A stretch of 50,765 nucleotides of DNA from a virus (lineage: Duplodnaviria > Caudoviricetes). Location: the IMG/VR virus record IMGVR_UViG_3300048589_000316, positions 1 to 50,765 of that record. One strand, 5' to 3'. The notes under the pieces were generated by a model. The model was not told the origin of the DNA and searched no databases. It worked only from the letters and a program-made list of their open reading frames with translations. This document shows positions 1 to 50,765 of the stretch, one piece after another. A program made the translations under genes and the position numbers. How positions within the stretch are numbered: the first letter of the stretch is position 1; the number at the start of each line of letters is the position of its first letter.

Positions 1-127
1 TTTGTCCGTCCTGTCACTAAACGAATAGGTATCCGTTCCTGCGATGTCCGTGTAAACTTCTGCGTATTCAGTCTCAAGCGCTTCAATCTGATCATCCACG
101 CTAGTTTCTGATTTAAGATCAATACGA
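1..127. repeat. 127-bp terminal direct repeat (copy 1); circular assembly overlap
   Basis: Identical to 50639-50765; the ORF reads continuously across the junction. Confidence 0.95.
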
Positions 128-657
128 CTAATCCACTTCGTTTGAAGATTTTTAGGCAACTTGCTTTTTTCCATTTTACCCTTGGCTTCATCCAATTTAG
201 AATTAACCTGATTCTTATTTTTAATAGAATCTAATTCTTGCGTCACCGAATCCAATTTAGACATCATTGCCTTAACGTATTCTGGCGTATCATCAGGTAA
301 TTTAGTGGTCGGTTTATTTTCTTCACCTTCCTCATTGTAATCATCCTGTAAAAATCTCTTTTTGAATGTTTTGATTCCACTATCGACCTTTTTGTCGTGT
401 GCCGATTGCATCACCTTTGACATTGATAGGATCTTGTCAAATCCTAATTTTTCAACTGCCTGTACTAATAGTGGACTTGTAGCCAGTTCGTCTACAGTTA
501 AAGTCGGTTCATCACTGTCTGTATCCACAACTGGTAAATCACTAATAAAGGCATTGATTTCTGCTTCTGTTTTGTTTTCAAACATTGAAGCTAGACCCTC
601 ACTCATTCCCGCCAATTTAAGAGCGTTAATCAGTTTTACTCTGAGTTTCTTATTCAT
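1..657 (-). CDS. Putative capsid scaffolding protein, 5' part (spans the origin, continues 50638->50576; about 239 aa)
   Basis: Manual translation MNKKLRVKLINALKLAG...DKNQSKMTTADEKELAEMAKQL; charged and helical; directly upstream of the decoration and capsid genes; missed by the ORF track. Confidence 0.7.
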   Translation of the reverse strand, partial: MNKKLRVKLINALKLAGMSEGLASMFENKTEAEINAFISDLPVVDTDSDEPTLTVDELATSPLLVQAVEKLGFDKILSMSKVMQSAHDKKVDSGIKTFKKRFLQDDYNEEGEENKPTTKLPDDTPEYVKAMMSKLDSVTQELDSIKNKNQVNSKLDEAKGKMEKSKLPKNLQTKWISRIDLKSETSVDDQIEALETEYAEVYTDIAGTDTYSFSDRTDK

Positions 658-688
658 AATTATTACGATTAGATTAAATTAATTTCGA

Positions 689-752
689 CTAATGTAATAT
701 TGAATAGGGCAACTTAAAGAATAATGACAAGGTTTTTATTTATAGTAGTAAA
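689..752 (-). promoter_or_regulatory. Putative late promoter: TTTACTACTATAAA (739-752) plus -7-like TACATTAG (689-696)
   Basis: Same 14-mer at 35617-35630 and 43761-43774 with 41-42 nt spacing to a -7-like box. Confidence 0.6.
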
Positions 753-1073
753 TCATCGGTATGCGTAAATGACCGCATATATTGTAGACTCCGAGATCAT
801 AAGAAGCCTTTCAAGATCCTTCACACACTCGCTATGAGTTTTATCATCGTTACTGTCAATGTACCAATGTATAAATACTCTCCTGCGTTCTAAGTGCTTC
901 TTGGACTTTCTTGGCATGGTGAACTTTATCTTATTTTTCTTCAAATATCGCTCAAATTTTTTATGCACCAAAACAACCTCTTGGAATTGTATAAAGATCT
1001 GCTCATGCGTAATCAGTGGCTCCCACTTCTGCAAGTATCTTTCAGTCGTACTAAGTAGTTTGGCTTTTCTCAT
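753..1073 (-). CDS. HTH protein, Mor-like; candidate late-gene activator
   Basis: C-terminal CVKDLERLLMISESTIYAVI resembles a Mor-type helix-turn-helix. Confidence 0.45.
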   Translation of the reverse strand: MRKAKLLSTTERYLQKWEPLITHEQIFIQFQEVVLVHKKFERYLKKNKIKFTMPRKSKKHLERRRVFIHWYIDSNDDKTHSECVKDLERLLMISESTIYAVIYAYR

Positions 1074-2116
1074 TTGGTCACATGGCTTTTAATAGCAAAA
1101 CCTTCTTTAGTGTTCTTGAAATTATCTGCAATGAAGTATGGTTTATTCTTGTAACCCTTAATTGTATCGGAATTTGCATTTAAGAACTTTTGGGCACGTG
1201 CCGGTATAGTTGTTATGTCTTTTGAAGTTCGTGCCTTAGTGTTTACGAAATTGATAAATTCCTTCTGATTCATCAGTACTGTGGTGGTAAAACATAAGCA
1301 ATTGGGGTGCCAGCCTAAGAATTTAAAACCTTTTGGGTACTCTCCCTGCAATTCATCACATATGTCATATCTAGGGTGTGCATTGGATAAATTGACTTTA
1401 ATTCCTTTTACAAAGTCCAATGTCTGCACTCTTTCATGATCAGCATATCGATATGCAATATTGATTTCGTTTCTGGCAACTCTCAATGCATTCTTATAAC
1501 TTGACCTATAAACACCCTGCCCAGGTTTGTAAAGTTTTGCCGGTGCTGATAAAACTAACTTACCTTCTTCATTCCTGATCCGTCTAAACCTTTTGTCGGG
1601 TTCTTTTAAATATGCTTTAATATCTATAGCTAAACTAGGGGCATCCCTTCCTTCTGCTAAACCTTCCTTTATGAAGAATTCCATTTGCTCCTTGGTTTGC
1701 TCGTCTAATTTCCACACTCTACTAGATAAGTTCAAACCATTCATCCTGTAGTTAGTCCAACTGTTCAGTGCCGTTAGATCTCTGTAGAACTGTCTTTCCC
1801 GATCTTTGGTGTCGAGATCCATTCCACGCAAATAACTTGTGGTCTGCAGATCTAAACAATCATTTGCTAGATTCTGGCCCGACCCCATATTAACTAGAAG
1901 ATTCCTTTTGAAATCATCATCCAAACCCAATAGTATTTTTTCAACCTCTTTTTCAAGTTGGGCGTTTCCTTTCCATACATCAGATTTGGATTTAGATTTA
2001 TATCGTTTCAGGACTGCAGCAAGTTCATTAGCCTTTTCAGAATAAAGCCTATTCAATTGGTTGTCTTGCTTAGACAATAATGTAACTAATTTTCTATGAC
2101 AAAGGTTTGTAGCCAT
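1070..2116 (-). CDS. Minor head morphogenesis protein (SPP1 gp7 / Mu gpF-like)
   Basis: LSSRVW, RVARNE, CD...HPNCLC motifs; downstream of the portal. Confidence 0.85.
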   Translation of the reverse strand: MATNLCHRKLVTLLSKQDNQLNRLYSEKANELAAVLKRYKSKSKSDVWKGNAQLEKEVEKILLGLDDDFKRNLLVNMGSGQNLANDCLDLQTTSYLRGMDLDTKDRERQFYRDLTALNSWTNYRMNGLNLSSRVWKLDEQTKEQMEFFIKEGLAEGRDAPSLAIDIKAYLKEPDKRFRRIRNEEGKLVLSAPAKLYKPGQGVYRSSYKNALRVARNEINIAYRYADHERVQTLDFVKGIKVNLSNAHPRYDICDELQGEYPKGFKFLGWHPNCLCFTTTVLMNQKEFINFVNTKARTSKDITTIPARAQKFLNANSDTIKGYKNKPYFIADNFKNTKEGFAIKSHVTK

Positions 2117-2361
2117 TAATTTATTTGCCTATCTATATCCATGAAATTTCCACGTACCATAAAACATTGACCACCTGAATAAACTCTTGACATTCTATCA
2201 TCATGTTCATATGGGCCAATACTATCAATACAATAAAACAATCTTACTTCTGTTTTATCATCATAAACAGTATCGGGTATTTTTAAATCTAATTCCGACT
2301 GTTTAATTTCATCTTCGGTCATTATATAAATATCTAAAGCAATGGCATCTTTAAATCTCAT
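2116..2361 (-). CDS. Hypothetical protein
   Basis: 81-aa ORF translationally coupled to the next gene. Confidence 0.6.
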   Translation of the reverse strand: MRFKDAIALDIYIMTEDEIKQSELDLKIPDTVYDDKTEVRLFYCIDSIGPYEHDDRMSRVYSGGQCFMVRGNFMDIDRQIN

Positions 2362-2363
2362 AA

Positions 2364-2723
2364 CTAATTTTTTATTCGTTTAATTGATGGTGGACTGATC
2401 ATCCACGTTCCTTCTTCTGACGGTACAAAAGCCGCTAGTTCCTTCATTAATCTGATCCTTATCGCAAACTTCCCGAAATTAGTATTTACTGTTACATGAC
2501 AATCAGCAACACATGGAGTAATAAAGTAGATACCCATTGGAATTGACGTATTAATCCTGTAGCAAATTATAGTTTTCAGATCGTTAACATCATGTGACTT
2601 TTGATAGGTCAATGCAGTCTTTTTATAAGCATCACCGAACTCTTGTTTTTTCCAGAATCCCATAAACTGTTTAACCACATCTTTGATCAATTTCTTTTGT
2701 TCAACAATTACTAATTTATCCAT
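2364..2723 (-). CDS. Hypothetical protein
   Basis: 119-aa ORF coupled to the portal stop codon. Confidence 0.6.
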   Translation of the reverse strand: MDKLVIVEQKKLIKDVVKQFMGFWKKQEFGDAYKKTALTYQKSHDVNDLKTIICYRINTSIPMGIYFITPCVADCHVTVNTNFGKFAIRIRLMKELAAFVPSEEGTWMISPPSIKRIKN

Positions 2724-4072
2724 TATTGAGGTAAATTAAATGTTTCTCCTAAACTTTCACTTGATTCAGCTTTGATTCTGTCCAACTCTCCTTTTGTATC
2801 TGAAACAAGTGGATTGTGTTCTAATGCAGTTTCCTGAGACATAATTGGTTTGTTCATTGTAGCTGTTGAAAGGTTTTCAATTATTTCAGTAAGGTTTTCA
2901 GGTAGGATACTTGTAAACTTCACATCAATATAAATATCCCTGCTAACTGTTCCTAATTTTGCTCCTTCAATTCCGGACCGAAGTACACTTATGGATCTTT
3001 CAACAAATGGTTTATAAATAGCTTCATTGAAACTGGCTTTTATAATACTGTTCAAGAACATTAGTTTTAATGCAATTCCTGAAACATTTCCGATACCTTT
3101 CAGGTTGTTTAACGATAGATCTGGGGTTGCTGATAGGTCATATATCAAAGCCTTGGTTATTTCAAATTCCAATTTGGTTGACTCTGGTGCCGAATCCCAA
3201 CCTACTACATCAAGATCACTTGGGATAATTTGGCCTTGTGGGGTTTCAATTAGATCCATCATGTAAATTGACCCTGTTTCGTCTCTTGTGGGAACGTTAT
3301 CAATATTTCCAGTTGCTTTAAAAAATGGACTAGAAAAATAATCGTTGGTATCAGCGAATCTACTAAACCTATTCTCAAAACGATCAATAAGGTGTTTTAC
3401 TGATTCGTACTCAACTTCTTCTTCTTCTAAATAAACTATCGGCATACGATCAAAGAAGTGTTTGGTTGGCGCTTGAGTCTCAACTAGATCTTCTCCTGAT
3501 CCTTCCCATACTCTTACTGTGGATTGATCAAAAATATAGTATCTGTCTACTTCTTTGCCTGATTCATTCTTTACCTTGGTATTCCACATGAAACCATCTA
3601 AATTATCAAAATCATCAAAATTAGGGTACATAGTTCCTTTCCTTGGATCTAGGTTATGTACTGATAATTTTAAACCGCCATTCAATTCATCTTTAACTAT
3701 CCTGAACAATAATGCAGATTGTCTAAATGCCTTGGCCTGTTCACAACATTTCAATAGTAGTCCATCTATTCTAATAGACTTCCATGCTGTTTCTAATTCA
3801 TTAATATCTTCATCGGCAATTAACTGTACCGGCTTTCCGAATAAGAACGCTGCAGAAGTTTGAACTATTTGTTTCTGGAAAGGAATTGGGATCTTGTTTA
3901 CCTCAACGGTTTGCTCTTTTACAGTTTTGTCCTTTCGGTTTCCTACTTGGGTGTCTCGCTGTGTTCTTTCATTTTTATACTCTGCAATGTGATCTTCATT
4001 TTCAATTGCATTTTCTTGAAACATTTCGATCACTTTTGATTTTTCAAGTGCAATAATATCTGTAAAGTTCAT
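2723..4072 (-). CDS. Portal protein (SPP1 gp6-like)
   Basis: IVQTSAAFLFGKPV, HFFDRMPIV, TPDLS...GNVSGIALK motifs; follows the terminase. Confidence 0.9.
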   Translation of the reverse strand: MNFTDIIALEKSKVIEMFQENAIENEDHIAEYKNERTQRDTQVGNRKDKTVKEQTVEVNKIPIPFQKQIVQTSAAFLFGKPVQLIADEDINELETAWKSIRIDGLLLKCCEQAKAFRQSALLFRIVKDELNGGLKLSVHNLDPRKGTMYPNFDDFDNLDGFMWNTKVKNESGKEVDRYYIFDQSTVRVWEGSGEDLVETQAPTKHFFDRMPIVYLEEEEVEYESVKHLIDRFENRFSRFADTNDYFSSPFFKATGNIDNVPTRDETGSIYMMDLIETPQGQIIPSDLDVVGWDSAPESTKLEFEITKALIYDLSATPDLSLNNLKGIGNVSGIALKLMFLNSIIKASFNEAIYKPFVERSISVLRSGIEGAKLGTVSRDIYIDVKFTSILPENLTEIIENLSTATMNKPIMSQETALEHNPLVSDTKGELDRIKAESSESLGETFNLPQ

Positions 4073-4110
4073 GTTGTATAATGTTTTGATTCTTACAAAT
4101 TTATATTTAT

Positions 4111-5643
4111 TTAAGCTATTCTGCCACCTATATTCACTTTTGTTTTTATCACCCTTCCTACTGCATTAGAAACTTCCTGTAGAACTGCGTAGCAAAGAAG
4201 ATCAAACATATCATCATGCAAATCATTAGGGAAAGTAATTATTTGGTTAATGAACTCTTGATTCCATCCACCAGAAATAATCTTGACTTTTTCACTTGCG
4301 CATGATGGTTGTGCATACTCCCCTCTGGTGTATTTACCATATGATACATGAAGATCATTAATTCTCATTACATTGAAATTACCGTATTCTTCTGTAGATA
4401 ACATACTCATTAGCCCTGGGCCAGAACTTTTGTACTCGATCCTAATATTACTCCTACTGTCGTAACCTTGTGAATTAAAGTAACCTCTGGAAAATTTCAG
4501 GAACTCATTTAATTCTTTGTAGAATGTAATACAACTTTTAATGTAGATCTTTCCTTTGAATACATAATAGGCCATTACTGCGGATGGATCGTTTTTGGTT
4601 TTTTCTGTAAACGCTCCATCGATTAGGAAATGAACTGGCACTTCTTCTGGGTTAAAAGGTAGTTCACTTTCTTGAACAATCTGAAACCACTCCCTTTGCA
4701 TCATACCACCATCTAATGGTGATGGCCTTTGTTGTTTCAGTGATGCAAATTTGTACGGACTGGTTCTTTTATCTTTTAGGTGGATTTCTGCTGAATGTTT
4801 ATCCTCCCATAATGCTTGATTAAGAACTCTAGGATCTTTAACTTTCAGTGCTTGTTTGATTGGTGGCGCTGCATCTTCTTTTAATGCCGGCAAAACAATT
4901 ACTGTCCATTTCTTTGCAACTTCTGCATCGTACTTTGGATTTTTTGGATCAAACAACCGTCCTGCCAAATCATCTTCATGCCATCTGGTAAATAACATCA
5001 ATTCACAACTATCATTGTTTAGTCGGGTTGACCATACTTCGTCGTACCAATCCCAGAGTGTATCTCTATACAAAGGCGAATTAGCCTGTTTCCTGTCTTT
5101 TATTGGATCATCAATAATTCCATATTCCACAGTGTCCGAAGTCAGTCCTGTGCCTACCCCTACGCTTTTATATGATCCCTTGTAACCTACTGTCTCATAG
5201 TATTTAGAGTTCCTTAATTCGTTATCAGCTTCAACACCTGCTTTATTTAGATAAGTTTTAGGAAATACTTCTGCATATCGTTCTGATTCAATTATGTCTT
5301 GAGTGGATCTATTAAACTTGGAACTAACCCCGATCTCATATGATGCACATGCCACTTTTGCTTTTGGTCTTATTCCATGGATAAATGCAGGAGTGATAAT
5401 ACTACTCATTGTAGACTTCCCATGTTGAGGTGGGATAAATATCGCTAACTTTTTGATTTTCTTATCTACCCATAATTGAAGGTAGTCGTACACCAGAATA
5501 TGAAACCATTGCAAAGAATAATCTGGTAACATAGCTTTTGCGAATGCTGCTAGTTTCCTTTTTGCCAATTGGTTTTCAAGTCTCCTAAGATCTTCTAAAA
5601 GTTGGCGCTTATTCTTTGTTTTTGACAACTCCACGAAGTTCAT
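4111..5643 (-). CDS. terL: Terminase large subunit
   Basis: PPQHGKS Walker A, IIDDPIKD Walker B, TRWHEDDLAG, C-terminal FPNDLHDDMFD nuclease motif. Confidence 0.95.
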   Translation of the reverse strand: MNFVELSKTKNKRQLLEDLRRLENQLAKRKLAAFAKAMLPDYSLQWFHILVYDYLQLWVDKKIKKLAIFIPPQHGKSTMSSIITPAFIHGIRPKAKVACASYEIGVSSKFNRSTQDIIESERYAEVFPKTYLNKAGVEADNELRNSKYYETVGYKGSYKSVGVGTGLTSDTVEYGIIDDPIKDRKQANSPLYRDTLWDWYDEVWSTRLNNDSCELMLFTRWHEDDLAGRLFDPKNPKYDAEVAKKWTVIVLPALKEDAAPPIKQALKVKDPRVLNQALWEDKHSAEIHLKDKRTSPYKFASLKQQRPSPLDGGMMQREWFQIVQESELPFNPEEVPVHFLIDGAFTEKTKNDPSAVMAYYVFKGKIYIKSCITFYKELNEFLKFSRGYFNSQGYDSRSNIRIEYKSSGPGLMSMLSTEEYGNFNVMRINDLHVSYGKYTRGEYAQPSCASEKVKIISGGWNQEFINQIITFPNDLHDDMFDLLCYAVLQEVSNAVGRVIKTKVNIGGRIA

Positions 5644-6016
5644 TAGTTAGGTGTTCCATTTGCTCCAAAATTTCATCATCAGATTTGGACTCTAACATTT
5701 CTTCAATAGGATCTGTTTTCTTAATCTCAAACCTTTCAACGTAACCTCTTGATTTACCTTTGGTTTTTAAGTAGAAAATGATCCCTGTCATATTTCCACC
5801 TTGGATCTCATTGAATAGCTTTCCTTCCACATAGTCCAAAGTTACATTTAGAATATCATCTACCCTGGCTTTGTAATCTTCATCTTCTGTTAACCAACGA
5901 TAGTGAGTTTGCCTTGATAAATTAGCTTTTGCACATGCTGTCGATACGACTCCCAGACTCTTTTCCAGACACTCTATTAGCCGATCCTTTTTAATATTGT
6001 CACTTTTGTCATTCAT
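5609..6016 (-). CDS. terS: Terminase small subunit
   Basis: N-terminal HTH (ACAKANLSRQTHYRW) and IIFYLKTKGKSRGYVER; overlaps the terL start. Confidence 0.85.
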   Translation of the reverse strand: MNDKSDNIKKDRLIECLEKSLGVVSTACAKANLSRQTHYRWLTEDEDYKARVDDILNVTLDYVEGKLFNEIQGGNMTGIIFYLKTKGKSRGYVERFEIKKTDPIEEMLESKSDDEILEQMEHLTNELRGVVKNKE

Positions 6017-6047
6017 CGTTTAAAGTTTTAATGTTAATGCTTTACCC

Positions 6048-6080
6048 AAAAAAAGCCAAATAACGTAATGTTAGATGGCC
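6048..6080 (-). terminator. Putative intrinsic terminator
   Basis: Imperfect GCCAAATAAC/GTTAGATGGC stem with a T-run on the minus strand. Confidence 0.45.
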
Positions 6081-6111
6081 TTAAAGGTAACAATAATTAA
6101 CTACTGTTGGA

Positions 6112-6318
6112 TTACTCGGGAAATAGTAATATTTCTAATTGAATTTGCTCAACTGTCATATCATGCTCATTAGCTAGATATTCCACAAAGTGCCTTAACC
6201 TGTCAATAGCAAAAGTTTGTTTCTGGTCTGGAAGATTAGTAACTAAAACGTTTCCAAATTTAGTCATGATTTTTAGCAACTTCATAACCTCTCTTAATGC
6301 GTTTTCTTTCTCATTCAT
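6112..6318 (-). CDS. Hypothetical protein
   Basis: 68-aa ORF. Confidence 0.55.
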   Translation of the reverse strand: MNEKENALREVMKLLKIMTKFGNVLVTNLPDQKQTFAIDRLRHFVEYLANEHDMTVEQIQLEILLFPE

Positions 6319-6496
6319 CTGCCCACAATTTTTTAGCTATTTCAACCTTTCCTTTCAGATCCTTGACTTTCTTTGAAGCATATGCTAAAGAATATGAATG
6401 ATCTCTTTTGATAGTACCATCCTTCAATCCTTTTTGGTATTCCTGATCGCATTGAGCGACGAATACATTTGGGCAATATTTTCTGTAAATATTCAT
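6311..6496 (-). pseudogene. Internally deleted DUF3560-like protein
   Basis: N-terminus (MNIYRKYCPNVFVAQC) joined directly to C-terminus (GLKDGTIKRDHSYSLAYA...AKKLW) of a longer Bacteroidota phage family recalled from memory. Confidence 0.55.
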
Positions 6497-6530
6497 GATG
6501 TTATTTATAAATGATTAAATTTTTATTTTT

Positions 6531-6583
6531 TGATAACGTAGTATATAATACATTTAAAAACGTATCATATACGGTCGTTATAC
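6531..6583 (+). repeat. attC-like site 1 (minimal, 53 bp)
   Basis: TGATAAC-GTA-GTATATAATACATTT / AAACGTATCATATAC-GGTC-GTTATAC. Confidence 0.75.
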
Positions 6584-6637
6584 ACAAGCGTAGGAAGTGC
6601 AGTACTTCGATTAAACACCTGTGCAAACTTGCCATAA

Positions 6638-6826
6638 TTATTTTTTGCCATCGCTCTTACAATTTTTCAAATTGTTTAGGAATTGCTTTAGTGGTTCTTC
6701 CCAATGTTTAGCAAGTTTTTGAGAGCCGTTTACAGCTTTCACTAAAGTAGTGTCGGGCATTTTTAACTGTCGTTCAATACCTCTAAGGCTTAACGAGTCT
6801 TTGTTTTTTCTTAGCCAATCAATCAT
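6638..6826 (-). CDS. Small HTH DNA-binding protein (cassette 1)
   Basis: LSLRGIERQLKMPDTTLVKAV helix-turn-helix pattern; coupled to the upstream gene. Confidence 0.6.
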   Translation of the reverse strand: MIDWLRKNKDSLSLRGIERQLKMPDTTLVKAVNGSQKLAKHWEEPLKQFLNNLKNCKSDGKK

Positions 6827-7533
6827 TACTTTAAATTTATTTTATTAATAACTTTCCCCATGCTTGTCCAGCTTTTTGTAACCTTACATGAGATGGAAAT
6901 TTCATCTCCTTTATTTCCAAGGCATTTCCCTGTATATTGGTAAATATTATTTTCACAGTCAATTAATCTTTGTGCTGTCCCCCATTCAGTTTCCCATTTT
7001 GATACAATCGTTAATTTTCTGTCAACTTTTACACTATCAATAGGAAGGGCAGGATTTGTAGTGTTTTCATTTTCTTCTAAAATTAAAATTTTAGATAATT
7101 CCCCGTATTCTTTAAGTTCTTCAGATAACATTTTGCTTTTAACATTCATATTGTTATAAGCCCAAAATAAATATTTAGGGTCAATGTCAAAAACTTCCGC
7201 TGCTGTTTTACCTGAATATTTACCAAAAGGAAAAGTATTGCTTTGTCTACGTGAACCACACAATTCATCTATTTCTATTTCAATTTGATACCTACCTATT
7301 TTTTTTCGAGCTTTCAAAATAGCTTCATCCAAATCAATAGCCAAATTCCCTAAATACGTGTCTTTTGCATATTTATTAAAAACCTTTGGGACAGAATACA
7401 TAACAAACATAACATCTTTAGACCCTTCTGATTGTCCTGATGTTATTAAAAATCTGCGGGTTTCGTGGATTTCACCTTTTAATATTTCTGTTAAATCTAT
7501 GTTACTTTCTTTGAAATTCGATAAAGTTGTCAT
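6826..7533 (-). CDS. Hypothetical protein with DUF3820/ExoX-C-like motif and possible C-terminal OB fold (cassette 1)
   Basis: FPFGKYSGK...DPKYLFWA motif; ATG at 7533 preferred over TTG 7557, which abuts the -7 box. Confidence 0.6.
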   Translation of the reverse strand: MTTLSNFKESNIDLTEILKGEIHETRRFLITSGQSEGSKDVMFVMYSVPKVFNKYAKDTYLGNLAIDLDEAILKARKKIGRYQIEIEIDELCGSRRQSNTFPFGKYSGKTAAEVFDIDPKYLFWAYNNMNVKSKMLSEELKEYGELSKILILEENENTTNPALPIDSVKVDRKLTIVSKWETEWGTAQRLIDCENNIYQYTGKCLGNKGDEISISCKVTKSWTSMGKVINKINLK

Positions 7534-7561
7534 AATCTTAGTTTTTCCGTTAAACAATATC

Positions 7562-7591
7562 CAAATATAAGGATAATATATTTAATATCCT
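7562..7591 (-). promoter_or_regulatory. Cassette-internal promoter (TATATTTG) with AGGATA..TATCCT inverted repeat
   Basis: Canonical Bacteroidota -7 box at 7562-7569; palindrome at 7570-7591. Confidence 0.55.
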
Positions 7592-7677
7592 AATATAAAG
7601 ATAAAAAAATAACCCCTCCCAAAAAAAATAATTATTACTTTCGTGTTTCAAATGAATGTAAGTGTTTAAACGCCAGT

Positions 7678-7771
7678 GTATAACAACGCATAAAAATAAA
7701 AGCCTTTGGTAAGGTAGTATTTCAAATCAGCGTTGTAGTGTCGGCTTCAATTCTTATGCAAACCGTTGTGC
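7678..7771 (+). repeat. attC-like site 2
   Basis: GTATAAC-AAC-GCATAAAAATAAAAGCC / GGCTTCAATTCTTATGC-AAACC-GTTGTGC. Confidence 0.8.
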
Positions 7772-7786
7772 TTCATTAAAACGAAA

Positions 7787-8237
7787 GCACAACATGCAAT
7801 ATAAAACATGCTGGCTTCCGTTCTTTTAATGAAGTTTGTGCTATTGGGAAGGAAAATAATAATGCCTCCCAACGCTCAACTACTTTTCAATTACAGGCCA
7901 ATTCCAATTCATAGGCTCATCTCCTTTATTCGCAGAAGTTACCCACAAATCCAAATTTCCATCTGTAATCACTTTCAAGTTCACGCACTCATCACTCCAA
8001 ACGGCTGTAATGATTGCAGGTAACTTGTCTTGCGTGTTGCAGCCTCCATTTAAGGTGCTCGCTGCTTCCATTTTGGCTTTATCAGCCTCTGTTGTGTTGT
8101 AAATTACAACTCTACCAATTGTTGGTTTCATAATATAAATGGGTTTTACAAAGCCCGCCCAAGGCATTATTATTTTTGTTCTTCGTAGTTAAGTTCTGTG
8201 CTAAATTCCGCACGTTTCATATTGCTGTCCGTTGTAG
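7787..8237 (+). repeat. attC-like site 3, with a whole gene in its loop
   Basis: GCACAAC-AT-GCAATATAAAACATGC / GCACGTTTCATATTGC-TGTCC-GTTGTAG; arms about 400 bp apart. Confidence 0.7.
7880..8167 (-). CDS. Conserved small phage hypothetical protein (true start probably MKPTIGRVV)
   Basis: KPTIGRVV..PAIITAVW..VNLKV..WNWP pattern typical of small phage proteins. Confidence 0.7.
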   Translation of the reverse strand: MPWAGFVKPIYIMKPTIGRVVIYNTTEADKAKMEAASTLNGGCNTQDKLPAIITAVWSDECVNLKVITDGNLDLWVTSANKGDEPMNWNWPVIEK

Positions 8238-8248
8238 TGCATTAAAAA

Positions 8249-8566
8249 CTATTTCTTTAATGCTCGGTCTGTATAATCTCGCTGTACAAAGTTTCCGCAT
8301 TTCCAACAGGTTTTATTACCGTCTTTAGGTTTAGTACTTTTGCCAGTATCATAGCCACAGCGAGTGCAAGGCTTATACCAAATGTCAAAGTCACCTAACA
8401 CACGTTTGGGTTTGTTTTTACTGTGTACAACAACAGGTATAGCAAATAATTTTACTATATCCTGTGCCAAAGCCTCAAACTTATCTGTAAAAATCGCATC
8501 ATTAAAATTATCTACCTCACTTTTATAGGCGTGTAATAATTCCATTATGTATTCATTTTTTGCCAT
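8249..8566 (-). CDS. Hypothetical Zn-ribbon protein that reads through an attC arm
   Basis: CTRC...CWKC motifs; VKLFAIPVV is encoded by the site-4 left arm. Confidence 0.65.
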   Translation of the reverse strand: MAKNEYIMELLHAYKSEVDNFNDAIFTDKFEALAQDIVKLFAIPVVVHSKNKPKRVLGDFDIWYKPCTRCGYDTGKSTKPKDGNKTCWKCGNFVQRDYTDRALKK

Positions 8567-8628
8567 TGTTTCTATTTTTTAGTTTTTAAATACGTAAAAT
8601 TACATTGCCATACCCACGTCCGTTACCT
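8425..8628 (+). repeat. attC-like site 4, containing the 5' end of a gene
   Basis: GTACAAC-AACA-GGTATAGCAAATAATTTTAC / GTAAAATTACATTGCCATACC..GTTACCT. Confidence 0.7.
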
Positions 8629-8634
8629 GCAATA

Positions 8635-9360
8635 CTACGTTAGTACTCTTTTACAGGCAGTTTCGTAATATTCAGGGTCTTGCTCCATCATAACAAAGTT
8701 TCTACCAAGATTTTTTGCTCCTAATCCTGTAGTCCCGCTTCCGCAAGTATTATCAAGTATCAAATCTCCTTCATTGGTGTAGGTTTTAATCATATACTCA
8801 ATTAAAGCTAATGGTTTTTGCGTTGGGTGTAACTTCCCTTCTCGTTCAGCAGTAACAAAATACTGTACGCTTCTTGGATTTCTCAATCCTGTTTTATTCT
8901 CTATTAAATTACCATTACCTATCTTACCAACTGCTTCTATTTCAGTTCTTTTTTCCTTGCCTTTATTATATGGTTTACCCTTTGTTTTTTGTGAGTTGTA
9001 AGTTGGTTTCTTTTTGTAAAACACCATAATATCTTCGTGTGCTATTAAAGGCATTTGTTTAGCAAAAAGAAAGTTGGTAGCCTTAGACTTTTCCCATATC
9101 CAATCATATCTATACATTTTCACATTACTTGTTCGTAAAAAAGAACTGAAAGGCTCTCTTCCAAAAAGAACTATTGCACCATTATCTTTAATTACTCTCT
9201 CGTATTCACTCCACAACTCATCAAAAGGTATTATCGTATCCCATTTACATTTTGTAGTTCCGTATGGTAAATCGCAAAAAATCATATCAATACTTTTGTC
9301 ATCTACATATTTCGGCATCAATTCAAGGCAATCCCCTTTATATATTTCGTTTATTTTCAT
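8635..9360 (-). CDS. N4/N6 DNA methyltransferase, beta class (cassette 4)
   Basis: GDCLE, DLPY motif IV, HPTQKP, LDNTCGSGTT motif I. Confidence 0.92.
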   Translation of the reverse strand: MKINEIYKGDCLELMPKYVDDKSIDMIFCDLPYGTTKCKWDTIIPFDELWSEYERVIKDNGAIVLFGREPFSSFLRTSNVKMYRYDWIWEKSKATNFLFAKQMPLIAHEDIMVFYKKKPTYNSQKTKGKPYNKGKEKRTEIEAVGKIGNGNLIENKTGLRNPRSVQYFVTAEREGKLHPTQKPLALIEYMIKTYTNEGDLILDNTCGSGTTGLGAKNLGRNFVMMEQDPEYYETACKRVLT

Positions 9361-9388
9361 AATTCAGTTATTTAGATGTGTTGTCATT

Positions 9389-9488
9389 TGCTAACAAAGT
9401 GTATGGCAAATAGCTTCTGTAGATGGTCAATCCGCAATCGCTCCTATCGGGCTTTTTGCTACTAGACCACACATCAGAGCCGTTATGC
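9389..9488 (+). repeat. attC-like site 5 (degenerate)
   Basis: TGCTAAC-AAA-GTGTATGGCAAATAGC / GCTACTAGACCACAC..GTTATGC. Confidence 0.6.
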
Positions 9489-9881
9489 CTCACTTAAAAC
9501 AAAATTCGGCAGGTGTTCCTTCACTTGTTTACAAAGCGATTCTACGTCAATCATTTTCCTGCCAGAATAATCTTGTCTGCTACAAGCATCTTTCAGGATT
9601 GAACCGTTTAAAAAGCCTAATTGATGCGCCCTTAGCACGGCAAATGTTTTTGACATATCACGACCACAAATATCATTATGCAAAACATAAATATCAGTAC
9701 CATAAATACCCAAAGTGTCTAAAGAAAGAAGTTTCATCATTCCTCCCATAACTGAATCAGGGTCGATTTTACTAGATTCAGGTTGTAACATTTCCATAAT
9801 TACATTCATTGCGCCCGGATTCCCGTCGCTCATTTTAACAACTACATTAATTGTGCTGTCTGCTAAGTTAATTCTACTCAT
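9483..9881 (-). CDS. Conserved phage hypothetical protein (cassette 5)
   Basis: MSDGNPGA...LDTLGIYG motif; stop codon lies in the GTTA core of site 5. Confidence 0.7.
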   Translation of the reverse strand: MSRINLADSTINVVVKMSDGNPGAMNVIMEMLQPESSKIDPDSVMGGMMKLLSLDTLGIYGTDIYVLHNDICGRDMSKTFAVLRAHQLGFLNGSILKDACSRQDYSGRKMIDVESLCKQVKEHLPNFVLSEA

Positions 9882-9926
9882 AATTTATAGTTTAATTGAT
9901 TAATAATTCAGTGTATAAAAGCGAAG

Positions 9927-10023
9927 GAATAACAATATATAATCTCAATAAGCACCGTTGGCGGTTCGTACTATGGGCAAAGGTCAGGTAAGGTGCTTAC
10001 AGCGGTTATACCAAGCGTTATTT
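9927..10023 (+). repeat. attC-like site 6
   Basis: GAATAAC..TATAATCTCAATAAGCACC / GGTGCTTACAGCGGTTATA-CCAAGC-GTTATTT. Confidence 0.7.
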
Positions 10024-10599
10024 AAGTCCAAAATGTTCATCGACTATATTATCAAATAATGACTTTTGTTCTGGCACAGGAGTCAAGCATTTATATTCAT
10101 CAATAAAAAACTTATCCTTTGTCATTCCTGCCCTTTTTCCTTTTTTGGTGTGTACATCATATGTGTACTCTGGAAGTTCGATAAATTTGTCCTTATGCTT
10201 TTCTAAGGACTTTTCAATTTCTTCATCTGTAATACCGATCTTGTGATCGTAAACTAAACATTGAAGATGATCAGAATCCCTGCTCTTGATTGCTCTGCAA
10301 AGGATCAAAACTGCCTTGGAAAGAAATATCCTTCCTTTCAATTTGTTCTTTGCCTTTGGGTTGTTGACTTCCCGAAAACCTTCAAATAATGCATGGATTT
10401 CTGTAGATATAATTCCGTCACAATCTTCTGCAGCAATGGTGATCAATCGCTTCCAAACGTAATTGTGATAATTTGAAGCGTATAGTTCATGAGCAAAGTA
10501 CCCTGCTAATTTTTCGTCGCTTCTTCTAATTGATTTTTGTAGGGCACTTGCTACGTCTAATAAATCATACCCTCGAACTGTTCTTAAATTCCAACTCAT
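10018..10599 (-). CDS. Stand-alone MgsA/RarA C-terminal-like domain protein (no ATPase domain)
   Basis: SALQKSIRRSD...WKRLITIAAED...DVHT..G; no Walker A motif. Confidence 0.7.
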   Translation of the reverse strand: MSWNLRTVRGYDLLDVASALQKSIRRSDEKLAGYFAHELYASNYHNYVWKRLITIAAEDCDGIISTEIHALFEGFREVNNPKAKNKLKGRIFLSKAVLILCRAIKSRDSDHLQCLVYDHKIGITDEEIEKSLEKHKDKFIELPEYTYDVHTKKGKRAGMTKDKFFIDEYKCLTPVPEQKSLFDNIVDEHFGLK

Positions 10600-10658
10600 T
10601 TTTGTGATGTTTTTAAATGTTTAATGATACCGTAATATAGGCATAAATATTTATATAT
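10600..10658 (-). promoter_or_regulatory. Early-type promoter, operator and leader copy
   Basis: ATAAATATTTAT palindrome at 10643-10654; leader AAACATTTAAAAACATCAC before the ATG. Confidence 0.7.
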
Positions 10659-10668
10659 GTCCTACCGA

Positions 10669-11397
10669 TCAAAAATTTAACTTCTGTTTTCTTTCAACTT
10701 TCAATCTTAATAAACCAGTTTGTTTTTGAGATCCTATGTAGATGTATTTACCCCACTTTTCCCTAAGAAATTCGTTTTCCTGATCAACTAACTCTTTTGT
10801 TCTGAATATACTATTTCCACCTGCATTTTTATCTCTGATCGGACTGGCTGCATATCGGTTATCAATCCACACAATTCTATGCTTCAACAAAGATTGTAGA
10901 GAATAGTCGGCATCTACCTTCAATTTATTTATTTCTGTAAATCTTAGATCCCTTCCAATTATCCCGACTACTGTGCCGGCCCAGGCATTTAATGAAAATG
11001 GTTGGTGTGGAGAAAACTTTCTGACATCTGCTTTTTGATTAAAGGAAAACAATTTACAACCACTATCCAATGCACATTGATAAGCGTTAAAAAGGATCTG
11101 GTCAATGGTGTCAACATCTCGTATAACAAAGCTACTAGAGTTCATCAGATTATAGAACGATCCTATATCATCATCAAGCATTATTATACCTTCATCTTCA
11201 TAATTGTCCAATACCCAATTTCTGACTTCTCCTAACCCGTTGTAAGTGTCTGGAATGGTTTTGATGTTATCAGCGTTTTTAACGACCTTTTTGTACAGAT
11301 CATATTCTGATTCAGGAACTACAAGATCAAACCCTGAAACCAACTTGTGGGTTATTATGGTGCTTGATCTACTTCGACTTAGTATTACCTTTTTCAT
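10669..11397 (-). CDS. GREB1/TAGT-like GT-A glycosyltransferase
   Basis: SRSR, VVPESEY, RNWVLD, MLDDD, KVDADY and NAGGN motifs. Confidence 0.7.
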   Translation of the reverse strand: MKKVILSRSRSSTIITHKLVSGFDLVVPESEYDLYKKVVKNADNIKTIPDTYNGLGEVRNWVLDNYEDEGIIMLDDDIGSFYNLMNSSSFVIRDVDTIDQILFNAYQCALDSGCKLFSFNQKADVRKFSPHQPFSLNAWAGTVVGIIGRDLRFTEINKLKVDADYSLQSLLKHRIVWIDNRYAASPIRDKNAGGNSIFRTKELVDQENEFLREKWGKYIYIGSQKQTGLLRLKVERKQKLNF

Positions 11398-12034
11398 ATT
11401 TTTTGATTATTTCATTTTTGGCTTCTAACTCCTTCAATAACTCTAGGATCTTATTTCCTTGAATTACTCTACCTAATCCTATTTTTTTGTTTTTAGGAGA
11501 ATAAGACGAATCTACTTTCTTCAATCCTAACTTATTGGAAATATAAAGCCAATCATGATCGTTATCAAAAAGGAAAACTATGTAGTCATAATGCTCATTG
11601 AACCGAAGTTCCATTTGCGGAATTACCTCTTTGTTTTCGTCAATCTCTTTTTCTTTTGCCCCTTTGCCAATGTCGGTCATATCAACCCCAAAATCCACCA
11701 ACTGATCAAAAGTATAATCCTGCATCATGACTTCATCATCGAAGTAACCAAAACTAACATTGTCTTTAACTACAAACTCTTTCTTCTGATCTTCTGTTAA
11801 CTCACTTTCCTTCATTATATGAACATGAGTCCAACCTAATTTCTTTGCCGCCTTTAACCTTTGGTTTCCACCAATAGCAACCATATTTTCATCAACTATG
11901 ATCGGCCTTAGCTTTTGCATTATAGGAAAGTTTTTCATCGACCTCATTAGATCGCTCAACTTCTTCTGGGTAATTTTACGTGGGTTTGATTCGTTTGGAA
12001 TAACGGAATCGATTTCTACATATTCAACCTGCAT
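11369..12034 (-). CDS. ParB/Srx N-terminal domain protein
   Basis: PNESNPR, RPIIVD, GGNQRLKA, KDN motifs. Confidence 0.85.
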   Translation of the reverse strand: MQVEYVEIDSVIPNESNPRKITQKKLSDLMRSMKNFPIMQKLRPIIVDENMVAIGGNQRLKAAKKLGWTHVHIMKESELTEDQKKEFVVKDNVSFGYFDDEVMMQDYTFDQLVDFGVDMTDIGKGAKEKEIDENKEVIPQMELRFNEHYDYIVFLFDNDHDWLYISNKLGLKKVDSSYSPKNKKIGLGRVIQGNKILELLKELEAKNEIIKKYEKGNTKSK

Positions 12035-12044
12035 ATAGAATGTT

Positions 12045-12137
12045 TTAGATAAATTGGATAAAAGCCTTAGCTGTTACAAAAATATAGATAATGATCAAGA
12101 CAAAATAATAACACGATTTTAAATGTTCTTTTTTCAT
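12045..12137 (-). CDS. Small membrane peptide (30 aa)
   Basis: MKKEHLKSCYYFVLIIIYIFVTAKAFIQFI; ACATCAC leader upstream. Confidence 0.45.
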   Translation of the reverse strand: MKKEHLKSCYYFVLIIIYIFVTAKAFIQFI

Positions 12138-12150
12138 AATGTGATGTATT

Positions 12151-12184
12151 AAAAAAGCCCCAAGGTTGTACATCTGGGGCTTTA
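12151..12184. terminator. Intrinsic terminator
   Basis: AAAGCCCCA/TGGGGCTTT stem flanked by A/T runs. Confidence 0.75.
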
Positions 12185-12200
12185 TGTGATTCAAGGTATT

Positions 12201-12533
12201 TTACTCTATTTTGTCAATGACAATTTTGATTTCAGGACTGGCAGGTGGGTCTCTGCGTATCTTACCACCACACCAAAATCTATCATCAAATTTGCATGGC
12301 TCCATTTTAGGATCAGGGTTTTTCAAACTTACTTCCATCTTCATAAGTGCTGATCGCTCTTTATGGTCTTTCGACACATTTTCCGGCAATTTAAAAACAC
12401 AATCCACTACTTCATTAACGTCCTGATAATCTACAATCAATTCAGTTTGATCACTCTGTTTAGGCTCTGTGTTAACTGCACTTACATTCAAGGCAAATAG
12501 GCCAAGCATTAAAATTAAAATTACTTTTTTCAT
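12201..12533 (-). CDS. Exported hypothetical protein
   Basis: Signal peptide MKKVILILMLGLFALNVSA. Confidence 0.65.
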   Translation of the reverse strand: MKKVILILMLGLFALNVSAVNTEPKQSDQTELIVDYQDVNEVVDCVFKLPENVSKDHKERSALMKMEVSLKNPDPKMEPCKFDDRFWCGGKIRRDPPASPEIKIVIDKIE

Positions 12534-12651
12534 AATATAAAGTATTTATTGCCACTAAAGTATATGGTAATGGCTTCCATCAATAAAGCTACTAAATTAA
12601 GTATTTTTCTTATATCTCTTATTTTACAGTTTCCTTTAAATTGTTATAACG

Positions 12652-12828
12652 TTACCACGTATCAGGAATTCCACCATGATAGCAAGTGCAATCTTGACTA
12701 TGTTCATCATTCTCACCTCCGCAAATGTTGCAAAACAACGGTTCTTTTTCCTTTATAGTATTCCAACCATTTGGATAATGCCCATAAGCATTATAATATC
12801 TTTCTGCTAATTCAGTTAAATCTGCCAT
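12652..12828 (-). CDS. Small Cys/His-rich protein (58 aa)
   Basis: Manual translation MADLTELAERYY...CNICGG..HSQDCTCYH. Confidence 0.5.
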   Translation of the reverse strand: MADLTELAERYYNAYGHYPNGWNTIKEKEPLFCNICGGENDEHSQDCTCYHGGIPDTW

Positions 12829-12852
12829 ATTACTTGTTCTTTAATAGTCAAT

Positions 12853-13017
12853 GTTTCCATAGCTTAGTTAATATATTTCGTCAATATCTCTTTTTATATC
12901 CTCTATGCTTTTTGCAAATATCATATTAGCATCACAATCCGTTAAACTTGTGGCTTCATAATATCCATAATCACCCTTTTCTATTTTGTAATTTTTATAG
13001 GTTTCCATAGCTTAGTT
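12853..13017. repeat. 17-bp direct repeat GTTTCCATAGCTTAGTT (12853-12869 and 13001-13017)
   Basis: Exact repeat that includes the start codons and brackets a 46-aa ORF. Confidence 0.8.
12868..13008 (-). CDS. Small hypothetical protein (46 aa)
   Basis: METYKNYKIEKGDYGYYEATSLTDCD... Confidence 0.55.
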   Translation of the reverse strand: METYKNYKIEKGDYGYYEATSLTDCDANMIFAKSIEDIKRDIDEIY

Positions 13018-13218
13018 GGATTTAAAATCGTCGTGTAATTCAAGCATTTCAATAAGTCTATTTCTTTCTGTTTCGGTTTGTGATTCAGCACTCATAATAA
13101 CCTCGTTAGCGTTCAGTGTTACTTCATCCTGACTACCACATTCAGGACAATGTGAGTCCATATAATCCCATATATGCAAGCAATCTAAACATTGGTAATA
13201 ATCTCCTGTAAATTCCAT
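13012..13218 (-). CDS. Zn-ribbon protein
   Basis: CLDC...CPECGS. Confidence 0.65.
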   Translation of the reverse strand: MEFTGDYYQCLDCLHIWDYMDSHCPECGSQDEVTLNANEVIMSAESQTETERNRLIEMLELHDDFKSN

Positions 13219-13245
13219 CCTATTTTAATTTATGCCTATTGGCGG

Positions 13246-13587
13246 TTAATTTTTATTTCTCATTGGATACTCATTTTCATCAAGGCCACCGATACCAAGT
13301 TTTCTGTTAATACCCTCGAATACCATATCGCAATCAATTGGATCAGTATCGAATAACCAATCACTACCTGGCGATCTGGATATTTTTACTACTCTATAGT
13401 ATGCATATCTTCCATCTTTCAGCTTTTCCATTGGAACAATTAATCCTACTTTACATTTTAGGTATCTTATACCACTCCATGTGAGCACTGGGAAAATATA
13501 CTCTGTCATATGAAGTGTTCTATTCCACCACACTTTTTTCATTTTCTTTGGAAGATCGTACTTCCATCTTAAATACATATTTTTCAT
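13246..13587 (-). CDS. Hypothetical protein
   Basis: 113-aa ORF with AAACATTTATATT leader. Confidence 0.6.
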   Translation of the reverse strand: MKNMYLRWKYDLPKKMKKVWWNRTLHMTEYIFPVLTWSGIRYLKCKVGLIVPMEKLKDGRYAYYRVVKISRSPGSDWLFDTDPIDCDMVFEGINRKLGIGGLDENEYPMRNKN

Positions 13588-13598
13588 AATATAAATGT

Positions 13599-14051
13599 TT
13601 AAAAAAATCTAATTTTTGACTTATCCTTATTCGGAATAAAACGCATCTGAAAACCAAATGATATGTTTCCAATGTCCTTTCCAAGAACTTGCTGATAATC
13701 GATCATAAGCCTTAGAATAATGTTTACTTCATAGAAAAATGTAGTTCCTACAAACGCATTAAGGTTGCTTTCTGGTGTCGAATGTTGACCGCCAATATTT
13801 AATGACATGGTATTAAATAACTCATATCTCAATGAAAGATCATAATTTTCAAAATCCTTTACTCCTTCCACTTTCCTGAAATCAAACTGAACACCTAGAT
13901 CATCTACTATCTTTGTTTTGGCACCTGCACCAATTGACATTCCTTTGGTTGTGGAGTAACCACCTAGTATATTTATAAATGTCTGCGAAATACCAAATAA
14001 GGGAACTAATAAAAAAATTAGTATCAATATATTCTTTCTTATAGTTTTCAT
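13599..14051 (-). CDS. Small outer-membrane beta-barrel protein
   Basis: Signal peptide ending before Gln; about 8 amphipathic beta strands; C-terminal Phe. Confidence 0.6.
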   Translation of the reverse strand: MKTIRKNILILIFLLVPLFGISQTFINILGGYSTTKGMSIGAGAKTKIVDDLGVQFDFRKVEGVKDFENYDLSLRYELFNTMSLNIGGQHSTPESNLNAFVGTTFFYEVNIILRLMIDYQQVLGKDIGNISFGFQMRFIPNKDKSKIRFF

Positions 14052-14072
14052 CTTATTTAGCTTTAAAATACG

Positions 14073-14543
14073 TTAGTTTTTTATTATTAACTCAACTCTT
14101 AATTTAATTGCATGGTTAACCTTTTCTACAATAGTTTTGGTGCCCATATTTTCATTACATTTTTCATGTGCTAAAACTTTATTGGAAAGTTTCTCACTAC
14201 CACCTGCTGTTAATGGGTCAAGATGTTCAACGGTAATATCATCATCCATTAATTGACCACAATAGAAACAAGCCCATCCGTCACGTTTGATCAGGTTTCT
14301 TCGATCCTTTGCATAACTGCTTTTTCTCTTAGTTCTGACCGGCCTACCATCCCATGGTATATTTCTCCAAAAACAATTGATCGCTCTTTCAGTGTACTTG
14401 TTTCCACATTTTCCTGATTTATAAAGCACTCCAACCTCTAAACCTTTAAACCTAAGTTCTTCATGCTCATTGGTAACTGGAAGTATTTCTGCACCTCGAT
14501 CTGATAGCCACTTTTCTAAAACATCTGTTTTCGGAATCTTCAT
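14073..14543 (-). CDS. HNH endonuclease
   Basis: CFYCG..TVEHLDP...GG...N..LAHEKCN. Confidence 0.85.
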   Translation of the reverse strand: MKIPKTDVLEKWLSDRGAEILPVTNEHEELRFKGLEVGVLYKSGKCGNKYTERAINCFWRNIPWDGRPVRTKRKSSYAKDRRNLIKRDGWACFYCGQLMDDDITVEHLDPLTAGGSEKLSNKVLAHEKCNENMGTKTIVEKVNHAIKLRVELIIKN

Positions 14544-14550
14544 AGTTCAA

Positions 14551-14760
14551 TTAATTTACTTCAATTAAACCACGTGGAAACCAAAACATTTCTGGTTCAT
14601 CTTCATAGCAATTATGCCATTTGTCCAAAAAATAACCAAAGGCTTTTTCACGACCATCTGAATAACTACTACATTCTATAACGGCAACACAATTTTTATC
14701 AAACGTCTTACCATTAACACTGTGCACATGGATCTGACCAAATGTTATATAAACTTTCAT
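14551..14760 (-). CDS. Hypothetical protein
   Basis: 69-aa ORF, YITFGQ.H motif. Confidence 0.6.
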   Translation of the reverse strand: MKVYITFGQIHVHSVNGKTFDKNCVAVIECSSYSDGREKAFGYFLDKWHNCYEDEPEMFWFPRGLIEVN

Positions 14761-14912
14761 AAGTTCTGATCATATTTGTACATACTCTCAATACCTCTGG
14801 AAATTGCAAAGGAACTAGAGCACACATTACTACTAATACCATGCTTCATCATCCATCGAGTGAAGTTTGGTTTTCTCTTTGGCCTTACGCCTTTGTTTAC
14901 AAGTAAATTCAT
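14757..14912 (-). CDS. Small hypothetical protein (51 aa)
   Basis: Manual ORF, ATGA-coupled to the next gene. Confidence 0.45.
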   Translation of the reverse strand: MNLLVNKGVRPKRKPNFTRWMMKHGISSNVCSSSFAISRGIESMYKYDQNL

Positions 14913-14917
14913 AACGA

Positions 14918-15031
14918 TTATTTTAGTTCTGGATAAAATACATATGCCATTAACGCCAATGATACGGCTAAGACAAAAAAGAAGATCGAAATCAAAATCA
15001 AATACTCCGCTAACCTTTCATTGTTTTTCAT
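14918..15031 (-). CDS. Small membrane peptide (37 aa)
   Basis: MKNNERLAEYLILISIFFFVLAVSLALMAYVFYPELK; ATGA-coupled. Confidence 0.5.
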   Translation of the reverse strand: MKNNERLAEYLILISIFFFVLAVSLALMAYVFYPELK

Positions 15032-15375
15032 GGCTCATAAAGTATTACGTCAAAACAACTATCTTCTAAAAAGCGTTCACACTCTAACCAAGATATCAAA
15101 TACTTTTTAACGGTCTCTACTCCATCATCTGGAAGATCCTTTTTTGAATGCCAATAATTAAATCCATCTGAATTACATTCTACTGCATCTGGTGGAAGAT
15201 CTTTGACTTTTATAATGGAGTGGAAGGAAAACACGCTAAAAGGCATCAGAACCTTTTTCTGTGCGTTATACTCTACTTTGCAAAAGAAGTTACATTTCTT
15301 TCCGTCTGAAATCTGAACTAGATCACCTAGATTCAATTCCACATTGTTCCTGTCTTTGATTTTTACTAAAAACAT
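15028..15375 (-). CDS. Hypothetical protein (YopX-like N-terminus)
   Basis: KDRNNVELNLGDLV. Confidence 0.5.
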   Translation of the reverse strand: MFLVKIKDRNNVELNLGDLVQISDGKKCNFFCKVEYNAQKKVLMPFSVFSFHSIIKVKDLPPDAVECNSDGFNYWHSKKDLPDDGVETVKKYLISWLECERFLEDSCFDVILYEP

Positions 15376-15385
15376 TTCCCTAGAT

Positions 15386-15610
15386 TTAGATACCTCTTAT
15401 TTTTTTCTCAATTTCCCATGCTCTGGGAACTACTAATGCTAATGCATTTTTTCTTTCAAGTTTCTTCTGATAATCGTGCATATTGCAAGACTTCAAAAGG
15501 TCACATTGTTGACAGGATATTAACTTTCTTTTTTTCCTGCAGTTGCTATTCTGTTTAACCGTTGCTTCAACCGTTTTAATAGCTGTGATCAATCTCTGCT
15601 CCTTTGACAT
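15386..15610 (-). CDS. Hypothetical Cys-rich protein
   Basis: C...CQQC....C pattern. Confidence 0.55.
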   Translation of the reverse strand: MSKEQRLITAIKTVEATVKQNSNCRKKRKLISCQQCDLLKSCNMHDYQKKLERKNALALVVPRAWEIEKKIRGI

Positions 15611-15612
15611 GG

Positions 15613-15837
15613 CTAAAGTTTCTCGAATCCAGAAGTTAGGTTAAAACTCTTAGTTCCAAAAGGAATACTCATTTGCATATCTTCCCTTACTTGGATCTTG
15701 CTTGGCTCACACTCATAAAGAGTGATCGCAACTTTGTCACTTTTTAGCCATTTCACATTTTTTAATGCGCTTGGCAGATCTGTACCGATTCCTACTTTCT
15801 TAGTTTTCTCGGTAATTGCTACTACTGTAAATCTCAT
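15613..15837 (-). CDS. Hypothetical protein
   Basis: 74-aa ORF within the operon. Confidence 0.55.
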   Translation of the reverse strand: MRFTVVAITEKTKKVGIGTDLPSALKNVKWLKSDKVAITLYECEPSKIQVREDMQMSIPFGTKSFNLTSGFEKL

Positions 15838-15847
15838 TTTTGTGTGT

Positions 15848-16054
15848 TTATTTATTAGTAATTGATTTTAAGCTAAAAGCCTTAATAAAATGGTTATTCA
15901 TACCATTGATCATTTTTTCACCAAAAGTTGGATTTTTAATTTTCATGAATTTCTTACGCTCCCTTTTCAGATATTTCAAGGCAGTTCTTTTGTGCTTTTT
16001 AGAATAGTTTTCAGGCTTCCTACTGTGAAGTGAATTGAATTTTTCAAGTGCCAT
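15848..16054 (-). CDS. Hypothetical basic protein
   Basis: First gene after a repeated early promoter. Confidence 0.55.
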   Translation of the reverse strand: MALEKFNSLHSRKPENYSKKHKRTALKYLKRERKKFMKIKNPTFGEKMINGMNNHFIKAFSLKSITNK

Positions 16055-16108
16055 GATGTGATGTTTTATAAATGTTATACTGTAAATATAGTATAAATAT
16101 TTATATCA
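16055..16108 (-). promoter_or_regulatory. Early-type promoter, operator and leader copy
   Basis: TATAAATATTTATA at 16092-16105, TATATTTA -7-like box, ACATCACATC leader. Confidence 0.75.
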
Positions 16109-16122
16109 TCGACAAGACAACT

Positions 16123-16674
16123 TTATTTTTTTTCCTTCTGGTCATATCTTACATTTCCCCAATGAACCAAATCATATTCATTAGATTCAGGAAAACAATT
16201 AACAAACACCAATGCATTATCATATCCTTCATTTGTCAATAGATCTCTAAGGCTCTTGTCAACACTTACCAGAACACCGCCAAGGCTTCTGATCTCACCA
16301 AACCTTTTGCCATTGATAAATACATCAACTCTTTTTGCCGTATTTCCAAAATCATTGTGTACAATCTTTATTTCTTCCACATCTGTACATTTCATTATTG
16401 GAGCAAATTTTCTTTCGGTTTTCCTGTCGCCTTTGCTATTCATGTGTAGAATAGTTCCTTTTTTGATCTTGCTTCCTTTTGGAATAATAGCATGAACTTT
16501 TGGTTTAACTGCACCTACCATGGATTCAATCAAACTTGGATTGGTTGCAAGGTTTACCGGCATCTTTCCAGAATGGTTGTAAATTGTAGACAATATTTTT
16601 TCTTGGAAATACGTCTTTTTCTGAATGTAATGGATCTCTTTAGGGAACTCTACCCCGAATGTTAATACTGCCAT
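16123..16674 (-). CDS. ASCH/PUA-like protein
   Basis: K.H.I, GTILHM, C..VEEIKI and L..NEGY pattern. Confidence 0.5.
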   Translation of the reverse strand: MAVLTFGVEFPKEIHYIQKKTYFQEKILSTIYNHSGKMPVNLATNPSLIESMVGAVKPKVHAIIPKGSKIKKGTILHMNSKGDRKTERKFAPIMKCTDVEEIKIVHNDFGNTAKRVDVFINGKRFGEIRSLGGVLVSVDKSLRDLLTNEGYDNALVFVNCFPESNEYDLVHWGNVRYDQKEKK

Positions 16675-16684
16675 GATCTTTAGT

Positions 16685-17005
16685 TTAAGTGAACAATCTA
16701 TTAATTTTAATTTCGTAACATTTTGATGCGTAATCGTAGACCTTAATTTTGTTGATCTTTTGAGACATCATAAACCTTATTCCGTCCTCTAAGTTATCAA
16801 AATAAATTTTATCTTCTCTAAACTGATATTCTGAGACATCATCCCAACAACTTCTGATAAGGCTGTTTTTTCCTTCTAAAGTCCAATAAGAATCACCTTC
16901 ATTATACGGATAAAGTGGTTCATCCAATGAAAGCATTACGTGATTTATATCGCACTGATTTACCTCAATTTTTTCAATTCCGTGCAATGGATCTTCTTTT
17001 GCCAT
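16685..17005 (-). CDS. Hypothetical protein
   Basis: 106-aa ORF. Confidence 0.55.
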   Translation of the reverse strand: MAKEDPLHGIEKIEVNQCDINHVMLSLDEPLYPYNEGDSYWTLEGKNSLIRSCWDDVSEYQFREDKIYFDNLEDGIRFMMSQKINKIKVYDYASKCYEIKINRLFT

Positions 17006-17006
17006 A

Positions 17007-17225
17007 TCAATGAATTATTACTTTTCCACGATTATTCAATTCTTCCTTGTGGTATAATGGCGCTTTATCCCAATTCACTTCGCCTTTTGAATTGCACCGT
17101 ATATAAACTTCACCTTTAAGCATTGACTTCATCAATGGTGTGGTTCTATTTGTAACTAAAGGATCAAACCCCCAATTATGCCACAACTCCTGTCTAGTTG
17201 TCTTTTTAACGTTCAATGTTTTCAT
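17007..17225 (-). CDS. Hypothetical protein
   Basis: 72-aa ORF. Confidence 0.55.
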   Translation of the reverse strand: MKTLNVKKTTRQELWHNWGFDPLVTNRTTPLMKSMLKGEVYIRCNSKGEVNWDKAPLYHKEELNNRGKVIIH

Positions 17226-17344
17226 AGTTTTTATTTAAAGCATTTTCAGCTTGTTTAACGGCTTTTCTTCTTTGTTTGGTGGTAAGTATCCCTAAAACTG
17301 TAGTAAACAGCATAAGGGATACAAATAGTATCAAATTTAACACG

Positions 17345-18625
17345 TTACAAGTATCTGTTATGTGTAGAGTTCATGTAATTCAACAACTTGTCGAAAATAG
17401 CATCTTCAAACTCTCTTGATTCATCTACACAACCAGAATCTAAATGCATGGCTTCATGCATGATTACTTTTGCCATTGTAAACTTTCCTTTTTCAAATAA
17501 CTTTCTTGAAAGAAATATCGTTTTTTTCTCTGCTAAACCTAATGTTCTTTCACTATTGAAATCACAAAATACAATTGGGTGATCTATTGGATAATCACAT
17601 GAACTAAGATGATCCAAAATTTCTTCCAAATAATTTATCTGCGAGTCATTTGGCTCAAAAACTCTATACTTTATATATGATCCTGACATATTTTTTAAGG
17701 CGTTGTAAGACTCTCCAAATTGTGCTAATATCTGATTATAAACACTTGATGGCACCAAATAGGTTTTGTTCTTAATATTATTCTCTACCCATCCACCCAA
17801 TTCTATAGGTGCTACAAAATGACCATCCAACACTTTCTTCCAAGTGTCACTGAAAATATGTGTCTCAAACCCAAAACCATCACTTTCAATACTGTTGTTG
17901 TTTACAACTAATCTTAAATACCTTTGAATTATTTCAGGAACATCACACGAACAAAGCAATCTGTAAATAGCATCCCTCAATCCAAGGGAACTTGAATAAA
18001 TCCTAGACTCCGATATTTGAAGGCTATTGAAATTGTAACTAAATAAAAAAGCGCCGACTTCTTCATCAGTCATACATCTTATTCCTTTTCTGTAAACAAT
18101 AGTTTTTTCTGGATCATCAAGATAAATACATCCAGAATTACGTTTGTATGCCCAGGGCTTTTCAACAACAAAATAGTCCTCAATGTTATCGAGAAAATCT
18201 TTCATCGTTTCTGTTCCATTGTCTTTTACAGCAATTGTGGTTACACCTCTTACTAACTCGTATTTTTCGGCTCTATATATCCTTTCACCACCTTCATCGA
18301 TTGCATTTGAGTACAACTCTCTAATTGATTGCCAAAACGTCCACTCTGGACCAGTTTCAGTGGTTATACTTGTCTCCTTACCATTAAAGCAAATAACTTT
18401 AAAAGTTTTCTCTTTAAAAGTTTTCTCAACAGTAGAAATGATAATTTCTTCATGACCTCTAAAGATCCTAACTTTATATCCGTTCCTGATAAGATATGCA
18501 ATCGCATATTTATTTCCAGATCCGAACATACCGATCTTGTTTTTTTCATCCCTTTTTGTGGATGCCCCTAACAAGGTAAATGCTTCAACGTCTACAAGAC
18601 CGTTGTTTTTAATAACTGTGATCAT
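17345..18625 (-). CDS. GHKL-type ATPase fused to a zincin-like HExxH domain
   Basis: GASTK..IGMFGSG, RELYSNAIDE and C-terminal HEAMH. Confidence 0.7.
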   Translation of the reverse strand: MITVIKNNGLVDVEAFTLLGASTKRDEKNKIGMFGSGNKYAIAYLIRNGYKVRIFRGHEEIIISTVEKTFKEKTFKVICFNGKETSITTETGPEWTFWQSIRELYSNAIDEGGERIYRAEKYELVRGVTTIAVKDNGTETMKDFLDNIEDYFVVEKPWAYKRNSGCIYLDDPEKTIVYRKGIRCMTDEEVGAFLFSYNFNSLQISESRIYSSSLGLRDAIYRLLCSCDVPEIIQRYLRLVVNNNSIESDGFGFETHIFSDTWKKVLDGHFVAPIELGGWVENNIKNKTYLVPSSVYNQILAQFGESYNALKNMSGSYIKYRVFEPNDSQINYLEEILDHLSSCDYPIDHPIVFCDFNSERTLGLAEKKTIFLSRKLFEKGKFTMAKVIMHEAMHLDSGCVDESREFEDAIFDKLLNYMNSTHNRYL

Positions 18626-18636
18626 AATATAAATGT

Positions 18637-18855
18637 TTAATTGTTAAAATACTTTTCTATTGCTAACCTTTTGATTTCTTCAATGTGATCATCTAATAAA
18701 GCTAAAATATTGTCGCCACCATTAGCAAACACACATTCTACATCAAATTCTGGACTCGATCCAATATAGTCCATAGTTCTCGGCTCTCCTTTTGACACAA
18801 ATCCATATACTTGAAGAATTACGTCATACAATGTAATTTCGACTACAGTAATCAT
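18637..18855 (-). CDS. Hypothetical protein
   Basis: 72-aa ORF. Confidence 0.6.
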   Translation of the reverse strand: MITVVEITLYDVILQVYGFVSKGEPRTMDYIGSSPEFDVECVFANGGDNILALLDDHIEEIKRLAIEKYFNN

Positions 18856-19109
18856 TTTGCAGAGAATGTTATGATGTACTTACCCCTGATTCCGAAAACT
18901 GTTTTATTCAGTCCTGATTCAAAAGCCCTTACAAAATGTTTTTCCATGTATTTTTCACCGAACTTTTCAGCATATTTACCGGCACCGATCAAACGGTCAA
19001 AAGAAGTAGATTCTTCATCGTAGTACCTCCATCTGATTACAAAGTTTTTATTGATCTCTGTAATGGTAGGAATCGACGTTTTCATTCTAAGTGATGTTAA
19101 AGTTTCCAT
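18852..19109 (-). CDS. Hypothetical protein
   Basis: First gene after a repeated early promoter. Confidence 0.6.
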   Translation of the reverse strand: METLTSLRMKTSIPTITEINKNFVIRWRYYDEESTSFDRLIGAGKYAEKFGEKYMEKHFVRAFESGLNKTVFGIRGKYIITFSAK

Positions 19110-19165
19110 TGTGATGTGATTTAAATGTTTACTGTAAAGATAGTATAAATATTTATATATCCTAG
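19110..19165 (-). promoter_or_regulatory. Early-type promoter, operator and leader copy
   Basis: TATAAATATTTATA at 19144-19157, TATCTTTA, AAACATTTAAATCACATCAC leader. Confidence 0.75.
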
Positions 19166-19172
19166 AAATATT

Positions 19173-19715
19173 TTAATTTTTTTTAAGTCGATCTAAACTA
19201 AACCCTTTTTCCTTTGCCCATTCTGGATTTTCTTCTATTTCTCTATGACCTTCATGTGATACAGGAAGAAACCACCTTACATCTAACCAAAGTGGAATAT
19301 CGTTATCCCTAGCCCAATCATCTGCATATCCTATCTTTCCCATCATATGATGAACTTGGGTTGCAATTGATCCTTTTACCCTACAATACTTGTTTTCTGG
19401 TTTACTAAGAAATTCCTTTCTTAATGTAGAATATTTATTAAGCACTTTGGAGTGTTTCTTTGATTGCTTGTTAATTTTATACGTCTTGCTTTTTGATGCC
19501 TGTTTACCGTCAATCCTATGGCAGTTATTAGAGCAATACGGTTGTGTGCTTAGAAGTGGCCTAAACTCGTTTTCGCATCCTGATCTCCGACATACTTTTA
19601 AACCATCCTTTTGGTTTGCTTCATTATAGCACCTTTGGCTACAGTATGGAACTAATGGATTCTTTTTAATAAATTCCTTTTTGCATTGTGGATTTTTGCA
19701 CTTTGATTTTTTCAT
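19173..19715 (-). CDS. Zn-finger repeat plus HNH-like nuclease (NinG-like)
   Basis: Two C....C...F......YCS..C repeats; ATQVHH and H.GH.EIE motifs. Confidence 0.65.
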   Translation of the reverse strand: MKKSKCKNPQCKKEFIKKNPLVPYCSQRCYNEANQKDGLKVCRRSGCENEFRPLLSTQPYCSNNCHRIDGKQASKSKTYKINKQSKKHSKVLNKYSTLRKEFLSKPENKYCRVKGSIATQVHHMMGKIGYADDWARDNDIPLWLDVRWFLPVSHEGHREIEENPEWAKEKGFSLDRLKKN

Positions 19716-19724
19716 GTCTATAAA

Positions 19725-19751
19725 TAAAAAAGCCCACCGATTAAAGTGGGC
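19725..19751 (-). terminator. Intrinsic terminator
   Basis: GCCCAC/GTGGGC stem with a T-run. Confidence 0.7.
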
Positions 19752-19764
19752 CGTTAGTTGTTAA

Positions 19765-20250
19765 TTAAGCATCTACGTGCTTTTCTTCTGGCACATCAGC
19801 ATCTTCTTCTGTAAAGGCCATTGTCAATTGAGCCCTTTTTCCTTCATCAAGATACAACCTTACTTCTTCTTCCAACGCTGCCCAGGCTGATTCACATTCA
19901 TCAGTTTTGGCAAATTCTTCACTGTTCAATGAGATCCTTCCACTATTACGTGCAGTCCTTCCAGACACAGTGTTTTTAACATGGGTAATTATCCATGCTT
20001 CATTAGAAGGAAAGAACGTAATACCAGTAATTTCAATTTCATGTTTTTTAGTGTACCCTTCATCGTATCTCACTACTTCTTCAAAACAATCCATTGCCCT
20101 TCTGAAATCCGGACTAGGCTGATCCTTCTTACTTTTAACAGAATGTTCAGTCCTGATAATTGCACCGTCCCTTTCCTGTAGCATATCAAATACTAATTCA
20201 AGTCCTGCGCTTTTGGTCAACTTGACCTTTCTTAAACTCCTTTCACTCAT
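19765..20250 (-). CDS. Hypothetical protein
   Basis: 161-aa ORF ending YL.EGKRAQL. Confidence 0.65.
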   Translation of the reverse strand: MSERSLRKVKLTKSAGLELVFDMLQERDGAIIRTEHSVKSKKDQPSPDFRRAMDCFEEVVRYDEGYTKKHEIEITGITFFPSNEAWIITHVKNTVSGRTARNSGRISLNSEEFAKTDECESAWAALEEEVRLYLDEGKRAQLTMAFTEEDADVPEEKHVDA

Positions 20251-20257
20251 GATATAT

Positions 20258-20755
20258 TTATTTATGGTTAATACTCAAAATCTGTGATTGTGTAAAGTCG
20301 TTAACTTTCAGCATTTCATTTGGGTACGGAACTGCCCAATCCAATTCAACTGCAGCAAATATCACACAATCTTCCATAAACTTCTTGAACATATCAAATG
20401 TAACCTCACTTTCTTGATTGTTCAATCTGTGACCCTCTCGCTTCCACTCGTCTAATTCTGGATCATAAGTTTCCTTAAATAACATTCTTTCTCTTAACAG
20501 ATAATCTACCTCACTTTTTGATAATTGATTTCCATGGTAGTAAAATGCCTTTTGAAGTTCTGGAACAATAACGCTAAAGTAATACTTTCTCTGCTGATGG
20601 GTAAATGATCCACCTCTTTTTGTTATGGTAATTTCAATATTTTGATTTTTGAATGTAGAGATCCGCTTGACAAATTGTGGCCTATTATAAATAAACATAG
20701 TACCATTGTCTGTAATTTTTCCAAACTCACTTGCTACAATCTGATCGTTACTCAT
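20258..20755 (-). CDS. NinB/Orf-like recombination protein
   Basis: THQQRKYYF.VIV motif; located in the recombination module. Confidence 0.55.
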   Translation of the reverse strand: MSNDQIVASEFGKITDNGTMFIYNRPQFVKRISTFKNQNIEITITKRGGSFTHQQRKYYFSVIVPELQKAFYYHGNQLSKSEVDYLLRERMLFKETYDPELDEWKREGHRLNNQESEVTFDMFKKFMEDCVIFAAVELDWAVPYPNEMLKVNDFTQSQILSINHK

Positions 20756-21281
20756 AACTAAACAATGTTTTCGTTTCCTGATTGATCACGTTTTCAATTA
20801 CCCAATCTGGTCTGGTTAAAATTTGTTGAAAACCCCACCATGCAATACAACATGCATCACCAGTTTTAAGATTTATGTTTTTAGATCCAAACCGACTAAT
20901 GGCAAATTCCTTCCAACAATTCTTTTGATTTTTATACTTCTTAGGATCATACCCCAATAACTTTATATCCTTCTGCCATGTTCTACTAGGAACCTCGATT
21001 ATAGGCATTCTCATGATACGAAAACAAGTTATCAGGGAATTGTAGTTAGCCAACATTTTTGCAATTCTAAACGCCTTGCCGGGATGGGCATCAGCATCTG
21101 AACTCCAAACCCCAACCTTTTCAATAAACACTACAAACATTCCATATGTACGTTTCATTTCATGTGCAAAAACATGGACTTCTTCTGGTTTATCTGGCAT
21201 CTTAATAATAATGGTCTTACCATTGATCAGAAAACATATACCTCCACCCTTTCCACTATCGATACCCATTTGACCTATCAT
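20748..21281 (-). CDS. RuvC-like Holliday junction resolvase
   Basis: GIDSGKGGG, VFIEKV, P...WQK and DACCIA motifs. Confidence 0.8.
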   Translation of the reverse strand: MIGQMGIDSGKGGGICFLINGKTIIIKMPDKPEEVHVFAHEMKRTYGMFVVFIEKVGVWSSDADAHPGKAFRIAKMLANYNSLITCFRIMRMPIIEVPSRTWQKDIKLLGYDPKKYKNQKNCWKEFAISRFGSKNINLKTGDACCIAWWGFQQILTRPDWVIENVINQETKTLFSYE

Positions 21282-21463
21282 GATATACTTGCTTTAAGAT
21301 CCGTCAAAATTTTCTTTACTTCCTGAATACAGTCTTGCAATTCAACATGCTCTTTAATATATCCATTTACTTTTAGGACAATACTCATGCTCTTTATTTC
21401 TAACAACAATTTTTCAATCCTTTTAATCTTTCTTTTTACAAAGTACTTTTTAATGAAGTTCAT
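21278..21463 (-). CDS. Hypothetical protein
   Basis: 61-aa coupled ORF. Confidence 0.5.
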   Translation of the reverse strand: MNFIKKYFVKRKIKRIEKLLLEIKSMSIVLKVNGYIKEHVELQDCIQEVKKILTDLKASIS

Positions 21464-21570
21464 TTTGTTTTGTTTTTATACCACCTATCGATAGCGTTAA
21501 TAATCCATTTCGTAGGTATAATGCAAATCAAGCATACAACTACTAATAATATAAAAAAGAAATATTCCAT
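21460..21570 (-). CDS. Small membrane peptide (36 aa)
   Basis: MEYFFFILLVVVCLICIIP...; ATGA-coupled. Confidence 0.45.
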   Translation of the reverse strand: MEYFFFILLVVVCLICIIPTKWIINAIDRWYKNKTK

Positions 21571-21581
21571 AACTCTATAAT

Positions 21582-22973
21582 TTAAAAAGGCAAATCATCC
21601 TTATCTTCTGAAACCTCAACAAATTCTGTACTATCAAGATCCAGAAACCTAGTGCAATATTCCTGAAATTTCATCCTGTTTCTAACCAATCCACCATTTC
21701 TGTTTTTTGAAACAATGTATTCCGCTTCCCCTCGGCATGATACTTTGTCATAATCATCCCACTCTTTCAATCCATAATATTCAGGTCTGTAAATAAAGAC
21801 TACCATATCTGCATCCTGTTCAATGGCTCCCGACTCTCTAAGATCTGAAAGAATAGGTCTCTTGCTTCCACCTCTAGTTTCAACACTCCTAGATAATTGA
21901 GATAAGGCAATTACAGGAATATCCAACTCAATCGCCAACTTCTTCAAACCTCTTGATATATTGGCAATTTCCTGCTCCCTATTCTTTTCGTCTCCACTCA
22001 TTAATTGGAGGTAGTCAATAATTATGATCCCTATTTTATATTCCTTATACATGGACATTGCTTTCATTCTGACCTTCTCTATTGATGAACTATGATCATC
22101 ATCAATATAAATTTTGAGATCCAGAATCTCTTGCTTGTGTTGCTCCACAATAGTCAATGAATTATTATCAAGGCCATGGGAAATAAACTTGTTTCCGTTA
22201 ACCCCTGATGCACTAGAGATAACCCTAGATGCTAACTGTTTCTTTGTCATTTCAAGACTAAAGATAAGTGCCGGCTTTCCGATACTTGAACTTTTCTTTG
22301 CACAAGCTAAAGCAAATGCAGTTTTACCCATACCTGGCCTTGCTGCTAAAACTATAAATTCTCCACCTCTCCAACCTCCTGATTTCTTAGTTAGATTTTC
22401 AATTGGCGTTGCTATTCCTGCTTCAATAGTTCCATCATGGATCTTCCTTCCTTTTTCGACAACATCATCGTACAACTCGCCTATTCTTACAGGATCGTTA
22501 TTTGATGTGAATTTATTGATCTTGTTTAATTCCTTGTACGTACTCTCGATACTCTCAAATATATTCTTGGAATCATCATAACCATTTTCAATTACTAAAT
22601 TACCCAATTTGATCAACTCCCTTGCAAGGAATTTCTGGTAAACTATTTCTGCATGATAAAGCACATGGGCAGAAGATGTTATTTTTTGGGTCAAGGTAAT
22701 TAAATGGTATTGACCTCCTACATTTTCCAATTGCTTACTATTGATCAATTCCTGCGATACTGTCAACAGGTCCACTGAATCACCTCTGGAAGTCAAATGG
22801 GCAATTGCTTCAAAAATCTTTTGATTGGCATCGAGGTAAAAACATTCTTTTTTAAGGAATGAAGAAACTTTCTCATAGCTGTCCGAATACACCAACAAAG
22901 CCCCGATTATAGCATTTTCTAAATCGGTGGCCTGTGGTGGTATTTTACCTGTTACAGTTGATTTCTGATTCAT
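21582..22973 (-). CDS. dnaB: Replicative DNA helicase
   Basis: AARPGMGKT, FSLEM, IDYLQL, LSQLSR, DLRESGAIEQDAD, KNRNG. Confidence 0.97.
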   Translation of the reverse strand: MNQKSTVTGKIPPQATDLENAIIGALLVYSDSYEKVSSFLKKECFYLDANQKIFEAIAHLTSRGDSVDLLTVSQELINSKQLENVGGQYHLITLTQKITSSAHVLYHAEIVYQKFLARELIKLGNLVIENGYDDSKNIFESIESTYKELNKINKFTSNNDPVRIGELYDDVVEKGRKIHDGTIEAGIATPIENLTKKSGGWRGGEFIVLAARPGMGKTAFALACAKKSSSIGKPALIFSLEMTKKQLASRVISSASGVNGNKFISHGLDNNSLTIVEQHKQEILDLKIYIDDDHSSSIEKVRMKAMSMYKEYKIGIIIIDYLQLMSGDEKNREQEIANISRGLKKLAIELDIPVIALSQLSRSVETRGGSKRPILSDLRESGAIEQDADMVVFIYRPEYYGLKEWDDYDKVSCRGEAEYIVSKNRNGGLVRNRMKFQEYCTRFLDLDSTEFVEVSEDKDDLPF

Positions 22974-22974
22974 T

Positions 22975-23613
22975 CTAACCTATTGGTATGTTATTGTTCA
23001 TTTCGCTTGCTGATCCTGCATCAACTTTGGTTCGATCCTTTGACATTCTAATAAAGTTAGCCAACCTTCTTTTCATATCAAAGTACTTCATGGATTCAAA
23101 CCTTAACCCATTTTCTGGTTTATCTGTGCTTTCTTCTGTCCAATAGGAAACAAAATCATTAAATAAATCAATAGTCAAACTACTTTTATACTTAGGATCA
23201 AGTTTCAATTCTGCAGCGATTATTTTTGCACTGTTCTTAAATCTGATCATTGTGCCATTATTTACAGCTCTAATTTCCTCAATAGACTTTTTGGGTTTTG
23301 TTGTTTTGGTTTTTTCAACAATTACTTTTTTTGGCAGATCTTGATTACTAGGATTGTCGTTTAAAACAAATTCTTCTTTCAGTTTGTGGTACTTGACATA
23401 TCCATACTTGGTTAACTCCTTGATCGCTGTTTTAACGCTCTGAGTGCCACAATTATTATCTTTGGATATTTGGGTCAAAGTAAACCCACTCATATCAAGG
23501 TGTGAAGCTAAATAAAGGAAAACTCCCTTACTTGAATGTGATAACCTTGGATCTCTTGCAAGGGTTTTGTGAATAGTCACACTAACCCCTTCTTTTTTTG
23601 TGATGATATACAT
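22975..23613 (-). CDS. Replication initiator (wHTH)
   Basis: DPRLS..SKG...L and AIKEL..YGY; C-terminal F..YWTE; upstream of dnaB. Confidence 0.7.
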   Translation of the reverse strand: MYIITKKEGVSVTIHKTLARDPRLSHSSKGVFLYLASHLDMSGFTLTQISKDNNCGTQSVKTAIKELTKYGYVKYHKLKEEFVLNDNPSNQDLPKKVIVEKTKTTKPKKSIEEIRAVNNGTMIRFKNSAKIIAAELKLDPKYKSSLTIDLFNDFVSYWTEESTDKPENGLRFESMKYFDMKRRLANFIRMSKDRTKVDAGSASEMNNNIPIG

Positions 23614-23634
23614 AAATGTTTGTTTTTTTTAAAG

Positions 23635-23847
23635 TTAACAATTTTGTTGGATATTCCTGTCTAATTGACGGTTTTTCAGAACACTAACAATCCATTGCTT
23701 CAAAGGTTCTCCACTTCCCATTACCTTATGGGTTATCCAGAACTCGCCACTTTTATCAGCATTAATTTCATAATCGTTACCATCTTGACAAGTTCCTAAT
23801 GACTCGATCAAGTGCTTTGCTATATCATTAAATTCTTCTTCATCCAT
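23635..23847 (-). CDS. Hypothetical protein
   Basis: 70-aa ORF. Confidence 0.5.
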   Translation of the reverse strand: MDEEEFNDIAKHLIESLGTCQDGNDYEINADKSGEFWITHKVMGSGEPLKQWIVSVLKNRQLDRNIQQNC

Positions 23848-23852
23848 AACTA

Positions 23853-24731
23853 CTAAATTTTAGGTTTATACCATCCTGTTCTTTGAACTGATTCGTAAGG
23901 AGTCATAAACCTCCAAAATGAATGACTCTGGTGCCATAGGTTATGATCAATACAATATTTAAAAGCCTGTAATACTTGAAGATAAAACCGCTTAAATTCA
24001 TGCAACAAACTTGGATCACATCTGAACTTATTTATTCCGAATGGTTCACTTGTTTCAACAACTAGCCAATAGTAATCAGGATAAACAAATTTAGTTCTTT
24101 CAATTGCCAATGTATAACCTCCTGCCTGTAGGCCATAGTCAAAATTCCATATTGATTTTTGAAACTTGGATCTTTCAGCACTTTGCGATGTCTTTAAATC
24201 ACATATCCAAGGAACACGATCATAATAATCAGATCTCATATCCAACTTGCTTAAACTCCTTAATCCTGTCTCACGATCCGTCCAATAGATTTCATCCTGC
24301 ACACTTGCCTTACCTTCCAAGAACATCTGAACATCTTCATGGTTTATAGCCCTTTGATACATCTGAAAACAGTTATCGATCTCTTGTGCTGTAACACAAA
24401 GTTTACCAACATTGTCTGCTAGAAATTCAGCTTTCGCCGCCCTTGATCCAGTTCCAGAAAAAACAGGCATTTCTACAATTGTACTATCTACAAGTTCCGG
24501 CTGTAATAACATTAATTCAAAAACATTTCCTGTATCAAATGCTTTACTTGATTTCTTATCACCGATCTTGTATTGAATAAAATCCCATGGACTTGTAACA
24601 AAGTGTTTTAAAGCCGAATAACTCAATCTAGGATTTTCAAGAAATTCAGCAATCATATGCTGATAATCTGGTGCATCTTCCTTTTGGATCTGCTTCAACT
24701 TATCCCATAGAGGTGTTTTACTTTTTACCAT
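23853..24731 (-). CDS. PD-(D/E)XK exonuclease (RecE/DUF3799-like)
   Basis: LSYSALK, KLD...DLKTS and Y.LQA..Y motifs. Confidence 0.85.
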   Translation of the reverse strand: MVKSKTPLWDKLKQIQKEDAPDYQHMIAEFLENPRLSYSALKHFVTSPWDFIQYKIGDKKSSKAFDTGNVFELMLLQPELVDSTIVEMPVFSGTGSRAAKAEFLADNVGKLCVTAQEIDNCFQMYQRAINHEDVQMFLEGKASVQDEIYWTDRETGLRSLSKLDMRSDYYDRVPWICDLKTSQSAERSKFQKSIWNFDYGLQAGGYTLAIERTKFVYPDYYWLVVETSEPFGINKFRCDPSLLHEFKRFYLQVLQAFKYCIDHNLWHQSHSFWRFMTPYESVQRTGWYKPKI

Positions 24732-25488
24732 TTTCTTTCTGTTTTTTAGCTAATACCTTTATTTGCTCCCTTACCAATCTTGAAAACTTCATATTTGGAA
24801 TCCATTCAGTTTGCTGATTTGCCCATTCAACTAGATCAAGCTGATCAGTGAAAGTATATATCGTATTAAATACATCTTCTGGTAGATCAGTTTCTTCCAC
24901 TTGACTTTCAGCTTCTTCCATTCCTTGCATTTCTTCTGCAGGTGTCGGTTCATATCCTGCCGCTTTTATCAAGAACGCAAAACTCATTCTTGCCGCCTTT
25001 CCTATGGCTCTGGTTTGGGCCATTGACAAGATACTATATTCATCAAAAGTATGCTTTGCTGTTTCTTCATTGGAACACATGGCAAAAGCCTGTGACATTA
25101 TAGACTCCTTACCATCTTTGTAAGAAACAAATTGTGCTTCTGCAAAATACTTGTAAAGTTTAGTAGAATGTTTTTTCTCAACTTTCTGTCTATTCACCCA
25201 GGCCATCCATTTAAATTCTACAGGAGCATAACTAGATTCATTTTTATAAGAAACTATCTTTCCTGTCAATCCCAACAATCCTGCAGCGAATTGCCAACCC
25301 TCTACCAAAACATAATCCTTATTCTGGATCACTGTTGAAAGATTTTGGCTCTTTACATAGGTTGCAACTTCCTGTGCAATTTTCACTACTTCCTGCGGAT
25401 CTGTCAAACCGAATTTCTTCATGTCCGATTGAGTTACAATTAACTCTTGTTTCTCCCATGGCTTTAAACTATTTTCTTCCATCTTCAT
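24718..25488 (-). CDS. Putative single-strand annealing protein
   Basis: KDYVLVEGWQ, SMAQTRA and TPAEEM motifs; paired with the exonuclease. Confidence 0.6.
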   Translation of the reverse strand: MKMEENSLKPWEKQELIVTQSDMKKFGLTDPQEVVKIAQEVATYVKSQNLSTVIQNKDYVLVEGWQFAAGLLGLTGKIVSYKNESSYAPVEFKWMAWVNRQKVEKKHSTKLYKYFAEAQFVSYKDGKESIMSQAFAMCSNEETAKHTFDEYSILSMAQTRAIGKAARMSFAFLIKAAGYEPTPAEEMQGMEEAESQVEETDLPEDVFNTIYTFTDQLDLVEWANQQTEWIPNMKFSRLVREQIKVLAKKQKENGKK

Positions 25489-25711
25489 GAATATAAATGA
25501 TTAGTGAATCTAATGACATACCCGACTCTTTGGATAATTTCTTCAATTGAGAAATGGTCTGCATGTTTTTACCGGCACGCCAATTATGAAGTGTTTGGCT
25601 TCCTTTCAAACCCAACATATCTTGGATTTCTTTCAGCGTAGGACGAACGCCTTTCTTCTCTTGGATTTTGGTCATAGCCTGATCCAAGTCAACTCGAACT
25701 TGTTTTACCAT
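25469..25711 (-). CDS. Cro/XRE-like HTH regulator
   Basis: TLKEIQDMLGLKGSQTLHNWRAG; first gene of the early operon. Confidence 0.75.
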   Translation of the reverse strand: MVKQVRVDLDQAMTKIQEKKGVRPTLKEIQDMLGLKGSQTLHNWRAGKNMQTISQLKKLSKESGMSLDSLIIYIHEDGRK

Positions 25712-25775
25712 AATGTTTAGAATTTTGATGTTACTATAAATGTTGACTCCAAATGTATATAAATATATTGATAGA
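25712..25775 (-). promoter_or_regulatory. Early promoter (TACATTTG) with degenerate operator
   Basis: Canonical -7 box at 25750-25757; adjacent TATAAATATATTG. Confidence 0.7.
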
Positions 25776-26158
25776 TAAAAATATATAGATAAAAATATTT
25801 TGACATGATCATAACTAGATACACCCTGCCCTATGCCTTACATATAAGTATTGCCGATAACCAAAGAAAAAAATCAATGGCAGATTAGCCTTTGTTACAG
25901 AAGTGCCTTAACTTCTTTTTTCACAACTATTTTCCTTTCGGTATGTATAGGGCTGTGTTGTTGGCAGGTAGAACATTGCACAGACTTTTTGTTGCGTATA
26001 ACATAAACTGCAAATTAATCTACACTAATAAAGACTTCGCTTGATTAATTCGCCTTAGTTTGAGGTTTTGGATCTTATGTCTTGGAGTAGGTCAAACAGT
26101 GGAAACACCTAACTTGCATCTTAAATTAAGAAGTTCAAATGTAAAATAAAGTTTTGAT

Positions 26159-26190
26159 AAAAAAAAACAGCCCTAAAAGTTTAGGACTGT
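26159..26190 (-). terminator. Intrinsic terminator
   Basis: ACAGCCCTAAA/TTTAGGACTGT stem with a T-run. Confidence 0.7.
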
Positions 26191-26275
26191 AATTTTAATC
26201 TTTCGATCTATGCAATTGTTCCACCGTTTGCCTGACAAATATCGTAATTAATTTTAAACCACCAAAATAATGACA

Positions 26276-26348
26276 TAAAAAAAGCCATGTAACTCCTATC
26301 GTGTACATGGCTTCTAAACATTTATATCACAACATCACTTGTGAAGTA
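26276..26348 (-). ncRNA. Candidate ~70-nt sRNA antisense to the phage leader motif
   Basis: TATCTTTG promoter at 26353-26360; body GTGATGTTGTGATATAAATGTTT; 10-bp terminator stem plus T7. Confidence 0.5.
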
Positions 26349-26387
26349 GCCACAAAGATATTGCTTATTTTGGACTTCCAAAAAAAT

Positions 26388-26804
26388 CTACAACAAAAAT
26401 AAGAATAGTATGATTGCACCAGTTCCTATAGAACCATGAATACCTCCATTGATATAAGCCTTTCTCTTGGCTTTTTTACTATCATTGATCATAAGGTTCA
26501 ACTTACTTATAATTTCCTTCTGTGATGGAACTATAATGTTCCTGTATTGATCTATTTGATTATTCAAGATGATCTCTGCACCTTCATGCTCGACAATGAT
26601 CTTCTGCATGGTTCTGTTTTCTTTTTTTAAGTATTCGACCTCGGCCTTAGTTTTCTGGAAGTTGGAAAATACATTGTTCAAAGAATCCCGATCAACAGAA
26701 ATATTATTGGTTTGACCTGATAAACTCATGCAGAATAGAATCCCGAACACTATTAGGCAATGTTTTAAATTTCTCATTGAGTTCATTAATTTTTGCTTTT
26801 TCAT
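26388..26804 (-). CDS. Putative spanin-like lysis protein
   Basis: Hydrophobic N- and C-terminal segments around a coiled coil; overlaps the upstream membrane gene. Confidence 0.5.
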   Translation of the reverse strand: MKKQKLMNSMRNLKHCLIVFGILFCMSLSGQTNNISVDRDSLNNVFSNFQKTKAEVEYLKKENRTMQKIIVEHEGAEIILNNQIDQYRNIIVPSQKEIISKLNLMINDSKKAKRKAYINGGIHGSIGTGAIILFLFLL

Positions 26805-27096
26805 TGTTAAGGGTTTTTACATTCTTGTTTAAATCTGATTTCAAATTTTCGATCCTTTCCAAAACATCTGAATACTGAACTTCAAAAGTATCAACCCTCT
26901 TTTCAGCTTCATTAATTGTGGAACTTAATTTTTCAATATCTTCTTTGTAACGCTCTGAAAGTTTTTTTATAAGGGTTTTGTTGTTGAAATAAAGATATGC
27001 TAGGAAAATGAACATAATCGCTAAAAAACCATACATGAAATATAACTTGCGTTTCTCTGGACTTATTTTTCTTGAAAAGTTTATTTCTTCATTCAT
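26704..27096 (-). CDS. Putative i-spanin (Rz-like)
   Basis: One N-terminal TM helix plus a long coiled coil, after the endolysin. Confidence 0.55.
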   Translation of the reverse strand: MNEEINFSRKISPEKRKLYFMYGFLAIMFIFLAYLYFNNKTLIKKLSERYKEDIEKLSSTINEAEKRVDTFEVQYSDVLERIENLKSDLNKNVKTLNNEKAKINELNEKFKTLPNSVRDSILHEFIRSNQ

Positions 27097-27187
27097 AACT
27101 TTTAGTTTTCTTGTGGAAAATAATGATCTACAATATCATTGTGATACTCTTTTAAAAATTCAAATATTTGATCAGAGTTTAATTGTA

Positions 27188-27544
27188 TCACCTTTGCATT
27201 TCAAAATGTGGGGTATCAACAAAACCATCTTCAATATCATTCTTGTTAAAGTCTCCACCCCACCTATTATTATCATGCAACGAAACCCAATAATCTCCCA
27301 ATGGCTTTACGTCCTCATATCTATAGGTTAATTTGCCATTTATAAAAAAATTAAAATCAACTGCCAATCTATCCAAGTGCCTACTGTTCAATGTTTGGCT
27401 TTTCCCTTCTGATTTTAGTCGTTTCTGTTCTTCTAGTGACCTCCAAGCGTGTCCAAATGTTAATTCGATATTAATGGAATATGCGAACTCTATTAAGCAT
27501 CCAATGTTTCTTGTAAAAATCCTTTGCCTTTGTCCTAACGTCAT
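27188..27544 (-). CDS. Endolysin, M15-family peptidase
   Basis: R...EQ, SRHLDRLAVD, WGG and DTPHFE motifs. Confidence 0.9.
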   Translation of the reverse strand: MTLGQRQRIFTRNIGCLIEFAYSINIELTFGHAWRSLEEQKRLKSEGKSQTLNSRHLDRLAVDFNFFINGKLTYRYEDVKPLGDYWVSLHDNNRWGGDFNKNDIEDGFVDTPHFEMQR

Positions 27545-27660
27545 CCTAAAAATATTTTAAAGAAATAATATATCCTCCTACAAACTTCATAGATACCCCA
27601 TATAGTCAACACTATGGCTGCGAATATGATTATCTTGTATTTGTTGATGTGGATGTTCAT
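27541..27660 (-). CDS. Small membrane peptide (39 aa), possible holin or antiholin
   Basis: MNIHINKYKIIIFAAIVLTIWGIYEVC...; ATGA-coupled to the endolysin. Confidence 0.45.
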   Translation of the reverse strand: MNIHINKYKIIIFAAIVLTIWGIYEVCRRIYYFFKIFLG

Positions 27661-27661
27661 T

Positions 27662-29608
27662 TTAATAAGTTATCTTCCTTTCAATGTAGCATTCTATAAC
27701 ATCCCCGTTATTAAAGACATCTGCATCTACTCCGGCCCTTGATTCAATATCAGTTGTTATAATTGGGTGCCAATATAGTTTTTTCCTGAAATCAGTTAAA
27801 TCTTCTGTAGCTTGAATGTACATCTTAGATTGCTCTGAATTTTTGATATTAAAAACTTTTTGCTCAACCTTATATCCATGATTAGTCCCCCACATTGATG
27901 CAACATGGGCCAATTCTGCTCTCCTGCCGTCACCAGTGTTAAAGAAAATACCAGATATTACAGCGGTTGAAGGCGATAATGCATCTGTTCCGTCTGCCTC
28001 GCTCATCGTATTTATCGTGTTTTCAATATTTTCATATTGAACCCTATTGAAATAAGGGTAATATCCAGATAACATTGCAGTGTAGCACTTCTGAAATTCA
28101 GTGCCGTCCCTCAATATTAATAATTTATGTCTTGTATTAAGTTGGTTAAATCCACTAATTGACCCACTTAAAATGTGTCTTGTTGATTCTACAAGTGGAG
28201 TTTGAGCAACAACTTCAACACCATCTAATGTACTAGCTGAATCAGCTGCATACATTGTATCCACCCAATTAAATGTAAACTCCCTTGCTAAAATTGTTTC
28301 ACCAACAATATCTGAAGGGCTAAATTCTAAGCCGTCATAAAACCACTTTACATTATCCGTGTTTATACAACCATGTCCAACCCCTACGTGCTCCCCTTCA
28401 TTACTGAAATTGGTCATATTTATCCAATTAAAAGAGCCTTGTATAATTAAATTTCCATTATGTTTAATAGTTGGAGAATACCACGCATCCTCAGAATATG
28501 GAGCTCTTACTGATTTTTCAAAAGCGTGTACTAGATACTCACCACTTTCTGTAAGTGAATGAACCTCAAAGCTAGTTGATGAAATGCCTACTATTTTTAT
28601 AGGTGTTTTTAATGCTGTATTTTCGGGAAGGGCTTCGTTTTTTAGCTTTTGGCTATATGTGACAAAAGAGGTTGCTGAACCACCTTCTTCTAATTGTACA
28701 CTAGCCTTAAACGAGTTTATTTCATCGTCGCTTATACTGGATATAGTTCTAATGTTTACACCTACAAAAGCTGTAAGTGCCGGAGTGGTAAATGTTACAT
28801 TAGCAATACTTCCGCTATAATCTACAGCACTAATAAAAACCTTAGAAGAATTAAAATAAACAATCCTTTTTATTGCCCCTAACGCCCCTAATCCACTTAA
28901 TGTATATTCTGTTGATGCTGAAACAGGCGTATATCCTGACCTTATTGTGTTTACCGATGCTGTTATTACGCCAGTATTTCCAAAATATCCCCTAACTATT
29001 TCACTTGCATCTATAAGGTTTTTTGATGGTTCAAATTGGTTTCTTATTTCCGTATTCCTTTCTTCATGTCCGTCCTTTACCCATGCACTACCTACAACTG
29101 AATAATATCCGTTTTTTGAATCATCAGAATCATTAGATACCTTAGCAGTAGTTCCTGCGCTTGGCATGGGGTCAACAGCATCTAAAGCATCATAATCCTG
29201 GTAAGTTTTAACCCCTTCAAAAGCAATTAAATCAATATCATCTTTTAAATCTTCTGCCGTACCTGTATAAGTACCTTTTTCCAACTTAGCCTCTAAAGCG
29301 GTTGATGAGGCAGACCCTCCTGCCGAATTAAAACCCACATTATTAGCTCCCCACAATTCAATTTCATCAGCACTGGCAAATGGATCTCCATTGGCATCTA
29401 CAAAATCAGTATATGGTCTTCCTAATGCCGGCATAAAGTGCACTGGCTTCCTACTATCCTGCCCATCACCCTGAATAATTTCTATTAATCCATTAACATT
29501 CTTCCAAATCAATATTTTACTGTTCAAATAAGGCTGTGACTCGCCTGTAATTGTATTTGTTATAAAGAACTTCTTGCTTTCTCCTTTGGTTTCTATTTTA
29601 TATGCCAT
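27662..29608 (-). CDS. Putative tail-associated or receptor-binding structural protein
   Basis: KNL...VSASTEYTLS...VQLEEGGSATSF carbohydrate-binding-like module typical of tail appendages. Confidence 0.55.
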   Translation of the reverse strand: MAYKIETKGESKKFFITNTITGESQPYLNSKILIWKNVNGLIEIIQGDGQDSRKPVHFMPALGRPYTDFVDANGDPFASADEIELWGANNVGFNSAGGSASSTALEAKLEKGTYTGTAEDLKDDIDLIAFEGVKTYQDYDALDAVDPMPSAGTTAKVSNDSDDSKNGYYSVVGSAWVKDGHEERNTEIRNQFEPSKNLIDASEIVRGYFGNTGVITASVNTIRSGYTPVSASTEYTLSGLGALGAIKRIVYFNSSKVFISAVDYSGSIANVTFTTPALTAFVGVNIRTISSISDDEINSFKASVQLEEGGSATSFVTYSQKLKNEALPENTALKTPIKIVGISSTSFEVHSLTESGEYLVHAFEKSVRAPYSEDAWYSPTIKHNGNLIIQGSFNWINMTNFSNEGEHVGVGHGCINTDNVKWFYDGLEFSPSDIVGETILAREFTFNWVDTMYAADSASTLDGVEVVAQTPLVESTRHILSGSISGFNQLNTRHKLLILRDGTEFQKCYTAMLSGYYPYFNRVQYENIENTINTMSEADGTDALSPSTAVISGIFFNTGDGRRAELAHVASMWGTNHGYKVEQKVFNIKNSEQSKMYIQATEDLTDFRKKLYWHPIITTDIESRAGVDADVFNNGDVIECYIERKITY

Positions 29609-29625
29609 GATTTTATTTTTAAGAA

Positions 29626-29985
29626 TTAATAATTTTTACGTTTTAACAAGTTTTTGATTTCCTGTAGATCTTCACCAATTCGTTTTTGATTTTCACGTAT
29701 GATGATCAATTGTTCTTTTTCTTCTCTTGACATATGCGTGTTCACATCTTCCATGTGCTGCATTAACCTTTCTTTTTCTACCTCCGAAACAATATACTTT
29801 CCATTTCTAGCAATTGTTTCTGTCTTTTGACTTTCGGTATCAAATGTTCTATTGTTAATTGCATCAACAGCTTTAGGAACAAATGTAACTAAGTAACCTA
29901 ACATCATTGTCAATAAAGAAATTACAAGTGCTTTGTAAAGCCACTCATACCGGTTTCTTACTTTATCTGTCATAGTATAGCTCAT
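29626..29985 (-). CDS. Membrane protein with coiled coil (lysis-associated?)
   Basis: One TM helix and a heptad-rich C-terminus. Confidence 0.5.
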   Translation of the reverse strand: MSYTMTDKVRNRYEWLYKALVISLLTMMLGYLVTFVPKAVDAINNRTFDTESQKTETIARNGKYIVSEVEKERLMQHMEDVNTHMSREEKEQLIIIRENQKRIGEDLQEIKNLLKRKNY

Positions 29986-30338
29986 TTTCTTTTGAAACCA
30001 TCAACTGATTCCTGTTTTAAGAAATTAGTTTTTCTCTTTGCATATGATATAATCAAATCAGGCGCTCCACCTATAATTGCATATATTATAGATCCTAAAC
30101 TTGTAATATCCTGATTTGCAACCTTAGCAACATCTGGTGCAATAAGCCAAAAAACCACTGCACAAGTTATCGACAATAAAAACGAAAAAATAAGTCGGTT
30201 AACATTGTCCTTTAAAAAGAAAACCAAATCAAATCTTCTTGGGCTTTTTTGGCTGTCCTTGTCTCTTTTAAGTATGTCATACCATAAAGCTGCAAAGTAG
30301 CATACTATTGTGATAATAATCCATTTATATTCTTCCAT
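29982..30338 (-). CDS. Putative holin
   Basis: Three TM segments and a basic C-terminus. Confidence 0.55.
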   Translation of the reverse strand: MEEYKWIIITIVCYFAALWYDILKRDKDSQKSPRRFDLVFFLKDNVNRLIFSFLLSITCAVVFWLIAPDVAKVANQDITSLGSIIYAIIGGAPDLIISYAKRKTNFLKQESVDGFKRK

Positions 30339-30427
30339 TACTTCTCTATTATATATGGTTCCACGCTCTTGACCACAACCATCATTAAGATGTAAATGAA
30401 CGCTATGGTTATGTGTGGTTCCATTGG

Positions 30428-32395
30428 TTAAAATCCTGTTCTAATTAATTTCTTTTTGGTGCGCTTGCTTTGGTTGGTAGAATAACCTTCATTTCCTTCT
30501 ACTGGTAATACTGTTATTTCTGCACTATCCGTAAAGCCACCATCTGTTGTGGTAAATGTTACCAATGGCAATTCTTTTATTGCAACGTTGTCTATGGTAA
30601 TGTCCGTTACCCCATATCGCTTTATCATTAAAAAAGTATTGCCCGTGGTTGCTGTGAACTTAATAGTGTTCATTCCTACATCCTCCGTTAGAATATCCCT
30701 TAAGTCCAAATTGTCAGAAGATAAAAACCCTCCATTATAGCTTGTAATCTCATAGGTAAGTACATATGTTTTGCCTACGGTTAATACATCGTTTTGCTGT
30801 ATGTAGCTGAATATGTTTGTGGGTGAGTAAATACGGGCCACACCTCCTGAAATTGTGCTTTCTCCGTGTATAGTCCAATTTGCAGCACTTGAAAAATCAC
30901 CGTCCGTTACTTCATCTGGGGAATCCGATACTCCTGTAACATTTCCACTACTGTCAACCGTTGCCAGTCCAGTATTTGAACTGCTCCAAGTCCCTGTCTG
31001 GTCAAGAGCTGTAATAGGTGATACCGTCTTTACTAAGGCCATTGTTTCCCCTACTTCCAATGTTAATGTACTTGGTTCTACTCCTACACCATCCACATCA
31101 TTACCAGGTCCTTGACTTGTATCATTTCCATCTCCTGCCATATAATGCAGAAATTCCTCTAAATTTGTATAACCATCACCATCATCATCCCCATTCTCGT
31201 ATTCATCCAAATCGCCCCATCTGGCATTCTCCCAATCATCGCCCATACCATCACCATCATCATCAACATAAGGCGTTCCGCTTGTTATTGTTGGAAACCC
31301 TCCTACCGAAGATGGGGAACTTATTATATTTCCTCCACCTGATGAATAATACCCAATATTACGGGTGTCAATAGAATCTGGCCATAGATTAGCTCCTACA
31401 TTAGTTAATATAGAATCCAATCCTACCGACGAAATAGGCGTATATGGACTATCTGTATTTATTCTCGAACCGTTGCTGTAAGTTGTCCAATCACCATTCT
31501 TTAATCCATAACCATCAATGATTGTATTATCAGACTCCCAAGTAGAACCGTCTGATGCTGTTGAGCTTCCATTGTAACAAGAATTTCCGCTTGTCTGGTA
31601 TCTTAAAGCCTGTCCTGTGGCAGCAACATTGCTTCCGTTCTTATATATATTTCCTATCACATCCGCATAACTCCCATAAGCTACCTCTGTGCCTCTTATA
31701 TAATTATAAATAACATTGTTGACTACTTCAAATTCAATTCCACAAGTGGAAGGATGAAATTGCCTATCAGCATTGTTGGATAAATAGTTCTTTATAAATG
31801 AAACGTTAGCTATATTGTTCATCATAAGAAATGCCCGACTGCTTCCCATTGCTTCCGCAATAAGACAATTTTGAATTGTAACATTTCTAACTGAACTTCC
31901 TGATGCAATAGGATTAATGCTCATGTTCTCATCTTCTGCCCAACTTATCGAACAATGGTCGATAATCACATTAGAAATCTGATAGGCTGAATAAGCAACT
32001 ATATTAATACCGTCTTGATTCTCAATTGTTCCATCATGCCTAACCCTTATGTGTCGTATGATAACCTGACTTGTACGTATTGAAATTCCATAATTTCTTA
32101 TTGAAATGCCGCCGGGACTTGTTTCTCCAGCAATGGTAATATTAGGATTTGATATGATTAATGGTGAAGTAAGGTCTATGTATCCTGCTACCCTAAATAT
32201 GATTGTTCTTGCGCCATTAGATTCTATTGCAGCTCTAAGACTTCCACTTCCACTATTATTCAAATTTGTAACAAAAATAACATCACCACCTCTACCTCCT
32301 ACGGCATTTTGTCCAAAACCCACTGCACTAGGGAAAGATATTTGAGAAGTGCCTAAAAACCCGAACAGAAACAATATGTAAATTAATTTTTTCAT
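30428..32395 (-). CDS. Secreted pectate lyase (PL1-like) with Big_2 and CBM-like domains
   Basis: FPSAVGFG..AVGGRGG..VTNLN..G.GSLR, TIAGET.PG, IIDHCSISW..DE, DGDGYTNLEEF; signal peptide. Confidence 0.88.
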   Translation of the reverse strand: MKKLIYILFLFGFLGTSQISFPSAVGFGQNAVGGRGGDVIFVTNLNNSGSGSLRAAIESNGARTIIFRVAGYIDLTSPLIISNPNITIAGETSPGGISIRNYGISIRTSQVIIRHIRVRHDGTIENQDGINIVAYSAYQISNVIIDHCSISWAEDENMSINPIASGSSVRNVTIQNCLIAEAMGSSRAFLMMNNIANVSFIKNYLSNNADRQFHPSTCGIEFEVVNNVIYNYIRGTEVAYGSYADVIGNIYKNGSNVAATGQALRYQTSGNSCYNGSSTASDGSTWESDNTIIDGYGLKNGDWTTYSNGSRINTDSPYTPISSVGLDSILTNVGANLWPDSIDTRNIGYYSSGGGNIISSPSSVGGFPTITSGTPYVDDDGDGMGDDWENARWGDLDEYENGDDDGDGYTNLEEFLHYMAGDGNDTSQGPGNDVDGVGVEPSTLTLEVGETMALVKTVSPITALDQTGTWSSSNTGLATVDSSGNVTGVSDSPDEVTDGDFSSAANWTIHGESTISGGVARIYSPTNIFSYIQQNDVLTVGKTYVLTYEITSYNGGFLSSDNLDLRDILTEDVGMNTIKFTATTGNTFLMIKRYGVTDITIDNVAIKELPLVTFTTTDGGFTDSAEITVLPVEGNEGYSTNQSKRTKKKLIRTGF

Positions 32396-32396
32396 A

Positions 32397-32993
32397 TTAT
32401 GTACTAATAACTATTTTATCAATTAATATTTGGCTTCCTGCTGTTGCTGGATTTATTGCTGAATAAAACCTTAATAGTAAAGTTGTACTATTCGTTGTAA
32501 CTGATAGGCTAACCTCATGCCATTCACCATCATCATTAAACGCCATAGATGGTGAGGAGGTTACCCCTGTCCAATTATATATCCCAGCATTAGATGAAGA
32601 TGTAGCTGTTAACACTTTATAGAAAAATGAAACATTATAAGTTGTGGCATTAGCTACGGAAAAACTAATATTAGCTCTATCCGATCCGTTGGTAGAAGTG
32701 CTTTCTATAAATATAGAGAAATCCCCATCTATGCTGTCCAGACCATAGCTAGATACCGTGGAATCACTTCCTGTAAATCCACCTATACTATCTGCTTCAT
32801 TCGTACACTCGCTTGCGGAGTTTCCGCTTGGAAATACATTTCCCGTTGTTAATGTACATCCTGAACTCCACACCACAACATCGCCAAAATACACTTTGGT
32901 TATTTCGGTACTTCCAAAATAAATAGCATCAGAATCCGATAGGTTTTGACCTAAACAGAAAAGTGGAAAAAGTAAAAAGATTAATTTTCTCAT
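32397..32993 (-). CDS. Signal-peptide protein with CBM-like beta sandwich
   Basis: MRKLIFLLFPLFCLG|Q; IYFGSTEITKVYFGD virion-type motif. Confidence 0.6.
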   Translation of the reverse strand: MRKLIFLLFPLFCLGQNLSDSDAIYFGSTEITKVYFGDVVVWSSGCTLTTGNVFPSGNSASECTNEADSIGGFTGSDSTVSSYGLDSIDGDFSIFIESTSTNGSDRANISFSVANATTYNVSFFYKVLTATSSSNAGIYNWTGVTSSPSMAFNDDGEWHEVSLSVTTNSTTLLLRFYSAINPATAGSQILIDKIVIST

Positions 32994-34564
32994 GGGCCTG
33001 TAATTAAATAAAGGATTCCATCAATAGGGGTCAAGGCATCGTATGCTGTTTGTGTCAATGGCCTAGAGGCTGGGTGTTGTAAAACCTCCCATGTGTTTGT
33101 GCCTGTTTTTCTAATGATTATAGTACTGTTAACCCCATACGTGCCACCAGCTTCGCCCGTTACACCTCCGGCATAGGCCAAGGTTATATTTCCTGCTCCC
33201 GTTTGTTTTAATTTAATTACCGTATTTACTGGATAAGGTACACTAGCATTTGTAGGAACCGTATAGGTTATGGCACTGGCATTGTCACCTAAAACTATAC
33301 CATCCGCATCTGTTATAAGTCCTGACCTACTAGATGTAAATGATTCAGAGCCCAATAACAAAGAATTGTTAATGGCAGTGTCTATGTAGTTCTTTGTGCC
33401 CGTTGCGCTATTGACATTAGTAGTTGTAGCCCCTGTAAAGTCATTGCTATTTATAAGTGTAGGTACGGCTTCCACGGCTATGGCCAAGTATTCCATTCCC
33501 GCTTCTACGTTGTCAGTAGGGAAGTATGTTCCTGAATCTGAAAGTGCAATTTTAACAGCATCTATCCCCGCACCAGAATTAATATCTGCGTTTAGGATGG
33601 TGTTGTCCAGTATTTTTGTAGATGTTACGGCTGCATCCGCTAGTTTGGCGTTGGTTATGGAGCCGTCTGTTACTGTAACCCCTGAAATCAATCCATCTAC
33701 ATAAGCTTTGTCCGTTAAATCAGTGTCGTCGGTCGGGGTTCCGCTTGCGTTTATTTTTGCAACTCCTATATAAGAGCCACCTATATTAATTTGATCAGCA
33801 TTCTGCCGTGAAAAAATAAAATCTCCTCCTATTTGAGAAATATCTTTGCCAATAAACCATCTTCTGTCTGAAACACCGTCTATTTGACCTTGGAATATTT
33901 GAGAATATATAATGGGATTAGCTTCAAATATTTGATTTGATGTCCATATATTAGTGCTTGCTTTTCCACCCTTCTCCGAATCAAGTTCATTAATAGCCGC
34001 CTGACCCGTTGTTGCTGCAATGTTTCCTGACGGTGTATGGGCTATTTTACTTCCTGATATTGCTGCGCTGTCAGATATATCGATATTTGTAATTGTTCCA
34101 TCAGTTATATGTCCACTATTTATAAATGACAATGTAGATAACGACCCTAATCCTAATGTAGCCCTCATAGTTGCTTCATCAATATCATCAATTACTGTTT
34201 TTCCAAAAGCAGATATTGTTGTATTTTCAGGAAGGGACAAGGTTTTTATATCTCCATCCACTTCATCATCCATCAAAGCCCCTGCATTACTTACACTTGT
34301 TGGTGTTGTAAACAGATTGGTAGAACCTTCCGCAATATCATCTGTATCGATCTTTGACAAAATAGTATATGAATCCCAATTTACTCCATTCCAAGACCAT
34401 ATTGATTTTGAAATGCTATCAAAATATATTTCACCAATTATTGGGGTAGATGGCGCATCCTTTGGAGCAATCCTTAAACCATCTGATTTAGGTATTTGTC
34501 TTTGACCATAAATAGATCCAGTTGCAAATAAAAGTAGTACAATGTAAATTAATTTTTTCATCAC
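32990..34564 (-). CDS. Tail-fibre-like protein with signal peptide
   Basis: MKKLIYIVLLLFATGSIYG|Q; DGSITNAKLAD repeats; KAYVD; LTQTAYDALT end. Confidence 0.65.
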   Translation of the reverse strand: MMKKLIYIVLLLFATGSIYGQRQIPKSDGLRIAPKDAPSTPIIGEIYFDSISKSIWSWNGVNWDSYTILSKIDTDDIAEGSTNLFTTPTSVSNAGALMDDEVDGDIKTLSLPENTTISAFGKTVIDDIDEATMRATLGLGSLSTLSFINSGHITDGTITNIDISDSAAISGSKIAHTPSGNIAATTGQAAINELDSEKGGKASTNIWTSNQIFEANPIIYSQIFQGQIDGVSDRRWFIGKDISQIGGDFIFSRQNADQINIGGSYIGVAKINASGTPTDDTDLTDKAYVDGLISGVTVTDGSITNAKLADAAVTSTKILDNTILNADINSGAGIDAVKIALSDSGTYFPTDNVEAGMEYLAIAVEAVPTLINSNDFTGATTTNVNSATGTKNYIDTAINNSLLLGSESFTSSRSGLITDADGIVLGDNASAITYTVPTNASVPYPVNTVIKLKQTGAGNITLAYAGGVTGEAGGTYGVNSTIIIRKTGTNTWEVLQHPASRPLTQTAYDALTPIDGILYLITGP

Positions 34565-34740
34565 TTATTTTTTCTAGTTGTTGACTCATAAAACACATTT
34601 CCATCTTCATCAAGTAACTTGATGGAATCACCATCCTTTACCATAGTTGGAATGTCTTTCTTTTGGTTTTTTAATATAATTATAAACCACATTATTAGAA
34701 CTATTGAAATAATGTCTAATGCAATTCTTAATGCTGTCAT
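34561..34740 (-). CDS. Small membrane-anchored protein (59 aa)
   Basis: Manual ORF MTALRIALDIISIVLIMWFIIILKN..., coupled on both sides. Confidence 0.55.
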   Translation of the reverse strand: MTALRIALDIISIVLIMWFIIILKNQKKDIPTMVKDGDSIKLLDEDGNVFYESTTRKNK

Positions 34741-35201
34741 GATCCGTGCGTTGTGTTAATATATGCTTTAATGTTCGGGTAGCTATCTGTTGCTGCATCA
34801 AAGGTATTCCATGGAAGATCTTTAACTATTCCAGAAACTTTTCTCATACTGTTCCCTTCATCATATCCATCGATTATATCATTTATCTCTACAGACTCAA
34901 AATCACCTTCCAGATCAGCTTTCCAAACCTGTAAATACCCAATTATAGCAAGTCTAGTTCCTACTAGGCTAGATGGGCCAATTAATGAAGTTGGTGAACC
35001 CCAATCCCCTGCTGTTTTTGGGCCATAAAGATTGTGGTTAGATATATCCAAATAATAATCTTCATTACTTCCTAATACTGAACTTGGAACACCAGTTCCA
35101 GATAATAAACTTCCACCAGTTCCGGCATCTAAGGTTACTCCTGCTTCATAAATTGAAATTTCGACAACATCACCATTGTCAAGTACGATTGTTTTAGACA
35201 T
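34737..35201 (-). CDS. Tail-associated protein
   Basis: SGTGVPS..LG...DYYLD....LYGPK...W fibre-type motif. Confidence 0.6.
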   Translation of the reverse strand: MSKTIVLDNGDVVEISIYEAGVTLDAGTGGSLLSGTGVPSSVLGSNEDYYLDISNHNLYGPKTAGDWGSPTSLIGPSSLVGTRLAIIGYLQVWKADLEGDFESVEINDIIDGYDEGNSMRKVSGIVKDLPWNTFDAATDSYPNIKAYINTTHGS

Positions 35202-35595
35202 TTGAAAAATCTTTAATTGTTAATACGTTGAATTTACCACCGACAAAAATCTTTTTATCACCGTCTGGGTACTCTATAAGTAAATGCCAATAGTATGTTG
35301 CAGCAGTCAATTGAATATCTTTTATCTCGCCAATTTCAACTAAACATAATGAAGCATCCTGAATATTTACAATTCCTGTTTGTGAATCTTCATCAATATA
35401 CAATCTTGATGTGGAACTTCTAAAAACTTGGAATTTTACAACACAACTTGTCAGATCTACCAATTGATCATTTACATACCTTTTACATGCAAATACTCTT
35501 GCTTCTAAGGTCGTTCCTTGAATAATGTCGTTAAAATTATAAACTGCAGCCATGTCAAACGTTTTACCAAAAATGGTAATAATAATCCTAAACAT
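35194..35595 (-). CDS. BppU-like baseplate protein (likely start MAAVYNF at 35553)
   Basis: QGTT, VDLTSC.VKFQV and GKFNV pattern. Confidence 0.55.
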   Translation of the reverse strand: MFRIIITIFGKTFDMAAVYNFNDIIQGTTLEARVFACKRYVNDQLVDLTSCVVKFQVFRSSTSRLYIDEDSQTGIVNIQDASLCLVEIGEIKDIQLTAATYYWHLLIEYPDGDKKIFVGGKFNVLTIKDFSNV

Positions 35596-35616
35596 GATTA
35601 AACTGGAATTGGCAGT

Positions 35617-35630
35617 TTTATAGTAGTAAA
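35617..35630 (-). promoter_or_regulatory. Late-motif copy TTTACTACTATAAA
   Basis: Exact 14-mer repeat. Confidence 0.6.
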
Positions 35631-35637
35631 TTTTTTC

Positions 35638-38600
35638 CTACTGCTGTCCAATCCTTGTTGCTCTCCAAATTCCACCTACTTTTACAAGCATACATAATGT
35701 ATCAGTTATTGAAATCGAACTAAAAGATCCTGCAGTATGAGAAAACTCAATTGTATCACCATCTGATCCTGCAATAGTCTTTGTACCCTTTGCTTGAAAC
35801 AAAATCATCCTACCATCTAAATTGTTGATCTCACTTGGTAAATATGTTGTAAAATTAACTCCAAAAGCATATACATAACACTCATAATCGTTCAATGTGT
35901 TTACCGAACTAACTACTTTAGTTGACGTATATAACCCCCTGCACATGATTCTTTCAAACCAACCACCAAATGTAGGTGCCCTTTCGTTTACAGTAGCATA
36001 ATTATTGGTTGCTTTTCCATAAACTCCAATTACCGAAGTATTGCTACCCCCTCCATAAACCCTAAGTTTTGCACGAACATCAGCTTTAATTCCCATCTTC
36101 TTAGTGAAAGGCCCTTCACCTGCAGTACCTCCGTTAATTGAATTTCCTGCAAAATTTAAATTTAAACCATCAGTGTCTAATATCGAAGTGGCTGACTCTT
36201 GTGATGAATTTCCAGAATGAGTTGAGATTATCTGCCCTGTTGAACTATCTATTTTGATCGTTTGAACTACTACAGATGCAGTATCAAGTTCATTGTAAAT
36301 AGTCTTATTGCTTTTAAGGGTTATAACACCTGTATTACCGTTAAACTGTAATCTTGGATCAGAACCAACTACAGTCTGACTTGATATTTTTCCACCATTG
36401 ATAATGAAGTCGGCAATGTTTGCTGATTCAGCTAATAATAAATTTGTGGCAACACTTTCAAATTGGGCACCGAAATTTTGATACCTACTTAAAATAAATG
36501 AAGATTGAACTAAAGCATTACTCCAATTATATATATAGTATGTGCCTCCTGATTTTACAACATCACGTCTTAAAGAATTATTGTAAAGTGTCATTCCATT
36601 ATAGAACACTCCACGATATACAAGACCTGGGCCATCTGAACCATCAGTACCAGGCACACCATCATCACCTCTAAATTTAGACCATACATAATCCGCTTTA
36701 TTAGTGCTTTCAGATGCGTCAAATTTATTAACTGCAATTCCTATATATTCAGTAGATGCGTTAGGAATATCATATAAGCCTGTTCCATCTGCATTATTGG
36801 AATATTTGATCCAAGTATATCCTTGCAAACCATCCACGCCATCCACGCCCTTTATTAGTGACCAAGAATAATCTGCGGGATTTGTACTTTCTGTAGTGGT
36901 TGGTTTATTGTATGCGAACCCGATATATTTTTTTCCAGTTGGATCGTTACTTAAACCAGAACCTCCTGCAGTATCGGCATATTTGATCCAAGTATACGTT
37001 GTCGTTCCTTCACCGTCTAATCCTTTTGCTGCCATTATTTTCCACTTGGTTACGTCTGTCGGTGGTGCACCAGAAAATAATGTACCTATAGCGATGTATG
37101 TACTTCCAGAATAATAAACAGAATCATCTTTGGCGTATACAGTGGTGTTATTATAGTCGCCCCTCCACAAAGGCAAAGCACCCTCACCTCCATATTTATT
37201 CTGAAATAAAGCCCCTTTTATAGTTAATGCGTTTGGGTTTGTAACATTCCAATCCATACCGTTAAATCCTCCATCACTAAGTAATAAAGCACCATTATCA
37301 AGATCAAGATAATTATATCCGTTTAAACTTTGAATTTTCCCTGTAGTTATAAACTTACCATTTATAAAAGTTTGACCGTAAATAAGCGAAATGTTTCTTC
37401 TGTTTTTTCCATTTGTTACATCTACAGCATGAAGGAATCCGAGTAAAAAAGTATAATAACCTGCAGTATGATCAATTTTCTTTTGAACTAACGAATACTC
37501 AATTAATCCTTGATTTATTGTTGGGTTACAAACAGCATAAATATAATATGCATTATCGTTGATAAGATCTACAGTATTTGAAGGTATTGCAAATTCTTTC
37601 ACTGTTTCTTCAATTGTGAAATGCACCAAAGTACATGTAGTATTGTAAATTTTATTTTTTATACCATACCTGTTAGGATCTAACTCTAACCCAATAATAT
37701 TCATGTTTAATGGTTTTGCACCAACACTTAGCGCAGCCGTTTCAATGGACAAAGGTTTTATTTTCTCATTATTGAAATACCCATCCACATCAAAAATATC
37801 CTTGGTTACCGTATTCAGATCCTTTACTTTTTGAGCAATCCTTATTCTCTCTGCAGTTCGGTCAATTCTTTCTTTTATAATGTTTTCATTGTTTACTTCA
37901 ATTCCTATTTGCACTCTGTTTAGTAAAGTGACAAAGGCATTATTTCCAACTTTGATAACGTACTTATATTGATCTACCAAACTTTGCTGAATTTCAACAA
38001 CCTTTGTAGATATAGTAATTCCAAAGTCAGTATCAACAATCTGAATAATATCACCTACATTCAATGTTACTACATTTGACCTAAACCAAACATGATCTGG
38101 TTTTATTTCATATATAACATTTGGAACGCTATACTTTGCCAAATATTCATTGGCCCTGCTCAACAATTCTGTTTCTGCTGCAGTTATATAGCTTTCAGGC
38201 ATTACAATATCATGTATAACGTATTGATCACCTACTTGTGGTTTTGATATTGCATTTGGCAAAGTTTCATCCTGATCAGTAGTAATTGCAATTAAAGTAA
38301 ACTCTTTTGTGGTATGGTTATACTTTTCAACTTCGAACTCATATCCTGCCAATAATCCAGAATTAAAAGTCACTTTTGCAATACTACTTGATAATTGATC
38401 GTTTAAATCAAAATCAATTGAATAATCTTTGAATTTTGTTGGATCTAACAAATCAATGTCTTGAACATTAGCTAATCTTCTTGGGTAAATATCTTCAAAT
38501 ATTACCGACTTCTCAATGACACCAAATGTTGAAATATTGTTTTCAATGTATTTTGTTCCGGACGTTAATTGCAACCGCCTTGATCCATAATCACCATAAA

Positions 38601-39243
38601 TGATATTTCTTTCAGATCCATAAGGGTACAATCGAGTCATAAACTGACCATCGTTTAACTCTTTTCTTTCAATATCACGTAAACCATTTTTAAATTGAAA
38701 ACTCAATGCAGTAGCAACACCAACACTTTCAGCTACATTAAATGAAAGACCGTTGTCGGCAAATTTATATTCCAGACCAAATTCTACACAAATCTTCTGC
38801 AATGCACTTAGGCAAGTATCTTGATTAAACTGGATATTTTTAAAACTTGTAGTTGGGTATGTTCCTACACCATAAACACCTGTTCCACCTGCTCTATTCA
38901 TGTTGTCTCTGATCAAATGAACAAAAGTTTCAACTGTGCCTGATAAATAAAAATCATTGATGCCATCCAGAAGAAATAGTGCCTGATCATAATTATACTG
39001 TGGAGCATAAAAATCAACATTGTATTGGAATGAGTTTGATTTAGCTTTTTTGATAATTGGTTGCTTCAATGCTTTATACTTTCTTCCTCTCCAATTTATG
39101 AAATCACCGATCCTAACATCAACAAAAGTTTCCAAACTAAAAGTCATGTTAATCACGTGTTCACCCATTAAAGTATGTTTTAAAATACTATTATCATCAA
39201 TAGGTGCATCTACCACATTTATTATACCTCTGTAAATTATCAT
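35638..39243 (-). CDS. Central tail / baseplate hub-fibre protein
   Basis: TRLYPYGS.RN, FEDIYP and F.SG.LAG.EFE motifs; two YTWIKY...YIG...DY.WS repeats; follows Dit. Confidence 0.85.
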   Translation of the reverse strand: MIIYRGIINVVDAPIDDNSILKHTLMGEHVINMTFSLETFVDVRIGDFINWRGRKYKALKQPIIKKAKSNSFQYNVDFYAPQYNYDQALFLLDGINDFYLSGTVETFVHLIRDNMNRAGGTGVYGVGTYPTTSFKNIQFNQDTCLSALQKICVEFGLEYKFADNGLSFNVAESVGVATALSFQFKNGLRDIERKELNDGQFMTRLYPYGSERNIIYGDYGSRRLQLTSGTKYIENNISTFGVIEKSVIFEDIYPRRLANVQDIDLLDPTKFKDYSIDFDLNDQLSSSIAKVTFNSGLLAGYEFEVEKYNHTTKEFTLIAITTDQDETLPNAISKPQVGDQYVIHDIVMPESYITAAETELLSRANEYLAKYSVPNVIYEIKPDHVWFRSNVVTLNVGDIIQIVDTDFGITISTKVVEIQQSLVDQYKYVIKVGNNAFVTLLNRVQIGIEVNNENIIKERIDRTAERIRIAQKVKDLNTVTKDIFDVDGYFNNEKIKPLSIETAALSVGAKPLNMNIIGLELDPNRYGIKNKIYNTTCTLVHFTIEETVKEFAIPSNTVDLINDNAYYIYAVCNPTINQGLIEYSLVQKKIDHTAGYYTFLLGFLHAVDVTNGKNRRNISLIYGQTFINGKFITTGKIQSLNGYNYLDLDNGALLLSDGGFNGMDWNVTNPNALTIKGALFQNKYGGEGALPLWRGDYNNTTVYAKDDSVYYSGSTYIAIGTLFSGAPPTDVTKWKIMAAKGLDGEGTTTYTWIKYADTAGGSGLSNDPTGKKYIGFAYNKPTTTESTNPADYSWSLIKGVDGVDGLQGYTWIKYSNNADGTGLYDIPNASTEYIGIAVNKFDASESTNKADYVWSKFRGDDGVPGTDGSDGPGLVYRGVFYNGMTLYNNSLRRDVVKSGGTYYIYNWSNALVQSSFILSRYQNFGAQFESVATNLLLAESANIADFIINGGKISSQTVVGSDPRLQFNGNTGVITLKSNKTIYNELDTASVVVQTIKIDSSTGQIISTHSGNSSQESATSILDTDGLNLNFAGNSINGGTAGEGPFTKKMGIKADVRAKLRVYGGGSNTSVIGVYGKATNNYATVNERAPTFGGWFERIMCRGLYTSTKVVSSVNTLNDYECYVYAFGVNFTTYLPSEINNLDGRMILFQAKGTKTIAGSDGDTIEFSHTAGSFSSISITDTLCMLVKVGGIWRATRIGQQ

Positions 39244-40031
39244 ACTCTGAATAGATTTAAATCAAATTTTGCTAATCTTTTACTTCTTTTTTCAACCTTG
39301 AACCCAACTGCAAAAAAAGTGGAAAACAAATAAGTTTTATATTTAAAGGTCAATGGTTTTGCTGATGCCATTAATTTTTTAAACGATTCCATTTTGATCA
39401 AAAGATCCTGTGCCGATGATCCAATACAATAACATTCCAACTTGAATGAATTTAAGCCCCTATAAGCGCTTTTCTTTTGTGCTAGGTTATATTGGGTTAT
39501 AGAACTCGCTTTTGCTTCTGAGACAGTGGATAAATCATGTAATCGGCTTATTACAATGCCAAATGAAGAAAACTTATAACCATCTAAACTAATATCTGGT
39601 GCAGGAGTGATCTTTGTTGGCAAAACTCCATTGAATACCGGAATTCTTTCATAAAACCTGATTTTTACAGTGTCATTAACCTTAAATCTTCTGTGATCAT
39701 AGATCCTGTCAACAACTACATTGTATATCCCTAAACTACCTGATCTTTCAGTTAACTCTAAAGTAGTTGGATTTGCGGTGTTTTTATATAATTGTACAAA
39801 ATTGTCAAAAGGATTTAAATCATCATCATAAGTACCATCCTGAATTCTGGGATCATACAGGAACTCTACATCAATATTCCTTCCTTGCCATGCCATTTGT
39901 GAAAATATGGGTTCAATAATATCACCCCAATCATAAGCGTATTCATCTAATCGACCAGGCATATCCAATGCCCCTGTAGTTTTTATAGGAACTAAACCCC
40001 AATGTTTTGTATCAGTACCTCCTATTTTCAT
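39240..40031 (-). CDS. Distal tail protein (Dit-like)
   Basis: Position between tape measure and hub genes; duplicated-domain appearance. Confidence 0.6.
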   Translation of the reverse strand: MKIGGTDTKHWGLVPIKTTGALDMPGRLDEYAYDWGDIIEPIFSQMAWQGRNIDVEFLYDPRIQDGTYDDDLNPFDNFVQLYKNTANPTTLELTERSGSLGIYNVVVDRIYDHRRFKVNDTVKIRFYERIPVFNGVLPTKITPAPDISLDGYKFSSFGIVISRLHDLSTVSEAKASSITQYNLAQKKSAYRGLNSFKLECYCIGSSAQDLLIKMESFKKLMASAKPLTFKYKTYLFSTFFAVGFKVEKRSKRLAKFDLNLFRV

Positions 40032-43000
40032 TACGATAAACTTTTCTCAATGTTTAATAATCTTTGGTTGGTCACTCCTATTTGCTCTATAATTTGACCA
40101 GTATTTACAGAAATCATGGAAAGATACAAATTGCTTTCCCTTGCTGCTGCCAATCCAATAGAAACATCTACCCGAATTCCATTAACTGCCCCTGCCAAAA
40201 CATTTGCAGTATCTTCTGTTATGGTGGAGATCTCACCAGTTAAACCTTGTCTATCTGATTTGTCTGGTTGGAAAATATCAAACCCAAAATCTTCACTAGC
40301 ATTTTGTGCTTCCAATAGTGCTTTATTAAAATCATCTGTCAAAGTTTTACTCTGCTCAAAGAATCTAGCAAAATCATCTACCCAATTGCCATCACCTCCA
40401 AGATCGTAGGATCGTTTCATTTCTTCTTGCAATTTCTTAAACTGCTCGGAAAATATTTCATCAAAAATAAGTTGCTCTAAGATGTTTTCCAAAACTTCCG
40501 AAATTGTTTGACCCATGGCTTCTGCAGCATTTCCACCCTGCTCAAAGGTAGTTACCAAATTATCCCTCAAACTATTTCCAAGACCTCCGGCTAAAGTGTC
40601 CAACACATCTTCGATCTGCTTTCTTGCTTCTTCCATTTGATCCGTCCACTTAATGGTATCTTCAATAAGTAGCTTTGTTTTTTTGTTTACCAAATCTTGA
40701 TCGATAAGGGTTTGGGCCAACTCCTTATTAAACTTTTCTTGACCATCTGCAGATCTTTGTACTAGATCAGGATACTCAGCTAATAACTCTCCAAATAGAT
40801 CCTTTTTCTTTTTACCTCCGAACAATCCGACTAAACCACCAACAACAGCACCAATGGCTGCCCCTACAAATCCACCAACAGTTGCGCCTAATGCTGCTCC
40901 TGCTCCTGCACCAGTTCCTACTGCTCCCCAATCAATGGCATTCTTTTGACCCAATTTAGCCTGACCCTCTACAAGCTGATCAATACTTTCAGAATAATTA
41001 ACCCCTGCATCGGTCAATGCTTCCATTGCAGCCTGTAACTCATTAATATAATCAGTGGTAAATATGTTTTGATTTATAGACTCTCTTGCTAAAATCTGAT
41101 CATTCAGTAATTGGTTGTACTGCTTTTGGTACCCGATAACTGAAAGGTAATATTCTTCCTCCGCCTTTTTCCTTTTATCTGATGCATTGACCACTAGGCC
41201 AATTAAGGTAATTGCACTAGAAACACCTGCAGATATTTTTTCTGTAGGACTAGCGTTTTTATCCAATGCAGTAAATAAATTATCCAATTGAGATACAACA
41301 CCCTTAAAAGCCTTTATTAAATCAGAAGTAATTGTATCGCCTGCATCTTCAAATACAGTAGCAACCTCATTCAAACTGGTTTTAATAACTTCAATGTTAT
41401 TTTGCCATTTTTGTCTTTCACCTTGGTTTATTCTGGAAATTATCTCTAATTCTTTGGCACTTCCTTTTTCTGCCTGTTTTAGTTTTTTATTCCAGTAATC
41501 GATATAACCATTTAATTGCTGATTGGTAAAAGACTGTAGAGAAATATTCACCCCTTCATACAGGCTAATTTCTGTTTCAATATTATCCTTAGCTAGATCC
41601 AACTCTTTTTTCTTGGCATCTATTATCGTTTTCAGTTTATCCCTTTCAGCTTGATCAATTGCAGCCCTCCACTTTTTATCAAGTGCTGATAATTCTTTTT
41701 CAATGGCATTTATAGAAGTCCTGTCAACTTTAATATCCTGCACTAATGGTTGTATTTCAACATCAACTTTTTGAACGTTCTTATCTCTTGTAAATCCACT
41801 TATCCCTGCTTTTTGAGCCGCTTCTGCAATATCCTTCTGTTTACTGATACTGTCCTTATAGGTTTCAAGTTCGTTCTGCAGGAAAGTATAATAATCCTCA
41901 CCTTCTTTTAATAGGTTTTTATTGATCTCGACCGCCTTATCCTTTCCAAGTTGTATTATTTCATTTTCAAAAGCTTCATAGGCGGTTTTCTTACTGGCTA
42001 GATATTTCTTGTACGCTTCCGCTTCATCATCTAAACCGATATTACTTGGGTCTGGGTTCTCTTTTGGTTTGAAGTCGATTATCTCGGCCCTTGCCGTACT
42101 TTCCTCGCCAAGCAATTTATTTAGTTCCCTTTGAGCCGACAATTGTTCTTTTCCAAGTCCCTGTAAAAGTCCGTACTGGTACAATAGATTTCTGGATGCA
42201 TCCGATCCTTTTGCATCAATGGCCTTTACTTGATCATCAAATGACCTACCAATATTTTCCTTTATGGTAGATCTTAAATATTCACTGGCAATTTTAAGTC
42301 TATTTATTTCAGCCTGTACAACTTGCTCCTGTTGTTTGAACTTGGTCAACTTCTCTACATAGGCTATATCTTTTTTGGCAATCTCTTCCTTATTGTTTTC
42401 AAGTCTGATCCTTTTCAGTAATTGCTCATTTACACCGATCAAAGCTGATTCGATATCACCAGTGTATTCACCTTCATTCTGGATATTTTTAAGAAATGCA
42501 GGGTACTTGTCCTTTAGGATATCGATTATCTCGATCTTTCTTTCCTGTGCAACACCGCCCCTTTCAAGTTCATCCCTTAATTGCTGTAGTTCGACTCTTT
42601 CCTTCTGGTATAGATCTGCAGCAAAATTACTAGGGTCTGTCAAGTCAACTATAAATCCTGCGGCCTTATTTGCTACATCAAGCAATTCATTTCCTATGGA
42701 TTCTGTCAATGCTCTAACTCGGTTTCTTAGGATCTCAATTTGATTGATCTGCCCTGATGCCATTACACTAAATGCTTTCCTAGCACTTCCTGCAGCCGAT
42801 TCAATATCTCTAAGATCTTCTGCTGCTCCTTTTGCGTTCTTTCCTGTAGTAGCCAATATTGCACCAACGGCTTCAATTGTTCCTGTGGCTTCCTGTAGTT
42901 TTTGCACAGATCCATTTGTCCGTTCTGAAACTTCTTGCATCGCTTCCTGAAAAGTATATGCTTTACTCCAACCATCACCAAGTTCCTTATTAACCCCGAT

Positions 43001-43693
43001 CAATGCGGCTCTTATTTGGGTAAATGCCTGTGCTGTTGGTACACCTTGTTTGGTCAATGAAGCAACGGCTGCCAATATCTCATTATAAGAAACTCCCAAT
43101 GAAGCCGCCAAAGGTGCCGCCTGTGACATGGACGAAGATAATTGAGCAAAATTAGTTTTACCTAACTCTACCGTCTTAAACATGGCATCTGCAATCTGAT
43201 CTACATTTTCTGCAGATTCACCAAATGCGTTCATGATAGTTGTCAAACCATCGGCTGCGGTTAATGTATCGGTGACACCTGCAACTGCGGCTTTACTCGC
43301 TGTCTCCAAAACTCGCAATCCTTCTGCACCATCATATCCTGCAGATACAACTTGATAGTATGCCTTGGCAAGTTTTACAGGATCATCAAGGGTTTGTTGT
43401 GATAATTGGAAAATGTCACTTCCTATGCCTTTAAAATCAGCATTAGCGGCTTTTGATATTGTCCTTACCTCCAACATGGCCTGTTCATAGATCTTGGCAA
43501 ATTGGAATGCTTCATTGGATATTGCTGCAAATGCTGCTGCTGCACCAACTGCTAAACCGGCAAATGGATTTATTTTGCTGATAGCACTACCTAAACTACT
43601 AATGATATTTATTGCATCAAATTTACCTTGCTCTAATCCAGAATTGTCCAACCCTGTCGCAAAGAATAGCGAATTTTCACCTCTAACTGGCAT
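40031..43693 (-). CDS. Tail tape measure protein (TP901-type)
   Basis: 1220 aa, helical; AYYQVVSAG and TVELGKT core; hydrophobic Gly-rich segment. Confidence 0.95.
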   Translation of the reverse strand: MPVRGENSLFFATGLDNSGLEQGKFDAINIISSLGSAISKINPFAGLAVGAAAAFAAISNEAFQFAKIYEQAMLEVRTISKAANADFKGIGSDIFQLSQQTLDDPVKLAKAYYQVVSAGYDGAEGLRVLETASKAAVAGVTDTLTAADGLTTIMNAFGESAENVDQIADAMFKTVELGKTNFAQLSSSMSQAAPLAASLGVSYNEILAAVASLTKQGVPTAQAFTQIRAALIGVNKELGDGWSKAYTFQEAMQEVSERTNGSVQKLQEATGTIEAVGAILATTGKNAKGAAEDLRDIESAAGSARKAFSVMASGQINQIEILRNRVRALTESIGNELLDVANKAAGFIVDLTDPSNFAADLYQKERVELQQLRDELERGGVAQERKIEIIDILKDKYPAFLKNIQNEGEYTGDIESALIGVNEQLLKRIRLENNKEEIAKKDIAYVEKLTKFKQQEQVVQAEINRLKIASEYLRSTIKENIGRSFDDQVKAIDAKGSDASRNLLYQYGLLQGLGKEQLSAQRELNKLLGEESTARAEIIDFKPKENPDPSNIGLDDEAEAYKKYLASKKTAYEAFENEIIQLGKDKAVEINKNLLKEGEDYYTFLQNELETYKDSISKQKDIAEAAQKAGISGFTRDKNVQKVDVEIQPLVQDIKVDRTSINAIEKELSALDKKWRAAIDQAERDKLKTIIDAKKKELDLAKDNIETEISLYEGVNISLQSFTNQQLNGYIDYWNKKLKQAEKGSAKELEIISRINQGERQKWQNNIEVIKTSLNEVATVFEDAGDTITSDLIKAFKGVVSQLDNLFTALDKNASPTEKISAGVSSAITLIGLVVNASDKRKKAEEEYYLSVIGYQKQYNQLLNDQILARESINQNIFTTDYINELQAAMEALTDAGVNYSESIDQLVEGQAKLGQKNAIDWGAVGTGAGAGAALGATVGGFVGAAIGAVVGGLVGLFGGKKKKDLFGELLAEYPDLVQRSADGQEKFNKELAQTLIDQDLVNKKTKLLIEDTIKWTDQMEEARKQIEDVLDTLAGGLGNSLRDNLVTTFEQGGNAAEAMGQTISEVLENILEQLIFDEIFSEQFKKLQEEMKRSYDLGGDGNWVDDFARFFEQSKTLTDDFNKALLEAQNASEDFGFDIFQPDKSDRQGLTGEISTITEDTANVLAGAVNGIRVDVSIGLAAARESNLYLSMISVNTGQIIEQIGVTNQRLLNIEKSLS

Positions 43694-43710
43694 ATCTAAA
43701 ATGTTTTAGC

Positions 43711-43774
43711 TAAAAGTACTTTGTTTAGTCAGTACGCTTTTAGTAACTTAGATCCCAAAGTTTATAGTAGTAAA
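43711..43774 (-). promoter_or_regulatory. Late-motif copy plus -7-like TACTTTTA
   Basis: 14-mer at 43761-43774, 42 nt from the box at 43711-43718. Confidence 0.6.
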
Positions 43775-43785
43775 CTGATGAAATT

Positions 43786-43989
43786 ATGACACACATTCCA
43801 CCATTCGAGGACTATTTGACATTTCCTTTTGAATATTACAAAAGAGTTGGAAATACAATCTACCTCCGAAACAAGCATTTAGAATTTAACTTTGAGGCCG
43901 ATCAAGAGTACTTAAAAGTATTTGATCATAAGTATGAACTCAATGACTTTATTATGATTTTCCTTCCAGAAATGACTAGACTTAACTAG
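43786..43989 (+). CDS. Hypothetical protein; only credible plus-strand gene
   Basis: Fills an otherwise empty gap; convergent with the chaperone gene. Confidence 0.5.
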   Translation: MTHIPPFEDYLTFPFEYYKRVGNTIYLRNKHLEFNFEADQEYLKVFDHKYELNDFIMIFLPEMTRLN

Positions 43990-44306
43990 CTTTCGTCTGG
44001 CATCATGCCACTAAGGATATTGAATAAATGAGGTTGCTTTTTTTCAATCTTTCCACCATCTTCATCTTTTTTCAATTTGCTCTCATATCTAGGTACACTG
44101 GCACTAAGCATTATGAGGTTTTGAAATGAGATCTTATTCCTGCAGAAATTATAGGTCATACCGAAATGACTCATGCACGTACCTACAAATTGATAAGGGT
44201 TAAAACGGTTATCTTCATCTTCATCTAACTCTCCTTCACCTTCTCCACTTTCATCATCATCATCGGGTTTAGATGCTTTACAATTTGGATACAGGGTAAA
44301 AAAAAA
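43986..44306 (-). CDS. Tail assembly chaperone gpGT, -1 frame extension
   Basis: -1 frame is open from the T9 run (44298-44306) to the stop at 43986. Confidence 0.75.
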   Translation of the reverse strand, partial: FFFTLYPNCKASKPDDDDESGEGEGELDEDEDNRFNPYQFVGTCMSHFGMTYNFCRNKISFQNLIMLSASVPRYESKLKKDEDGGKIEKKQPHLFNILSGMMPDES

Positions 44307-44722
44307 TCAGTCTTGCATTTTGCCATCGACTCATGAAGCATAAAGGCCATTTCTTCGGGCGTTAAATTATCCAGTAAAAAAGGCACGTACCATAATGGCA
44401 TTTCCTTCTTTGAATAACCATGGGAAAAAATAGCAATCATTTCGCACATTTCTTTCAGATACCTAAGATATTTTACATTTTTGGAATCTTCACTGAACAC
44501 TTCATCAGGTATGCCCAGGGCTATAACACCTATTCTTTCCAGTGTAGACAATACAGGTGGTTTTACCTCAAACGTAATTTCTTCTTTGTCTTTTAGGGCT
44601 TCTGGCAATTCAGTATTGTTTACCACTTTTACGTGATACTTACTAGGTCTACTGATCAAAGCATTTAAAACCTGTTTCTTGCTTTTTATCTCTACTTCTG
44701 GGGTAATGGGTTCGGTATTCAT
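44225..44722 (-). CDS. Tail assembly chaperone gpG
   Basis: Upstream of the tape measure gene; GAT TTT TTT TTA slippery site. Confidence 0.75.
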   Translation of the reverse strand: MNTEPITPEVEIKSKKQVLNALISRPSKYHVKVVNNTELPEALKDKEEITFEVKPPVLSTLERIGVIALGIPDEVFSEDSKNVKYLRYLKEMCEMIAIFSHGYSKKEMPLWYVPFLLDNLTPEEMAFMLHESMAKCKTDFFLPCIQIVKHLNPMMMMKVEKVKES

Positions 44723-44774
44723 TGATAGTGCTTTATGAACAATTTTCGACTAAATTATATAATATCTACCTAAC

Positions 44775-44803
44775 AAAAAAAAGGAAGGCCATCAAACCTT
44801 CCC
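44775..44803 (-). terminator. Intrinsic terminator
   Basis: GGAAGG/CCTTCC stem with a T-run. Confidence 0.65.
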
Positions 44804-44825
44804 TTTCCCAATTTAAAAAACACAA

Positions 44826-45296
44826 TCACAACCAACTTTCATCTGCAAAGCTGACATAAGATTCACGTGTGTAAATCACATGATCCAATAAACTCATGTC
44901 AAGCATTTTAGCAGCTTCTTTTACTCTTTTAGTCATATCCCGATCTGCGTTGCTAGGTCTTAATGTTCCTGACGGATGATTGTGCAAGAGAATCAATCCA
45001 GTGGCTCTAACTTTCAATGCTGTGACCAATACATTTTTAATATCTACTAGGCAACCATTTGAAGATCCAACTGATAATTCTGAAATCGCCATTACATCAT
45101 TGGAATTGTTCATGCAGATAAGATGAACCTTTTCATTTAGATCAATTTGATCATCATCTACCACTGTCCTAACCAATTCGTTTGCGGATCTGGAAGATGT
45201 AATTTTAAACCTTTCTGATTTTGGCACCTTCTGAATGTATTTCAGTTGTACCTCTGATACTTTAATAGATTTGCCGGATTTAGTGTAATTTTTCAT
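44826..45296 (-). CDS. RadC-like JAB domain protein
   Basis: E...HNHPSG..RPS.AD...LLDHVI. Confidence 0.9.
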   Translation of the reverse strand: MKNYTKSGKSIKVSEVQLKYIQKVPKSERFKITSSRSANELVRTVVDDDQIDLNEKVHLICMNNSNDVMAISELSVGSSNGCLVDIKNVLVTALKVRATGLILLHNHPSGTLRPSNADRDMTKRVKEAAKMLDMSLLDHVIYTRESYVSFADESWL

Positions 45297-45360
45297 TGTG
45301 TGATGTGATGTTAAATGTTTAATTATACAATAAAGATAGTATAAATATTTATATATCCTA
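45297..45360 (-). promoter_or_regulatory. Early-type promoter, operator and leader copy
   Basis: TATAAATATTTATA at 45340-45353, TATCTTTA, ACATCACATCAC leader. Confidence 0.75.
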
Positions 45361-45410
45361 ACCTTTTCAAGAAATATTTTTAATTAGGTCGATTTCGCCA
45401 CAATTAAAAT

Positions 45411-45587
45411 CTAATCAGGTTCATCACCTGCGCTTTCGATCTCAATCACAATAAATTCTTTCCTTATGAACCAATCACTTTTATAAATCCTTTGAATATC
45501 TAGCAATTCACCAAAATGACCTATTCCACCAACTGGAAGATCTTGATCCATTTTCAATAGTTCACTTACTAATTCAGAAACTTTCAT
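45411..45587 (-). CDS. Small hypothetical protein (58 aa)
   Basis: Manual ORF MKVSELVSELLKMDQDLPV... Confidence 0.55.
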   Translation of the reverse strand: MKVSELVSELLKMDQDLPVGGIGHFGELLDIQRIYKSDWFIRKEFIVIEIESAGDEPD

Positions 45588-45834
45588 TTTGTTCTATTTT
45601 AATTAATTCTACAACTCCTTTTATGGTTATCTGGTATTCGTTTTCGTTTTCACATTTCATAATCAATTCCAGTTTAATAAGATTACTCAATAGGTATTCG
45701 GTAACAACCCAGGCTGACCCGTGTTGCATTTTTTCGTGCAATTCAGTTCCAGTTATTCCACACAAGTTAATAGGTCTTATCAATATAGATAGAACCATTT
45801 TCTGATGCCTTGAAAGTGGAATTCGTGTTTTCAT
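45574..45834 (-). CDS. Putative winged-helix protein
   Basis: L..L..LELI......YQIT.KG pattern. Confidence 0.55.
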   Translation of the reverse strand: MKTRIPLSRHQKMVLSILIRPINLCGITGTELHEKMQHGSAWVVTEYLLSNLIKLELIMKCENENEYQITIKGVVELIKIEQNESF

Positions 45835-45839
45835 TATTT

Positions 45840-45989
45840 CTACTGTACCTTTTCAATCTTCAATATATGAATAGAAGTAACATTCAAGTTTGAAGAAAAC
45901 GTCTCAATGGCTGACAATATACCAAATGCAGGTATTACTATTTCACTGATTCCGCAATGGTTCCTATATGTGATCTTATAATTGTTCAT
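45840..45989 (-). CDS. Small hypothetical protein (49 aa)
   Basis: Manual ORF, coupled to the upstream gene. Confidence 0.4.
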   Translation of the reverse strand: MNNYKITYRNHCGISEIVIPAFGILSAIETFSSNLNVTSIHILKIEKVQ

Positions 45990-46474
45990 ATCTTGTTAAT
46001 TTCACTAAATGACTTCCATCCAACTTCTGTAAAATTTGTAGAGTAAACTTCCTTTCTGGGTTTTATTGGTCTCCAATTTGGATCGCAAAATAATCTATAA
46101 TGCCAGACATCGTTTTTTATTCCAACATTAGAATAAGGAGGTTCACACCACACTAAATTTTTACTAAATCCAAAAAACATTTCAACCAATTTATGAGCTA
46201 TCTTCATTTTGTGGGGTTTCCTATTTCCAAATTTATCTACAAAACTGATTGACAAATGATAGCACCTTTCATAATCTGGATTTTTCCACCATCCACAAGT
46301 ATGGTGCCCAGAATCCCTTGTGAAAATAATCATAGCATCATACTTTTCAATCCAAAACCGGCAATTCCAAAAATAGTCATTTGGTTCTGGCGTATTGAAT
46401 ATTCCTTTAGCTGAATTAACTACAACGGTTTTTATTATTTGATTCTCACTCATGTTCATACTTAAAACTCTCAT
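45986..46474 (-). CDS. Hypothetical protein
   Basis: RD.GHH..GWWKNPDYERCYHLSIS. Confidence 0.65.
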   Translation of the reverse strand: MRVLSMNMSENQIIKTVVVNSAKGIFNTPEPNDYFWNCRFWIEKYDAMIIFTRDSGHHTCGWWKNPDYERCYHLSISFVDKFGNRKPHKMKIAHKLVEMFFGFSKNLVWCEPPYSNVGIKNDVWHYRLFCDPNWRPIKPRKEVYSTNFTEVGWKSFSEINKI

Positions 46475-46477
46475 GAC

Positions 46478-46747
46478 CTACTGTTTTTCTAAATCGATTT
46501 CTATTCCAAATAAATGATTCGGTATAAATCTATGCTGTAGGTTGAGTTTGACCATGATCCTAATACTTGACCGGCTCATTCTCAAAAATTCACTATCAGC
46601 ATAGTAAAGAGTCTTGAACTCCTTGGGTGCTACATGATCAAGGAACTCATAATATTTTATCACTTTTCCTTGTTTCAACTCTAAAAGATCGTTTTTAAGC
46701 GTTCTGATGCGTTTATTTAGCAATGGGGTTGGTATTGTGTCTCTCAT
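46478..46747 (-). CDS. Hypothetical protein
   Basis: 89-aa ORF. Confidence 0.55.
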   Translation of the reverse strand: MRDTIPTPLLNKRIRTLKNDLLELKQGKVIKYYEFLDHVAPKEFKTLYYADSEFLRMSRSSIRIMVKLNLQHRFIPNHLFGIEIDLEKQ

Positions 46748-46798
46748 ACGTTGTTTCGCTGTGGTGTTATACGTGGTGACTTCCTGTGGGTTGTTTGA

Positions 46799-46963
46799 CT
46801 ATATTCCAGAATGGATCTCACAAAGTAATGCAAGTTCGGGCAACATTTCATCAAACTTGGCTTTCATTTCAGTTATCTGACTAGGATCTGACCCAAAGTT
46901 ATAAGCATAGTTCAAATCTTCATTGAAGTCAAGCAACTTTTTTATAAGTTCGTCGGTATTCAT
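46799..46963 (-). CDS. Small hypothetical protein (54 aa)
   Basis: MNTDELIKKLLDF...; directly after a repeated promoter and leader. Confidence 0.5.
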   Translation of the reverse strand: MNTDELIKKLLDFNEDLNYAYNFGSDPSQITEMKAKFDEMLPELALLCEIHSGI

Positions 46964-47020
46964 GATATTGTGATGTTTAAATGTTTATTACAGTAAATGT
47001 ATGTATAAATATTTATATAA
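46964..47020 (-). promoter_or_regulatory. Early-type promoter, operator and leader copy
   Basis: TATAAATATTTATA at 47004-47017, TACATTTA, AAACATTTAAACATCAC leader. Confidence 0.75.
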
Positions 47021-47036
47021 AAAAGATAAATCGAAT

Positions 47037-47064
47037 AAAAAAGCCCATCTACGAATAGACAGGC
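47037..47064 (-). terminator. Terminator after the major tail gene
   Basis: GCCCATCTA-CGAA-TAGACAGGC with a T-run. Confidence 0.6.
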
Positions 47065-47086
47065 CAATTCAACTAATCAATAAACA

Positions 47087-47614
47087 CTATGTTACCGCTA
47101 CCTTTTTAATGGTGTACGGTGCCCCTTTTGTACCTCCTGCTGAAACTGGTGTATTAGCCGTAGCTGTCACATCAATTGCCAATAGGTTGTTTTTAGTGAT
47201 CGTACCTTGATGCCTTGCAGAAATTTTAGCATAAGGGAACTCAATTGTCATGTAGAATCCATTGATTGCCTTACTGGTCAATCTAACGGACAGATAAGTA
47301 TCTGCTATACTTTCTGGTGCATCCCATGTTTTTGTTCCATCAGTGTACGTACCACCCATCAGTAATACTAATGCATCCCCGAAAACTTCAAATAACCTAA
47401 AGGTTAAAATGTTTGGGTTTGCCGCTGCAGATAATGTCAAATAGGCATCTTCCTGCTCTGTAGTAATCGTTTCTTCATTGGCTTCCGACCCATCGAAATT
47501 AGTAGAGTTAAGTTCAACTACGTTAAATTCTGTCAAACTTGCACCCATTATCCCATCACCTGGGGCACCGATCTCAATCTTCGCAACACCTAAAACGTTA
47601 TCATTCTTTGCCAT
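47087..47614 (-). CDS. Major tail tube protein
   Basis: GVAKIEIG...DG.MG motif; position after the neck genes. Confidence 0.75.
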   Translation of the reverse strand: MAKNDNVLGVAKIEIGAPGDGIMGASLTEFNVVELNSTNFDGSEANEETITTEQEDAYLTLSAAANPNILTFRLFEVFGDALVLLMGGTYTDGTKTWDAPESIADTYLSVRLTSKAINGFYMTIEFPYAKISARHQGTITKNNLLAIDVTATANTPVSAGGTKGAPYTIKKVAVT

Positions 47615-47626
47615 GATTTTAAAATT

Positions 47627-48028
47627 TTATAATGTTAAATAATTTATTTTGATATTGTAAAAAAACTTTCCCTTACTCTCTTGGCTTTTAAAGAACCCCT
47701 TATCATCTTCAATATTTAAATGAAGTGTAATTTGGTGATCTTCAAAATAGTGCTCCTTTTCATTTACCAGTGGAAAGATAAGATCCACTAATTCCTTCAT
47801 CCTTTTCAAATTTGCTACATCTTCATTAATGCCCATGATATGAACGTTAATATTTAAGAACCCCTCTTGTAGATATTGGACCCGATTGTTCAAAAGATTT
47901 ATGCAAACGTTTTCATTCTGATCTCCCATTACTTCATCACCTATAATCACTTTCCCACTGATCACGGTTTTTAATACCGGATTAAGGATCTTGAAAACTC
48001 CTGATAATATATCAAAACTTGATTGCAC
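47627..48028 (-). CDS. Tail terminator
   Basis: G.LNINVH motif; synteny. Confidence 0.65.
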   Translation of the reverse strand: MQSSFDILSGVFKILNPVLKTVISGKVIIGDEVMGDQNENVCINLLNNRVQYLQEGFLNINVHIMGINEDVANLKRMKELVDLIFPLVNEKEHYFEDHQITLHLNIEDDKGFFKSQESKGKFFYNIKINYLTL

Positions 48029-48461
48029 TTAGTAATTTTTTAAACTCGTTGTCACTTGGTACACTGCCTGTAATAACATCATACCCCTTTGTTTCTACAT
48101 ACGCTGCATAGCGCATCCCTGCTACCCCTATCAGAACATATCCTTTTGGATAAAGTTGGGCAATTTCGTTGGCGTATGCCAATCCAACTGACTTCCCTTC
48201 AATGGTATTCGCCTTACTAGACCCTGCAAAGTTTCTGGTAACGACTTGACCATCCCTAAGAATTAAGTAACCAATGCTACTTCTTAAATTTCCAGTTCTG
48301 TCAATATAGGTACTTATAGTTCGCGCTCTATTAATAAACTGTTCGCCCTGATAAGCTAGAACATTTATTGCTCTTTCATCATACTCCTTCCTTCTCTGAT
48401 CCAGAACGTTTTCGATCTGCTTAGTAGTAAAGAGTGCTTTCAGTCCATTTAATTTAGCCAT
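48012..48461 (-). CDS. Neck protein (HK97 gp10-like)
   Basis: DRTGNLRSSIGY and GM.YAAYVE.KGYDV motifs. Confidence 0.8.
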   Translation of the reverse strand: MAKLNGLKALFTTKQIENVLDQRRKEYDERAINVLAYQGEQFINRARTISTYIDRTGNLRSSIGYLILRDGQVVTRNFAGSSKANTIEGKSVGLAYANEIAQLYPKGYVLIGVAGMRYAAYVETKGYDVITGSVPSDNEFKKLLSAIKF

Positions 48462-48745
48462 ATCACTGTGTGGGTTTGCATTGGTATAATTCTAACTATA
48501 TCCCATTTTCTACCCTCATAGCGAAATAAGGTATTCTCCATACCAAACAGTTTTAACACACCCTTAGATTTTGGCATGAAAAACTTAGCGTTATACCCCC
48601 TGTCCAGTCCGCTTTTATGCTCAAAACGTCCTGTTAATGAAATGGTGGTACATTCGTTTTCAGTTACACCTACGATCCCATCTTCTGTATCAGTTAGCAA
48701 CTCTGGTACAATTAATTTGGCCATATGTGGGTATCGTGTTATCAT
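48449..48745 (-). CDS. Head closure (stopper) protein
   Basis: Synteny; RYPH...GRFE...IW pattern. Confidence 0.55.
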   Translation of the reverse strand: MITRYPHMAKLIVPELLTDTEDGIVGVTENECTTISLTGRFEHKSGLDRGYNAKFFMPKSKGVLKLFGMENTLFRYEGRKWDIVRIIPMQTHTVIWLN

Positions 48746-49065
48746 CCTAGTTTAGTGATCTTCAAATCTAGTTTTGTGTAACCTAATTCTTGGTACTTAT
48801 CATCGTTATACTTCAAGTAAATGTTTCTGGCCCTCAACATCAATATATCTCTATTTGCCTGTACTGTTAACTCACCTTCTCTATAATTGGGAACGGTGGC
48901 TAATTCCAAATAAAGATCTGCTGAAATCAGTTCCATACTTTTCAATTCACTAGCCGTATAATCATCGGTCATTTCAACCCCCCTGCTTGTGAACGCCAAC
49001 TCGATTACTCGATCTGGAACGTTCACAAATGTTGGGTTAGATTTTATAGCATCTTCGATAGTCAT
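48742..49065 (-). CDS. Head-tail adaptor
   Basis: ADLY.....PN..EG motif; directly after the capsid gene. Confidence 0.6.
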   Translation of the reverse strand: MTIEDAIKSNPTFVNVPDRVIELAFTSRGVEMTDDYTASELKSMELISADLYLELATVPNYREGELTVQANRDILMLRARNIYLKYNDDKYQELGYTKLDLKITKLG

Positions 49066-49077
49066 TGCACTAAGGTA

Positions 49078-50154
49078 TTAACTCCAAGTTGTTGCGTTTA
49101 GAGTGTTCAAAAGGAAAATTCCTTTTACATTGTTTAGGGTCGGGAACGCTACTGACTCCCCTTTGGTGTAAACCCTGAATGGGTTTCTGTCATTCCAACG
49201 AGTGATCCGTACTATATCCCTGTTTGCTGCCATTGCTGCAGGATCAGCATATCCTTCCACTTTTTCCTCTGCAGTCAAAGTAAATTGAGTGCTACCGGCA
49301 GTGGGTGAAGATAGGAAAGCAACTTTTCCTGTACTCCATGGGCTGTAAGTGGTCAATGATCCATCTTTACCTTCAATTGTCACAGTTGAATCTATGATAA
49401 CAATAGGTGGTAAACCATTGCTGTTCAAGATCACATTGATCTGTTCCAAGGTAGGAGATAAGTAACCTACAGACAATCCTAAAAGGCCAGAATACTGCTC
49501 TTTAACTTCGGTTGTCGCTCTCATAAGGTCAAAGGTAGTTTCTTCCATATAAATGGCCTGTACTTTGTACCCTTTGCCTTTAGCGTATCTTACACGCTCT
49601 TTCAAATCTGCAATTGGTTTTGCAGTTGCTGCAGTACTCCAAATAACGGCTGCACCTTTCTTGTTTCCAGAAGGAATACCAAAGGTCGCTTTGGTCAATA
49701 CTCCAATGTTGTTTGAACTGGTAATATCTACAATTCCTGTAGACAAGGCTTGCATCGCCATTTCTTCCAATCTCATGTGAACACCTCTGTAGGATCTTCC
49801 AACATCACCAAAGATGATCTTGTAAATCTGTGCTTCCAAACCTCTAGGGCTATTCTGTAAAGCATACAGGTTGTGTAACTGCTTCTCGCTAACTTGATTC
49901 AATAGAGATATTTTCTCGATTGCACCAGTCTGCATAGCAGCATCAGGTCGTTTTTTTAGCCTTGCGCTAGAATCGTGCGCAATGACATCAGCACTAATGG
50001 TCAAATCGCCATCAGCTTCCAAACTCTCCCAAGATAAATTCGATGTGAATTGGGCAGGGAACAAACTTCTATATGCGAAGCTTGGCTCTTGTAATCCAGC
50101 TAATACCACTTCTAAGGCTTTCTGGGTTACGTCTTGAAATCTTTTAATTGCCAT
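49078..50154 (-). CDS. Major capsid protein (lambda gpE-like family)
   Basis: RLEEMAMQALSTG and W.......PIADL motifs; 358 aa. Confidence 0.88.
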   Translation of the reverse strand: MAIKRFQDVTQKALEVVLAGLQEPSFAYRSLFPAQFTSNLSWESLEADGDLTISADVIAHDSSARLKKRPDAAMQTGAIEKISLLNQVSEKQLHNLYALQNSPRGLEAQIYKIIFGDVGRSYRGVHMRLEEMAMQALSTGIVDITSSNNIGVLTKATFGIPSGNKKGAAVIWSTAATAKPIADLKERVRYAKGKGYKVQAIYMEETTFDLMRATTEVKEQYSGLLGLSVGYLSPTLEQINVILNSNGLPPIVIIDSTVTIEGKDGSLTTYSPWSTGKVAFLSSPTAGSTQFTLTAEEKVEGYADPAAMAANRDIVRITRWNDRNPFRVYTKGESVAFPTLNNVKGIFLLNTLNATTWS

Positions 50155-50191
50155 TTCTTAAATATTAAATGTTAATAAATTATTTTGATCC

Positions 50192-50554
50192 TTATATGAA
50201 GGAAATACCGGGCAATGCTCCTTTTACGGTTGCATTGATTGCAAAAGGCAATTTAGCTTCGTTCACTACCCCTCTTATACAAATTGATGCATAAGGTTTT
50301 GCTTTAGGAACTTCTTGATACAGAATACCTACTACCTTATCATCGTCAGCTTCCAAGTTAGCTTCCAACAAAGGTCGGTACTTACCTGAAACAACAATGA
50401 TCGGTGTTCCTTCTGGAATATAACCATCAGAATCATACTCTGTAGTTACTCCTGTCAAATCTAACTCTGCACCGCCAGGTACATCAGCTAGCATTTTTTC
50501 GACTACATTCTTACCTCCTGTAACAACGCTATCGCTACCAATAATCTCTGCCAT
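50192..50554 (-). CDS. Head decoration protein
   Basis: PGG..LD, IPEGTP, GILY and GVVNEAKLP motifs; upstream of the capsid gene. Confidence 0.7.
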   Translation of the reverse strand: MAEIIGSDSVVTGGKNVVEKMLADVPGGAELDLTGVTTEYDSDGYIPEGTPIIVVSGKYRPLLEANLEADDDKVVGILYQEVPKAKPYASICIRGVVNEAKLPFAINATVKGALPGISFI

Positions 50555-50575
50555 GTCTTAAATTTTAAAAATTAA

Positions 50576-50638
50576 TTAAAGTTGTTTTGCCATTTCAGCC
50601 AATTCTTTTTCGTCGGCTGTGGTCATTTTGCTTTGGTT
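50576..50638 (-). CDS. Scaffolding protein, 3' end (joins 1-657)
   Basis: In frame across the circular junction; stop at 50576. Confidence 0.7.
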   Translation of the reverse strand, partial: NQSKMTTADEKELAEMAKQL

Positions 50639-50765
50639 TTTGTCCGTCCTGTCACTAAACGAATAGGTATCCGTTCCTGCGATGTCCGTGTAAACTTCTG
50701 CGTATTCAGTCTCAAGCGCTTCAATCTGATCATCCACGCTAGTTTCTGATTTAAGATCAATACGA
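50639..50765. repeat. 127-bp terminal direct repeat (copy 2)
   Basis: Identical to 1-127. Confidence 0.95.

What the first reader, a model, noticed from the sequence alone, without database searches (positions are those of the whole stretch)
6531..10023. Phage-borne integron-like cassette array with inverted cargo and no integrase
Seen: six AAC-arm-loop-arm-GTT hairpins (6531-6583, 7678-7771, 7787-8237, 8425-8628, 9389-9488, 9927-10023). The core opening each cassette complements the inverse core of the NEXT site: GTTATACAC/GTGTATAAC (9/9), GTTGTGCTT/AAGCACAAC (9/9), GTTGTA/TACAAC, GTTATGCCT/AGGAATAAC (8/9); GTTACC/GCTAAC is weaker. In sites 1-3 most arm mismatches are A.C on the plus strand, so G.T on the minus strand. 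Established: this core complementarity and a bottom-strand folding bias are hallmarks of attC cassettes recombined at G|TT by IntI. Unusual: the array is in a phage, no recombinase is recognisable, and all cargo genes run opposite to the sites, so they match phage transcription; two genes stop in the GTTA core. Inference: the phage uses a host integron-type integrase to acquire and shuffle accessory genes such as the methyltransferase.
Basis: partly seen in the sequence, partly recalled or inferred. Interest (0 to 1): 0.92.

Follow-up and report, generated by a model that had tools for sequence, protein, structure and literature searches.

The report
Integron-like gene cassettes in a phage
About 3.5 kb of this phage genome consists of five swappable gene units bounded by folding DNA sites, laid out like a bacterial integron but without its enzyme, and related phages and unrelated metagenomes show the units being exchanged at exactly those sites.

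Summary
Confirmed. All six sites belong to one conserved family: flank-AAC-arm-loop-arm-GTT-flank.

- **Model hits.** A covariance model built only from other phages' sites hits sites 2, 1 and 5 (47, 35 and 26 bits) and weakly site 6, always best on the coding (minus) strand.
- **Long loops.** Sites 3 and 4 are variants that hold an ORF or a gene start.
- **Flanks.** Of 51 neighbouring site pairs, 27 have flanks 6/6 complementary across the gene. Within one site the figure is 0 of 69.
- **Relatives.** Close relatives differ by a cassette replacement, a cassette insertion and a 99.96%-identical four-cassette block. All end at the GTT of sites 1, 2 or 6.
- **Metagenomes.** Contigs from four unrelated metagenomes end at the same triplets.
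- **Enzyme.** The genome has no recombinase. A 263-266 aa Xer-type tyrosine recombinase without the IntI insert lies beside such arrays in 55 of 60 other phage loci, behind an attI-like half-site.

This is an integron-like array with inverted cargo, served in trans, probably not by a host IntI. A sister site lies in Polaribacter phage P12002L, published as carrying a phage CALIN (Qi 2023). This scan noted the recombinase-bearing form on other genomes before.

The parts
6527..6587 (-). Site 1: short-loop attC-like site (AAC 6535-6537, GTT 6577-6579 on the plus strand); boundary of the array on the terminase side
   Evidence: R1 34.9 bits, E 3.9e-7 on minus and 20 bits on plus. Homology with relatives L002-L004 ends at 6580. 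A wastewater contig covers 6523-6579 and then runs on unlike.
6580..7765 (-). Cassette 1: genes 6638-6826 (62 aa) and 6826-7557 (243 aa, ExoX-like C-terminal motif) plus their site 2; flanks GTTATACAC / GTGTATAAC
   Evidence: Replaced as one block in L002-L004 by a different cassette that has its own matching flanks. Pfam PF20600, 40.7 bits.
7674..7775 (-). Site 2: 86-nt attC-like site (AAC 7682-7684, GTT 7765-7767)
   Evidence: R1 47.4 bits, E 1.3e-10. Homology with relatives resumes at 7763. A wastewater contig starts at 7763 with unlike sequence before it.
7768..7795 (.). Gene-less spacer between sites 2 and 3: GTGCTTC-ATTAAAACGA-AAGCAC, i.e. two complementary flanks around a recurrent loop motif
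   Evidence: Read. The same arrangement precedes long-loop sites in L019 and L020, and GTT followed by a variable flank and CATTAAAAC also occurs in L008 and L018.
7787..8242 (-). Site 3: long-loop site, arms 7796-7815 and 8209-8231, GTT 8232-8234; the loop holds the whole ORF 7880-8167 (95 aa, phrog_2293)
   Evidence: Arms pair 14/16 with both exceptions A.C on plus. Near-identical left arms occur in L018 and L013. Two metagenome contigs end at 8233. PHROG hit.
8249..8566 (-). Cassette 3 gene (105 aa, C-terminal Cys-rich part); its start codon lies in the loop of site 4 and it reads through the left arm and the AAC
   Evidence: Translation. Pfam gave only a sub-threshold rubredoxin-like hit. 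An oil-field contig covers 8243-8624 with 3 differences and is unlike on both sides.
8421..8632 (-). Site 4: long-loop site (AAC 8429-8431, GTT 8622-8624)
Evidence: Stem score 38. Its right arm matches the pattern found in 13 real viral contigs. Metagenome contigs end at 8624/8625.
8635..9360 (-). Cassette 4 gene: N6/N4 DNA methyltransferase (241 aa)
   Evidence: PF01555, 113.7 bits. In two pieces, 85% nucleotide identity to phi13:2 gp036, where the flanks are GTTACCTG / CAGGTAAC, 8/8.
9385..9492 (-). Site 5: 92-nt attC-like site (AAC 9393-9395, GTT 9482-9484)
   Evidence: R1 26 bits, E 1.2e-4. Soil and landfill contigs start at 9480/9481.
9483..9881 (-). Cassette 5 gene (132 aa, no family found); its stop codon lies in the GTTA core of site 5
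   Evidence: No Pfam or PHROG hit. The block 9481-9934/9935 is present at about 97-98% identity in two metagenomes between other sites.
9923..10027 (-). Site 6: 89-nt site (AAC 9931-9933, GTT 10017-10019); boundary of the array on the other side and an insertion point in relatives
   Evidence: R1 only 13.9 bits, E 0.29; stem score 30. L002/L003 carry about 790 extra bp exactly here, with CGTTAT at both ends.
10018..10599 (-). Backbone gene next to the array (193 aa, phrog_16866); its stop lies in the GTTA core of site 6
   Evidence: Conserved in relatives at 97.5%.

Best explanation
Window 6527-10027 is an integron-like array of five gene cassettes bounded by six attC-like sites. It belongs to a site family that is widespread in phages of Bacteroidota.

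**Site anatomy.** Read on the coding (minus) strand, each site is: 6-8 nt variable flank, AAC, about 7 nt, arm, loop (10 to about 400 nt), arm, 3-4 nt, GTT, variable flank.

**Shown:**
- The arms are kept by compensatory changes. They carry one or two fixed G.T wobbles, so only the coding strand can pair them fully.
- The flank after one site is complementary to the flank before the next site across the gene, not to its own partner. This is what exchange at the AAC/GTT triplet of folded sites leaves behind.
- Relatives and unrelated metagenomes differ by whole units that end at these triplets.
- Each site travels with the gene that follows it on the coding strand, so the cargo is inverted relative to a classical integron.

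**Inferred:**
- The reaction is a tyrosine-recombinase strand exchange on the folded coding strand, as for IntI on attC bottom strands.
- The enzyme is a small Xer-type recombinase (263-266 aa, catalytic residues kept, no IntI insert). In other phages it is encoded directly behind such arrays next to a conserved attI-like half-site.
- This phage has no such gene, so it must be served in trans by a co-infecting phage, a prophage or a host element.
- The cargo (a DNA methyltransferase, an ExoX-like protein, small unknowns) is accessory and is probably transcribed with the rest of the phage.
For: **Site family**
- R1, built without window sequences, finds sites 2, 1 and 5 at E 1e-10 to 1e-4, each best on the minus strand.
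- It gives 68 hits in 165 kb of related loci. One is L005:3502-3564 of Polaribacter phage P12002L, 31.3 bits.

**Structure**
- On 67 distinct sites, 96.6% of cells pair. Shuffles give 69.3%; slid controls give 32-51%.
- 15 of 16 arm pairs show compensatory change.
- G.U is fixed at one pair in 64/67 sites and at another in 43/67.
- Consensus fold: -14.6 kcal/mol on the coding strand against -7.7 on the other.

**Crossed flanks**
- 27 of 51 adjacent pairs are 6/6 complementary, and 32 are at least 5/6.
- Within a site: 0 of 69. Non-adjacent pairs: 66 of 4641.
- 0 of 20,000 permutations reach the observed values.

**Relatives with 97% identical terminase**
- Replacement of 6581-7762.
- Insertion of about 790 bp at 10016-10021.
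- Block 7763-10021 is 99.96% identical, next to backbone at 91.5% and 97.5%.
- All four of these ends lie at the GTT of sites 1, 2 or 6.

**Other genomes**
- phi13:2 shares the methyltransferase unit starting exactly at GTTACC.
- Of the 12 contig ends in four metagenomes that I tabulated as pieces of 43 nt or more (I also included one 31-nt piece at 9480 while leaving out shorter ones), 9 lie within 2 nt of a triplet.

**Enzyme**
- The recombinase of complete phage G003 is Xer/IntI-like: NF040815 169 bits, TIGR02249 150 bits, both below cut-off.
- 250 relatives were found in viral contigs.
- R1 gives 293 hits in the 80 loci kept. 285 are on the recombinase's strand and upstream of it. 55 of the 60 loci with at least 1 kb of upstream sequence have hits.
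- A conserved flank-AAC-TAT.ATATA half-site precedes the gene.
- L078 and L081 share a 960-bp cassette at 99.9% identity. It lies between two sites in one and at the attI-like site in the other, and its ends fall at the AAC triplets.
Against: - No recombination was observed directly. No circular cassette junction was seen, and only contigs, not raw reads, were available.
- Single sites fold weakly as DNA. Site 6 is not significant by the model alone (E 0.29).
- The seeds of R1 were chosen by me with a stem score and a sequence pattern. The alignment counted was fitted to the model, which favours the structure.
- The folding strand is also the transcript strand, so the wobble bias fits an RNA structure equally well.
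- Two metagenomes share cassette 5 only from GTT to AAC. The adjoining site arms differ. So exchange also happens on the AAC side of a site, which the simple one-cut integron scheme does not predict.
- One contig end lies 8 nt beyond the GTT (8243), and two lie inside the loop of site 3.
- The recombinase lacks the insert that published work holds essential for single-strand recombination by IntI (PMC8138268, passage read).
- 5 of the 60 loci with enough upstream sequence show no site.
- The source of the enzyme for this phage is unknown.
Confidence: 0.75

Rival explanations
1. Classical integron cassettes (a CALIN): the sites are ordinary attC sites recombined by a host IntI integrase.
For: The architecture and the crossed flanks are those of attC cassettes. 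Qi et al. 2023 (PMC9892861, abstract and section 3.4 read) predicted attC sites in Polaribacter phage P12002L and showed one of them recombined by IntI1 in E. coli. A P12002L site between its methyltransferase genes is a member of this family.
Against: - IntegronFinder 2.0 found only In0 elements and a single complete integron in Bacteroidetes (PMC9024848, passages read).
- The recombinase found beside this site family scores below the integron-integrase cut-offs and lacks the insert.
- Cargo orientation is inverted throughout.
- I could not run the IntegronFinder attC model. I also could not confirm from the text that the published P12002L site is the one I matched, because supplements were closed.
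Confidence: 0.1
2. Xer-module type (as in pdif modules): short double-stranded cores around AAC and GTT are recombined by a Xer-type enzyme. Genes and hairpins are both modules bounded by such cores, and the hairpin is not the substrate.
For: - The enzyme is Xer-like over its full length. The best solved relative is archaeal XerA 4a8e at 132 bits.
- Exchange is seen at both the GTT and the AAC side of a site.
- Minimal AAC-N1-3-GTT sites without arms occur in phi13:2.
- Modules flanked by inverted Xer sites also give flanks that are inverted repeats (PMC7399989, abstract in a search listing only).
Against: No dif-like 11-6-11 core is visible. Only three bases are fixed on each side, and the flanks vary freely. 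The arms show strong covariation and a strand-specific wobble that a double-stranded site would not need.
Confidence: 0.08
3. Regulatory RNA hairpins (leader, processing or terminator elements) between genes, with modular shuffling by ordinary or relaxed homologous recombination at the repeats, as for the PeSL cassettes of T4-type phages.
For: - The structure is on the transcript strand with G.U pairs.
- In 25 of 37 sites longer than 110 nt the gene's start codon lies in the loop and the ORF reads through the arm.
- PeSL-mediated shuffling is known in phages (PMC2839356, PMC4122927; titles and abstract starts in a search listing only).
Against: - The identity shared at the junctions is only 3-6 nt.
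- Flanks are complementary across the gene rather than within the hairpin.
- A dedicated recombinase and an attI-like half-site accompany the arrays.
- The Bacteroidota -7 motif TAnnTTTG is found upstream of 1 of 9 genes here.
- No Rfam family matches.

A second, RNA-level role is not excluded.
Confidence: 0.05
4. Ends of a rolling-circle (IS91/HUH) element family; the hairpins are ori/ter-like signals.
For: In Marinilabilia salmonicolor an 82-bit copy of the site lies next to a tyrosine recombinase and an IS91-type Y2 transposase.
Against: No Y1 transposase was found in the window, and the arrays in phages sit beside the tyrosine recombinase alone. I did not search the window for the Y2 family itself.
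Confidence: 0.02

Closest known systems
[quoted passage not shown] 2023 (PMC9892861)
   Same: - Arrays of single-gene cassettes.
- Sites with AAC/GTT cores, imperfect arms and variable loops.
- Exchange at G|TT, leaving flanks that match across the cassette.
- One strand favoured for folding.
- An attI-like site and a tyrosine recombinase at one end in complete versions.
- DNA methyltransferases as cargo in phages.
   Different: - Genes run the opposite way, so the site lies 5' of its gene.
- Loops can hold a start codon or a whole ORF.
- Strand choice is marked by fixed G.T wobbles. Whether extrahelical bases are also used was not tested.
- The associated enzyme is Xer-like without the IntI insert.
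- This phage has no enzyme at all.
Sedentary chromosomal integrons with homogeneous attC sites (Vibrio type), and the 'inverted integrase' group (Treponema type); both recalled, not checked in a paper here
   Same: Long arrays with near-identical sites within one genome. The 62-nt sites of L078/L081 are an example. The recombinase is co-oriented with the cassette genes.
   Different: Here the genes point towards the recombinase, which lies downstream of the array. The carriers are phages.
pdif / Xer modules of Acinetobacter plasmids (PMC7399989, abstract in a listing only)
   Same: Xer-type enzyme. Modules flanked by inverted cores. Neighbouring modules share sites.
   Different: No 28-bp dif-like site. 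The sites here are structured hairpins of 45-450 nt kept by covariation.
PeSL regulatory cassettes of T4-type phages (PMC2839356, PMC4122927; listings only)
   Same: Small accessory phage genes separated by repeated stem-loop motifs at which relatives differ by gain, loss and replacement.
   Different: PeSLs are promoter-terminator motifs thought to act through homology. Here there are three-base cores, crossed flanks, a dedicated recombinase, and no promoter motif in most sites.
XerCD integration of folded single-stranded CTX phage DNA (recalled, not checked here)
   Same: A Xer-type recombinase without the IntI insert acting on a folded single-stranded hairpin.
   Different: That is one phage attachment site in a chromosome, not a cassette array.

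Membership tests
Integron (IntI / attI / attC) | An integron integrase: tyrosine recombinase with the IntI-specific insert, scoring above TIGR02249/NF011946 | tested here: not met
   No PF00589 in the complete window genome. The recombinase beside sister arrays scores 150.3 bits against a cut-off of 265. It has 26 residues where IntI4 (2a3v) has 74.
Integron (IntI / attI / attC) | attC architecture: inverse core ..AAC, imperfect arms, variable loop, core GTT.. | tested here: met
   R1 hits. AAC and GTT are invariant in 66-67 of 67 sites, and 15 of 16 arm pairs covary.
Integron (IntI / attI / attC) | Exchange at G|TT, so that the start of a cassette matches the inverse core of its own site (crossed flanks) | tested here: met
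   27 of 51 adjacent pairs are 6/6 against 0 of 69 within a site. Breakpoints.
Integron (IntI / attI / attC) | One strand (the bottom strand) is the folded substrate | tested here: inconclusive
   There is a clear strand bias: fold -14.6 against -7.7 kcal/mol, G.T fixed in 64/67 sites, and model scores 47 to 100 bits on one strand against 20 to 26 on the other. DNA and RNA folding cannot be told apart here.
Integron (IntI / attI / attC) | Cassette ORF precedes its attC and is read from the attI side | tested here: not met
   All genes lie on the strand opposite to the top strand defined by the crossovers. Sites and recombinase are on the same strand in 285 of 293 hits.
Integron (IntI / attI / attC) | Sites called by the IntegronFinder/HattCI attC models and recombined by IntI | not testable with these tools
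   No attC model is in Rfam (one search found nothing). There is only the published assay on a P12002L site (PMC9892861).
CALIN | Two or more attC sites with no integron integrase nearby | tested here: inconclusive
   Six sites and no recombinase in the genome. Whether the defining software would call them attC was not testable.
PeSL cassettes | Each repeat carries a promoter plus a terminator-like stem-loop | tested here: not met
   TAnnTTTG lies upstream of 1 of 9 genes in the region. I did not run the sigma-70 scan.
pdif / Xer modules | 28-bp XerC-spacer-XerD sites in alternating orientation | tested here: not met
   By reading: only AAC and GTT are fixed, and they lie 45-450 nt apart. No formal dif model was run.

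The most novel reading that the evidence does not exclude
Phages of Bacteroidota share a common pool of gene cassettes through an integron-type system that runs on a plain Xer-type recombinase.
- Some phages, including giant ones, carry the enzyme and an attI-like site.
- Others, like this one, carry only the array and are serviced in trans during co-infection.

If the enzyme really recombines the folded coding strand, single-strand hairpin recombination does not need the IntI insert. Integron-like gene capture would then have arisen twice, or this form would be close to the ancestor of integrons.
Probability: 0.45. Interest if true: 0.9.

Novelty: new variant of a known kind. Interest (0 to 1): 0.8.

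Why it matters
Integrons are the textbook gene-capture device of bacteria. They are thought to depend on a special insert in their integrase, and they are nearly absent from Bacteroidota.

Here the same cassette logic appears in phages of that phylum, with three differences:
- The cargo is turned round so that it is read with the phage.
- The sites can supply the gene's start.
- The associated enzyme lacks the insert.

This gives a concrete mechanism for how phages gain, lose and trade small accessory genes such as anti-restriction methyltransferases. It also shows that an array can stay in use in a genome with no recombinase. And it makes a long-standing question testable with defined sites and a defined enzyme: what is minimally needed for single-strand hairpin recombination?

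Tried and rejected
- **Rfam.** A search of 5900-10300 at E up to 10 gave only three chance-level hits.
- **Single-site DNA folds** were too weak to decide anything.
- **Generic AAC..GTT stem finder.** It gave 170 candidates in the window at my threshold, so only its top scores (40 and 38) were usable.
- **Right-arm nhmmer profile.** It found little beyond its own seeds.
- **phi13:2 gp038.** This tyrosine recombinase lies two genes from the methyltransferase cassette and looked promising. It is a long Bacteroidetes-type integrase (PF13102 + PF00589, no integron-integrase hit), so I dropped it as the cognate enzyme.
- **Homology behind a shared flank.** The idea that phi13:2 gp032 and the L002 cassette gene are homologous because both follow GTTAGCGGTAAT failed: no BLASTP hit.
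- **Promoter in every site.** Not supported.
- **Recombinase in bacteria.** A sample of 401 Bacteroidota genomes gave 1 match at E<=1e-60. That says nothing about absence.
- **Cluster look-up.** It gave no organism names.
- **Terminase as a marker.** The window's terminase found nothing in five recombinase-bearing records.
- **Host genome scan.** The 19-nt right arm gave six loci, mostly single sites.
- **Sequencing runs.** They held only 5-8% of the sampled words and only as contigs. No habitat claim is made, and no search for circular junction reads was possible.
- **Not used.** I ran no structure prediction or complex prediction.
- **Supplements** of PMC9892861, which would give the coordinates of the published P12002L sites, were closed and I did not ask for them.

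Full report
**What the window is.** The window is a whole virus record of 50,765 bp with direct terminal repeats, rated 100% complete. All long ORFs lie on the minus strand. The finding lies between the terminase genes (TerS 5609-6016, TerL 4111-5643) and a conserved gene at 10018-10599. Intergenic spacers elsewhere in the genome carry a different repeated motif. Only 6017-10017 has the AAC...GTT spacers.

**The observation.** The six sites and the quoted cores are in the sequence. Taken one at a time they are unimpressive:
- One search lists 252 inverted pairs in 4 kb.
- DNA folds give z-scores between +0.1 and -2.5, always a little better on the minus strand for sites 1, 2 and 5.
- The spacers 8168-8248 and 8567-8634 do not fold alone, because their partner arms lie about 200-400 nt away.

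The case rests on comparison with other genomes.

**A site family.**
- The methyltransferase gene is the only part with cultured relatives.
- Against Cellulophaga phage phi13:2, homology begins exactly at GTTACC (8623). There the unit has GTTACCTG at one end and CAGGTAAC before its hairpin.
- phi13:2, Polaribacter phage P12002L and the window share a right-arm motif, CATAY-N5-7-CGTT.
- A 19-letter pattern for it found 15 viral contigs, 13 of them real and 2 GC-rich chance hits.
- Their sites gave a clear consensus: flank, AAC, AAT, GTGTATAGCAAAT.., loop, ..ACTTGCCATACAC, TCGTCC, GTT, flank.
- From 15 sites of 85-105 nt, none from the window, I built model R1 on the coding strand.
- The consensus fold is -14.6 kcal/mol on that strand and -7.7 on the other. 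The plus-strand alignment had one more sequence.
- R1 finds sites 2, 1 and 5 in the window at E 1e-10, 4e-7 and 1e-4. Site 6 is marginal at E 0.29. Nothing else reaches E below 0.01 in 50.8 kb on both strands apart from a weaker plus-strand echo of site 1.
- It finds 68 sites in 165 kb of related loci, among them a P12002L site between two methyltransferase genes.
- On 67 distinct sites, 96.6% of cells pair (shuffles 69.3%, slid controls 32-51%). 15 of 16 arm pairs have compensatory changes. One pair is G.U in 64 of 67 sites and another in 43 of 67 (that alignment was fitted to the model).

**Sites 3 and 4.** They are long-loop members.
- Site 4's arms scored 38, one of the two best stem scores in the window.
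- Site 3's arms pair 14/16, with both exceptions A.C on plus.
- Long-loop sites with the same arms occur in L018, L019, L020 and P12002L.

**Crossed flanks.**
- I took 66 of the 68 hits, leaving out two opposite-strand echoes. I added the four window sites and dropped one site with a shifted GTT.
- I then compared the six bases after each GTT with the six before the next AAC.
- Of 51 adjacent pairs, 27 are 6/6 complementary and 32 are at least 5/6.
- Within one site the figure is 0 of 69 (mean 2.41 of 6). For non-adjacent pairs it is 66 of 4641 (mean 2.38).
- None of 20,000 permutations reached the observed values.
- Most failing pairs lie more than 1 kb apart, where a site was probably missed.
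- This is the signature of hybrid sites made by exchange at the triplet. A plain hairpin would pair its own flanks.

**Breakpoints in close relatives.** Three contigs with 97% identical terminase differ from the window as follows:
- 6581-7762 is replaced by another cassette that has its own matching flanks (GTTAGCGG.. / ..CCGCTAAC, 6/6).
- About 790 bp is inserted at 10016-10021, with CGTTAT at both ends.
- 7763-10021 is 99.96% identical, while the backbone is 91.5% identical on one side and 97.5% on the other.
- Every one of these ends lies at the GTT of site 1, 2 or 6.
- A 447-bp difference at 6428-6442 is an ordinary deletion inside a gene, not at a site.
- None of the three relatives' contigs (89, 34 and 70% complete) has a tyrosine recombinase.

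**Unrelated metagenomes.** Contigs from wastewater, soil, landfill and oil-field runs hold pieces of the stretch.
- I tabulated the 12 loose ends of pieces of 43 nt or more, plus one 31-nt piece at 9480. Nine fall within 2 nt of a triplet: 6579, 7763, 8233 twice, 9480/9481 twice, 9934/9935 twice, and 8624.
- One falls 8 nt beyond a GTT (8243). Two fall in the loop of site 3.
- Cassette 5 is present at about 97-98% identity in two studies, but only from GTT to AAC. The neighbouring arms differ.
- So exchange also occurs on the AAC side. This does not fit the simplest integron scheme and keeps a Xer-module reading alive.

**The enzyme.**
- The window has no tyrosine or serine recombinase and no Y1 transposase.
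- Complete phage G001 (93 kb) and P12002L also have no tyrosine recombinase.
- Complete phage G003 (68 kb, terminal repeats) encodes a 263-aa tyrosine recombinase directly beside its array.
- Its scores are NF040815 169 bits, TIGR02249 150 bits, XerC 134 and XerD 133, all below their cut-offs.
- Its best solved relatives are XerA 4a8e (132 bits) and IntI4 2a3v (97 bits in two pieces).
- It has 26 residues where IntI4 has 74, so it has no IntI insert.
- The catalytic Arg, Lys, His, Arg, His and Tyr columns are invariant in 14 relatives. I assigned these residues by reading.
- Its family is large. 5614 proteins had E<=0.001 among 6060 candidates, and the 120 listed were 67-100% identical. 250 relatives were found in viral contigs.
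- In the 80 loci kept, R1 gives 293 hits. 285 lie on the recombinase's strand and upstream of it, 5 are opposite-strand echoes, and 3 lie downstream in one locus.
- 55 of the 60 loci with at least 1 kb upstream have hits. Most of the others end within 700 nt of the gene (counts made by me from the table). Some loci are duplicates: L088, L089 and L091; L094 and L098; L070 and L072.
- One carrier is a 310-kb record with terminal repeats.
- Just before the gene lies a conserved half-site, flank-AAC-TAT.ATATA.
- L078 and L081 share a 960-bp cassette at 99.9% identity. It lies between two 62-nt sites in one and against the attI-like half-site in the other, and its ends fall at the AAC triplets.
- This is the behaviour expected of excision and re-insertion at attI.

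**Orientation and expression.**
- Breakpoints show that a site travels with the gene that follows it on the coding strand.
- Taking the non-coding strand as 'top', the layout is recombinase (pointing away), attI, then cassettes ending in their sites. That is the canonical layout, except that every ORF is reversed.
- In 25 of 37 sites longer than 110 nt, an ORF starts inside the site and reads at least 20 codons past the GTT. For shorter sites the figure is 3 of 32. In 19 of these 28 sites the GTT is read as a codon.
- So the gene's own site often provides its start. No fusion across a junction is needed.
- Only 1 of 9 genes here has a TAnnTTTG motif upstream, so read-through from phage promoters is the likely source of transcripts. 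This is an inference.

**Mechanism.**
- Shown: a conserved, strand-specific, covarying hairpin; exchange at AAC/GTT; crossed flanks; and association with a Xer-type recombinase and an attI-like site.
- Inferred: the folded coding strand is the substrate, cleavage is at AA|C, and for this phage the enzyme acts in trans.
- Not excluded: a double-stranded Xer-type reaction, and a second role of the hairpins in RNA.

**Comparison with the literature.**
- Qi et al. 2023 (PMC9892861; abstract, section 3.4 and passages read) reported 17 CALINs in phages. One is in P12002L with two methyltransferases, and one of its sites was recombined by IntI1.
- Phage-borne attC clusters without an integrase are therefore in print, for a sister of this array.
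- In the parts I read, that paper does not describe a site family, uniformly inverted cargo, genes inside loops, or a Xer-type recombinase with an attI-like site.
- My searches for such a description found none.
- Néron et al. 2022 (PMC9024848, passages read) found integrons almost absent from Bacteroidetes.
- Smyshlyaev et al. 2021 (PMC8138268, passages read) state that the IntI insert is essential for integron function.
- PeSL papers were seen as listings only.

**Earlier notes of this scan.** After my own analysis I looked up this scan's earlier notes. Several describe the recombinase-bearing form in other phage genomes and agree with this reading. They are unchecked AI notes and are not used as evidence.

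**Verdict.** The enzyme part of the reading needs changing, from a host IntI to a Xer-type recombinase supplied in trans. I rate it a new variant of a known kind, with high interest.

Noticed in passing
window 6311-6496 (junction at 6428-6442): This 61-aa gene is a remnant. Relatives L002-L004 have 447 more bp here and a 215-aa ORF (phrog_17519). The two forms are joined in the window across a 15-bp overlap, so this is an ordinary deletion unrelated to the sites.
   Followed up: partly
window 10600-10668, 16055-16122, 19110-19172, 45297-45410, 46964-47086: A different conserved spacer (about 55 nt, containing TATAAATATTTATA) precedes several gene blocks and is shared with the relatives. It is probably the phage's own promoter or leader family.
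   Followed up: no
L026 1-2010 (Marinilabilia salmonicolor contig): A full copy of the site (R1 82 bits) lies next to a 273-aa SAM_4/Phage_integrase recombinase and an IS91-type Y2 transposase at a contig end. The hairpin family is therefore also linked to an IS91-like element in a bacterial genome.
   Followed up: partly
window 7775-7784; L005 3525-3535; L078 1845-1856: The motif CATTAAAACGA (TCGTTTTAATG on the coding strand) recurs as the loop of short sites and as the middle of gene-less spacers between two sites. Its role is unknown.
   Followed up: no
sites longer than 110 nt in L009, L011, L018, L020, L023, L025, L027: Genes that start in the loop share a short peptide encoded by the arm, such as ..AFAIHIVS....CAIHNVV.. 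and ..DIHNVT... The arm is therefore under both pairing and coding constraint.
   Followed up: partly
window 18562-18612 (-): A weak R1 hit (17.6 bits, E 0.026) inside gene 17345-18625, far from the array. It is probably chance.
   Followed up: no
L076 8887-10436: This is the only locus with three sites downstream of the recombinase. It may have a second array on the other side.
   Followed up: no
window 10669-11397: The backbone gene beside the array matches the TET-associated glycosyltransferase family (PF20691, 33.7 bits). DNA-modification functions therefore sit both in and next to the array.
   Followed up: no
L030 (Flavobacteriaceae MAG contig end): A 375-aa relative of the recombinase (40% identical) lies about 350 nt from a 98-bit site and a 67-aa cassette-like gene. 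The contig ends 42 nt beyond the model hit (50 nt beyond the site's GTT), as if the assembly broke in a repeat.
   Followed up: partly

Follow-up and report, generated by a model that had tools for sequence, protein, structure and literature searches.

Results

Organization of slots A and B

The window (the whole stretch of DNA that was analysed, 50,765 nt) is a complete phage genome and carries two gene-sized units, which we designate slot A and slot B. The original prediction placed at their ends perfect inverted repeats of 13 bp (6634–6646 and 7623–7635) and 15 bp (7853–7867 and 8162–8176), and both are present exactly as described. All features discussed below are on the minus strand (−), the 5′ parts of each slot having the higher coordinates.

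Slot A encloses two minus-strand genes, one at 6826–7533 that encodes a 235-aa protein with an ExoX-like C-terminal domain, and one at 6638–6826 that encodes a 62-aa protein with a weak HTH match and has its stop codon within the 3′ arm. The inner 5′ arm, AAAAAATAATTAT (7623–7635), and the inner 3′ arm, ATAATTATTTTTT (6634–6646), form the perfect 13-bp inverted repeat. This 5′ arm is a homologue of the 15-bp arm of locus L010 and of the 17-bp arm of the elements that we refer to as C-type, relative to which slot A has mirrored indels of 2 nt and 4 nt in both arms. The 3′ inner motif, GCCATCGCTC (6647–6656; GAGCGATGGC on the coding strand), fits the 3′ motif of the family described below, and the 5′ inner motif, AACCCCTCCC (7611–7620; GGGAGGGGTT on the coding strand), is the AGGGAGG(G) motif also found after the 5′ arm in 4 of 19 C-type elements, with an ATG 5–8 nt further on. 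Beyond the inner arms, the outer stem pairs GTTGTTATACACTGGCGT (7670–7687) with ACGCTTGTGTATAACGAC (6574–6591), and the same stem class, with its constant TGGCG/CGCTTG part, is found at L064, L111 and L167. The 5′ spacer (7636–7669) is homologous to the spacers of the compact allele L022 and of the C-type scaffold, and the 3′ spacer (6592–6633) to the C-type 3′ spacers, matching their pattern GG.AA....GCACA....TTAATCGAAG. The outer pair of copy A, TTAAACAC (6611–6618) and GTGTTTAA (7662–7669), is situated within these two spacers.

Between the 5′ arm of slot A and its gene there is a promoter-like box (7561–7593), a diverged copy of a recurrent phage box of which the same type occurs upstream of at least six other genes in the window. 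A promoter consensus scan returned 14 promoter-like sites where 19.9 were expected. An extended terminal repeat of copy A was considered and dropped; its end-to-end local alignment scores 29 against 16.5 ± 2.9 for shuffled sequence, which is not significant alone because the 13-mer by itself already scores 26. The extended repeat gained meaning only through comparison with relatives. At L002, a 59% identical homologue of the 235-aa protein has none of the slot frame around its gene.

Slot B contains a single gene (7880–8131) for an 83-aa protein of PHROG 2293 (function not assigned), which is 100% identical in the close relatives L003–L005. Its inner arms, AGGCATTATTATTTT (5′; 8162–8176) and AAAATAATAATGCCT (3′; 7853–7867), form the perfect 15-bp inverted repeat, which is kept in two diverged homologues (74% and 69%) and shows a T.A to C.G double change in L012. 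The 3′ inner motif, CCCAACGCTC (7868–7877; GAGCGTTGGG on the coding strand), agrees with the 3′ motif of the family, and the 5′ inner region, which extends up to the start codon (8132–8161), includes AAGCCCGCCC (GGGCGGGCTT) at 8151–8160. The original prediction had the motifs abutting the repeats; the motifs are there, but the right-hand ones are not flush, lying 2 nt (A) and 1 nt (B) away. A 57-nt stretch that includes the 5′ arm (8126–8182) is 84% identical to a stretch of L009 just upstream of an unrelated gene, and no inverted repeat partner is found there. The pattern TTGGGMGGGSTT-N11-TTTATATTA matched in viral contigs only three near-identical relatives and L009. A sigma-70-like or Bacteroidetes-type promoter in the 5′ region was rejected, as the start codon directly follows the would-be −10.

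The outer stem of slot B pairs GCAATATGAAACGTGC (coding strand; 8210–8225) with GCATGTTTTATATTGC (7796–7811). Its 5′ spacer, X (8177–8209), which is kept in L013 and L024, repeats part of the 3′ spacer, X′ (7812–7852), in direct orientation, as seen in the pair TAGCACAGAACTT / TAGCACAAACTT. The slot is closed by a small boundary hairpin, GTTGTGCTT-TCGTTTTAATG-AAGCACAAC (7765–7793), which is the cassette-boundary hairpin of the first family and recurs in L039, L058, L068, L100 and L133 with a constant loop and compensatory stem changes. Identity to L003 stops at 7763, directly past this hairpin. The units are nested within larger hairpin-type cassette boundaries, as had been proposed.

Recurrence of the slot architecture

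Within the window alone the two inverted repeats are a marginal oddity and constitute weak evidence. It has four perfect inverted repeats of at least 13 bp with arms 100–1500 nt apart, where 100 dinucleotide shuffles give 2.2 ± 1.6, and two of at least 15 bp, where shuffled sequence gives 0.14. The inner 10-mers match exactly only at copies A and B, and with up to one mismatch they show no enrichment in the window (5 versus 2.7 expected, and 6 versus 3.5).

The picture is different when other loci are considered. Among all the loci fetched, from phage, metagenome and MAG contigs, there are 52 distinct elements with 26 distinct perfect arm sequences of 13–24 bp, so that the two copies belong to a genuine recurrent family. 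Searches that left out the arms recover them: a search with the outer flanks only finds a perfect 14–17 bp inverted repeat at the scaffold edges in 6 of 6 cargo-bearing alleles, and one with the 3′ inner motif only finds a perfect 13–21 bp inverted repeat in 23 of 33 distinct viral loci with at least 1 kb of upstream sequence, the other 10 having no perfect repeat of 13 bp or longer. Five of the six evaluable MAG contigs have a perfect inverted repeat and the sixth (L168) has a single G.T. Random pairs of 70-nt windows contain such a repeat in 15 of 20000 cases. A control anchored on A-runs gives 35 of 1329 sites, but it is not a clean background because all 27 of its distinct sites with an inverted repeat of at least 14 nt are themselves family elements, either already found (on their own or the opposite strand) or further ones. 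The recurrence of the layout in other loci, well above background, shows it to be non-random.

A full slot architecture is also present around gene 0038 of the cultured Polaribacter phage P12002L, and the nearest cultured phage matches are Flavobacteriia phages. A DNA search of cultured phages returned nothing beyond similarity to cargo or methylases. Rfam gave nothing relevant for 5500–10500 of the window at E ≤ 1 and no match at gathering score for five loci, and a titles-level scan of the literature found no published description of a hairpin-framed slot. Copies A and B are best read as two examples of structured accessory-gene slots, a family that is widespread among Flavobacteriia/Bacteroidota phages.

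Read along the coding strand, a slot begins with an outer stem arm of 16–19 bp, a spacer of 30–40 nt and an AT-only inner arm ending in a T-run, followed by a G-rich motif that is either AGGGAGGG with a spacer and ATG, or AG(A/G)GCG containing the start codon. One or two cargo genes follow, and then a second G-rich motif, A(A)AG(A/T)GCG..GGC, and the perfectly complementary inner arm, A-run first, which often supplies the stop codon. The frame ends with a direct-repeat copy of the first spacer, the other outer arm and a small boundary hairpin. The 3′ motif, in the form A(A)AG(A/T)GCG..GG(C), is present in all 19 distinct C-type elements; in 16 of these the ORF starts no more than 15 nt from the 5′ arm, and in 10 it reads into or through the 3′ arm, with the stop inside the arm in 6 of the 10. 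The arms of copies A and B, although perfect, differ from each other, whereas their G-rich asymmetric inner motifs are conserved in the family, and both observations agree with what had been noted originally.

Direct repeats accompany the inverted ones, as the spacers X and X′ and the G-rich core occur on both sides, with the inverted repeats being the dominant feature. In many elements a core of 15–17 nt, AGAGCG..GGCAAAA, is directly repeated at both inner edges, and L100 has a private variant, AGAGCGAAGG, at both edges; the core repeat is absent at the left edge in 4 of 19 C-type elements. In 5 of 5 alleles displayed, the two arms are abutted by different sequences, and direct repeats lie 9–14 nt away.

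Exchange of cargo within the frame

The cargo is variable. The 19 C-type elements fall into 9 cargo clusters, and cargo across the family consists mostly of DNA-modifying enzymes, the families represented including N6_N4 methylase, Dam, PAPS_reduct and DUF7448, with ORFans as well. The cargo of L010 was considered as an HNH nuclease, an assignment that Pfam does not support, and the phage's own HNH gene (14073–14543) has no slot frame around it. Alternative-cargo alleles at the same site do exist. L068 and L058 have flanks that are 98% and 97% identical around unrelated cargo, and L113 and L114 have flanks that are 93% and 92% identical, again around unrelated cargo, whereas L113 and L064 share cargo that is 90% identical within flanks of just 79% and 69% identity. 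At the site of slot B, a metagenome contig has 342 other letters in place of the window's sequence, and L012 has a methylase gene there. Because identical arms and 97–98% identical scaffolds enclose unrelated genes, we conclude that the arms belong to the slot and that cargo is swapped inside it. The arms are not brought by each cargo, and a description of the units as insertion elements has only partial support.

Indels and replacements between close relatives map to the frames (the window versus L003–L005, L068 versus L058, and L113 versus L114), and where cargo has been exchanged between phages the breakpoints lie at the G-rich motifs and A/T-runs. Around copy A, the segment exchanged between the window and L003–L005 is 6581–7762 and not 6634–7635, these relatives parting from the window sequence at 6580/6581, within the outer 3′ arm of slot A. 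In four sequencing runs, seen as contigs only and in small shares, such that rare excision or inversion would be invisible, we find replacement and skip joints with branching near the arms.

An empty allele with the repeats adjacent was not found. A search for an empty hairpin with arms no more than 30 nt apart gave 0 matches in viral contigs, and there are no adjacent-arm alleles among 118 metagenome loci, in which the smallest spacing is 340 nt. There are compact alleles (L014, L016, L019, L021=L036 and L022=L032) in which the outer stem arms are exactly 78 nt apart; these are without cargo and without both inner arms. The hairpin-framed unit resembles a natural plug-in site for accessory genes.

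Pairing, covariation and folding

The arms stay perfectly complementary yet differ between lineages. Of the 19 C-type elements, for which the 5′ arm itself served as search probe, 17 have an exact 3′ arm, a sequence that the probe did not include. The outer stem of slot B is represented by six sequence variants in other loci, among which 6 of 16 positions change in a compensatory manner and two G.T pairs are invariant; the 96 cells of this comparison include 14 G.T/T.G pairs on the coding strand, 0 A.C and 0 other mismatches. In both the arms and the outer stem, complementarity is kept by compensatory change, as would be expected of a long-range mRNA stem. At 10 positions outside the arms, pairs are Watson-Crick in only 110 of 500 cells, and the arms end abruptly.

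There is also an asymmetry between strands. Flank duplexes are more stable in the sense than in the antisense strand in 14 of 19 elements (means of −39.8 and −33.3 kcal/mol respectively, with −29.9 for shuffled sequence), the sense strand being no more stable in the other 5. The duplexes of the inner arms alone come to −7.1 kcal/mol for A and −16.2 kcal/mol for B. When the 506-nt B region is modelled, the probability is approximately 1.5% for the arm pairs and approximately 11% for the outer stem; arm pairing is absent from the minimum-free-energy fold of this region, and a fold in which arms and outer stem are enforced lies 5.2 kcal/mol above the minimum.

Inside one arm lineage the arm is better conserved than the adjoining scaffold. 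L012 and L039, for example, have identical arms and spacers that differ by roughly a fifth when compared by eye. This pattern suggests that the arm sequence itself, and not its pairing alone, may be read by something.

Recombination genes of the phage

The complete 50.8-kb phage genome has no match to PF00589, against which positive controls matched, and no integrase, resolvase, Y1 (HUH) transposase, reverse transcriptase or RNase III was found in it. The 19 Pfam families matched by 70 ORFs include no recombinase and no transposase. The suggested co-occurrence with HUH, tyrosine recombinase or RT genes is therefore not seen in this genome. The phage does encode a PDDEXK-type nuclease (DUF3799), and its gene content (an SPP1-type portal and others) does not look T4-like.

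Discussion

Because of the recurrence of the frame and the covariation of its stems, we tentatively favour, at somewhat short of even confidence, a model in which each unit is an accessory-gene slot, with cargo exchanged by recombination within the scaffold and with the inverted repeats preserved through folding of the sense strand, most likely as mRNA. The exchange of cargo would rest on general recombination inside the frame, homologous or microhomology-based, of the sort that has been proposed for the PeSL cassettes of T4-type phages, and the DUF3799 nuclease could belong to such a recombination system. The inverted repeats would be maintained because the sense strand folds, the 3′ arm pairing with the AU-rich stretch directly preceding the start codon, so that each cargo message may close into a stem-loop of its own, with translation of the inserted gene insulated, processed or gated separately from the genes on either side. 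The mRNA part of this model is weakened by the predicted thermodynamic weakness of the arms and by the promoter-like box inside the frame of copy A, as a transcript starting between the 5′ arm and the gene would be without that arm. The arms are also near-perfect, with hardly any G.U, which is stricter than is typical of RNA stems and could indicate copying or some other DNA-level process.

A different origin of the units is suggested by this last point. Genes may be inserted site-specifically into hairpins on folded single-stranded DNA by a host-encoded or unrecognised enzyme, the AT arms being the split stem of a target hairpin and the G-rich motif the crossover core. The direct repetition of the core at the inner edges, as expected after Campbell-type insertion and with the L100 variant at both edges, the strand-specific G.T pairs, which would fit a folded DNA strand too, and the location of slots in larger hairpin sites with an attC-like layout all agree with this, as do the near-universal perfection of the arms, which suits DNA-level copying or proof-reading, and the attC sites reported in P12002L (PMC9892861), itself a slot carrier. 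We nevertheless consider such insertion possible but unlikely, given the lack of an integrase, resolvase, Y1 transposase or reverse transcriptase in the complete genome, the failure to find an adjacent-arm allele, the 26 arm versions with nothing resembling conserved R or L boxes, the 4 of 19 C-type elements that lack the left-edge core repeat, and the different boundaries of the piece exchanged in the window's close relatives. With no empty allele found, no recombinase and arms owned by the slot, structure-guided loading is no more than a possible mechanism. One form of it, loading into the terminal loop of attC-like hairpins with the AT arms and G-rich core as scars or substrates, would need no element-encoded integrase, and we regard it as doubtful.

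The conservation of arms over scaffold within a lineage, as in L012 and L039, would also be accounted for if the arms were double-stranded sites for a protein, such as a promoter or operator that occurs in both orientations for convergent transcription or looping around the cargo, and matching because the same reader must fit both. The arms are too AT-rich for a strong helix, and their position immediately ahead of the start codon is one that a promoter or initiation region would occupy. Against this, two unlike arm pairs, of 13 and 15 bp, occur in one phage and the family has 26 arm sequences, no regulator emerged as a candidate, covariation of pairing is clear in the outer stem, and the mirrored indels together with the lone G.T exception at L168 fit pairing better than independent sites; we think a protein-site origin improbable. 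Decidedly improbable, in our view, is that the inverted repeats are functionless relics of an ancestral hairpin, perfected by templated (quasipalindrome-type) correction, and that only flank homology matters. In its favour are the perfect arms with abrupt ends (110 of 500 cells Watson-Crick beyond them) and the fact that flank homology alone explains cargo exchange; however, perfect arms in at least 26 diverged lineages at spacings of 250–2650 nt are hard to explain without selection, no adjacent-arm state was found, and templated correction is known mainly for closely spaced repeats. The geometry of perfect inverted repeats flanking a few hundred to about a thousand bases also fits an inverton, in which a recombinase flips the gene between them, yet the main ORF is on the scaffold sense strand in 19 of 19 distinct C-type elements (0 of 19 inverted), the slot B cargo has the same orientation in the window, L003–L005, L013/L015 and L012, the contigs of the four sequencing runs have no strand-change joints, and the genome has no invertase, all of which makes inversion very improbable. 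Finally, chance matches of low-complexity AT-rich sequence at gene ends would suffice for the window's 13-bp repeat, which is at chance level (4 versus 2.2 expected) and to which the extended alignment of copy A adds little, but such an origin is already refuted, with next to no probability left to it, by the recurrence of the layout, with varying arms and cargo, in dozens of independent contigs, compared with 15 in 20000 for the background.

If the slot model with exchange inside a folded frame is correct, Flavobacteriia-type phages carry a standardised, structured landing pad for swapped counter-defence genes such as DNA methyltransferases and other DNA-modification enzymes, with the frame, often including start and stop codons, staying in place while the cargo turns over. 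This would be a concrete, sequence-defined mechanism of accessory-gene turnover in marine and freshwater phages, and would tie the reported attC-like sites of virulent phages to a larger architecture. P12002L provides a tractable system for testing how gene cassettes come to be linked with structured sites and whether inserted genes are controlled by 5′–3′ closure of bacterial or phage mRNAs, and the frame is a candidate natural insertion site for phage engineering. Were structure-guided loading to be true instead, slots would be a living example of how promoterless cassettes join structured recombination sites, the still unsolved question of how integron cassettes originate.

Comparison with known systems

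Slots resemble transposons and MITEs with terminal inverted repeats in having perfect repeats at both ends of a gene-sized segment, and differ from them in that no transposase was found, there are 26 kinds of repeat, there is no abutting target duplication, and the cargo changes while the repeats stay. Morons of temperate phages are independent accessory genes between essential genes, whose presence varies among relatives; their defining features are a promoter and terminator of their own, and no conserved frame or inverted repeats surround them. Slots share with morons the accessory genes and variable presence, but have both a conserved frame and enclosing repeats.

Long-range pairing of 5′ and 3′ RNA segments is familiar from the fold-back inhibition of hok mRNA, the long-distance interactions of MS2 RNA and the RNase III stems flanking 16S and 23S rRNA. 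In slots, as judged from sequence, a 3′ segment would likewise pair with the start-codon or 5′ region across the coding region, and it is subject to compensatory change. Those systems concern single conserved genes, whereas slots are an exchangeable frame with AT-only, near-perfect stems.

Like integron cassettes, slots are promoterless single-gene units with variable cargo, often DNA methyltransferases, in which the boundary fold is conserved over sequence and there is strand asymmetry. An attC site has an inverse core site besides GTTRRRY. CALINs, clusters of attC sites without an integrase, have been reported in virulent phages such as P12002L, one attC of which was recombined by IntI1 in E. 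coli (Qi et al. 2023, PMC9892861). In an attC, a lone imperfect hairpin follows the ORF and has conserved core sites (GTTRRRY; PMC9892861), whereas slots have AT-only perfect arms on both sides with the gene in the loop. The outer and boundary hairpins of slots resemble the attC core only loosely (GTTGTGC / ..ACAAC). Of the features that mark an integron, IntI is lacking in the phage, and alternative cargo at one site is found in the slots.

A close parallel is with the PeSL (promoter-early stem-loop) cassettes of T4-type phages (Arbiol et al. 2010, PMC2839356). These are short conserved non-coding sequences with an AT-rich part and a G-rich structured part, located on either side of non-essential ORFans in a plastic region; between close relatives the ORF is inserted, deleted or replaced, crossovers map between promoter, ribosome-binding site and ATG, and no dedicated recombinase is known (PMC2839356). 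Slots share the conserved AT-rich and G-rich flanks, the exchange of ORFs between relatives and the lack of a dedicated recombinase. PeSLs are direct repeats each with its own local stem-loop, and promoter and terminator activity and circles are features of theirs. In slots the gene lies inside nested long-range inverted repeats with lineage-specific arms, in a phage that is not T4-like, and it is the frame that often supplies the start and stop codons.

Copies A and B in the phage genome

Copies A and B represent a conserved frame of nested hairpins in which the cargo is exchangeable. The phage record is a complete virus of 50,765 bp with direct terminal repeats and carries all of its genes on the minus strand, the two copies sitting among small accessory genes directly upstream of the genes for terminase and portal. 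Its closest cultured matches are Flavobacteriia phages (Cellulophaga, Tenacibaculum, Polaribacter, Flavobacterium), with the match limited to one methyltransferase gene. The perfect inverted repeats of copy A (13 bp, 6634–6646 and 7623–7635) and copy B (15 bp, 7853–7867 and 8162–8176) and their inner 10-mers lie where the original prediction placed them; the right-hand motifs, described as flush with the repeats, are separated from them by 2 nt (copy A) and 1 nt (copy B). Judged within the window the case for these copies is weak: perfect inverted repeats of at least 13 bp, spaced 100–1500 nt apart, number 4 against 2.2 expected, those of at least 15 bp number 2 against 0.14, and the 10-mers with one mismatch tolerated are not enriched. 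One of the two longer repeats (perfect over 15 bp, 8940–8954 and 9137–9151, of T-run/A-run type) lies within the methyltransferase gene at 8635–9360; it resembles the arm of the cultured Polaribacter phage P12002L in style, and may have arisen by chance or be a relic.

Tyrosine and serine recombinases, Y1 transposase, reverse transcriptase and RNase III are all absent from the complete phage genome, and the suggested co-occurrence with HUH, tyrosine recombinase or reverse transcriptase genes was not seen there. Among the 19 Pfam families matched by 70 window ORFs there is no transposase or integrase; they include a PDDEXK-type nuclease (DUF3799) and an HNH nuclease encoded elsewhere in the genome. 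The window encodes a TET-associated glycosyltransferase, RadC and ParB-N together with the PDDEXK DUF3799 protein, a set that hints at DNA hypermodification and at recombination functions of the phage's own. A promoter-like box (..ATATAAATATTTATAC TATCTTTAC.. then AACATTTAA..CATCAC..ATG) recurs on the minus strand upstream of at least six window genes (starting at 46963, 45296, 25711, 19109, 16054 and 10599), with a diverged copy upstream of the 235-aa cargo gene of copy A (start 7533, minus).

Exchange and alleles at the two slots

Three viral contigs (L003–L005) match window 7763–10021, including the whole of copy B, at 99.9% identity. In these contigs window 6581–7762, comprising copy A with flanks of 53 and 127 nt, is replaced by 557 nt with a lipoprotein-like gene, and the breakpoints fall directly after a small hairpin (...GCACAACGG) and directly before TAACGACCG. 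Copy B is replaced by 342 other letters in Logan contigs of other metagenomes (joint 7844 to 8202), and such contigs show branching close to the arms of copy A too. Relatives carry about 790 additional bases between the genes at 9483–9881 and 10018–10599 (window 10016–10021 against L003 1321–2111), which on sequence comparison is another insertion/deletion polymorphism of the accessory region. The 61-aa gene at 6311–6496 (minus) is an in-frame, internally deleted remnant of a PHROG 17519 gene of about 213 aa that is full length in L003–L005 (L003 5012–5650), the deletion joining two short similar stretches.

Copy B is enclosed by conserved segments (8210–8225 and 7796–7811) that together form an inverted repeat, and viral contigs were scanned for alleles with 16–20-mers taken from its flanks. 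In compact alleles (L014, L016, L019, L021=L036, L022=L032) exactly 78 nt separates these segments, and both arms and cargo are missing; L011 is an additional compact allele. Every cargo-bearing allele found through these flanks has a perfect AT-rich inverted repeat at the cargo edges. The arm is 15 bp in the window, 15 bp with its register shifted by one in L013 (a 74% homologue), 15 bp with a T.A to C.G double change in the B-like copy of L012, 14 bp of different sequence in L024 and 15 bp in L010. The alternative-cargo alleles that the original prediction called for were found, slots in L012 and L039 holding different genes within an identical 17-bp arm. Arms of window copy A (13 bp), L010 (15 bp) and the L012 type (17 bp) form one homologous series whose members are separated by indels mirrored in both arms.

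Recurrence beyond this phage

Scanning metagenomes with a 5' arm of the 17-bp type gave at least 118 loci, mostly unrelated AT-rich matches. Among the matches listed, 19 have a partner arm 340–1021 nt downstream and 9 further ones look like members broken by contig ends; with the viral loci, the matches listed yield at least 22 elements, at least 19 of them distinct. In many large contigs (L052, L078–L080, L087, L092, L098, L099 and some 15 further metagenome loci) the 20-mer probe also matches a different, strongly conserved sequence context (..CGTAAGCGACG + probe + GAAAACTTGCTTGACGACCCCCTGAAAA) that is not related to the slots of the phages.

Used alone, a probe of the 3' G-rich motif and A-run found 39 distinct viral loci. 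Where at least 1 kb lies upstream, 23 of 33 have a perfect 13–21-bp inverted repeat (20 arm sequences), 3 have 10–11 bp only and 7 have none, as against perfect repeats of at least 13 bp in 15 of 20000 random 70-nt window pairs. The layout recurs above chance, and chance is excluded as its origin. Probing a genome collection with the 3' motif plus arm gave nine MAG contigs, mostly Bacteroidota; the arms are perfect over 15–18 bp in five of the six evaluable contigs, with a single G.T in the other. The observation that arms are perfect yet differ between copies is supported by 26 arm sequences (13–24 bp) over the 52 distinct elements in all fetched loci, and pairing ends abruptly beyond the arms. 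P12002L has the full architecture, with a 16-bp arm, around methyltransferase gene 0038. Several phage contigs (L187, L197, L201) each have two slots whose arm pairs differ. In L213 the left edge bears the usual 3' motif and the right edge a GGAGGGG motif, so the two G-rich motifs can change sides.

Anatomy of the frame

On the coding strand, the outer stem has 16 core pairs and exists in six sequence variants, in which six positions show compensatory changes and two G.T pairs never vary; the 14 cells that are not Watson-Crick are exclusively G.T or T.G, never A.C. The spacer has a direct repeat beyond the cargo, on the opposite side. The inner 5' arm terminates with a T-run, followed by a G-rich motif that is AGGGAGG(G) with ATG 5–8 nt on in 4 of the 19 distinct elements with 17-bp-type arms, and AG(A/G)GCG-like, containing the start codon, in the other 15; in 16 the ORF starts no more than 15 nt from the arm. 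All 19 have the 3' motif A(A)AG(A/T)GCG..GG(C), the opposite-strand reading of SCCAWCGCTC, so that this predicted inner motif is indeed conserved. The inner 3' arm opens with an A-run and is entered or crossed by 10 of the 19 ORFs, 6 of which end at TAA within it. Copy A conforms to the scheme, and its 62-aa gene likewise stops there. Copy A has a second class of outer stem (7670–7687 with 6574–6591), which also occurs in L064, L111 and L167.

The cargo of the 19 elements falls into nine protein clusters; the families identified are N6/N4 DNA methylases, Dam, PAPS-reductase-like proteins and DUF7448. Because unrelated cargo occurs within near-identical frames, and the same cargo within different frames, the frame is stable and the gene exchangeable.

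Boundary hairpins whose loop (TCGTTTTAATG) does not vary and whose stems covary (GTT....../......AAC, then GG) occur at window 7765–7793, 8229–8250 and 7710–7741 and in intergenic regions of P12002L (L160), and half-copies are dispersed through intergenic DNA. They are probably the cassette boundaries of the original prediction and possibly the published attC-like sites. A small ORF beginning within the 3' arm or immediately past it crosses the outer stem arm and boundary hairpin and encodes a conserved hydrophobic peptide (..SMFYIACCAFVLMKHN..; window 7747–7872, minus; L012 7190–7300; L039; L016). In L021 and L022 this DNA is in a different reading frame, so perhaps only the nucleotide sequence is conserved. 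A 28-codon ORF (MAKNNYGKF..., 6565–6651, minus) starts in the copy A 3' motif; its first codons are similar to those of genuine genes in other slots (MAKK/MAKI/MANY, e.g. L026), and it may be the remnant of a displaced gene start.

Discussion

Inversion is not supported, as all elements are oriented alike, and neither is a transposon-like element, as there is no transposase and the ends are variable and persist while the cargo changes. We propose that cargo is swapped by general recombination inside the frame, and that folding of the sense strand is what maintains the inverted repeats. The latter is suggested by the G.T-only asymmetry, by the greater stability of the sense strand in 14 of 19 flank duplexes and by the arms abutting start and stop codons.

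For the folding strand, the mRNA is the natural candidate: its 3' arm would close onto the AU-rich initiation region. Several observations weigh against this: a promoter-like box lies within copy A, the stems are weak in the folding model and the arms are unusually perfect; for these reasons DNA-level explanations, including the structure-guided loading of genes into hairpins originally predicted, are still alive alongside the mRNA fold.

This variant of phage gene-cassette architecture is real, widespread and apparently new to the literature, and the cultured phage allows the slot mechanism to be tested. General recombination within the frame resembles the proposal for PeSL cassettes of T4-type phages (PMC2839356). 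In P12002L, attC-like sites and cassettes carrying methyltransferases have been reported (Qi et al. 2023, PMC9892861), and of the two sites tested there IntI1 recombined one.

Follow-up and report, generated by a model that had tools for sequence, protein, structure and literature searches.

Can a gene travel inside the loop of the very site that mobilizes it? This question is raised by a short minus-strand locus in the IMG/VR virus record IMGVR_UViG_3300048589_000316, which we analysed as one stretch of 50,765 nucleotides (the window). The original prediction took the locus for an inside-out integron cassette, in which the variable terminal loop of an attC site serves as cargo space. The record is a complete virus genome of 50,765 bp with direct terminal repeats, in which every long open reading frame (ORF) is on the minus strand. 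Its genes code for terminase subunits, DNA methylases, a ParB-like nuclease, HNH endonucleases, a DnaB-type helicase, an exonuclease VIII-like protein, a Holliday-junction resolvase, an endolysin and tail proteins. Comparison with GenBank phages by blastn gave a single DNA similarity, the methylase that neighbours the module and is common to Cellulophaga, Tenacibaculum, Polaribacter and Flavobacterium phages. In the complete 50,765-bp record we found no match to IntI (TIGR02249), no match to tyrosine recombinases (PF00589) and no serine recombinase. From this gene content, the methylase similarity and the absence of recombinases, we conclude that the source is a virulent Bacteroidota-type phage and not an integron platform. 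A tRNA scan of the whole 50,765-nt stretch found none. The replication region contains two HNH endonuclease-like genes (14073–14543 and 19173–19715, minus strand). At 23853–25488 (minus strand), the exonuclease VIII-like gene precedes a gene for a 256-aa protein of unknown family, with the Holliday-junction resolvase gene nearby (20748–21281, minus strand); this group of genes may be a phage recombination module able to use short homologies.

The repeat structure on which the prediction was built is present. Two 16-nt arms at 7796–7811 and 8210–8225 are complementary at 14 of 16 positions, lie 398 nt apart and enclose the ORF 7880–8167 as described. On the coding (minus) strand the two mismatches become G·T wobbles, which raises the pairing to 16/16. 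Nested inside these outer arms is a second pair, 7848–7867 with 8162–8181 (18/20). With a threshold of 14/16 and a spacing of 50–600 nt, the region 7500–8400 contains two distinct pairs. The mean over 200 mononucleotide shuffles of this region was 0.115, and two pairs were reached in 1% of them; among 56 other 901-nt tiles of the window, four contain one such pair and none contains two. Two long inverted pairs within 901 nt therefore exceed chance. A self-search with the flanks found no further copies within the window among the matches listed. A 29-nt palindrome (GTTGTGCTTCATTAAAACGAAAGCACAAC) lies at 7765–7793, with a 72-nt hairpin on one side and the left outer arm on the other. The original prediction saw in it an empty cassette body. 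This part has to be revised, because the 29-mer is instead the conserved terminal hairpin of the same module. In minus-strand order, the parts of the locus are:

8229–8235, minus strand: 5′ border; sense ACAAC (8235–8231) can pair with GTTGT (7793–7789) to give the base helix P0
8210–8225, minus strand: 5′ arm of the outer long-range helix, sense GCAATATGAAACGTGC; compensatory variants in loci L176/L189/L368 and L369
8162–8181, minus strand: 5′ arm of the inner pair, an A-rich stretch plus GCCT; core 8162–8176
8140–8165, minus strand: predicted H-type pseudoknot leader, 26 nt, ending 8 nt before the ATG at 8131
7880–8131, minus strand: cargo gene, 83 aa, small SH3/Tudor-like β-barrel, phrog_2293; the mechanical ORF extends to 8167
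7846–7870, minus strand: 3′ hairpin H1, directly after the stop codon, with a 12-nt loop at 7853–7864
7796–7811, minus strand: 3′ arm of the outer long-range helix, sense GCATGTTTTATATTGC
7765–7793, minus strand: terminal hairpin, 9 bp with an 11-nt loop; its 5′ strand is also the partner in P0
7688–7759, minus strand: gene-less hairpin downstream of the module, arms 7688–7704 and 7743–7759
7590–7700, minus strand: degenerate second 5′ flank, which aligns with the 5′ flanks of other brackets; its leader has decayed

Here and below, L-numbers are labels of compared loci, and we call the mutually complementary flanks a bracket. The plus-strand heptamer CCGTTGT stands at both borders, with the direct repeat at 7763–7769. 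The motif of the inner 5′ arm is unique in the window among the matches listed. Since the H1 loop (7853–7864) is complementary to the A-rich stretch preceding the leader, H1 would supply the 3′ arm of the inner pair (7848–7867). The hairpin at 7688–7759, with 17-nt arms that are 82% complementary and a 38-nt loop, resembles the inner-arm pair. The window was counted as one full bracket and one relic.

The reading that we favour, and to which we would give an even chance, is that 7763–8235 is a self-contained minus-strand accessory module in a structured mRNA bracket, the ends of which double as exchange points, and that it is not an attC site. The transcript would run through P0, the 16-bp outer helix, an inner pairing of 13–15 bp and the 26-nt pseudoknot leader into the 83-aa gene, and then through the hairpin with a loop complementary to the pre-leader stretch to the terminal hairpin. 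Arranged in this order, the flanks could close over the gene like a stalk. The bracket would act in the mRNA, possibly as an RNase III-type processing and stabilizing stalk, or alternatively as a switch between closed bracket and local hairpin that sets translation or termination. The leader would control translation initiation. Cargo would be swapped at the conserved short ends by the phage's own homologous recombination, a proposal beside which we cite the exonuclease VIII-like gene and the Holliday-junction resolvase.

The cargo itself offers little guidance on function. The ORF has matches in phrog_2293 and phrog_19300, neither of which has a known function; the protein model (pLDDT 94) is a small β-barrel with one helix, with weak structural matches to Tudor/SH3-like folds (E ≥ 0.3). 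A sequence search of the PDB with the cargo protein gave no match. The enclosed ORF was placed correctly between the arms, but its start is most likely at 8131 (83 aa) and not at 8167, because 105 of 115 homologues are 73–88 aa long, and the frame upstream of the second ATG is closed by an in-frame stop in one relative and shifted in another. With translation from 8131, positions 8132–8167 would be leader and not coding sequence. Short contigs from RNA libraries overlie 7894–8175, but contigs of this kind say nothing on transcription, ends or joints.

The leader can be drawn as two helices. S1 joins GCC (8165–8163) to GGC (8155–8153), and S2 joins TGGG (8161–8158) to CCCA (8143–8140). When up to 3 mismatches are allowed, the 22-nt core 8140–8161 has a single copy in the window. 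In IMG/VR it is present in at least 223 stretches, 108 of them with the G-C form of the third S2 pair and at least 115 further ones with the A-T form. In the G form, G faces C in 108 stretches and a non-C in none; in the A form, A faces T in 114 of 115 and C in one among the matches listed; C or T at the 5′ position was found in no IMG/VR stretch. The third S2 pair is thus G-C or A-T with a single exception among the at least 223 stretches listed. An alignment of 48 leaders has 95.3% of its cells paired. Here, pair 13–21 is CG in 36 leaders and UG in 12, pair 12–22 is CG in 45 and GC in three, and pair 18–33 is GC in 44 and AU in four. The S1 pairs are CG, GC and UG, and two of the four S1 pairs are without any unpaired cell. 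With two crossing helices that both covary, the leader is a predicted H-type pseudoknot.

This element keeps its distance to a start codon and changes its gene. Among 132 distinct contexts, 127 are evaluable, and in 124 of these an ATG located 4–12 nt 3′ of the leader opens a frame of at least 40 codons. The downstream proteins are small phage proteins that sort into 33 families with no relation to one another, and the 26-nt leader stands 7–12 nt ahead of their start codons. The distance between the preceding stop codon and the leader is 0–148 nt with a peak below 35 nt, which indicates no strict coupling. Of 17 matches in bacterial genomes, 15 are in Bacteroidota-titled records, the taxon names of which we take to belong to the phylum Bacteroidota. 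The loci with the leader are labelled L066–L173, L254–L367 and L370–L386. The leader and bracket elements span Bacteroidota phages from marine, freshwater and gut samples. Small H-type pseudoknot leaders are known from preQ1-I riboswitches and from the T4 gene 32 leader. The present leader resembles them in its two short helices, its A-rich third loop and a 3′ strand near the start codon; it differs in that the ligand-reading loop nucleotide is variable and that 33 unrelated families follow. A search of the region 7700–8280 against Rfam 15 returned no family at gathering score, preQ1 riboswitches included, and the best matches at permissive thresholds were unrelated families with 13–21 bits against gathering scores of 41–79. 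A 16-letter word of the leader occurs in no paper of the searched literature, where keyword searches also gave nothing relevant on a Bacteroides phage RNA motif or on phage cassettes with inverted repeats. Within these Rfam and literature searches, neither the leader pseudoknot nor the cargo-swapping bracket appears to have been described before. As a minor observation, the 3′ flank in L072, L118 and L150, downstream of a cargo beginning MSNFIGKK, consists of short GGCTMT-type repeats (TGGCTCTGGCTATGGC...) with no hairpin.

The borders of the module coincide with breaks in homology. Loci L001–L003 are 99.9% identical to the window down to 7763 and then carry other DNA until 6580, whereas L004 and L005, which come from different phages and are 74% identical, share only 8234–7763 with the window. 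A third group of relatives shares 8225–7838, and one metagenome contig also diverges just before 7762. Both the module and the homology end at 7763, right after the terminal hairpin. AACG(G/T) stands at the start and end of every module, and the junctions fall right after it. In these comparisons the borders at 7763 and ~8234 are mosaic junctions, and the unit keeps its limits in several phage contexts. In the alignment of relatives, the non-coding flanks are more conserved than the gene, and only part of the relatives carry the accessory gene. For the upstream gene, four related loci have other neighbours and no bracket; they are too diverged to define an empty site. Profiles of the flanks (nhmmer, 370 sources) retrieved the training members and five weak extra matches.

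The check proposed with the original prediction, namely to look for the same arms around other loop contents, gave a positive answer. In L121, arms and a terminal hairpin identical to those of the window enclose a 224-aa DNA methylase (PF01555), with the arms at 6431 and 7237, 790 nt apart. Close variants of the arms enclose a crAss001_48-like gene in L368 and another small gene in L369, and in L117 a bracket with 17-nt arms, 72 nt from each other, holds no gene. Conversely, L174 carries the cargo family of the window (84% identical) inside another bracket type, and a bracket of that same type encloses a different gene in L092. In a third bracket type, the inner pair measures 20 nt and the outer pair 18 nt; the cargo there comprises five further families, a Tad2-like one among them. 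In all loci found, the gene has the same orientation relative to the flanks. Judging from the Tad2-like (anti-Thoeris), DNA methylase and crAss001_48-related cargo, the sequence comparison suggests that leader/bracket modules carry counter-defence genes. The respective coordinates are L078:13995–14294 (minus strand) for the Tad2-like gene, L121:6517–7188 for the methylase and L368:2987–3184 for the crAss001_48-related gene. We also observed that L121, a 61-kb phage contig, contains two bracketed cassettes about 6 kb apart (58–477 and 6431–7283); one has a chimeric, poorly pairing outer helix, and the other has the window-identical arms and a decayed leader.

The long-range helices can be followed through their variants. 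Outer arms of the window type exist in three variants (window/L129, L176/L189/L368 and L369), which differ mutually by five compensated pairs and nevertheless each pair 16/16 with two G·T wobbles at identical positions. The inner pair is invariant within the window type; in L174 the inner arms have a different sequence and are still paired 13/13. The stems of H1 and of the terminal hairpin also vary among relatives with pairing kept. Compensatory changes preserve the predicted helices that enclose the gene. Among 117 distinct leader cassettes, eight have a cognate inner complement of at least 14 nt, and the maximum in 1,376 non-cognate comparisons is 12; in an earlier set, 9 of 64 have a complement of at least 15 nt, against a non-cognate maximum of 14 in 3,882 comparisons. 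Since only 8 of 117 leader cassettes have the complement, the long-range bracket is a subfamily and not a property of every leader. As another measure we tried the RNA duplex energy of whole flanks and discarded it, as cognate flanks were not separated (6 of 120 below the non-cognate first percentile) and there was no consistent strand bias.

These numbers bear directly on the alternative that survives best, although we consider it rather unlikely. It states that the module works like an ordinary moron, through its local elements alone (the leader, hairpins of the terminator type and a promoter yet unseen), and that the long-range complementarity is a functionless historical by-product, for example of an intergenic terminator hairpin that was split by an inserted leader-gene unit. 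The inner arms do resemble the halves of an A-tract/GC/T-tract terminator, and an intact hairpin of that kind adjoins at 7688–7759. The 109 of 117 leader cassettes in which the long-range complement is missing agree with this explanation, and so does the lineage of L006/L107, which combines the 5′ arm of one outer variant with the 3′ arm of another, pairs at 10/16 and retains the gene despite the broken outer helix. The minimum-energy fold of the sense RNA, which contains local hairpins only, points in the same direction. Against a by-product stand the five compensated pairs and two conserved wobbles across the three outer-arm variants, the inner complementarity that L174 keeps with a different sequence, and cognate complements far above the non-cognate ones. 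A phage moron is an extra accessory gene between conserved neighbours with its own promoter and terminator-like hairpins. The module is similar in that its gene is patchily present among relatives and has terminator-like hairpins of its own, but a conserved structured bracket is common to unrelated cargo, and no promoter emerged from a scan for sigma-70-type sites, which gave nine matches to a consensus that is not Bacteroidota-type, compared with 12.4 expected from shuffles.

The preferred reading of a structured mRNA bracket requires that the transcript is the molecule that folds. The folding z-score is −5.25 for the sense strand and −3.42 for the other strand. The minimum-energy and centroid folds of the sense RNA contain neither long-range helix, and in the former the outer 3′ arm lies in the apical part of a local hairpin (7771–7842). 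The long-range helices are present in the fold of the plus-strand RNA and in the minus-strand DNA centroid. Folding the minus strand, as had been suggested, thus recovers the helices in the DNA centroid but not in the sense-RNA minimum-energy fold. Scored symmetrically, all helices together contain 29 G·T against 23 A·C pairs. The sense-strand wobble bias is limited to the outer helices (about 26 against 7), where the A·C pairs come from L073 and L158, both ill-defined. In the outer helix it is the coding strand that bears the wobbles, in all three window-type arm variants as well as in types B and C. The fusion of the bracket to an RNA pseudoknot leader located 8 nt from the start codon, together with leader covariation that includes U·G, the fixed start-codon distance, the sense-strand wobbles and the stronger sense folding, suggests that it is the transcript that folds. 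Binding of one protein by both arms, or folding of single-stranded DNA, would likewise preserve compensated inverted repeats.

For an mRNA stalk there is precedent. According to PMC8708148, RNase III duplexes flank 16S and 23S rRNA and occur in T7 early mRNA at sites such as R1.1. This source describes complements hundreds of nucleotides apart that close over a functional RNA, internal loops and G·U pairs, and a phage example of mRNA processing and protection (PMC8708148), all of which resemble the bracket. In our locus, the flanks offer an outer duplex of 16 bp and an inner one of 13–15 bp with compensatory changes, which the sense-RNA minimum-energy fold does not choose. The difference is that here a protein-coding gene with exchangeable content would be looped out, and that any cleavage is putative.

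For exchange at the ends, the closest relatives may be the PeSLs (promoter-early stem-loops) of T4-type phages, which PMC4122927 proposes as mediators of modular gene shuffling through homologous recombination. Both systems place short conserved regulatory sequences at gene borders and at the junctions of indels and replacements (for PeSLs, PMC4122927), and homology in our case breaks at 7763 and ~8234 in several comparisons. PeSLs are local terminator-plus-promoter units with many copies per T4-like genome (PMC4122927), whereas the bracket flanks are complementary to each other across the gene, include a pseudoknot leader and occur in Bacteroidota phages. Of the PeSL composite of terminator stem-loop and early promoter, hairpins are present in the module; the sigma-70-type matches are the 9 against 12.4 expected. 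Instead of many copies, the window has one full bracket and one relic.

Little is known, outside T4-like phages, of the signals that accompany phage accessory and counter-defence genes in their rapid movement between genomes. A leader that proves to be a translation element would bear on gene expression in a phylum that largely does without Shine–Dalgarno initiation, and would help to find new accessory genes by the sequences that flank them. If the bracket is a processing stalk or a recombination site, it would represent a new mode of packaging for portable genes.

A second alternative, which we regard as improbable, moves the function of the bracket from RNA to DNA. The bracket would be a structure-specific recombination site, that is, an attC-like folded strand with the cargo in its terminal loop, and would be moved by a further recombinase, encoded by host or phage, or by template switching at the hairpin. 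This would explain why identical arms hold different cargo, why one bracket is gene-less, and why AACG(G/T) lies at the module ends with the junctions right after it; the long-range helices are also present in the DNA centroid fold. As described in PMC5027507, AAC/GTT triplets are the only conserved letters of attC sites, and G:T mispairs are enriched on one strand, the bottom strand. The base helix of the bracket uses these triplets, and mispairs on one strand are a trait of both. The likeness extends to unpaired spacers, a variable terminal part, variable cargo and short direct repeats at the cassette borders (PMC5027507). The complete phage is, however, without tyrosine or serine recombinase, and among five other bracket-bearing records PF00589 was found in the one provirus and not in the other four, which are incomplete. 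Furthermore, the wobble-bearing strand is the sense and not the bottom strand, and the leader joined to the bracket shows RNA-type covariation at a fixed distance to the start codon. Joints and circles were absent from the metagenome contigs, which could hardly have displayed them. A broader form of this proposal is a cassette system of Bacteroidota phages, in which an AAC/GTT bracket loads accessory genes, counter-defence genes included, into its terminal loop and moves as a unit by folded-strand recombination, as an IntI-less functional analogue of integron cassettes. We doubt this version as well, including its joint claim that the leader pseudoknot would provide translation signals to any gene that is loaded.

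An invertible DNA switch, in which an invertase flips the segment between the inverted repeats, is a highly improbable explanation: the gene is indeed flanked by inverted repeats and has an ATG within the inner arm, but the genome is without serine or tyrosine recombinase, the antisense frame is unconserved (its length is 54 codons in the window and 39 in L004, and L006 has no such frame of at least 50 aa), and the orientation of the gene relative to the flanks is constant in all loci found.

It remains to compare the locus with genuine attC sites. In the sense strand, the R boxes CTACAAC and GTTGTGC fit RYYYAAC at 5/7 and GTTRRRY at 6/7 positions, and the AAC/GTT triplets are present and paired in the base helix. 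Named attC sites measure 57–133 bp, and the site folds from the bottom strand, antisense to the cassette gene, as stated in PMC5027507. Compared with these dimensions, the bracket arms are 398–790 nt apart (398 nt in the window, 790 nt in L121), so that an ORF is enclosed in place of a compact non-coding hairpin. The bracket also differs in that it has no IntI, holds its cargo inside the hairpin and not beside it, favours the sense strand as the wobble-bearing one, and is fused to a translation-proximal RNA pseudoknot. Hence, despite R-box-like AAC/GTT pairing at the hairpin base and unpaired spacers, there is next to no chance that the element is a true integron attC whose variable terminal structure is oversized and which an IntI integrase recombines, given a complete genome without TIGR02249 or PF00589 matches, cores that fit at 5/7 and 6/7, an ORF inside the site, a reversed strand rule and Bacteroidota phages as hosts. 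The element is not an integron attC site. What holds of the inside-out cassette is its cassette-like behaviour and the predicted gene-in-the-loop topology, which is real and conserved; its identity as attC or integron does not hold, with IntI missing, partial R boxes and the strand reversed.

Finally, we noticed that in one relative (L012/L081) the sequence after the cargo homologue ends in a stretch that resembles a tRNA T-arm (GGTTCGAATCC), and a tRNA gene may follow the cassette there.

What the first reader, a model, noticed from the sequence alone, without database searches (positions are those of the whole stretch)
26276..26382. Candidate trans-acting antisense sRNA against the phage's shared translation leader
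Seen: a minus-strand TTTG-N18-TATCTTTG promoter (26353-26382), about 35 nt of body and a perfect 10-bp terminator hairpin with T7. The body GTGATGTTGTGATATAAATGTTT is the reverse complement of the leader found before many ATGs. It matches 15/16 to the leader at 19110 and 12/12 (ATATAAATGTTT) to those near 13590 and 18628, with GTGATGT matches near 10600, 16055, 45297 and 46964. It is the only opposite-orientation copy I found. Inference: one RNA could silence many early genes, acting as an early-to-late switch or a repressor substitute.
Basis: partly seen in the sequence, partly recalled or inferred. Interest (0 to 1): 0.72.

Follow-up and report, generated by a model that had tools for sequence, protein, structure and literature searches.

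The report
Candidate phage anti-leader small RNA
Right after its last lysis gene, an uncultured Flavobacterium-type phage has a promoter-to-terminator unit of about 70 bases whose RNA mirrors the short leader in front of about ten of the phage's own non-structural genes, so it may switch them off together, but no RNA or evolutionary data yet show this.

Summary
The window is a complete 50.8-kb phage genome with every gene on the minus strand. At 26276-26382 (-), 6 nt after the stop of the last lysis-module gene, there is a full Bacteroidota sigma-A consensus promoter, a body of about 31 nt and an intrinsic terminator.

The body carries the genome's only inverted copy of a two-part leader (AAACATTTA..ACATCAC). 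That leader stands in sense orientation before seven gene starts, and in a half form at two stop-start junctions. Among 31-nt windows of the transcribed strand, this one pairs best with those leaders. Eleven of 78 gene 5' regions pair with a net energy of -8 kcal/mol or better.

The predicted RNA is a 6-bp hairpin with GUGAUG in its loop, an open AUAUAAAUGUUU stretch, and the terminator.

The function is not shown:
- No RNA-seq run holds the stretch.
- The only relative that keeps the region is identical there.
- Rfam gives nothing above threshold.

Flavobacterium phage tant8-1 has a similarly built unit at the same genomic position, but its target signal is weak.

Rivals are a plain late-operon terminator with a relic motif, a DNA operator, and the 5' region of a tiny ORF.

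The case is plausible and moderately interesting. Earlier notes of this scan report similar candidates on other phage DNA.

The parts
26388..26804 (-). Last gene of the lysis module (138-aa frame; called as 113 aa by a public pipeline). Its stop is 6 nt upstream of the -33 box.
   Evidence: The neighbours are an endolysin (27188-27544) and an Rz-like spanin (26704-27096).
26379..26382 (-). -33 element TTTG of the candidate promoter
   Evidence: The consensus TTTG/TANNTTTG is quoted in PMC6847099 (passages read).
26353..26360 (-). -7 element TATCTTTG (fits TAHHTTTG). The predicted start is about 26347, 5-6 nt after the G.
   Evidence: The position rule (-12 to -5, about 5 nt to the start) comes from PMC9723704 and PMC6847099. 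The start site itself is inferred.
26327..26344 (-). Predicted 5' hairpin SL1: a 6-bp stem (UCACAA/UUGUGA) with hexaloop GUGAUG, which is complementary to the leaders' CAUCAC
   Evidence: MFE and centroid agree. In read-through RNA a longer hairpin with the promoter sequence forms instead.
26316..26338 (-). Anti-leader 23-mer, the reverse complement of the two-part leader. The stretch 26316-26326 is predicted single-stranded (seed).
26276..26315 (-). Intrinsic terminator T1: hairpin (-14 kcal/mol) plus U7 (26277-26283)
   Evidence: It is one of 8 terminator-like sites on the coding strand, all of them intergenic.
26158..26190 (-). Second terminator T2 (10-bp stem, T9), about 100 nt downstream. 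A weaker third terminator-like site has its T-run starting at 25873.
46964..47040 (-). Promoter-leader cassette before the 54-aa gene (start 46963); predicted target
   Evidence: net -18.2 kcal/mol
45297..45365 (-). Promoter-leader cassette before the 156-aa gene (PHROG 'DNA repair protein'); predicted target
   Evidence: -14.9
25712..25785 (-). Early promoter (TACATTTG) and leader before the 80-aa HTH-like first early gene; predicted target
   Evidence: -10.5
19110..19172 (-). Promoter-leader cassette before the 85-aa gene; best predicted target (15/16 identity to the reverse complement)
   Evidence: (-18.7)
16055..16122 (-). Promoter-leader cassette before the 68-aa gene; predicted target
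   Evidence: -14.7
10600..10668 (-). Promoter-leader cassette before the 193-aa gene; predicted target
   Evidence: -12.5
13588..13600 (-). Stop-start junction carrying the half leader AAACATTTATAT, 1 nt before the ATG; predicted target
   Evidence: -11.3
18626..18638 (-). Second, identical stop-start junction with the half leader; predicted target
   Evidence: -12.0
23599..23621 (-). Leader-like motif that spans the ATG of the replication-initiator gene; predicted target
   Evidence: -14.9

Best explanation
The locus encodes a non-coding anti-leader RNA of about 70 nt. It is made in two ways: from its own host-type (sigma-A) promoter just after the last lysis gene, and as the 3' end of the late/lysis operon transcript. 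Both forms end at terminator T1.

Its open stretch AUAUAAAUGUUU and the GUGAUG loop pair with the 5' leader (AAACAUUUAwA..ACAUCAC) of about ten phage mRNAs. These are the six promoter-leader cassettes, two stop-start junctions, the replication-initiator start and one or two others. Pairing covers roughly -30 to -3 of each start.

The likely host is Flavobacterium-like and has no Shine-Dalgarno pairing, so initiation there depends on an unstructured A-rich start region. A duplex at this place should block 30S loading, lower translation and probably shorten mRNA life. Non-structural and moron genes would then be damped as late transcription rises.

Shown here: the sequence elements, their uniqueness, their strand and the pairing potential. 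Inferred: the transcript ends, the pairing in vivo, the effect on translation and the timing.
For: 1. The site is the only inverted copy of a two-part motif that otherwise stands in sense orientation before gene starts: 7 sense loci against 1 antisense by regex. The intergenic counts are 12:1 and 7:1.
2. Similarity to the leaders stops at the motif; the flanks are unrelated. This argues against a recent neutral duplication.
3. All genes are on the minus strand, and the site lies between the stop of the last late gene and a canonical terminator. The anti-leader is therefore almost certainly transcribed.
4. A full -33/-7 consensus sits 29 nt upstream. The chance density is 2.4 per 101,530 strand-positions, which gives about 1e-3 for one in a 55-nt placement window on the right strand (my arithmetic). 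Of 8 coding-strand terminators, only T1 has a TAHHTTTG box 30-150 nt upstream. No TANNTTTG lies on the + strand between 23465 and 30811.
5. The fold is -21.7 kcal/mol, z -3.6, and 1 of 200 shuffles folds as well. The seed is open or in a loop.
6. Pairing: the mean of the six best duplexes is -19.0 against -13.4 for shuffles, and 0 of 200 shuffles reach it.
7. Among 20,294 windows of 31 nt, the site (-20.1; genome mean -6.3, sd 2.0) ranks first on the transcribed strand. It is beaten only by the leaders' own complements on the gene-free + strand.
8. Net cofold energy is -8 or better for 11 of 78 gene starts, against a median of -3.5.
9. Host context: 1 of 78 genes has an SD core. A is enriched at -11 to -14 and at -3, as in F. 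johnsoniae, where start-region structure lowers initiation (PMC6847099, passages). TerL is 55% identical to that of a Flavobacterium phage.
10. The leader also occurs without the upstream palindrome: at two operon-internal junctions and before one gene in relatives. This favours an RNA-level role for the leader.
11. Flavobacterium phage tant8-1 has a similarly built 72-nt unit (a -7 box, a 5' hairpin, an open stretch containing AAAUGUUU, and a terminator; z -4.5). It lies right after its last lysis-module gene, and 12 nt of it are complementary to the first early leader. That junction is 99% identical in a relative whose flanks are 77-97% identical.
Against: - No expression evidence exists. 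No listed run that holds the stretch is RNA.
- There is no informative conservation. The one relative with the region is identical over 22.9-26.57 kb. A second relative's contig ends 50 nt upstream. A low-depth contig differs only at 26363 and 26372, in the promoter spacer, which is within chance.
- Pairing is AU-rich and interrupted by internal loops for most targets.
- No RNA chaperone is known for this host group (from my knowledge).
- The core of the leader (TAAA-CA-TTTA) is nearly palindromic and resembles the cassette palindrome ATAAATATTTAT. Part of the inverted match is therefore cheap, and a DNA-binding protein could read all of these sites.
- The promoter consensus is not enriched genome-wide.
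- T1 could simply be the first of three insulating terminators.
- Two 37-aa frames start inside the unit.
- In tant8-1 the first early leader ranks only 9th of 61 starts (-9.6 against a median of -6.6).
- The two units do not align convincingly.
- Phage 1/32 has only a terminator at this place.
Confidence: 0.45

Rival explanations
1. The site is an ordinary operon end. T1 is just the first of three terminators that insulate the late/lysis operon from the early promoter. The inverted leader copy is a functionless by-product of recombination between leader cassettes, and the promoter match is chance.
For: - Three successive terminator-like sites lie in the 676-nt gap.
- Cassettes are mosaic joints: relatives keep the promoter-leader unit while the flanking genes are replaced.
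- The promoter consensus occurs at chance frequency genome-wide.
- Phage 1/32 has only a terminator here.
Against: - Both halves of the motif are intact (9/9 and 7/7) while the flanks share nothing with any cassette.
- The promoter, the anti-leader and the terminator co-occur within 107 nt.
- T1 is the only one of 8 terminators with a -7 box just upstream.
- tant8-1 has a similar unit, and it is kept at 99% identity in a relative.
Confidence: 0.25
2. The motif is a DNA operator. A phage regulator (for instance the 80-aa HTH-like first early protein) binds TAAA-NN-TTTA sites: the cassette palindrome, the leaders and this extra site. The site at 26316-26338 then acts on DNA, as a roadblock or by looping with the early promoter 570 bp away, and not as RNA.
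For: - The palindrome ATAAATATTTAT and the leader core TAAACATTTA differ by one base, and they flank the -7 box in each cassette.
- The repeat finder aligns the site to the palindrome family at 70% (family D2).
- The site and the early leader form an imperfect inverted repeat around the non-coding gap.
- In tant8-1, inverted copies flank both the gp01 and the gp19 promoters.
- A gene with a weak hit to PHROG 'transcriptional regulator' follows (E 3e-4).
Against: - The non-palindromic half ACATCAC is also present, and in the order expected for an inverted whole leader.
- The C of AAACATTT is invariant in all leaders, unlike in the palindrome.
- The half leader occurs at operon-internal stop-start junctions where no promoter is expected.
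- F. johnsoniae promoters have AT-rich motifs at -18 and -28, so the palindrome may be plain promoter DNA (PMC6847099).
Confidence: 0.15
3. The promoter drives a tiny protein gene. The 37-aa frame 26308-26195 has a hydrophobic N-terminal 25 residues and a charged tail, and it ends 5 nt before T2. Alternatively the frame 26321-26208 is read. In either case T1 is an attenuator inside the message and the anti-leader is only its 5' UTR.
For: - Both frames are open.
- The distance from the predicted start site to the ATG at 26321 is 26 nt, a typical UTR length (median 24 in F. psychrophilum, PMC9723704).
- T2 follows directly.
- The position next to the lysis genes would suit a small membrane protein.
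Against: - A canonical terminator lies inside both frames.
- There is no PHROG match (E 0.064 and 0.11).
- T-rich DNA gives hydrophobic frames by chance.
- No diverged copy exists to test coding constraint.
- A search of the large protein database was not possible because the query is under 40 aa.
Confidence: 0.08
4. The two inverted leader copies (26316-26338 and 25723-25745) are the ends of an invertible or recombining 0.6-kb segment, like the invertible promoters of Bacteroidales.
For: An imperfect inverted repeat of about 17 matches in 23 flanks the gap, which holds the early promoter. Invertible promoters are known in the phylum (PMC8748976, listing only).
Against: - No recombinase was seen among the 29 phage proteins scanned.
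- The relative and an independent contig that bridges 26173-26415 have the same orientation.
- Inversion would switch off the early operon of the phage.
Confidence: 0.02

Closest known systems
c4 antisense RNA of phages P1/P7 (immI operon)
   Same: It is a phage-encoded RNA of about 77 nt that represses phage genes by pairing with sites on a phage mRNA that its own gene does not overlap. [quoted passage not shown] The paper itself is not held.
   Different: c4 is processed from the same transcript as its single target operon (icd-ant) and serves immunity in a temperate phage of E. coli. Here there are about ten dispersed targets, an own promoter plus a shared operon terminator, and an SD-less host. 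No Rfam family, C4 included, reaches threshold.
Start-Associated Sequences (SAS/ESAS) of Cluster K mycobacteriophages (PMC3203893, passages read)
   Same: A short asymmetric motif lies a few bases before the start codons of many non-structural genes. About half of them have an upstream inverted repeat. The motif is in one orientation, except for a single opposite-strand copy in four phages. Its function is unknown, and the authors leave open binding by an RNA or a protein.
   Different: The sequence is different (GGGATAGGAGCCC, which contains an SD core) and has 0 matches in the window at up to 2 mismatches. The host phylum is different. In the passages I read, no promoter-terminator frame is described around the inverted copy.
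3'-UTR-derived sRNAs with an internal promoter (type I, e.g. MicL, DapZ of enterobacteria; recalled, no paper read)
   Same: The promoter sits at the very end of the upstream coding region. The sRNA shares the operon's terminator, so both a primary sRNA and the mRNA 3' end carry the seed.
   Different: Those are bacterial and Hfq-dependent, and they target host mRNAs. Here the element is in a phage, the targets are the phage's own leaders, and no chaperone is known.
T4 RegA / RegB (review PMC3014915, search listing and abstract only; details recalled)
   Same: The functional logic is the same: many early messages are shut off together through a short motif shared by their translation start regions.
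   Different: The T4 agents are proteins, a translational repressor and an endoribonuclease. Here the proposed agent is an RNA.
Lambda OOP, lambda aQ and P22 sar RNAs (review PMC12197685, section 2 read)
   Same: They are small phage RNAs with an own promoter and terminator that repress phage genes by base pairing.
   Different: Those are cis-antisense: they are transcribed opposite to, and overlap, their single target. This unit is co-directional with all genes and overlaps none of its predicted targets.

Membership tests
Trans-acting base-pairing small RNA | Own promoter | tested here: met
   Full TTTG-N18-TATCTTTG consensus at 26353-26382 (-). This is a sequence match only; activity was not tested.
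Trans-acting base-pairing small RNA | Rho-independent terminator that gives a discrete short RNA | tested here: met
   Hairpin of -14 kcal/mol plus U7. The transcript itself was not observed.
Trans-acting base-pairing small RNA | Accessible seed complementary to the start regions of several mRNAs encoded elsewhere | tested here: met
   11 of 78 starts at -8 kcal/mol net or better. The site is the best window on the transcribed strand.
Trans-acting base-pairing small RNA | No protein-coding function | tested here: inconclusive
   Two 37-aa frames start in the unit. They have no family match, and no diverged copy exists to test them.
Trans-acting base-pairing small RNA | Conservation, with seed and targets changing together in relatives | tested here: inconclusive
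   The only relative with the region is identical. The viral, metagenome and protein searches found no further relatives.
Trans-acting base-pairing small RNA | Detected transcript and a regulatory effect | not testable with these tools
   No RNA holder was listed.
Type I 3'-UTR-derived sRNA | Promoter at the 3' end of the upstream gene, and a terminator shared with that operon | tested here: met
   The stop is at 26388 and the -33 box at 26379-26382. T1 is the first terminator after the operon.
P1/P7 C4 antisense RNA (Rfam family) | Match to the family covariance model | tested here: not met
   No family reaches gathering score in the window. At E up to 1 there is only a sub-threshold trpB-motif hit, 27.1 bits against 59.
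Cis-antisense phage RNAs (OOP, sar, aQ) | Transcribed from the strand opposite to, and overlapping, the target gene | tested here: not met
   The unit is on the same strand as all genes and lies in intergenic DNA.
SAS/ESAS of Cluster K mycobacteriophages | 13-bp consensus GGGATAGGAGCCC 3-7 bp before start codons | tested here: not met
   0 matches at up to 2 mismatches. The resemblance is in layout only.

The most novel reading that the evidence does not exclude
A phage of an SD-less host (Flavobacterium type) runs an RNA-based global switch. One RNA of about 70 nt, made both from its own promoter and as the tail of the late/lysis operon, pairs with a private 5' leader that tags about ten non-structural and moron genes. 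It shuts them off together late in infection, as an RNA counterpart of T4 RegA/RegB. The similarly built unit in phage tant8-1, and the similar candidates noted elsewhere in this scan, would then mark a widespread and so far undescribed class of phage 'anti-leader' RNAs.
Probability: 0.33. Interest if true: 0.78.

Novelty: new variant of a known kind. Interest (0 to 1): 0.55.

Why it matters
Temporal control in phages of Bacteroidota is almost unstudied. These hosts lack Shine-Dalgarno pairing, so how a phage tunes translation there is an open question.

The phage small RNAs covered in the review section I read (PMC12197685) act on one phage gene, on a host gene, or more broadly on mRNA levels through Hfq. 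None is described as pairing with a leader shared by many of the phage's own genes. My four full-text searches on phage small RNAs and promoters listed no paper on a phage RNA that pairs with a leader shared by many of its own genes. The library is not complete.

If the reading is true, three things follow:
- It would give a function to 'start-associated' repeats, whose role has been open since they were described in mycobacteriophages (PMC3203893).
- It would show a protein-free way to shut off an early regulon.
- It would offer a compact, portable repression module for Flavobacterium genetics.

Tried and rejected
- Expression: the look-up of sequencing runs listed no RNA holder. The 3 DNA runs laid are contigs of depth 2-3 and show only two substitutions in the promoter spacer.
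- Relatives:
  - Megablast against 50,697 phage records gave nothing.
  - Three flanking proteins searched in viral contigs found only two contigs of the same phage group.
  - The exact 23-mer occurs in one of them.
  - The cassette pattern gave 7 stretches in viral contigs: 5 from three contigs of the same group and 2 unrelated.
  - The same pattern gave 80 stretches in metagenome contigs. None is a relative: blastn found only 28-50-nt promoter-like matches in 4 loci.
  - The 138-aa protein has 2 clusters among 5.8 billion proteins.
- Rfam: nothing at gathering score. The sub-threshold trpB-motif hit (27.1 bits against 59) reflects the generic hairpin-linker-terminator layout.
- tRNA: none.
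- The sigma-70-type promoter scan does not apply to this host group, and its terminator rule (loop up to 8) misses T1.
- The 277 nt between T2 and the third terminator-like site are not a structured RNA (z +0.64).
- Homology of the window's unit with that of tant8-1: the alignment is unconvincing and the neighbouring proteins are unrelated. I treat the two units as analogous, not homologous.
- More tant8-1 relatives for a covariation test: none beyond one at 99%.
I did not pursue it.
- Caveat on the gene list: the 78 genes used for the statistics come from my own simple ORF picking (ATG starts, at least 45 aa). This omits GTG/TTG starts and smaller genes.
- Supplementary files of the papers were not opened.

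Full report
**What the window is.** The window is a complete virus record of 50,765 bp with a 127-bp terminal repeat. All long open frames that tile it are on the minus strand. My simple gene list has 78 minus-strand genes and about 10% intergenic DNA.

Read along the minus strand, the order of genes is as follows:
- terminase (5643), portal and head genes;
- across the record ends, the major head protein (50154);
- a cluster of small genes (46963-43986);
- the tape measure (43693) and tail proteins;
- endolysin (27544), an Rz-like protein (27096) and a 138-aa protein (26804-26388);
- a 676-nt gene-free gap;
- the early module: an 80-aa HTH-like protein at 25711, an exonuclease, a replication initiator and DnaB.

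The best cultured relatives by TerL are Flavobacterium phages tant8-1 (55%) and 1/32 (49%). Only 1 of 78 genes has a Shine-Dalgarno core, and A is enriched at -11 to -14 and at -3. This is the pattern described for Flavobacterium johnsoniae (PMC6847099, passages). A Flavobacterium-like host is therefore likely but not shown.

**The observation.** On the minus strand the sequence runs in this order:
- the stop codon of the 138-aa gene (26388);
- TTTG (26382-26379), 18 nt of spacer, then TATCTTTG (26360-26353);
- the body;
- a hairpin (core 26311-26284);
- seven T (26283-26277).

The 23-mer at 26338-26316 is unique in the window even at 3 mismatches. Its reverse complement, AAACATTTATATCACAACATCAC, has both halves of a leader that precedes gene starts. 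A regex for the two-part leader finds seven sense loci (starts 46963, 45296, 25711, 23613, 19109, 16054, 10599) and this single antisense locus. In intergenic DNA, AACATTT occurs 12 times in sense and once in antisense, and ACATCAC 7 times and once. The antisense hits are this site. The 12-mer ATATAAATGTTT is exactly complementary to two identical stop-start junctions (13587, 18625).

**The leaders.** Six leaders belong to cassettes with the same plan: a 12-bp perfect palindrome inside ATATAAATATTTATAC, a -7-like box TAnnTTT(A/G), 4-12 nt, then AAACATTTAwA..ACATCAC and ATG. In flavobacteria the -7 box spans -12 to -5 (PMC9723704; PMC6847099). By that rule the leader motif begins at or within about 8 nt of the mRNA 5' end, so the 21-35-nt UTRs are almost wholly covered by the complementarity.

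The genes behind the cassettes are non-structural or unknown. Two cassettes (46963, 45296) sit with their own terminators inside the tail module, like morons. In relatives these cassettes are kept while the genes next to them are replaced, and one relative gene carries the leader without the palindrome.

**Is it more than chance?** The inverted two-part motif cannot be chance. The open question is its function.

- The promoter alone is weak evidence. The full consensus occurs 5 times against 2.4 expected, and TANNTTTG 71 times against 73.
- Its placement is telling. It is the only one of the five in intergenic DNA. The chance of one falling within about 55 nt upstream of the motif on the right strand is about 1e-3 (my arithmetic).
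- Of eight terminator-like sites on the coding strand, all of them intergenic, only this one has a TAHHTTTG box 30-150 nt upstream.
- The 72-nt RNA from the predicted start folds into a 6-bp hairpin with GUGAUG in the loop, an open AUAUAAAUGUUUAGA, and the terminator. The energy is -21.7 kcal/mol with z -3.6.
- In read-through RNA from the lysis gene, a longer hairpin with the promoter sequence takes up GUGAUGUUG, but it leaves the same linker open.

**Targets.**
- Duplex energies of the 31-nt body with 78 gene 5' regions put all six cassettes and a junction among the best eight. The mean of the best six is reached by 0 of 200 shuffled bodies.
- A scan of 20,294 windows on both strands against eight leaders has mean -6.3 and sd 2.0. 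The site scores -20.1. It is first on the transcribed strand, and overall it is behind only the leaders' own complements on the gene-free + strand.
- With the whole RNA and the unfolding costs included, 11 of 78 starts reach -8 kcal/mol or better, against a median of -3.5. They are 19109, 46963, 23613, 45296, 16054, 10599, 6496, 18625, 13587, 34740 and 25711.
- Pairing would cover about -30 to -3, inside the region that must be unstructured for initiation in this host group.

**What could not be tested.**
- No RNA run holds the stretch.
- The one relative that keeps the region is identical from about 22.9 to 26.57 kb and diverges to about 85% beyond that point. The identity is a shared block, not specific constraint.
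- A second relative's contig ends at the equivalent of 26441.
- A low-depth contig from another sample differs at 26363 and 26372, both in the promoter spacer, and nowhere in the transcribed 72 nt. About one change would be expected there, so this says little.
- Searches of viral contigs, metagenome contigs and the protein collection found no further relatives.
- Rfam has nothing above threshold.

**A parallel in a cultured phage.** Flavobacterium phage tant8-1 has the same genome plan. Directly after its last lysis-module gene it carries TATATTTG, a 72-nt stretch that folds as a 5' hairpin, a weakly paired stretch containing AAAUGUUUGUUUG, and a terminator (z -4.5). A 31-aa 'gp62' is annotated over this stretch. 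Twelve bases are complementary to the leader of the first early gene about 110 nt downstream. In a relative, this junction is 99% identical while the flanks are 77-97% identical.

The parallel is imperfect in four ways:
- The early leader ranks 9th of 61 starts.
- A similar inverted pair flanks the gp19 promoter only about 37 nt apart, which looks more like a DNA operator or a cis hairpin.
- The two units do not align convincingly.
- Phage 1/32 has only a terminator at this place.

**Explanations.** I favour an anti-leader RNA at 0.45. It would be made from its own promoter and as the 3' end of the late operon, and it would repress about ten leader-bearing genes by occluding their start regions.

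The rivals are:
- a plain terminator with a relic motif (0.25);
- a DNA operator of the TAAA-NN-TTTA type, shared with the cassette palindrome (0.15);
- the 5' region and attenuator of a 37-aa frame that ends just before the second terminator (0.08);
- an invertible segment (0.02).

Three points favour RNA over DNA. The non-palindromic half is present in the inverted order. The half leader occurs at operon-internal junctions. A promoter and a terminator frame the site. None of these is decisive.

**Comparison with what is known.** The unit works like the P1/P7 c4 RNA and like 3'-UTR-derived sRNAs with an internal promoter. Its logic is that of T4 RegA/RegB. It is not a member of the Rfam C4 family or of the cis-antisense class (see the membership table).

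The tagged-leader layout, including a lone opposite-strand copy, was described for the SAS/ESAS repeats of Cluster K mycobacteriophages. Their function is still open (PMC3203893).

Earlier notes of this scan report similar 'anti-leader' candidates in other phages, several of them of Flavobacterium type. They are unchecked AI notes from the same kind of reader. I count them as leads, not as support.

**Verdict.** I class it as a new variant of a known kind and give it interest 0.55.

Noticed in passing
window 46964-47040, 45297-45365, 25712-25785, 19110-19172, 16055-16122, 10600-10668 (all minus strand): Six promoter-leader cassettes share a 12-bp perfect palindrome (inside ATATAAATATTTATAC) placed at about -33 to -14 of a -7-like box. 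That box ends in A instead of the nearly invariant G in five of the six. They could be phage-factor-dependent promoters, or strong AT-rich host promoters.
   Followed up: partly
window 25873-26143 (minus strand): A second orphan unit: a -7 box TACATTTG (26136-26143) after terminator T2, about 255 nt without a minus-strand ORF of 30 aa or more, then a weak terminator-like site with its T-run starting at 25873. The stretch is not more structured than shuffles (z +0.64).
   Followed up: partly
window 25760-25800 (minus strand): AT-rich short repeats (tatcta...tatcta... type) lie just upstream of the early promoter. They could be iterons or an origin-like region. This was not tested.
   Followed up: no
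window 13585-13601 and 18623-18639 (minus strand): Two unrelated gene junctions carry the same 17-nt stop-to-start sequence: TAA, the half leader, then ATG. This suggests a portable intercistronic module.
   Followed up: partly
window 43986-47086, compared with relatives G001, G002 and G004: The cluster of small genes between the tail-tube-like gene and the tape measure is flanked by terminators. In relatives it is partly replaced by other genes while the promoter-leader cassettes stay (72 nt at 96% identity). The cassettes look like mosaic joints.
   Followed up: partly
window 22900-26567 compared with G001: A block of about 3.6 kb has zero differences. It is flanked by regions of 85-95% identity, and the switch point lies inside the 138-aa lysis-module gene. 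This points to a recent recombination between co-occurring strains.
   Followed up: yes
L110 (NC_048843.1) 40431-40531: The annotated 31-aa 'gp62' of Flavobacterium phage tant8-1 overlaps a promoter-hairpin-terminator unit. It may not be a protein gene.
   Followed up: partly
window 1070-2116 (minus strand): The 348-aa head-morphogenesis-type protein also matches a PHROG labelled 'Bxa ADP-ribosyl transferase' (E 3e-53, over residues 191-338).
   Followed up: no
L045 (short metagenome contig) around 1861-1930: An unrelated 2-kb contig has the same palindrome, a -7-like box and an AACATT-type leader before an ATG. The cassette design may therefore occur beyond this phage group.
   Followed up: no
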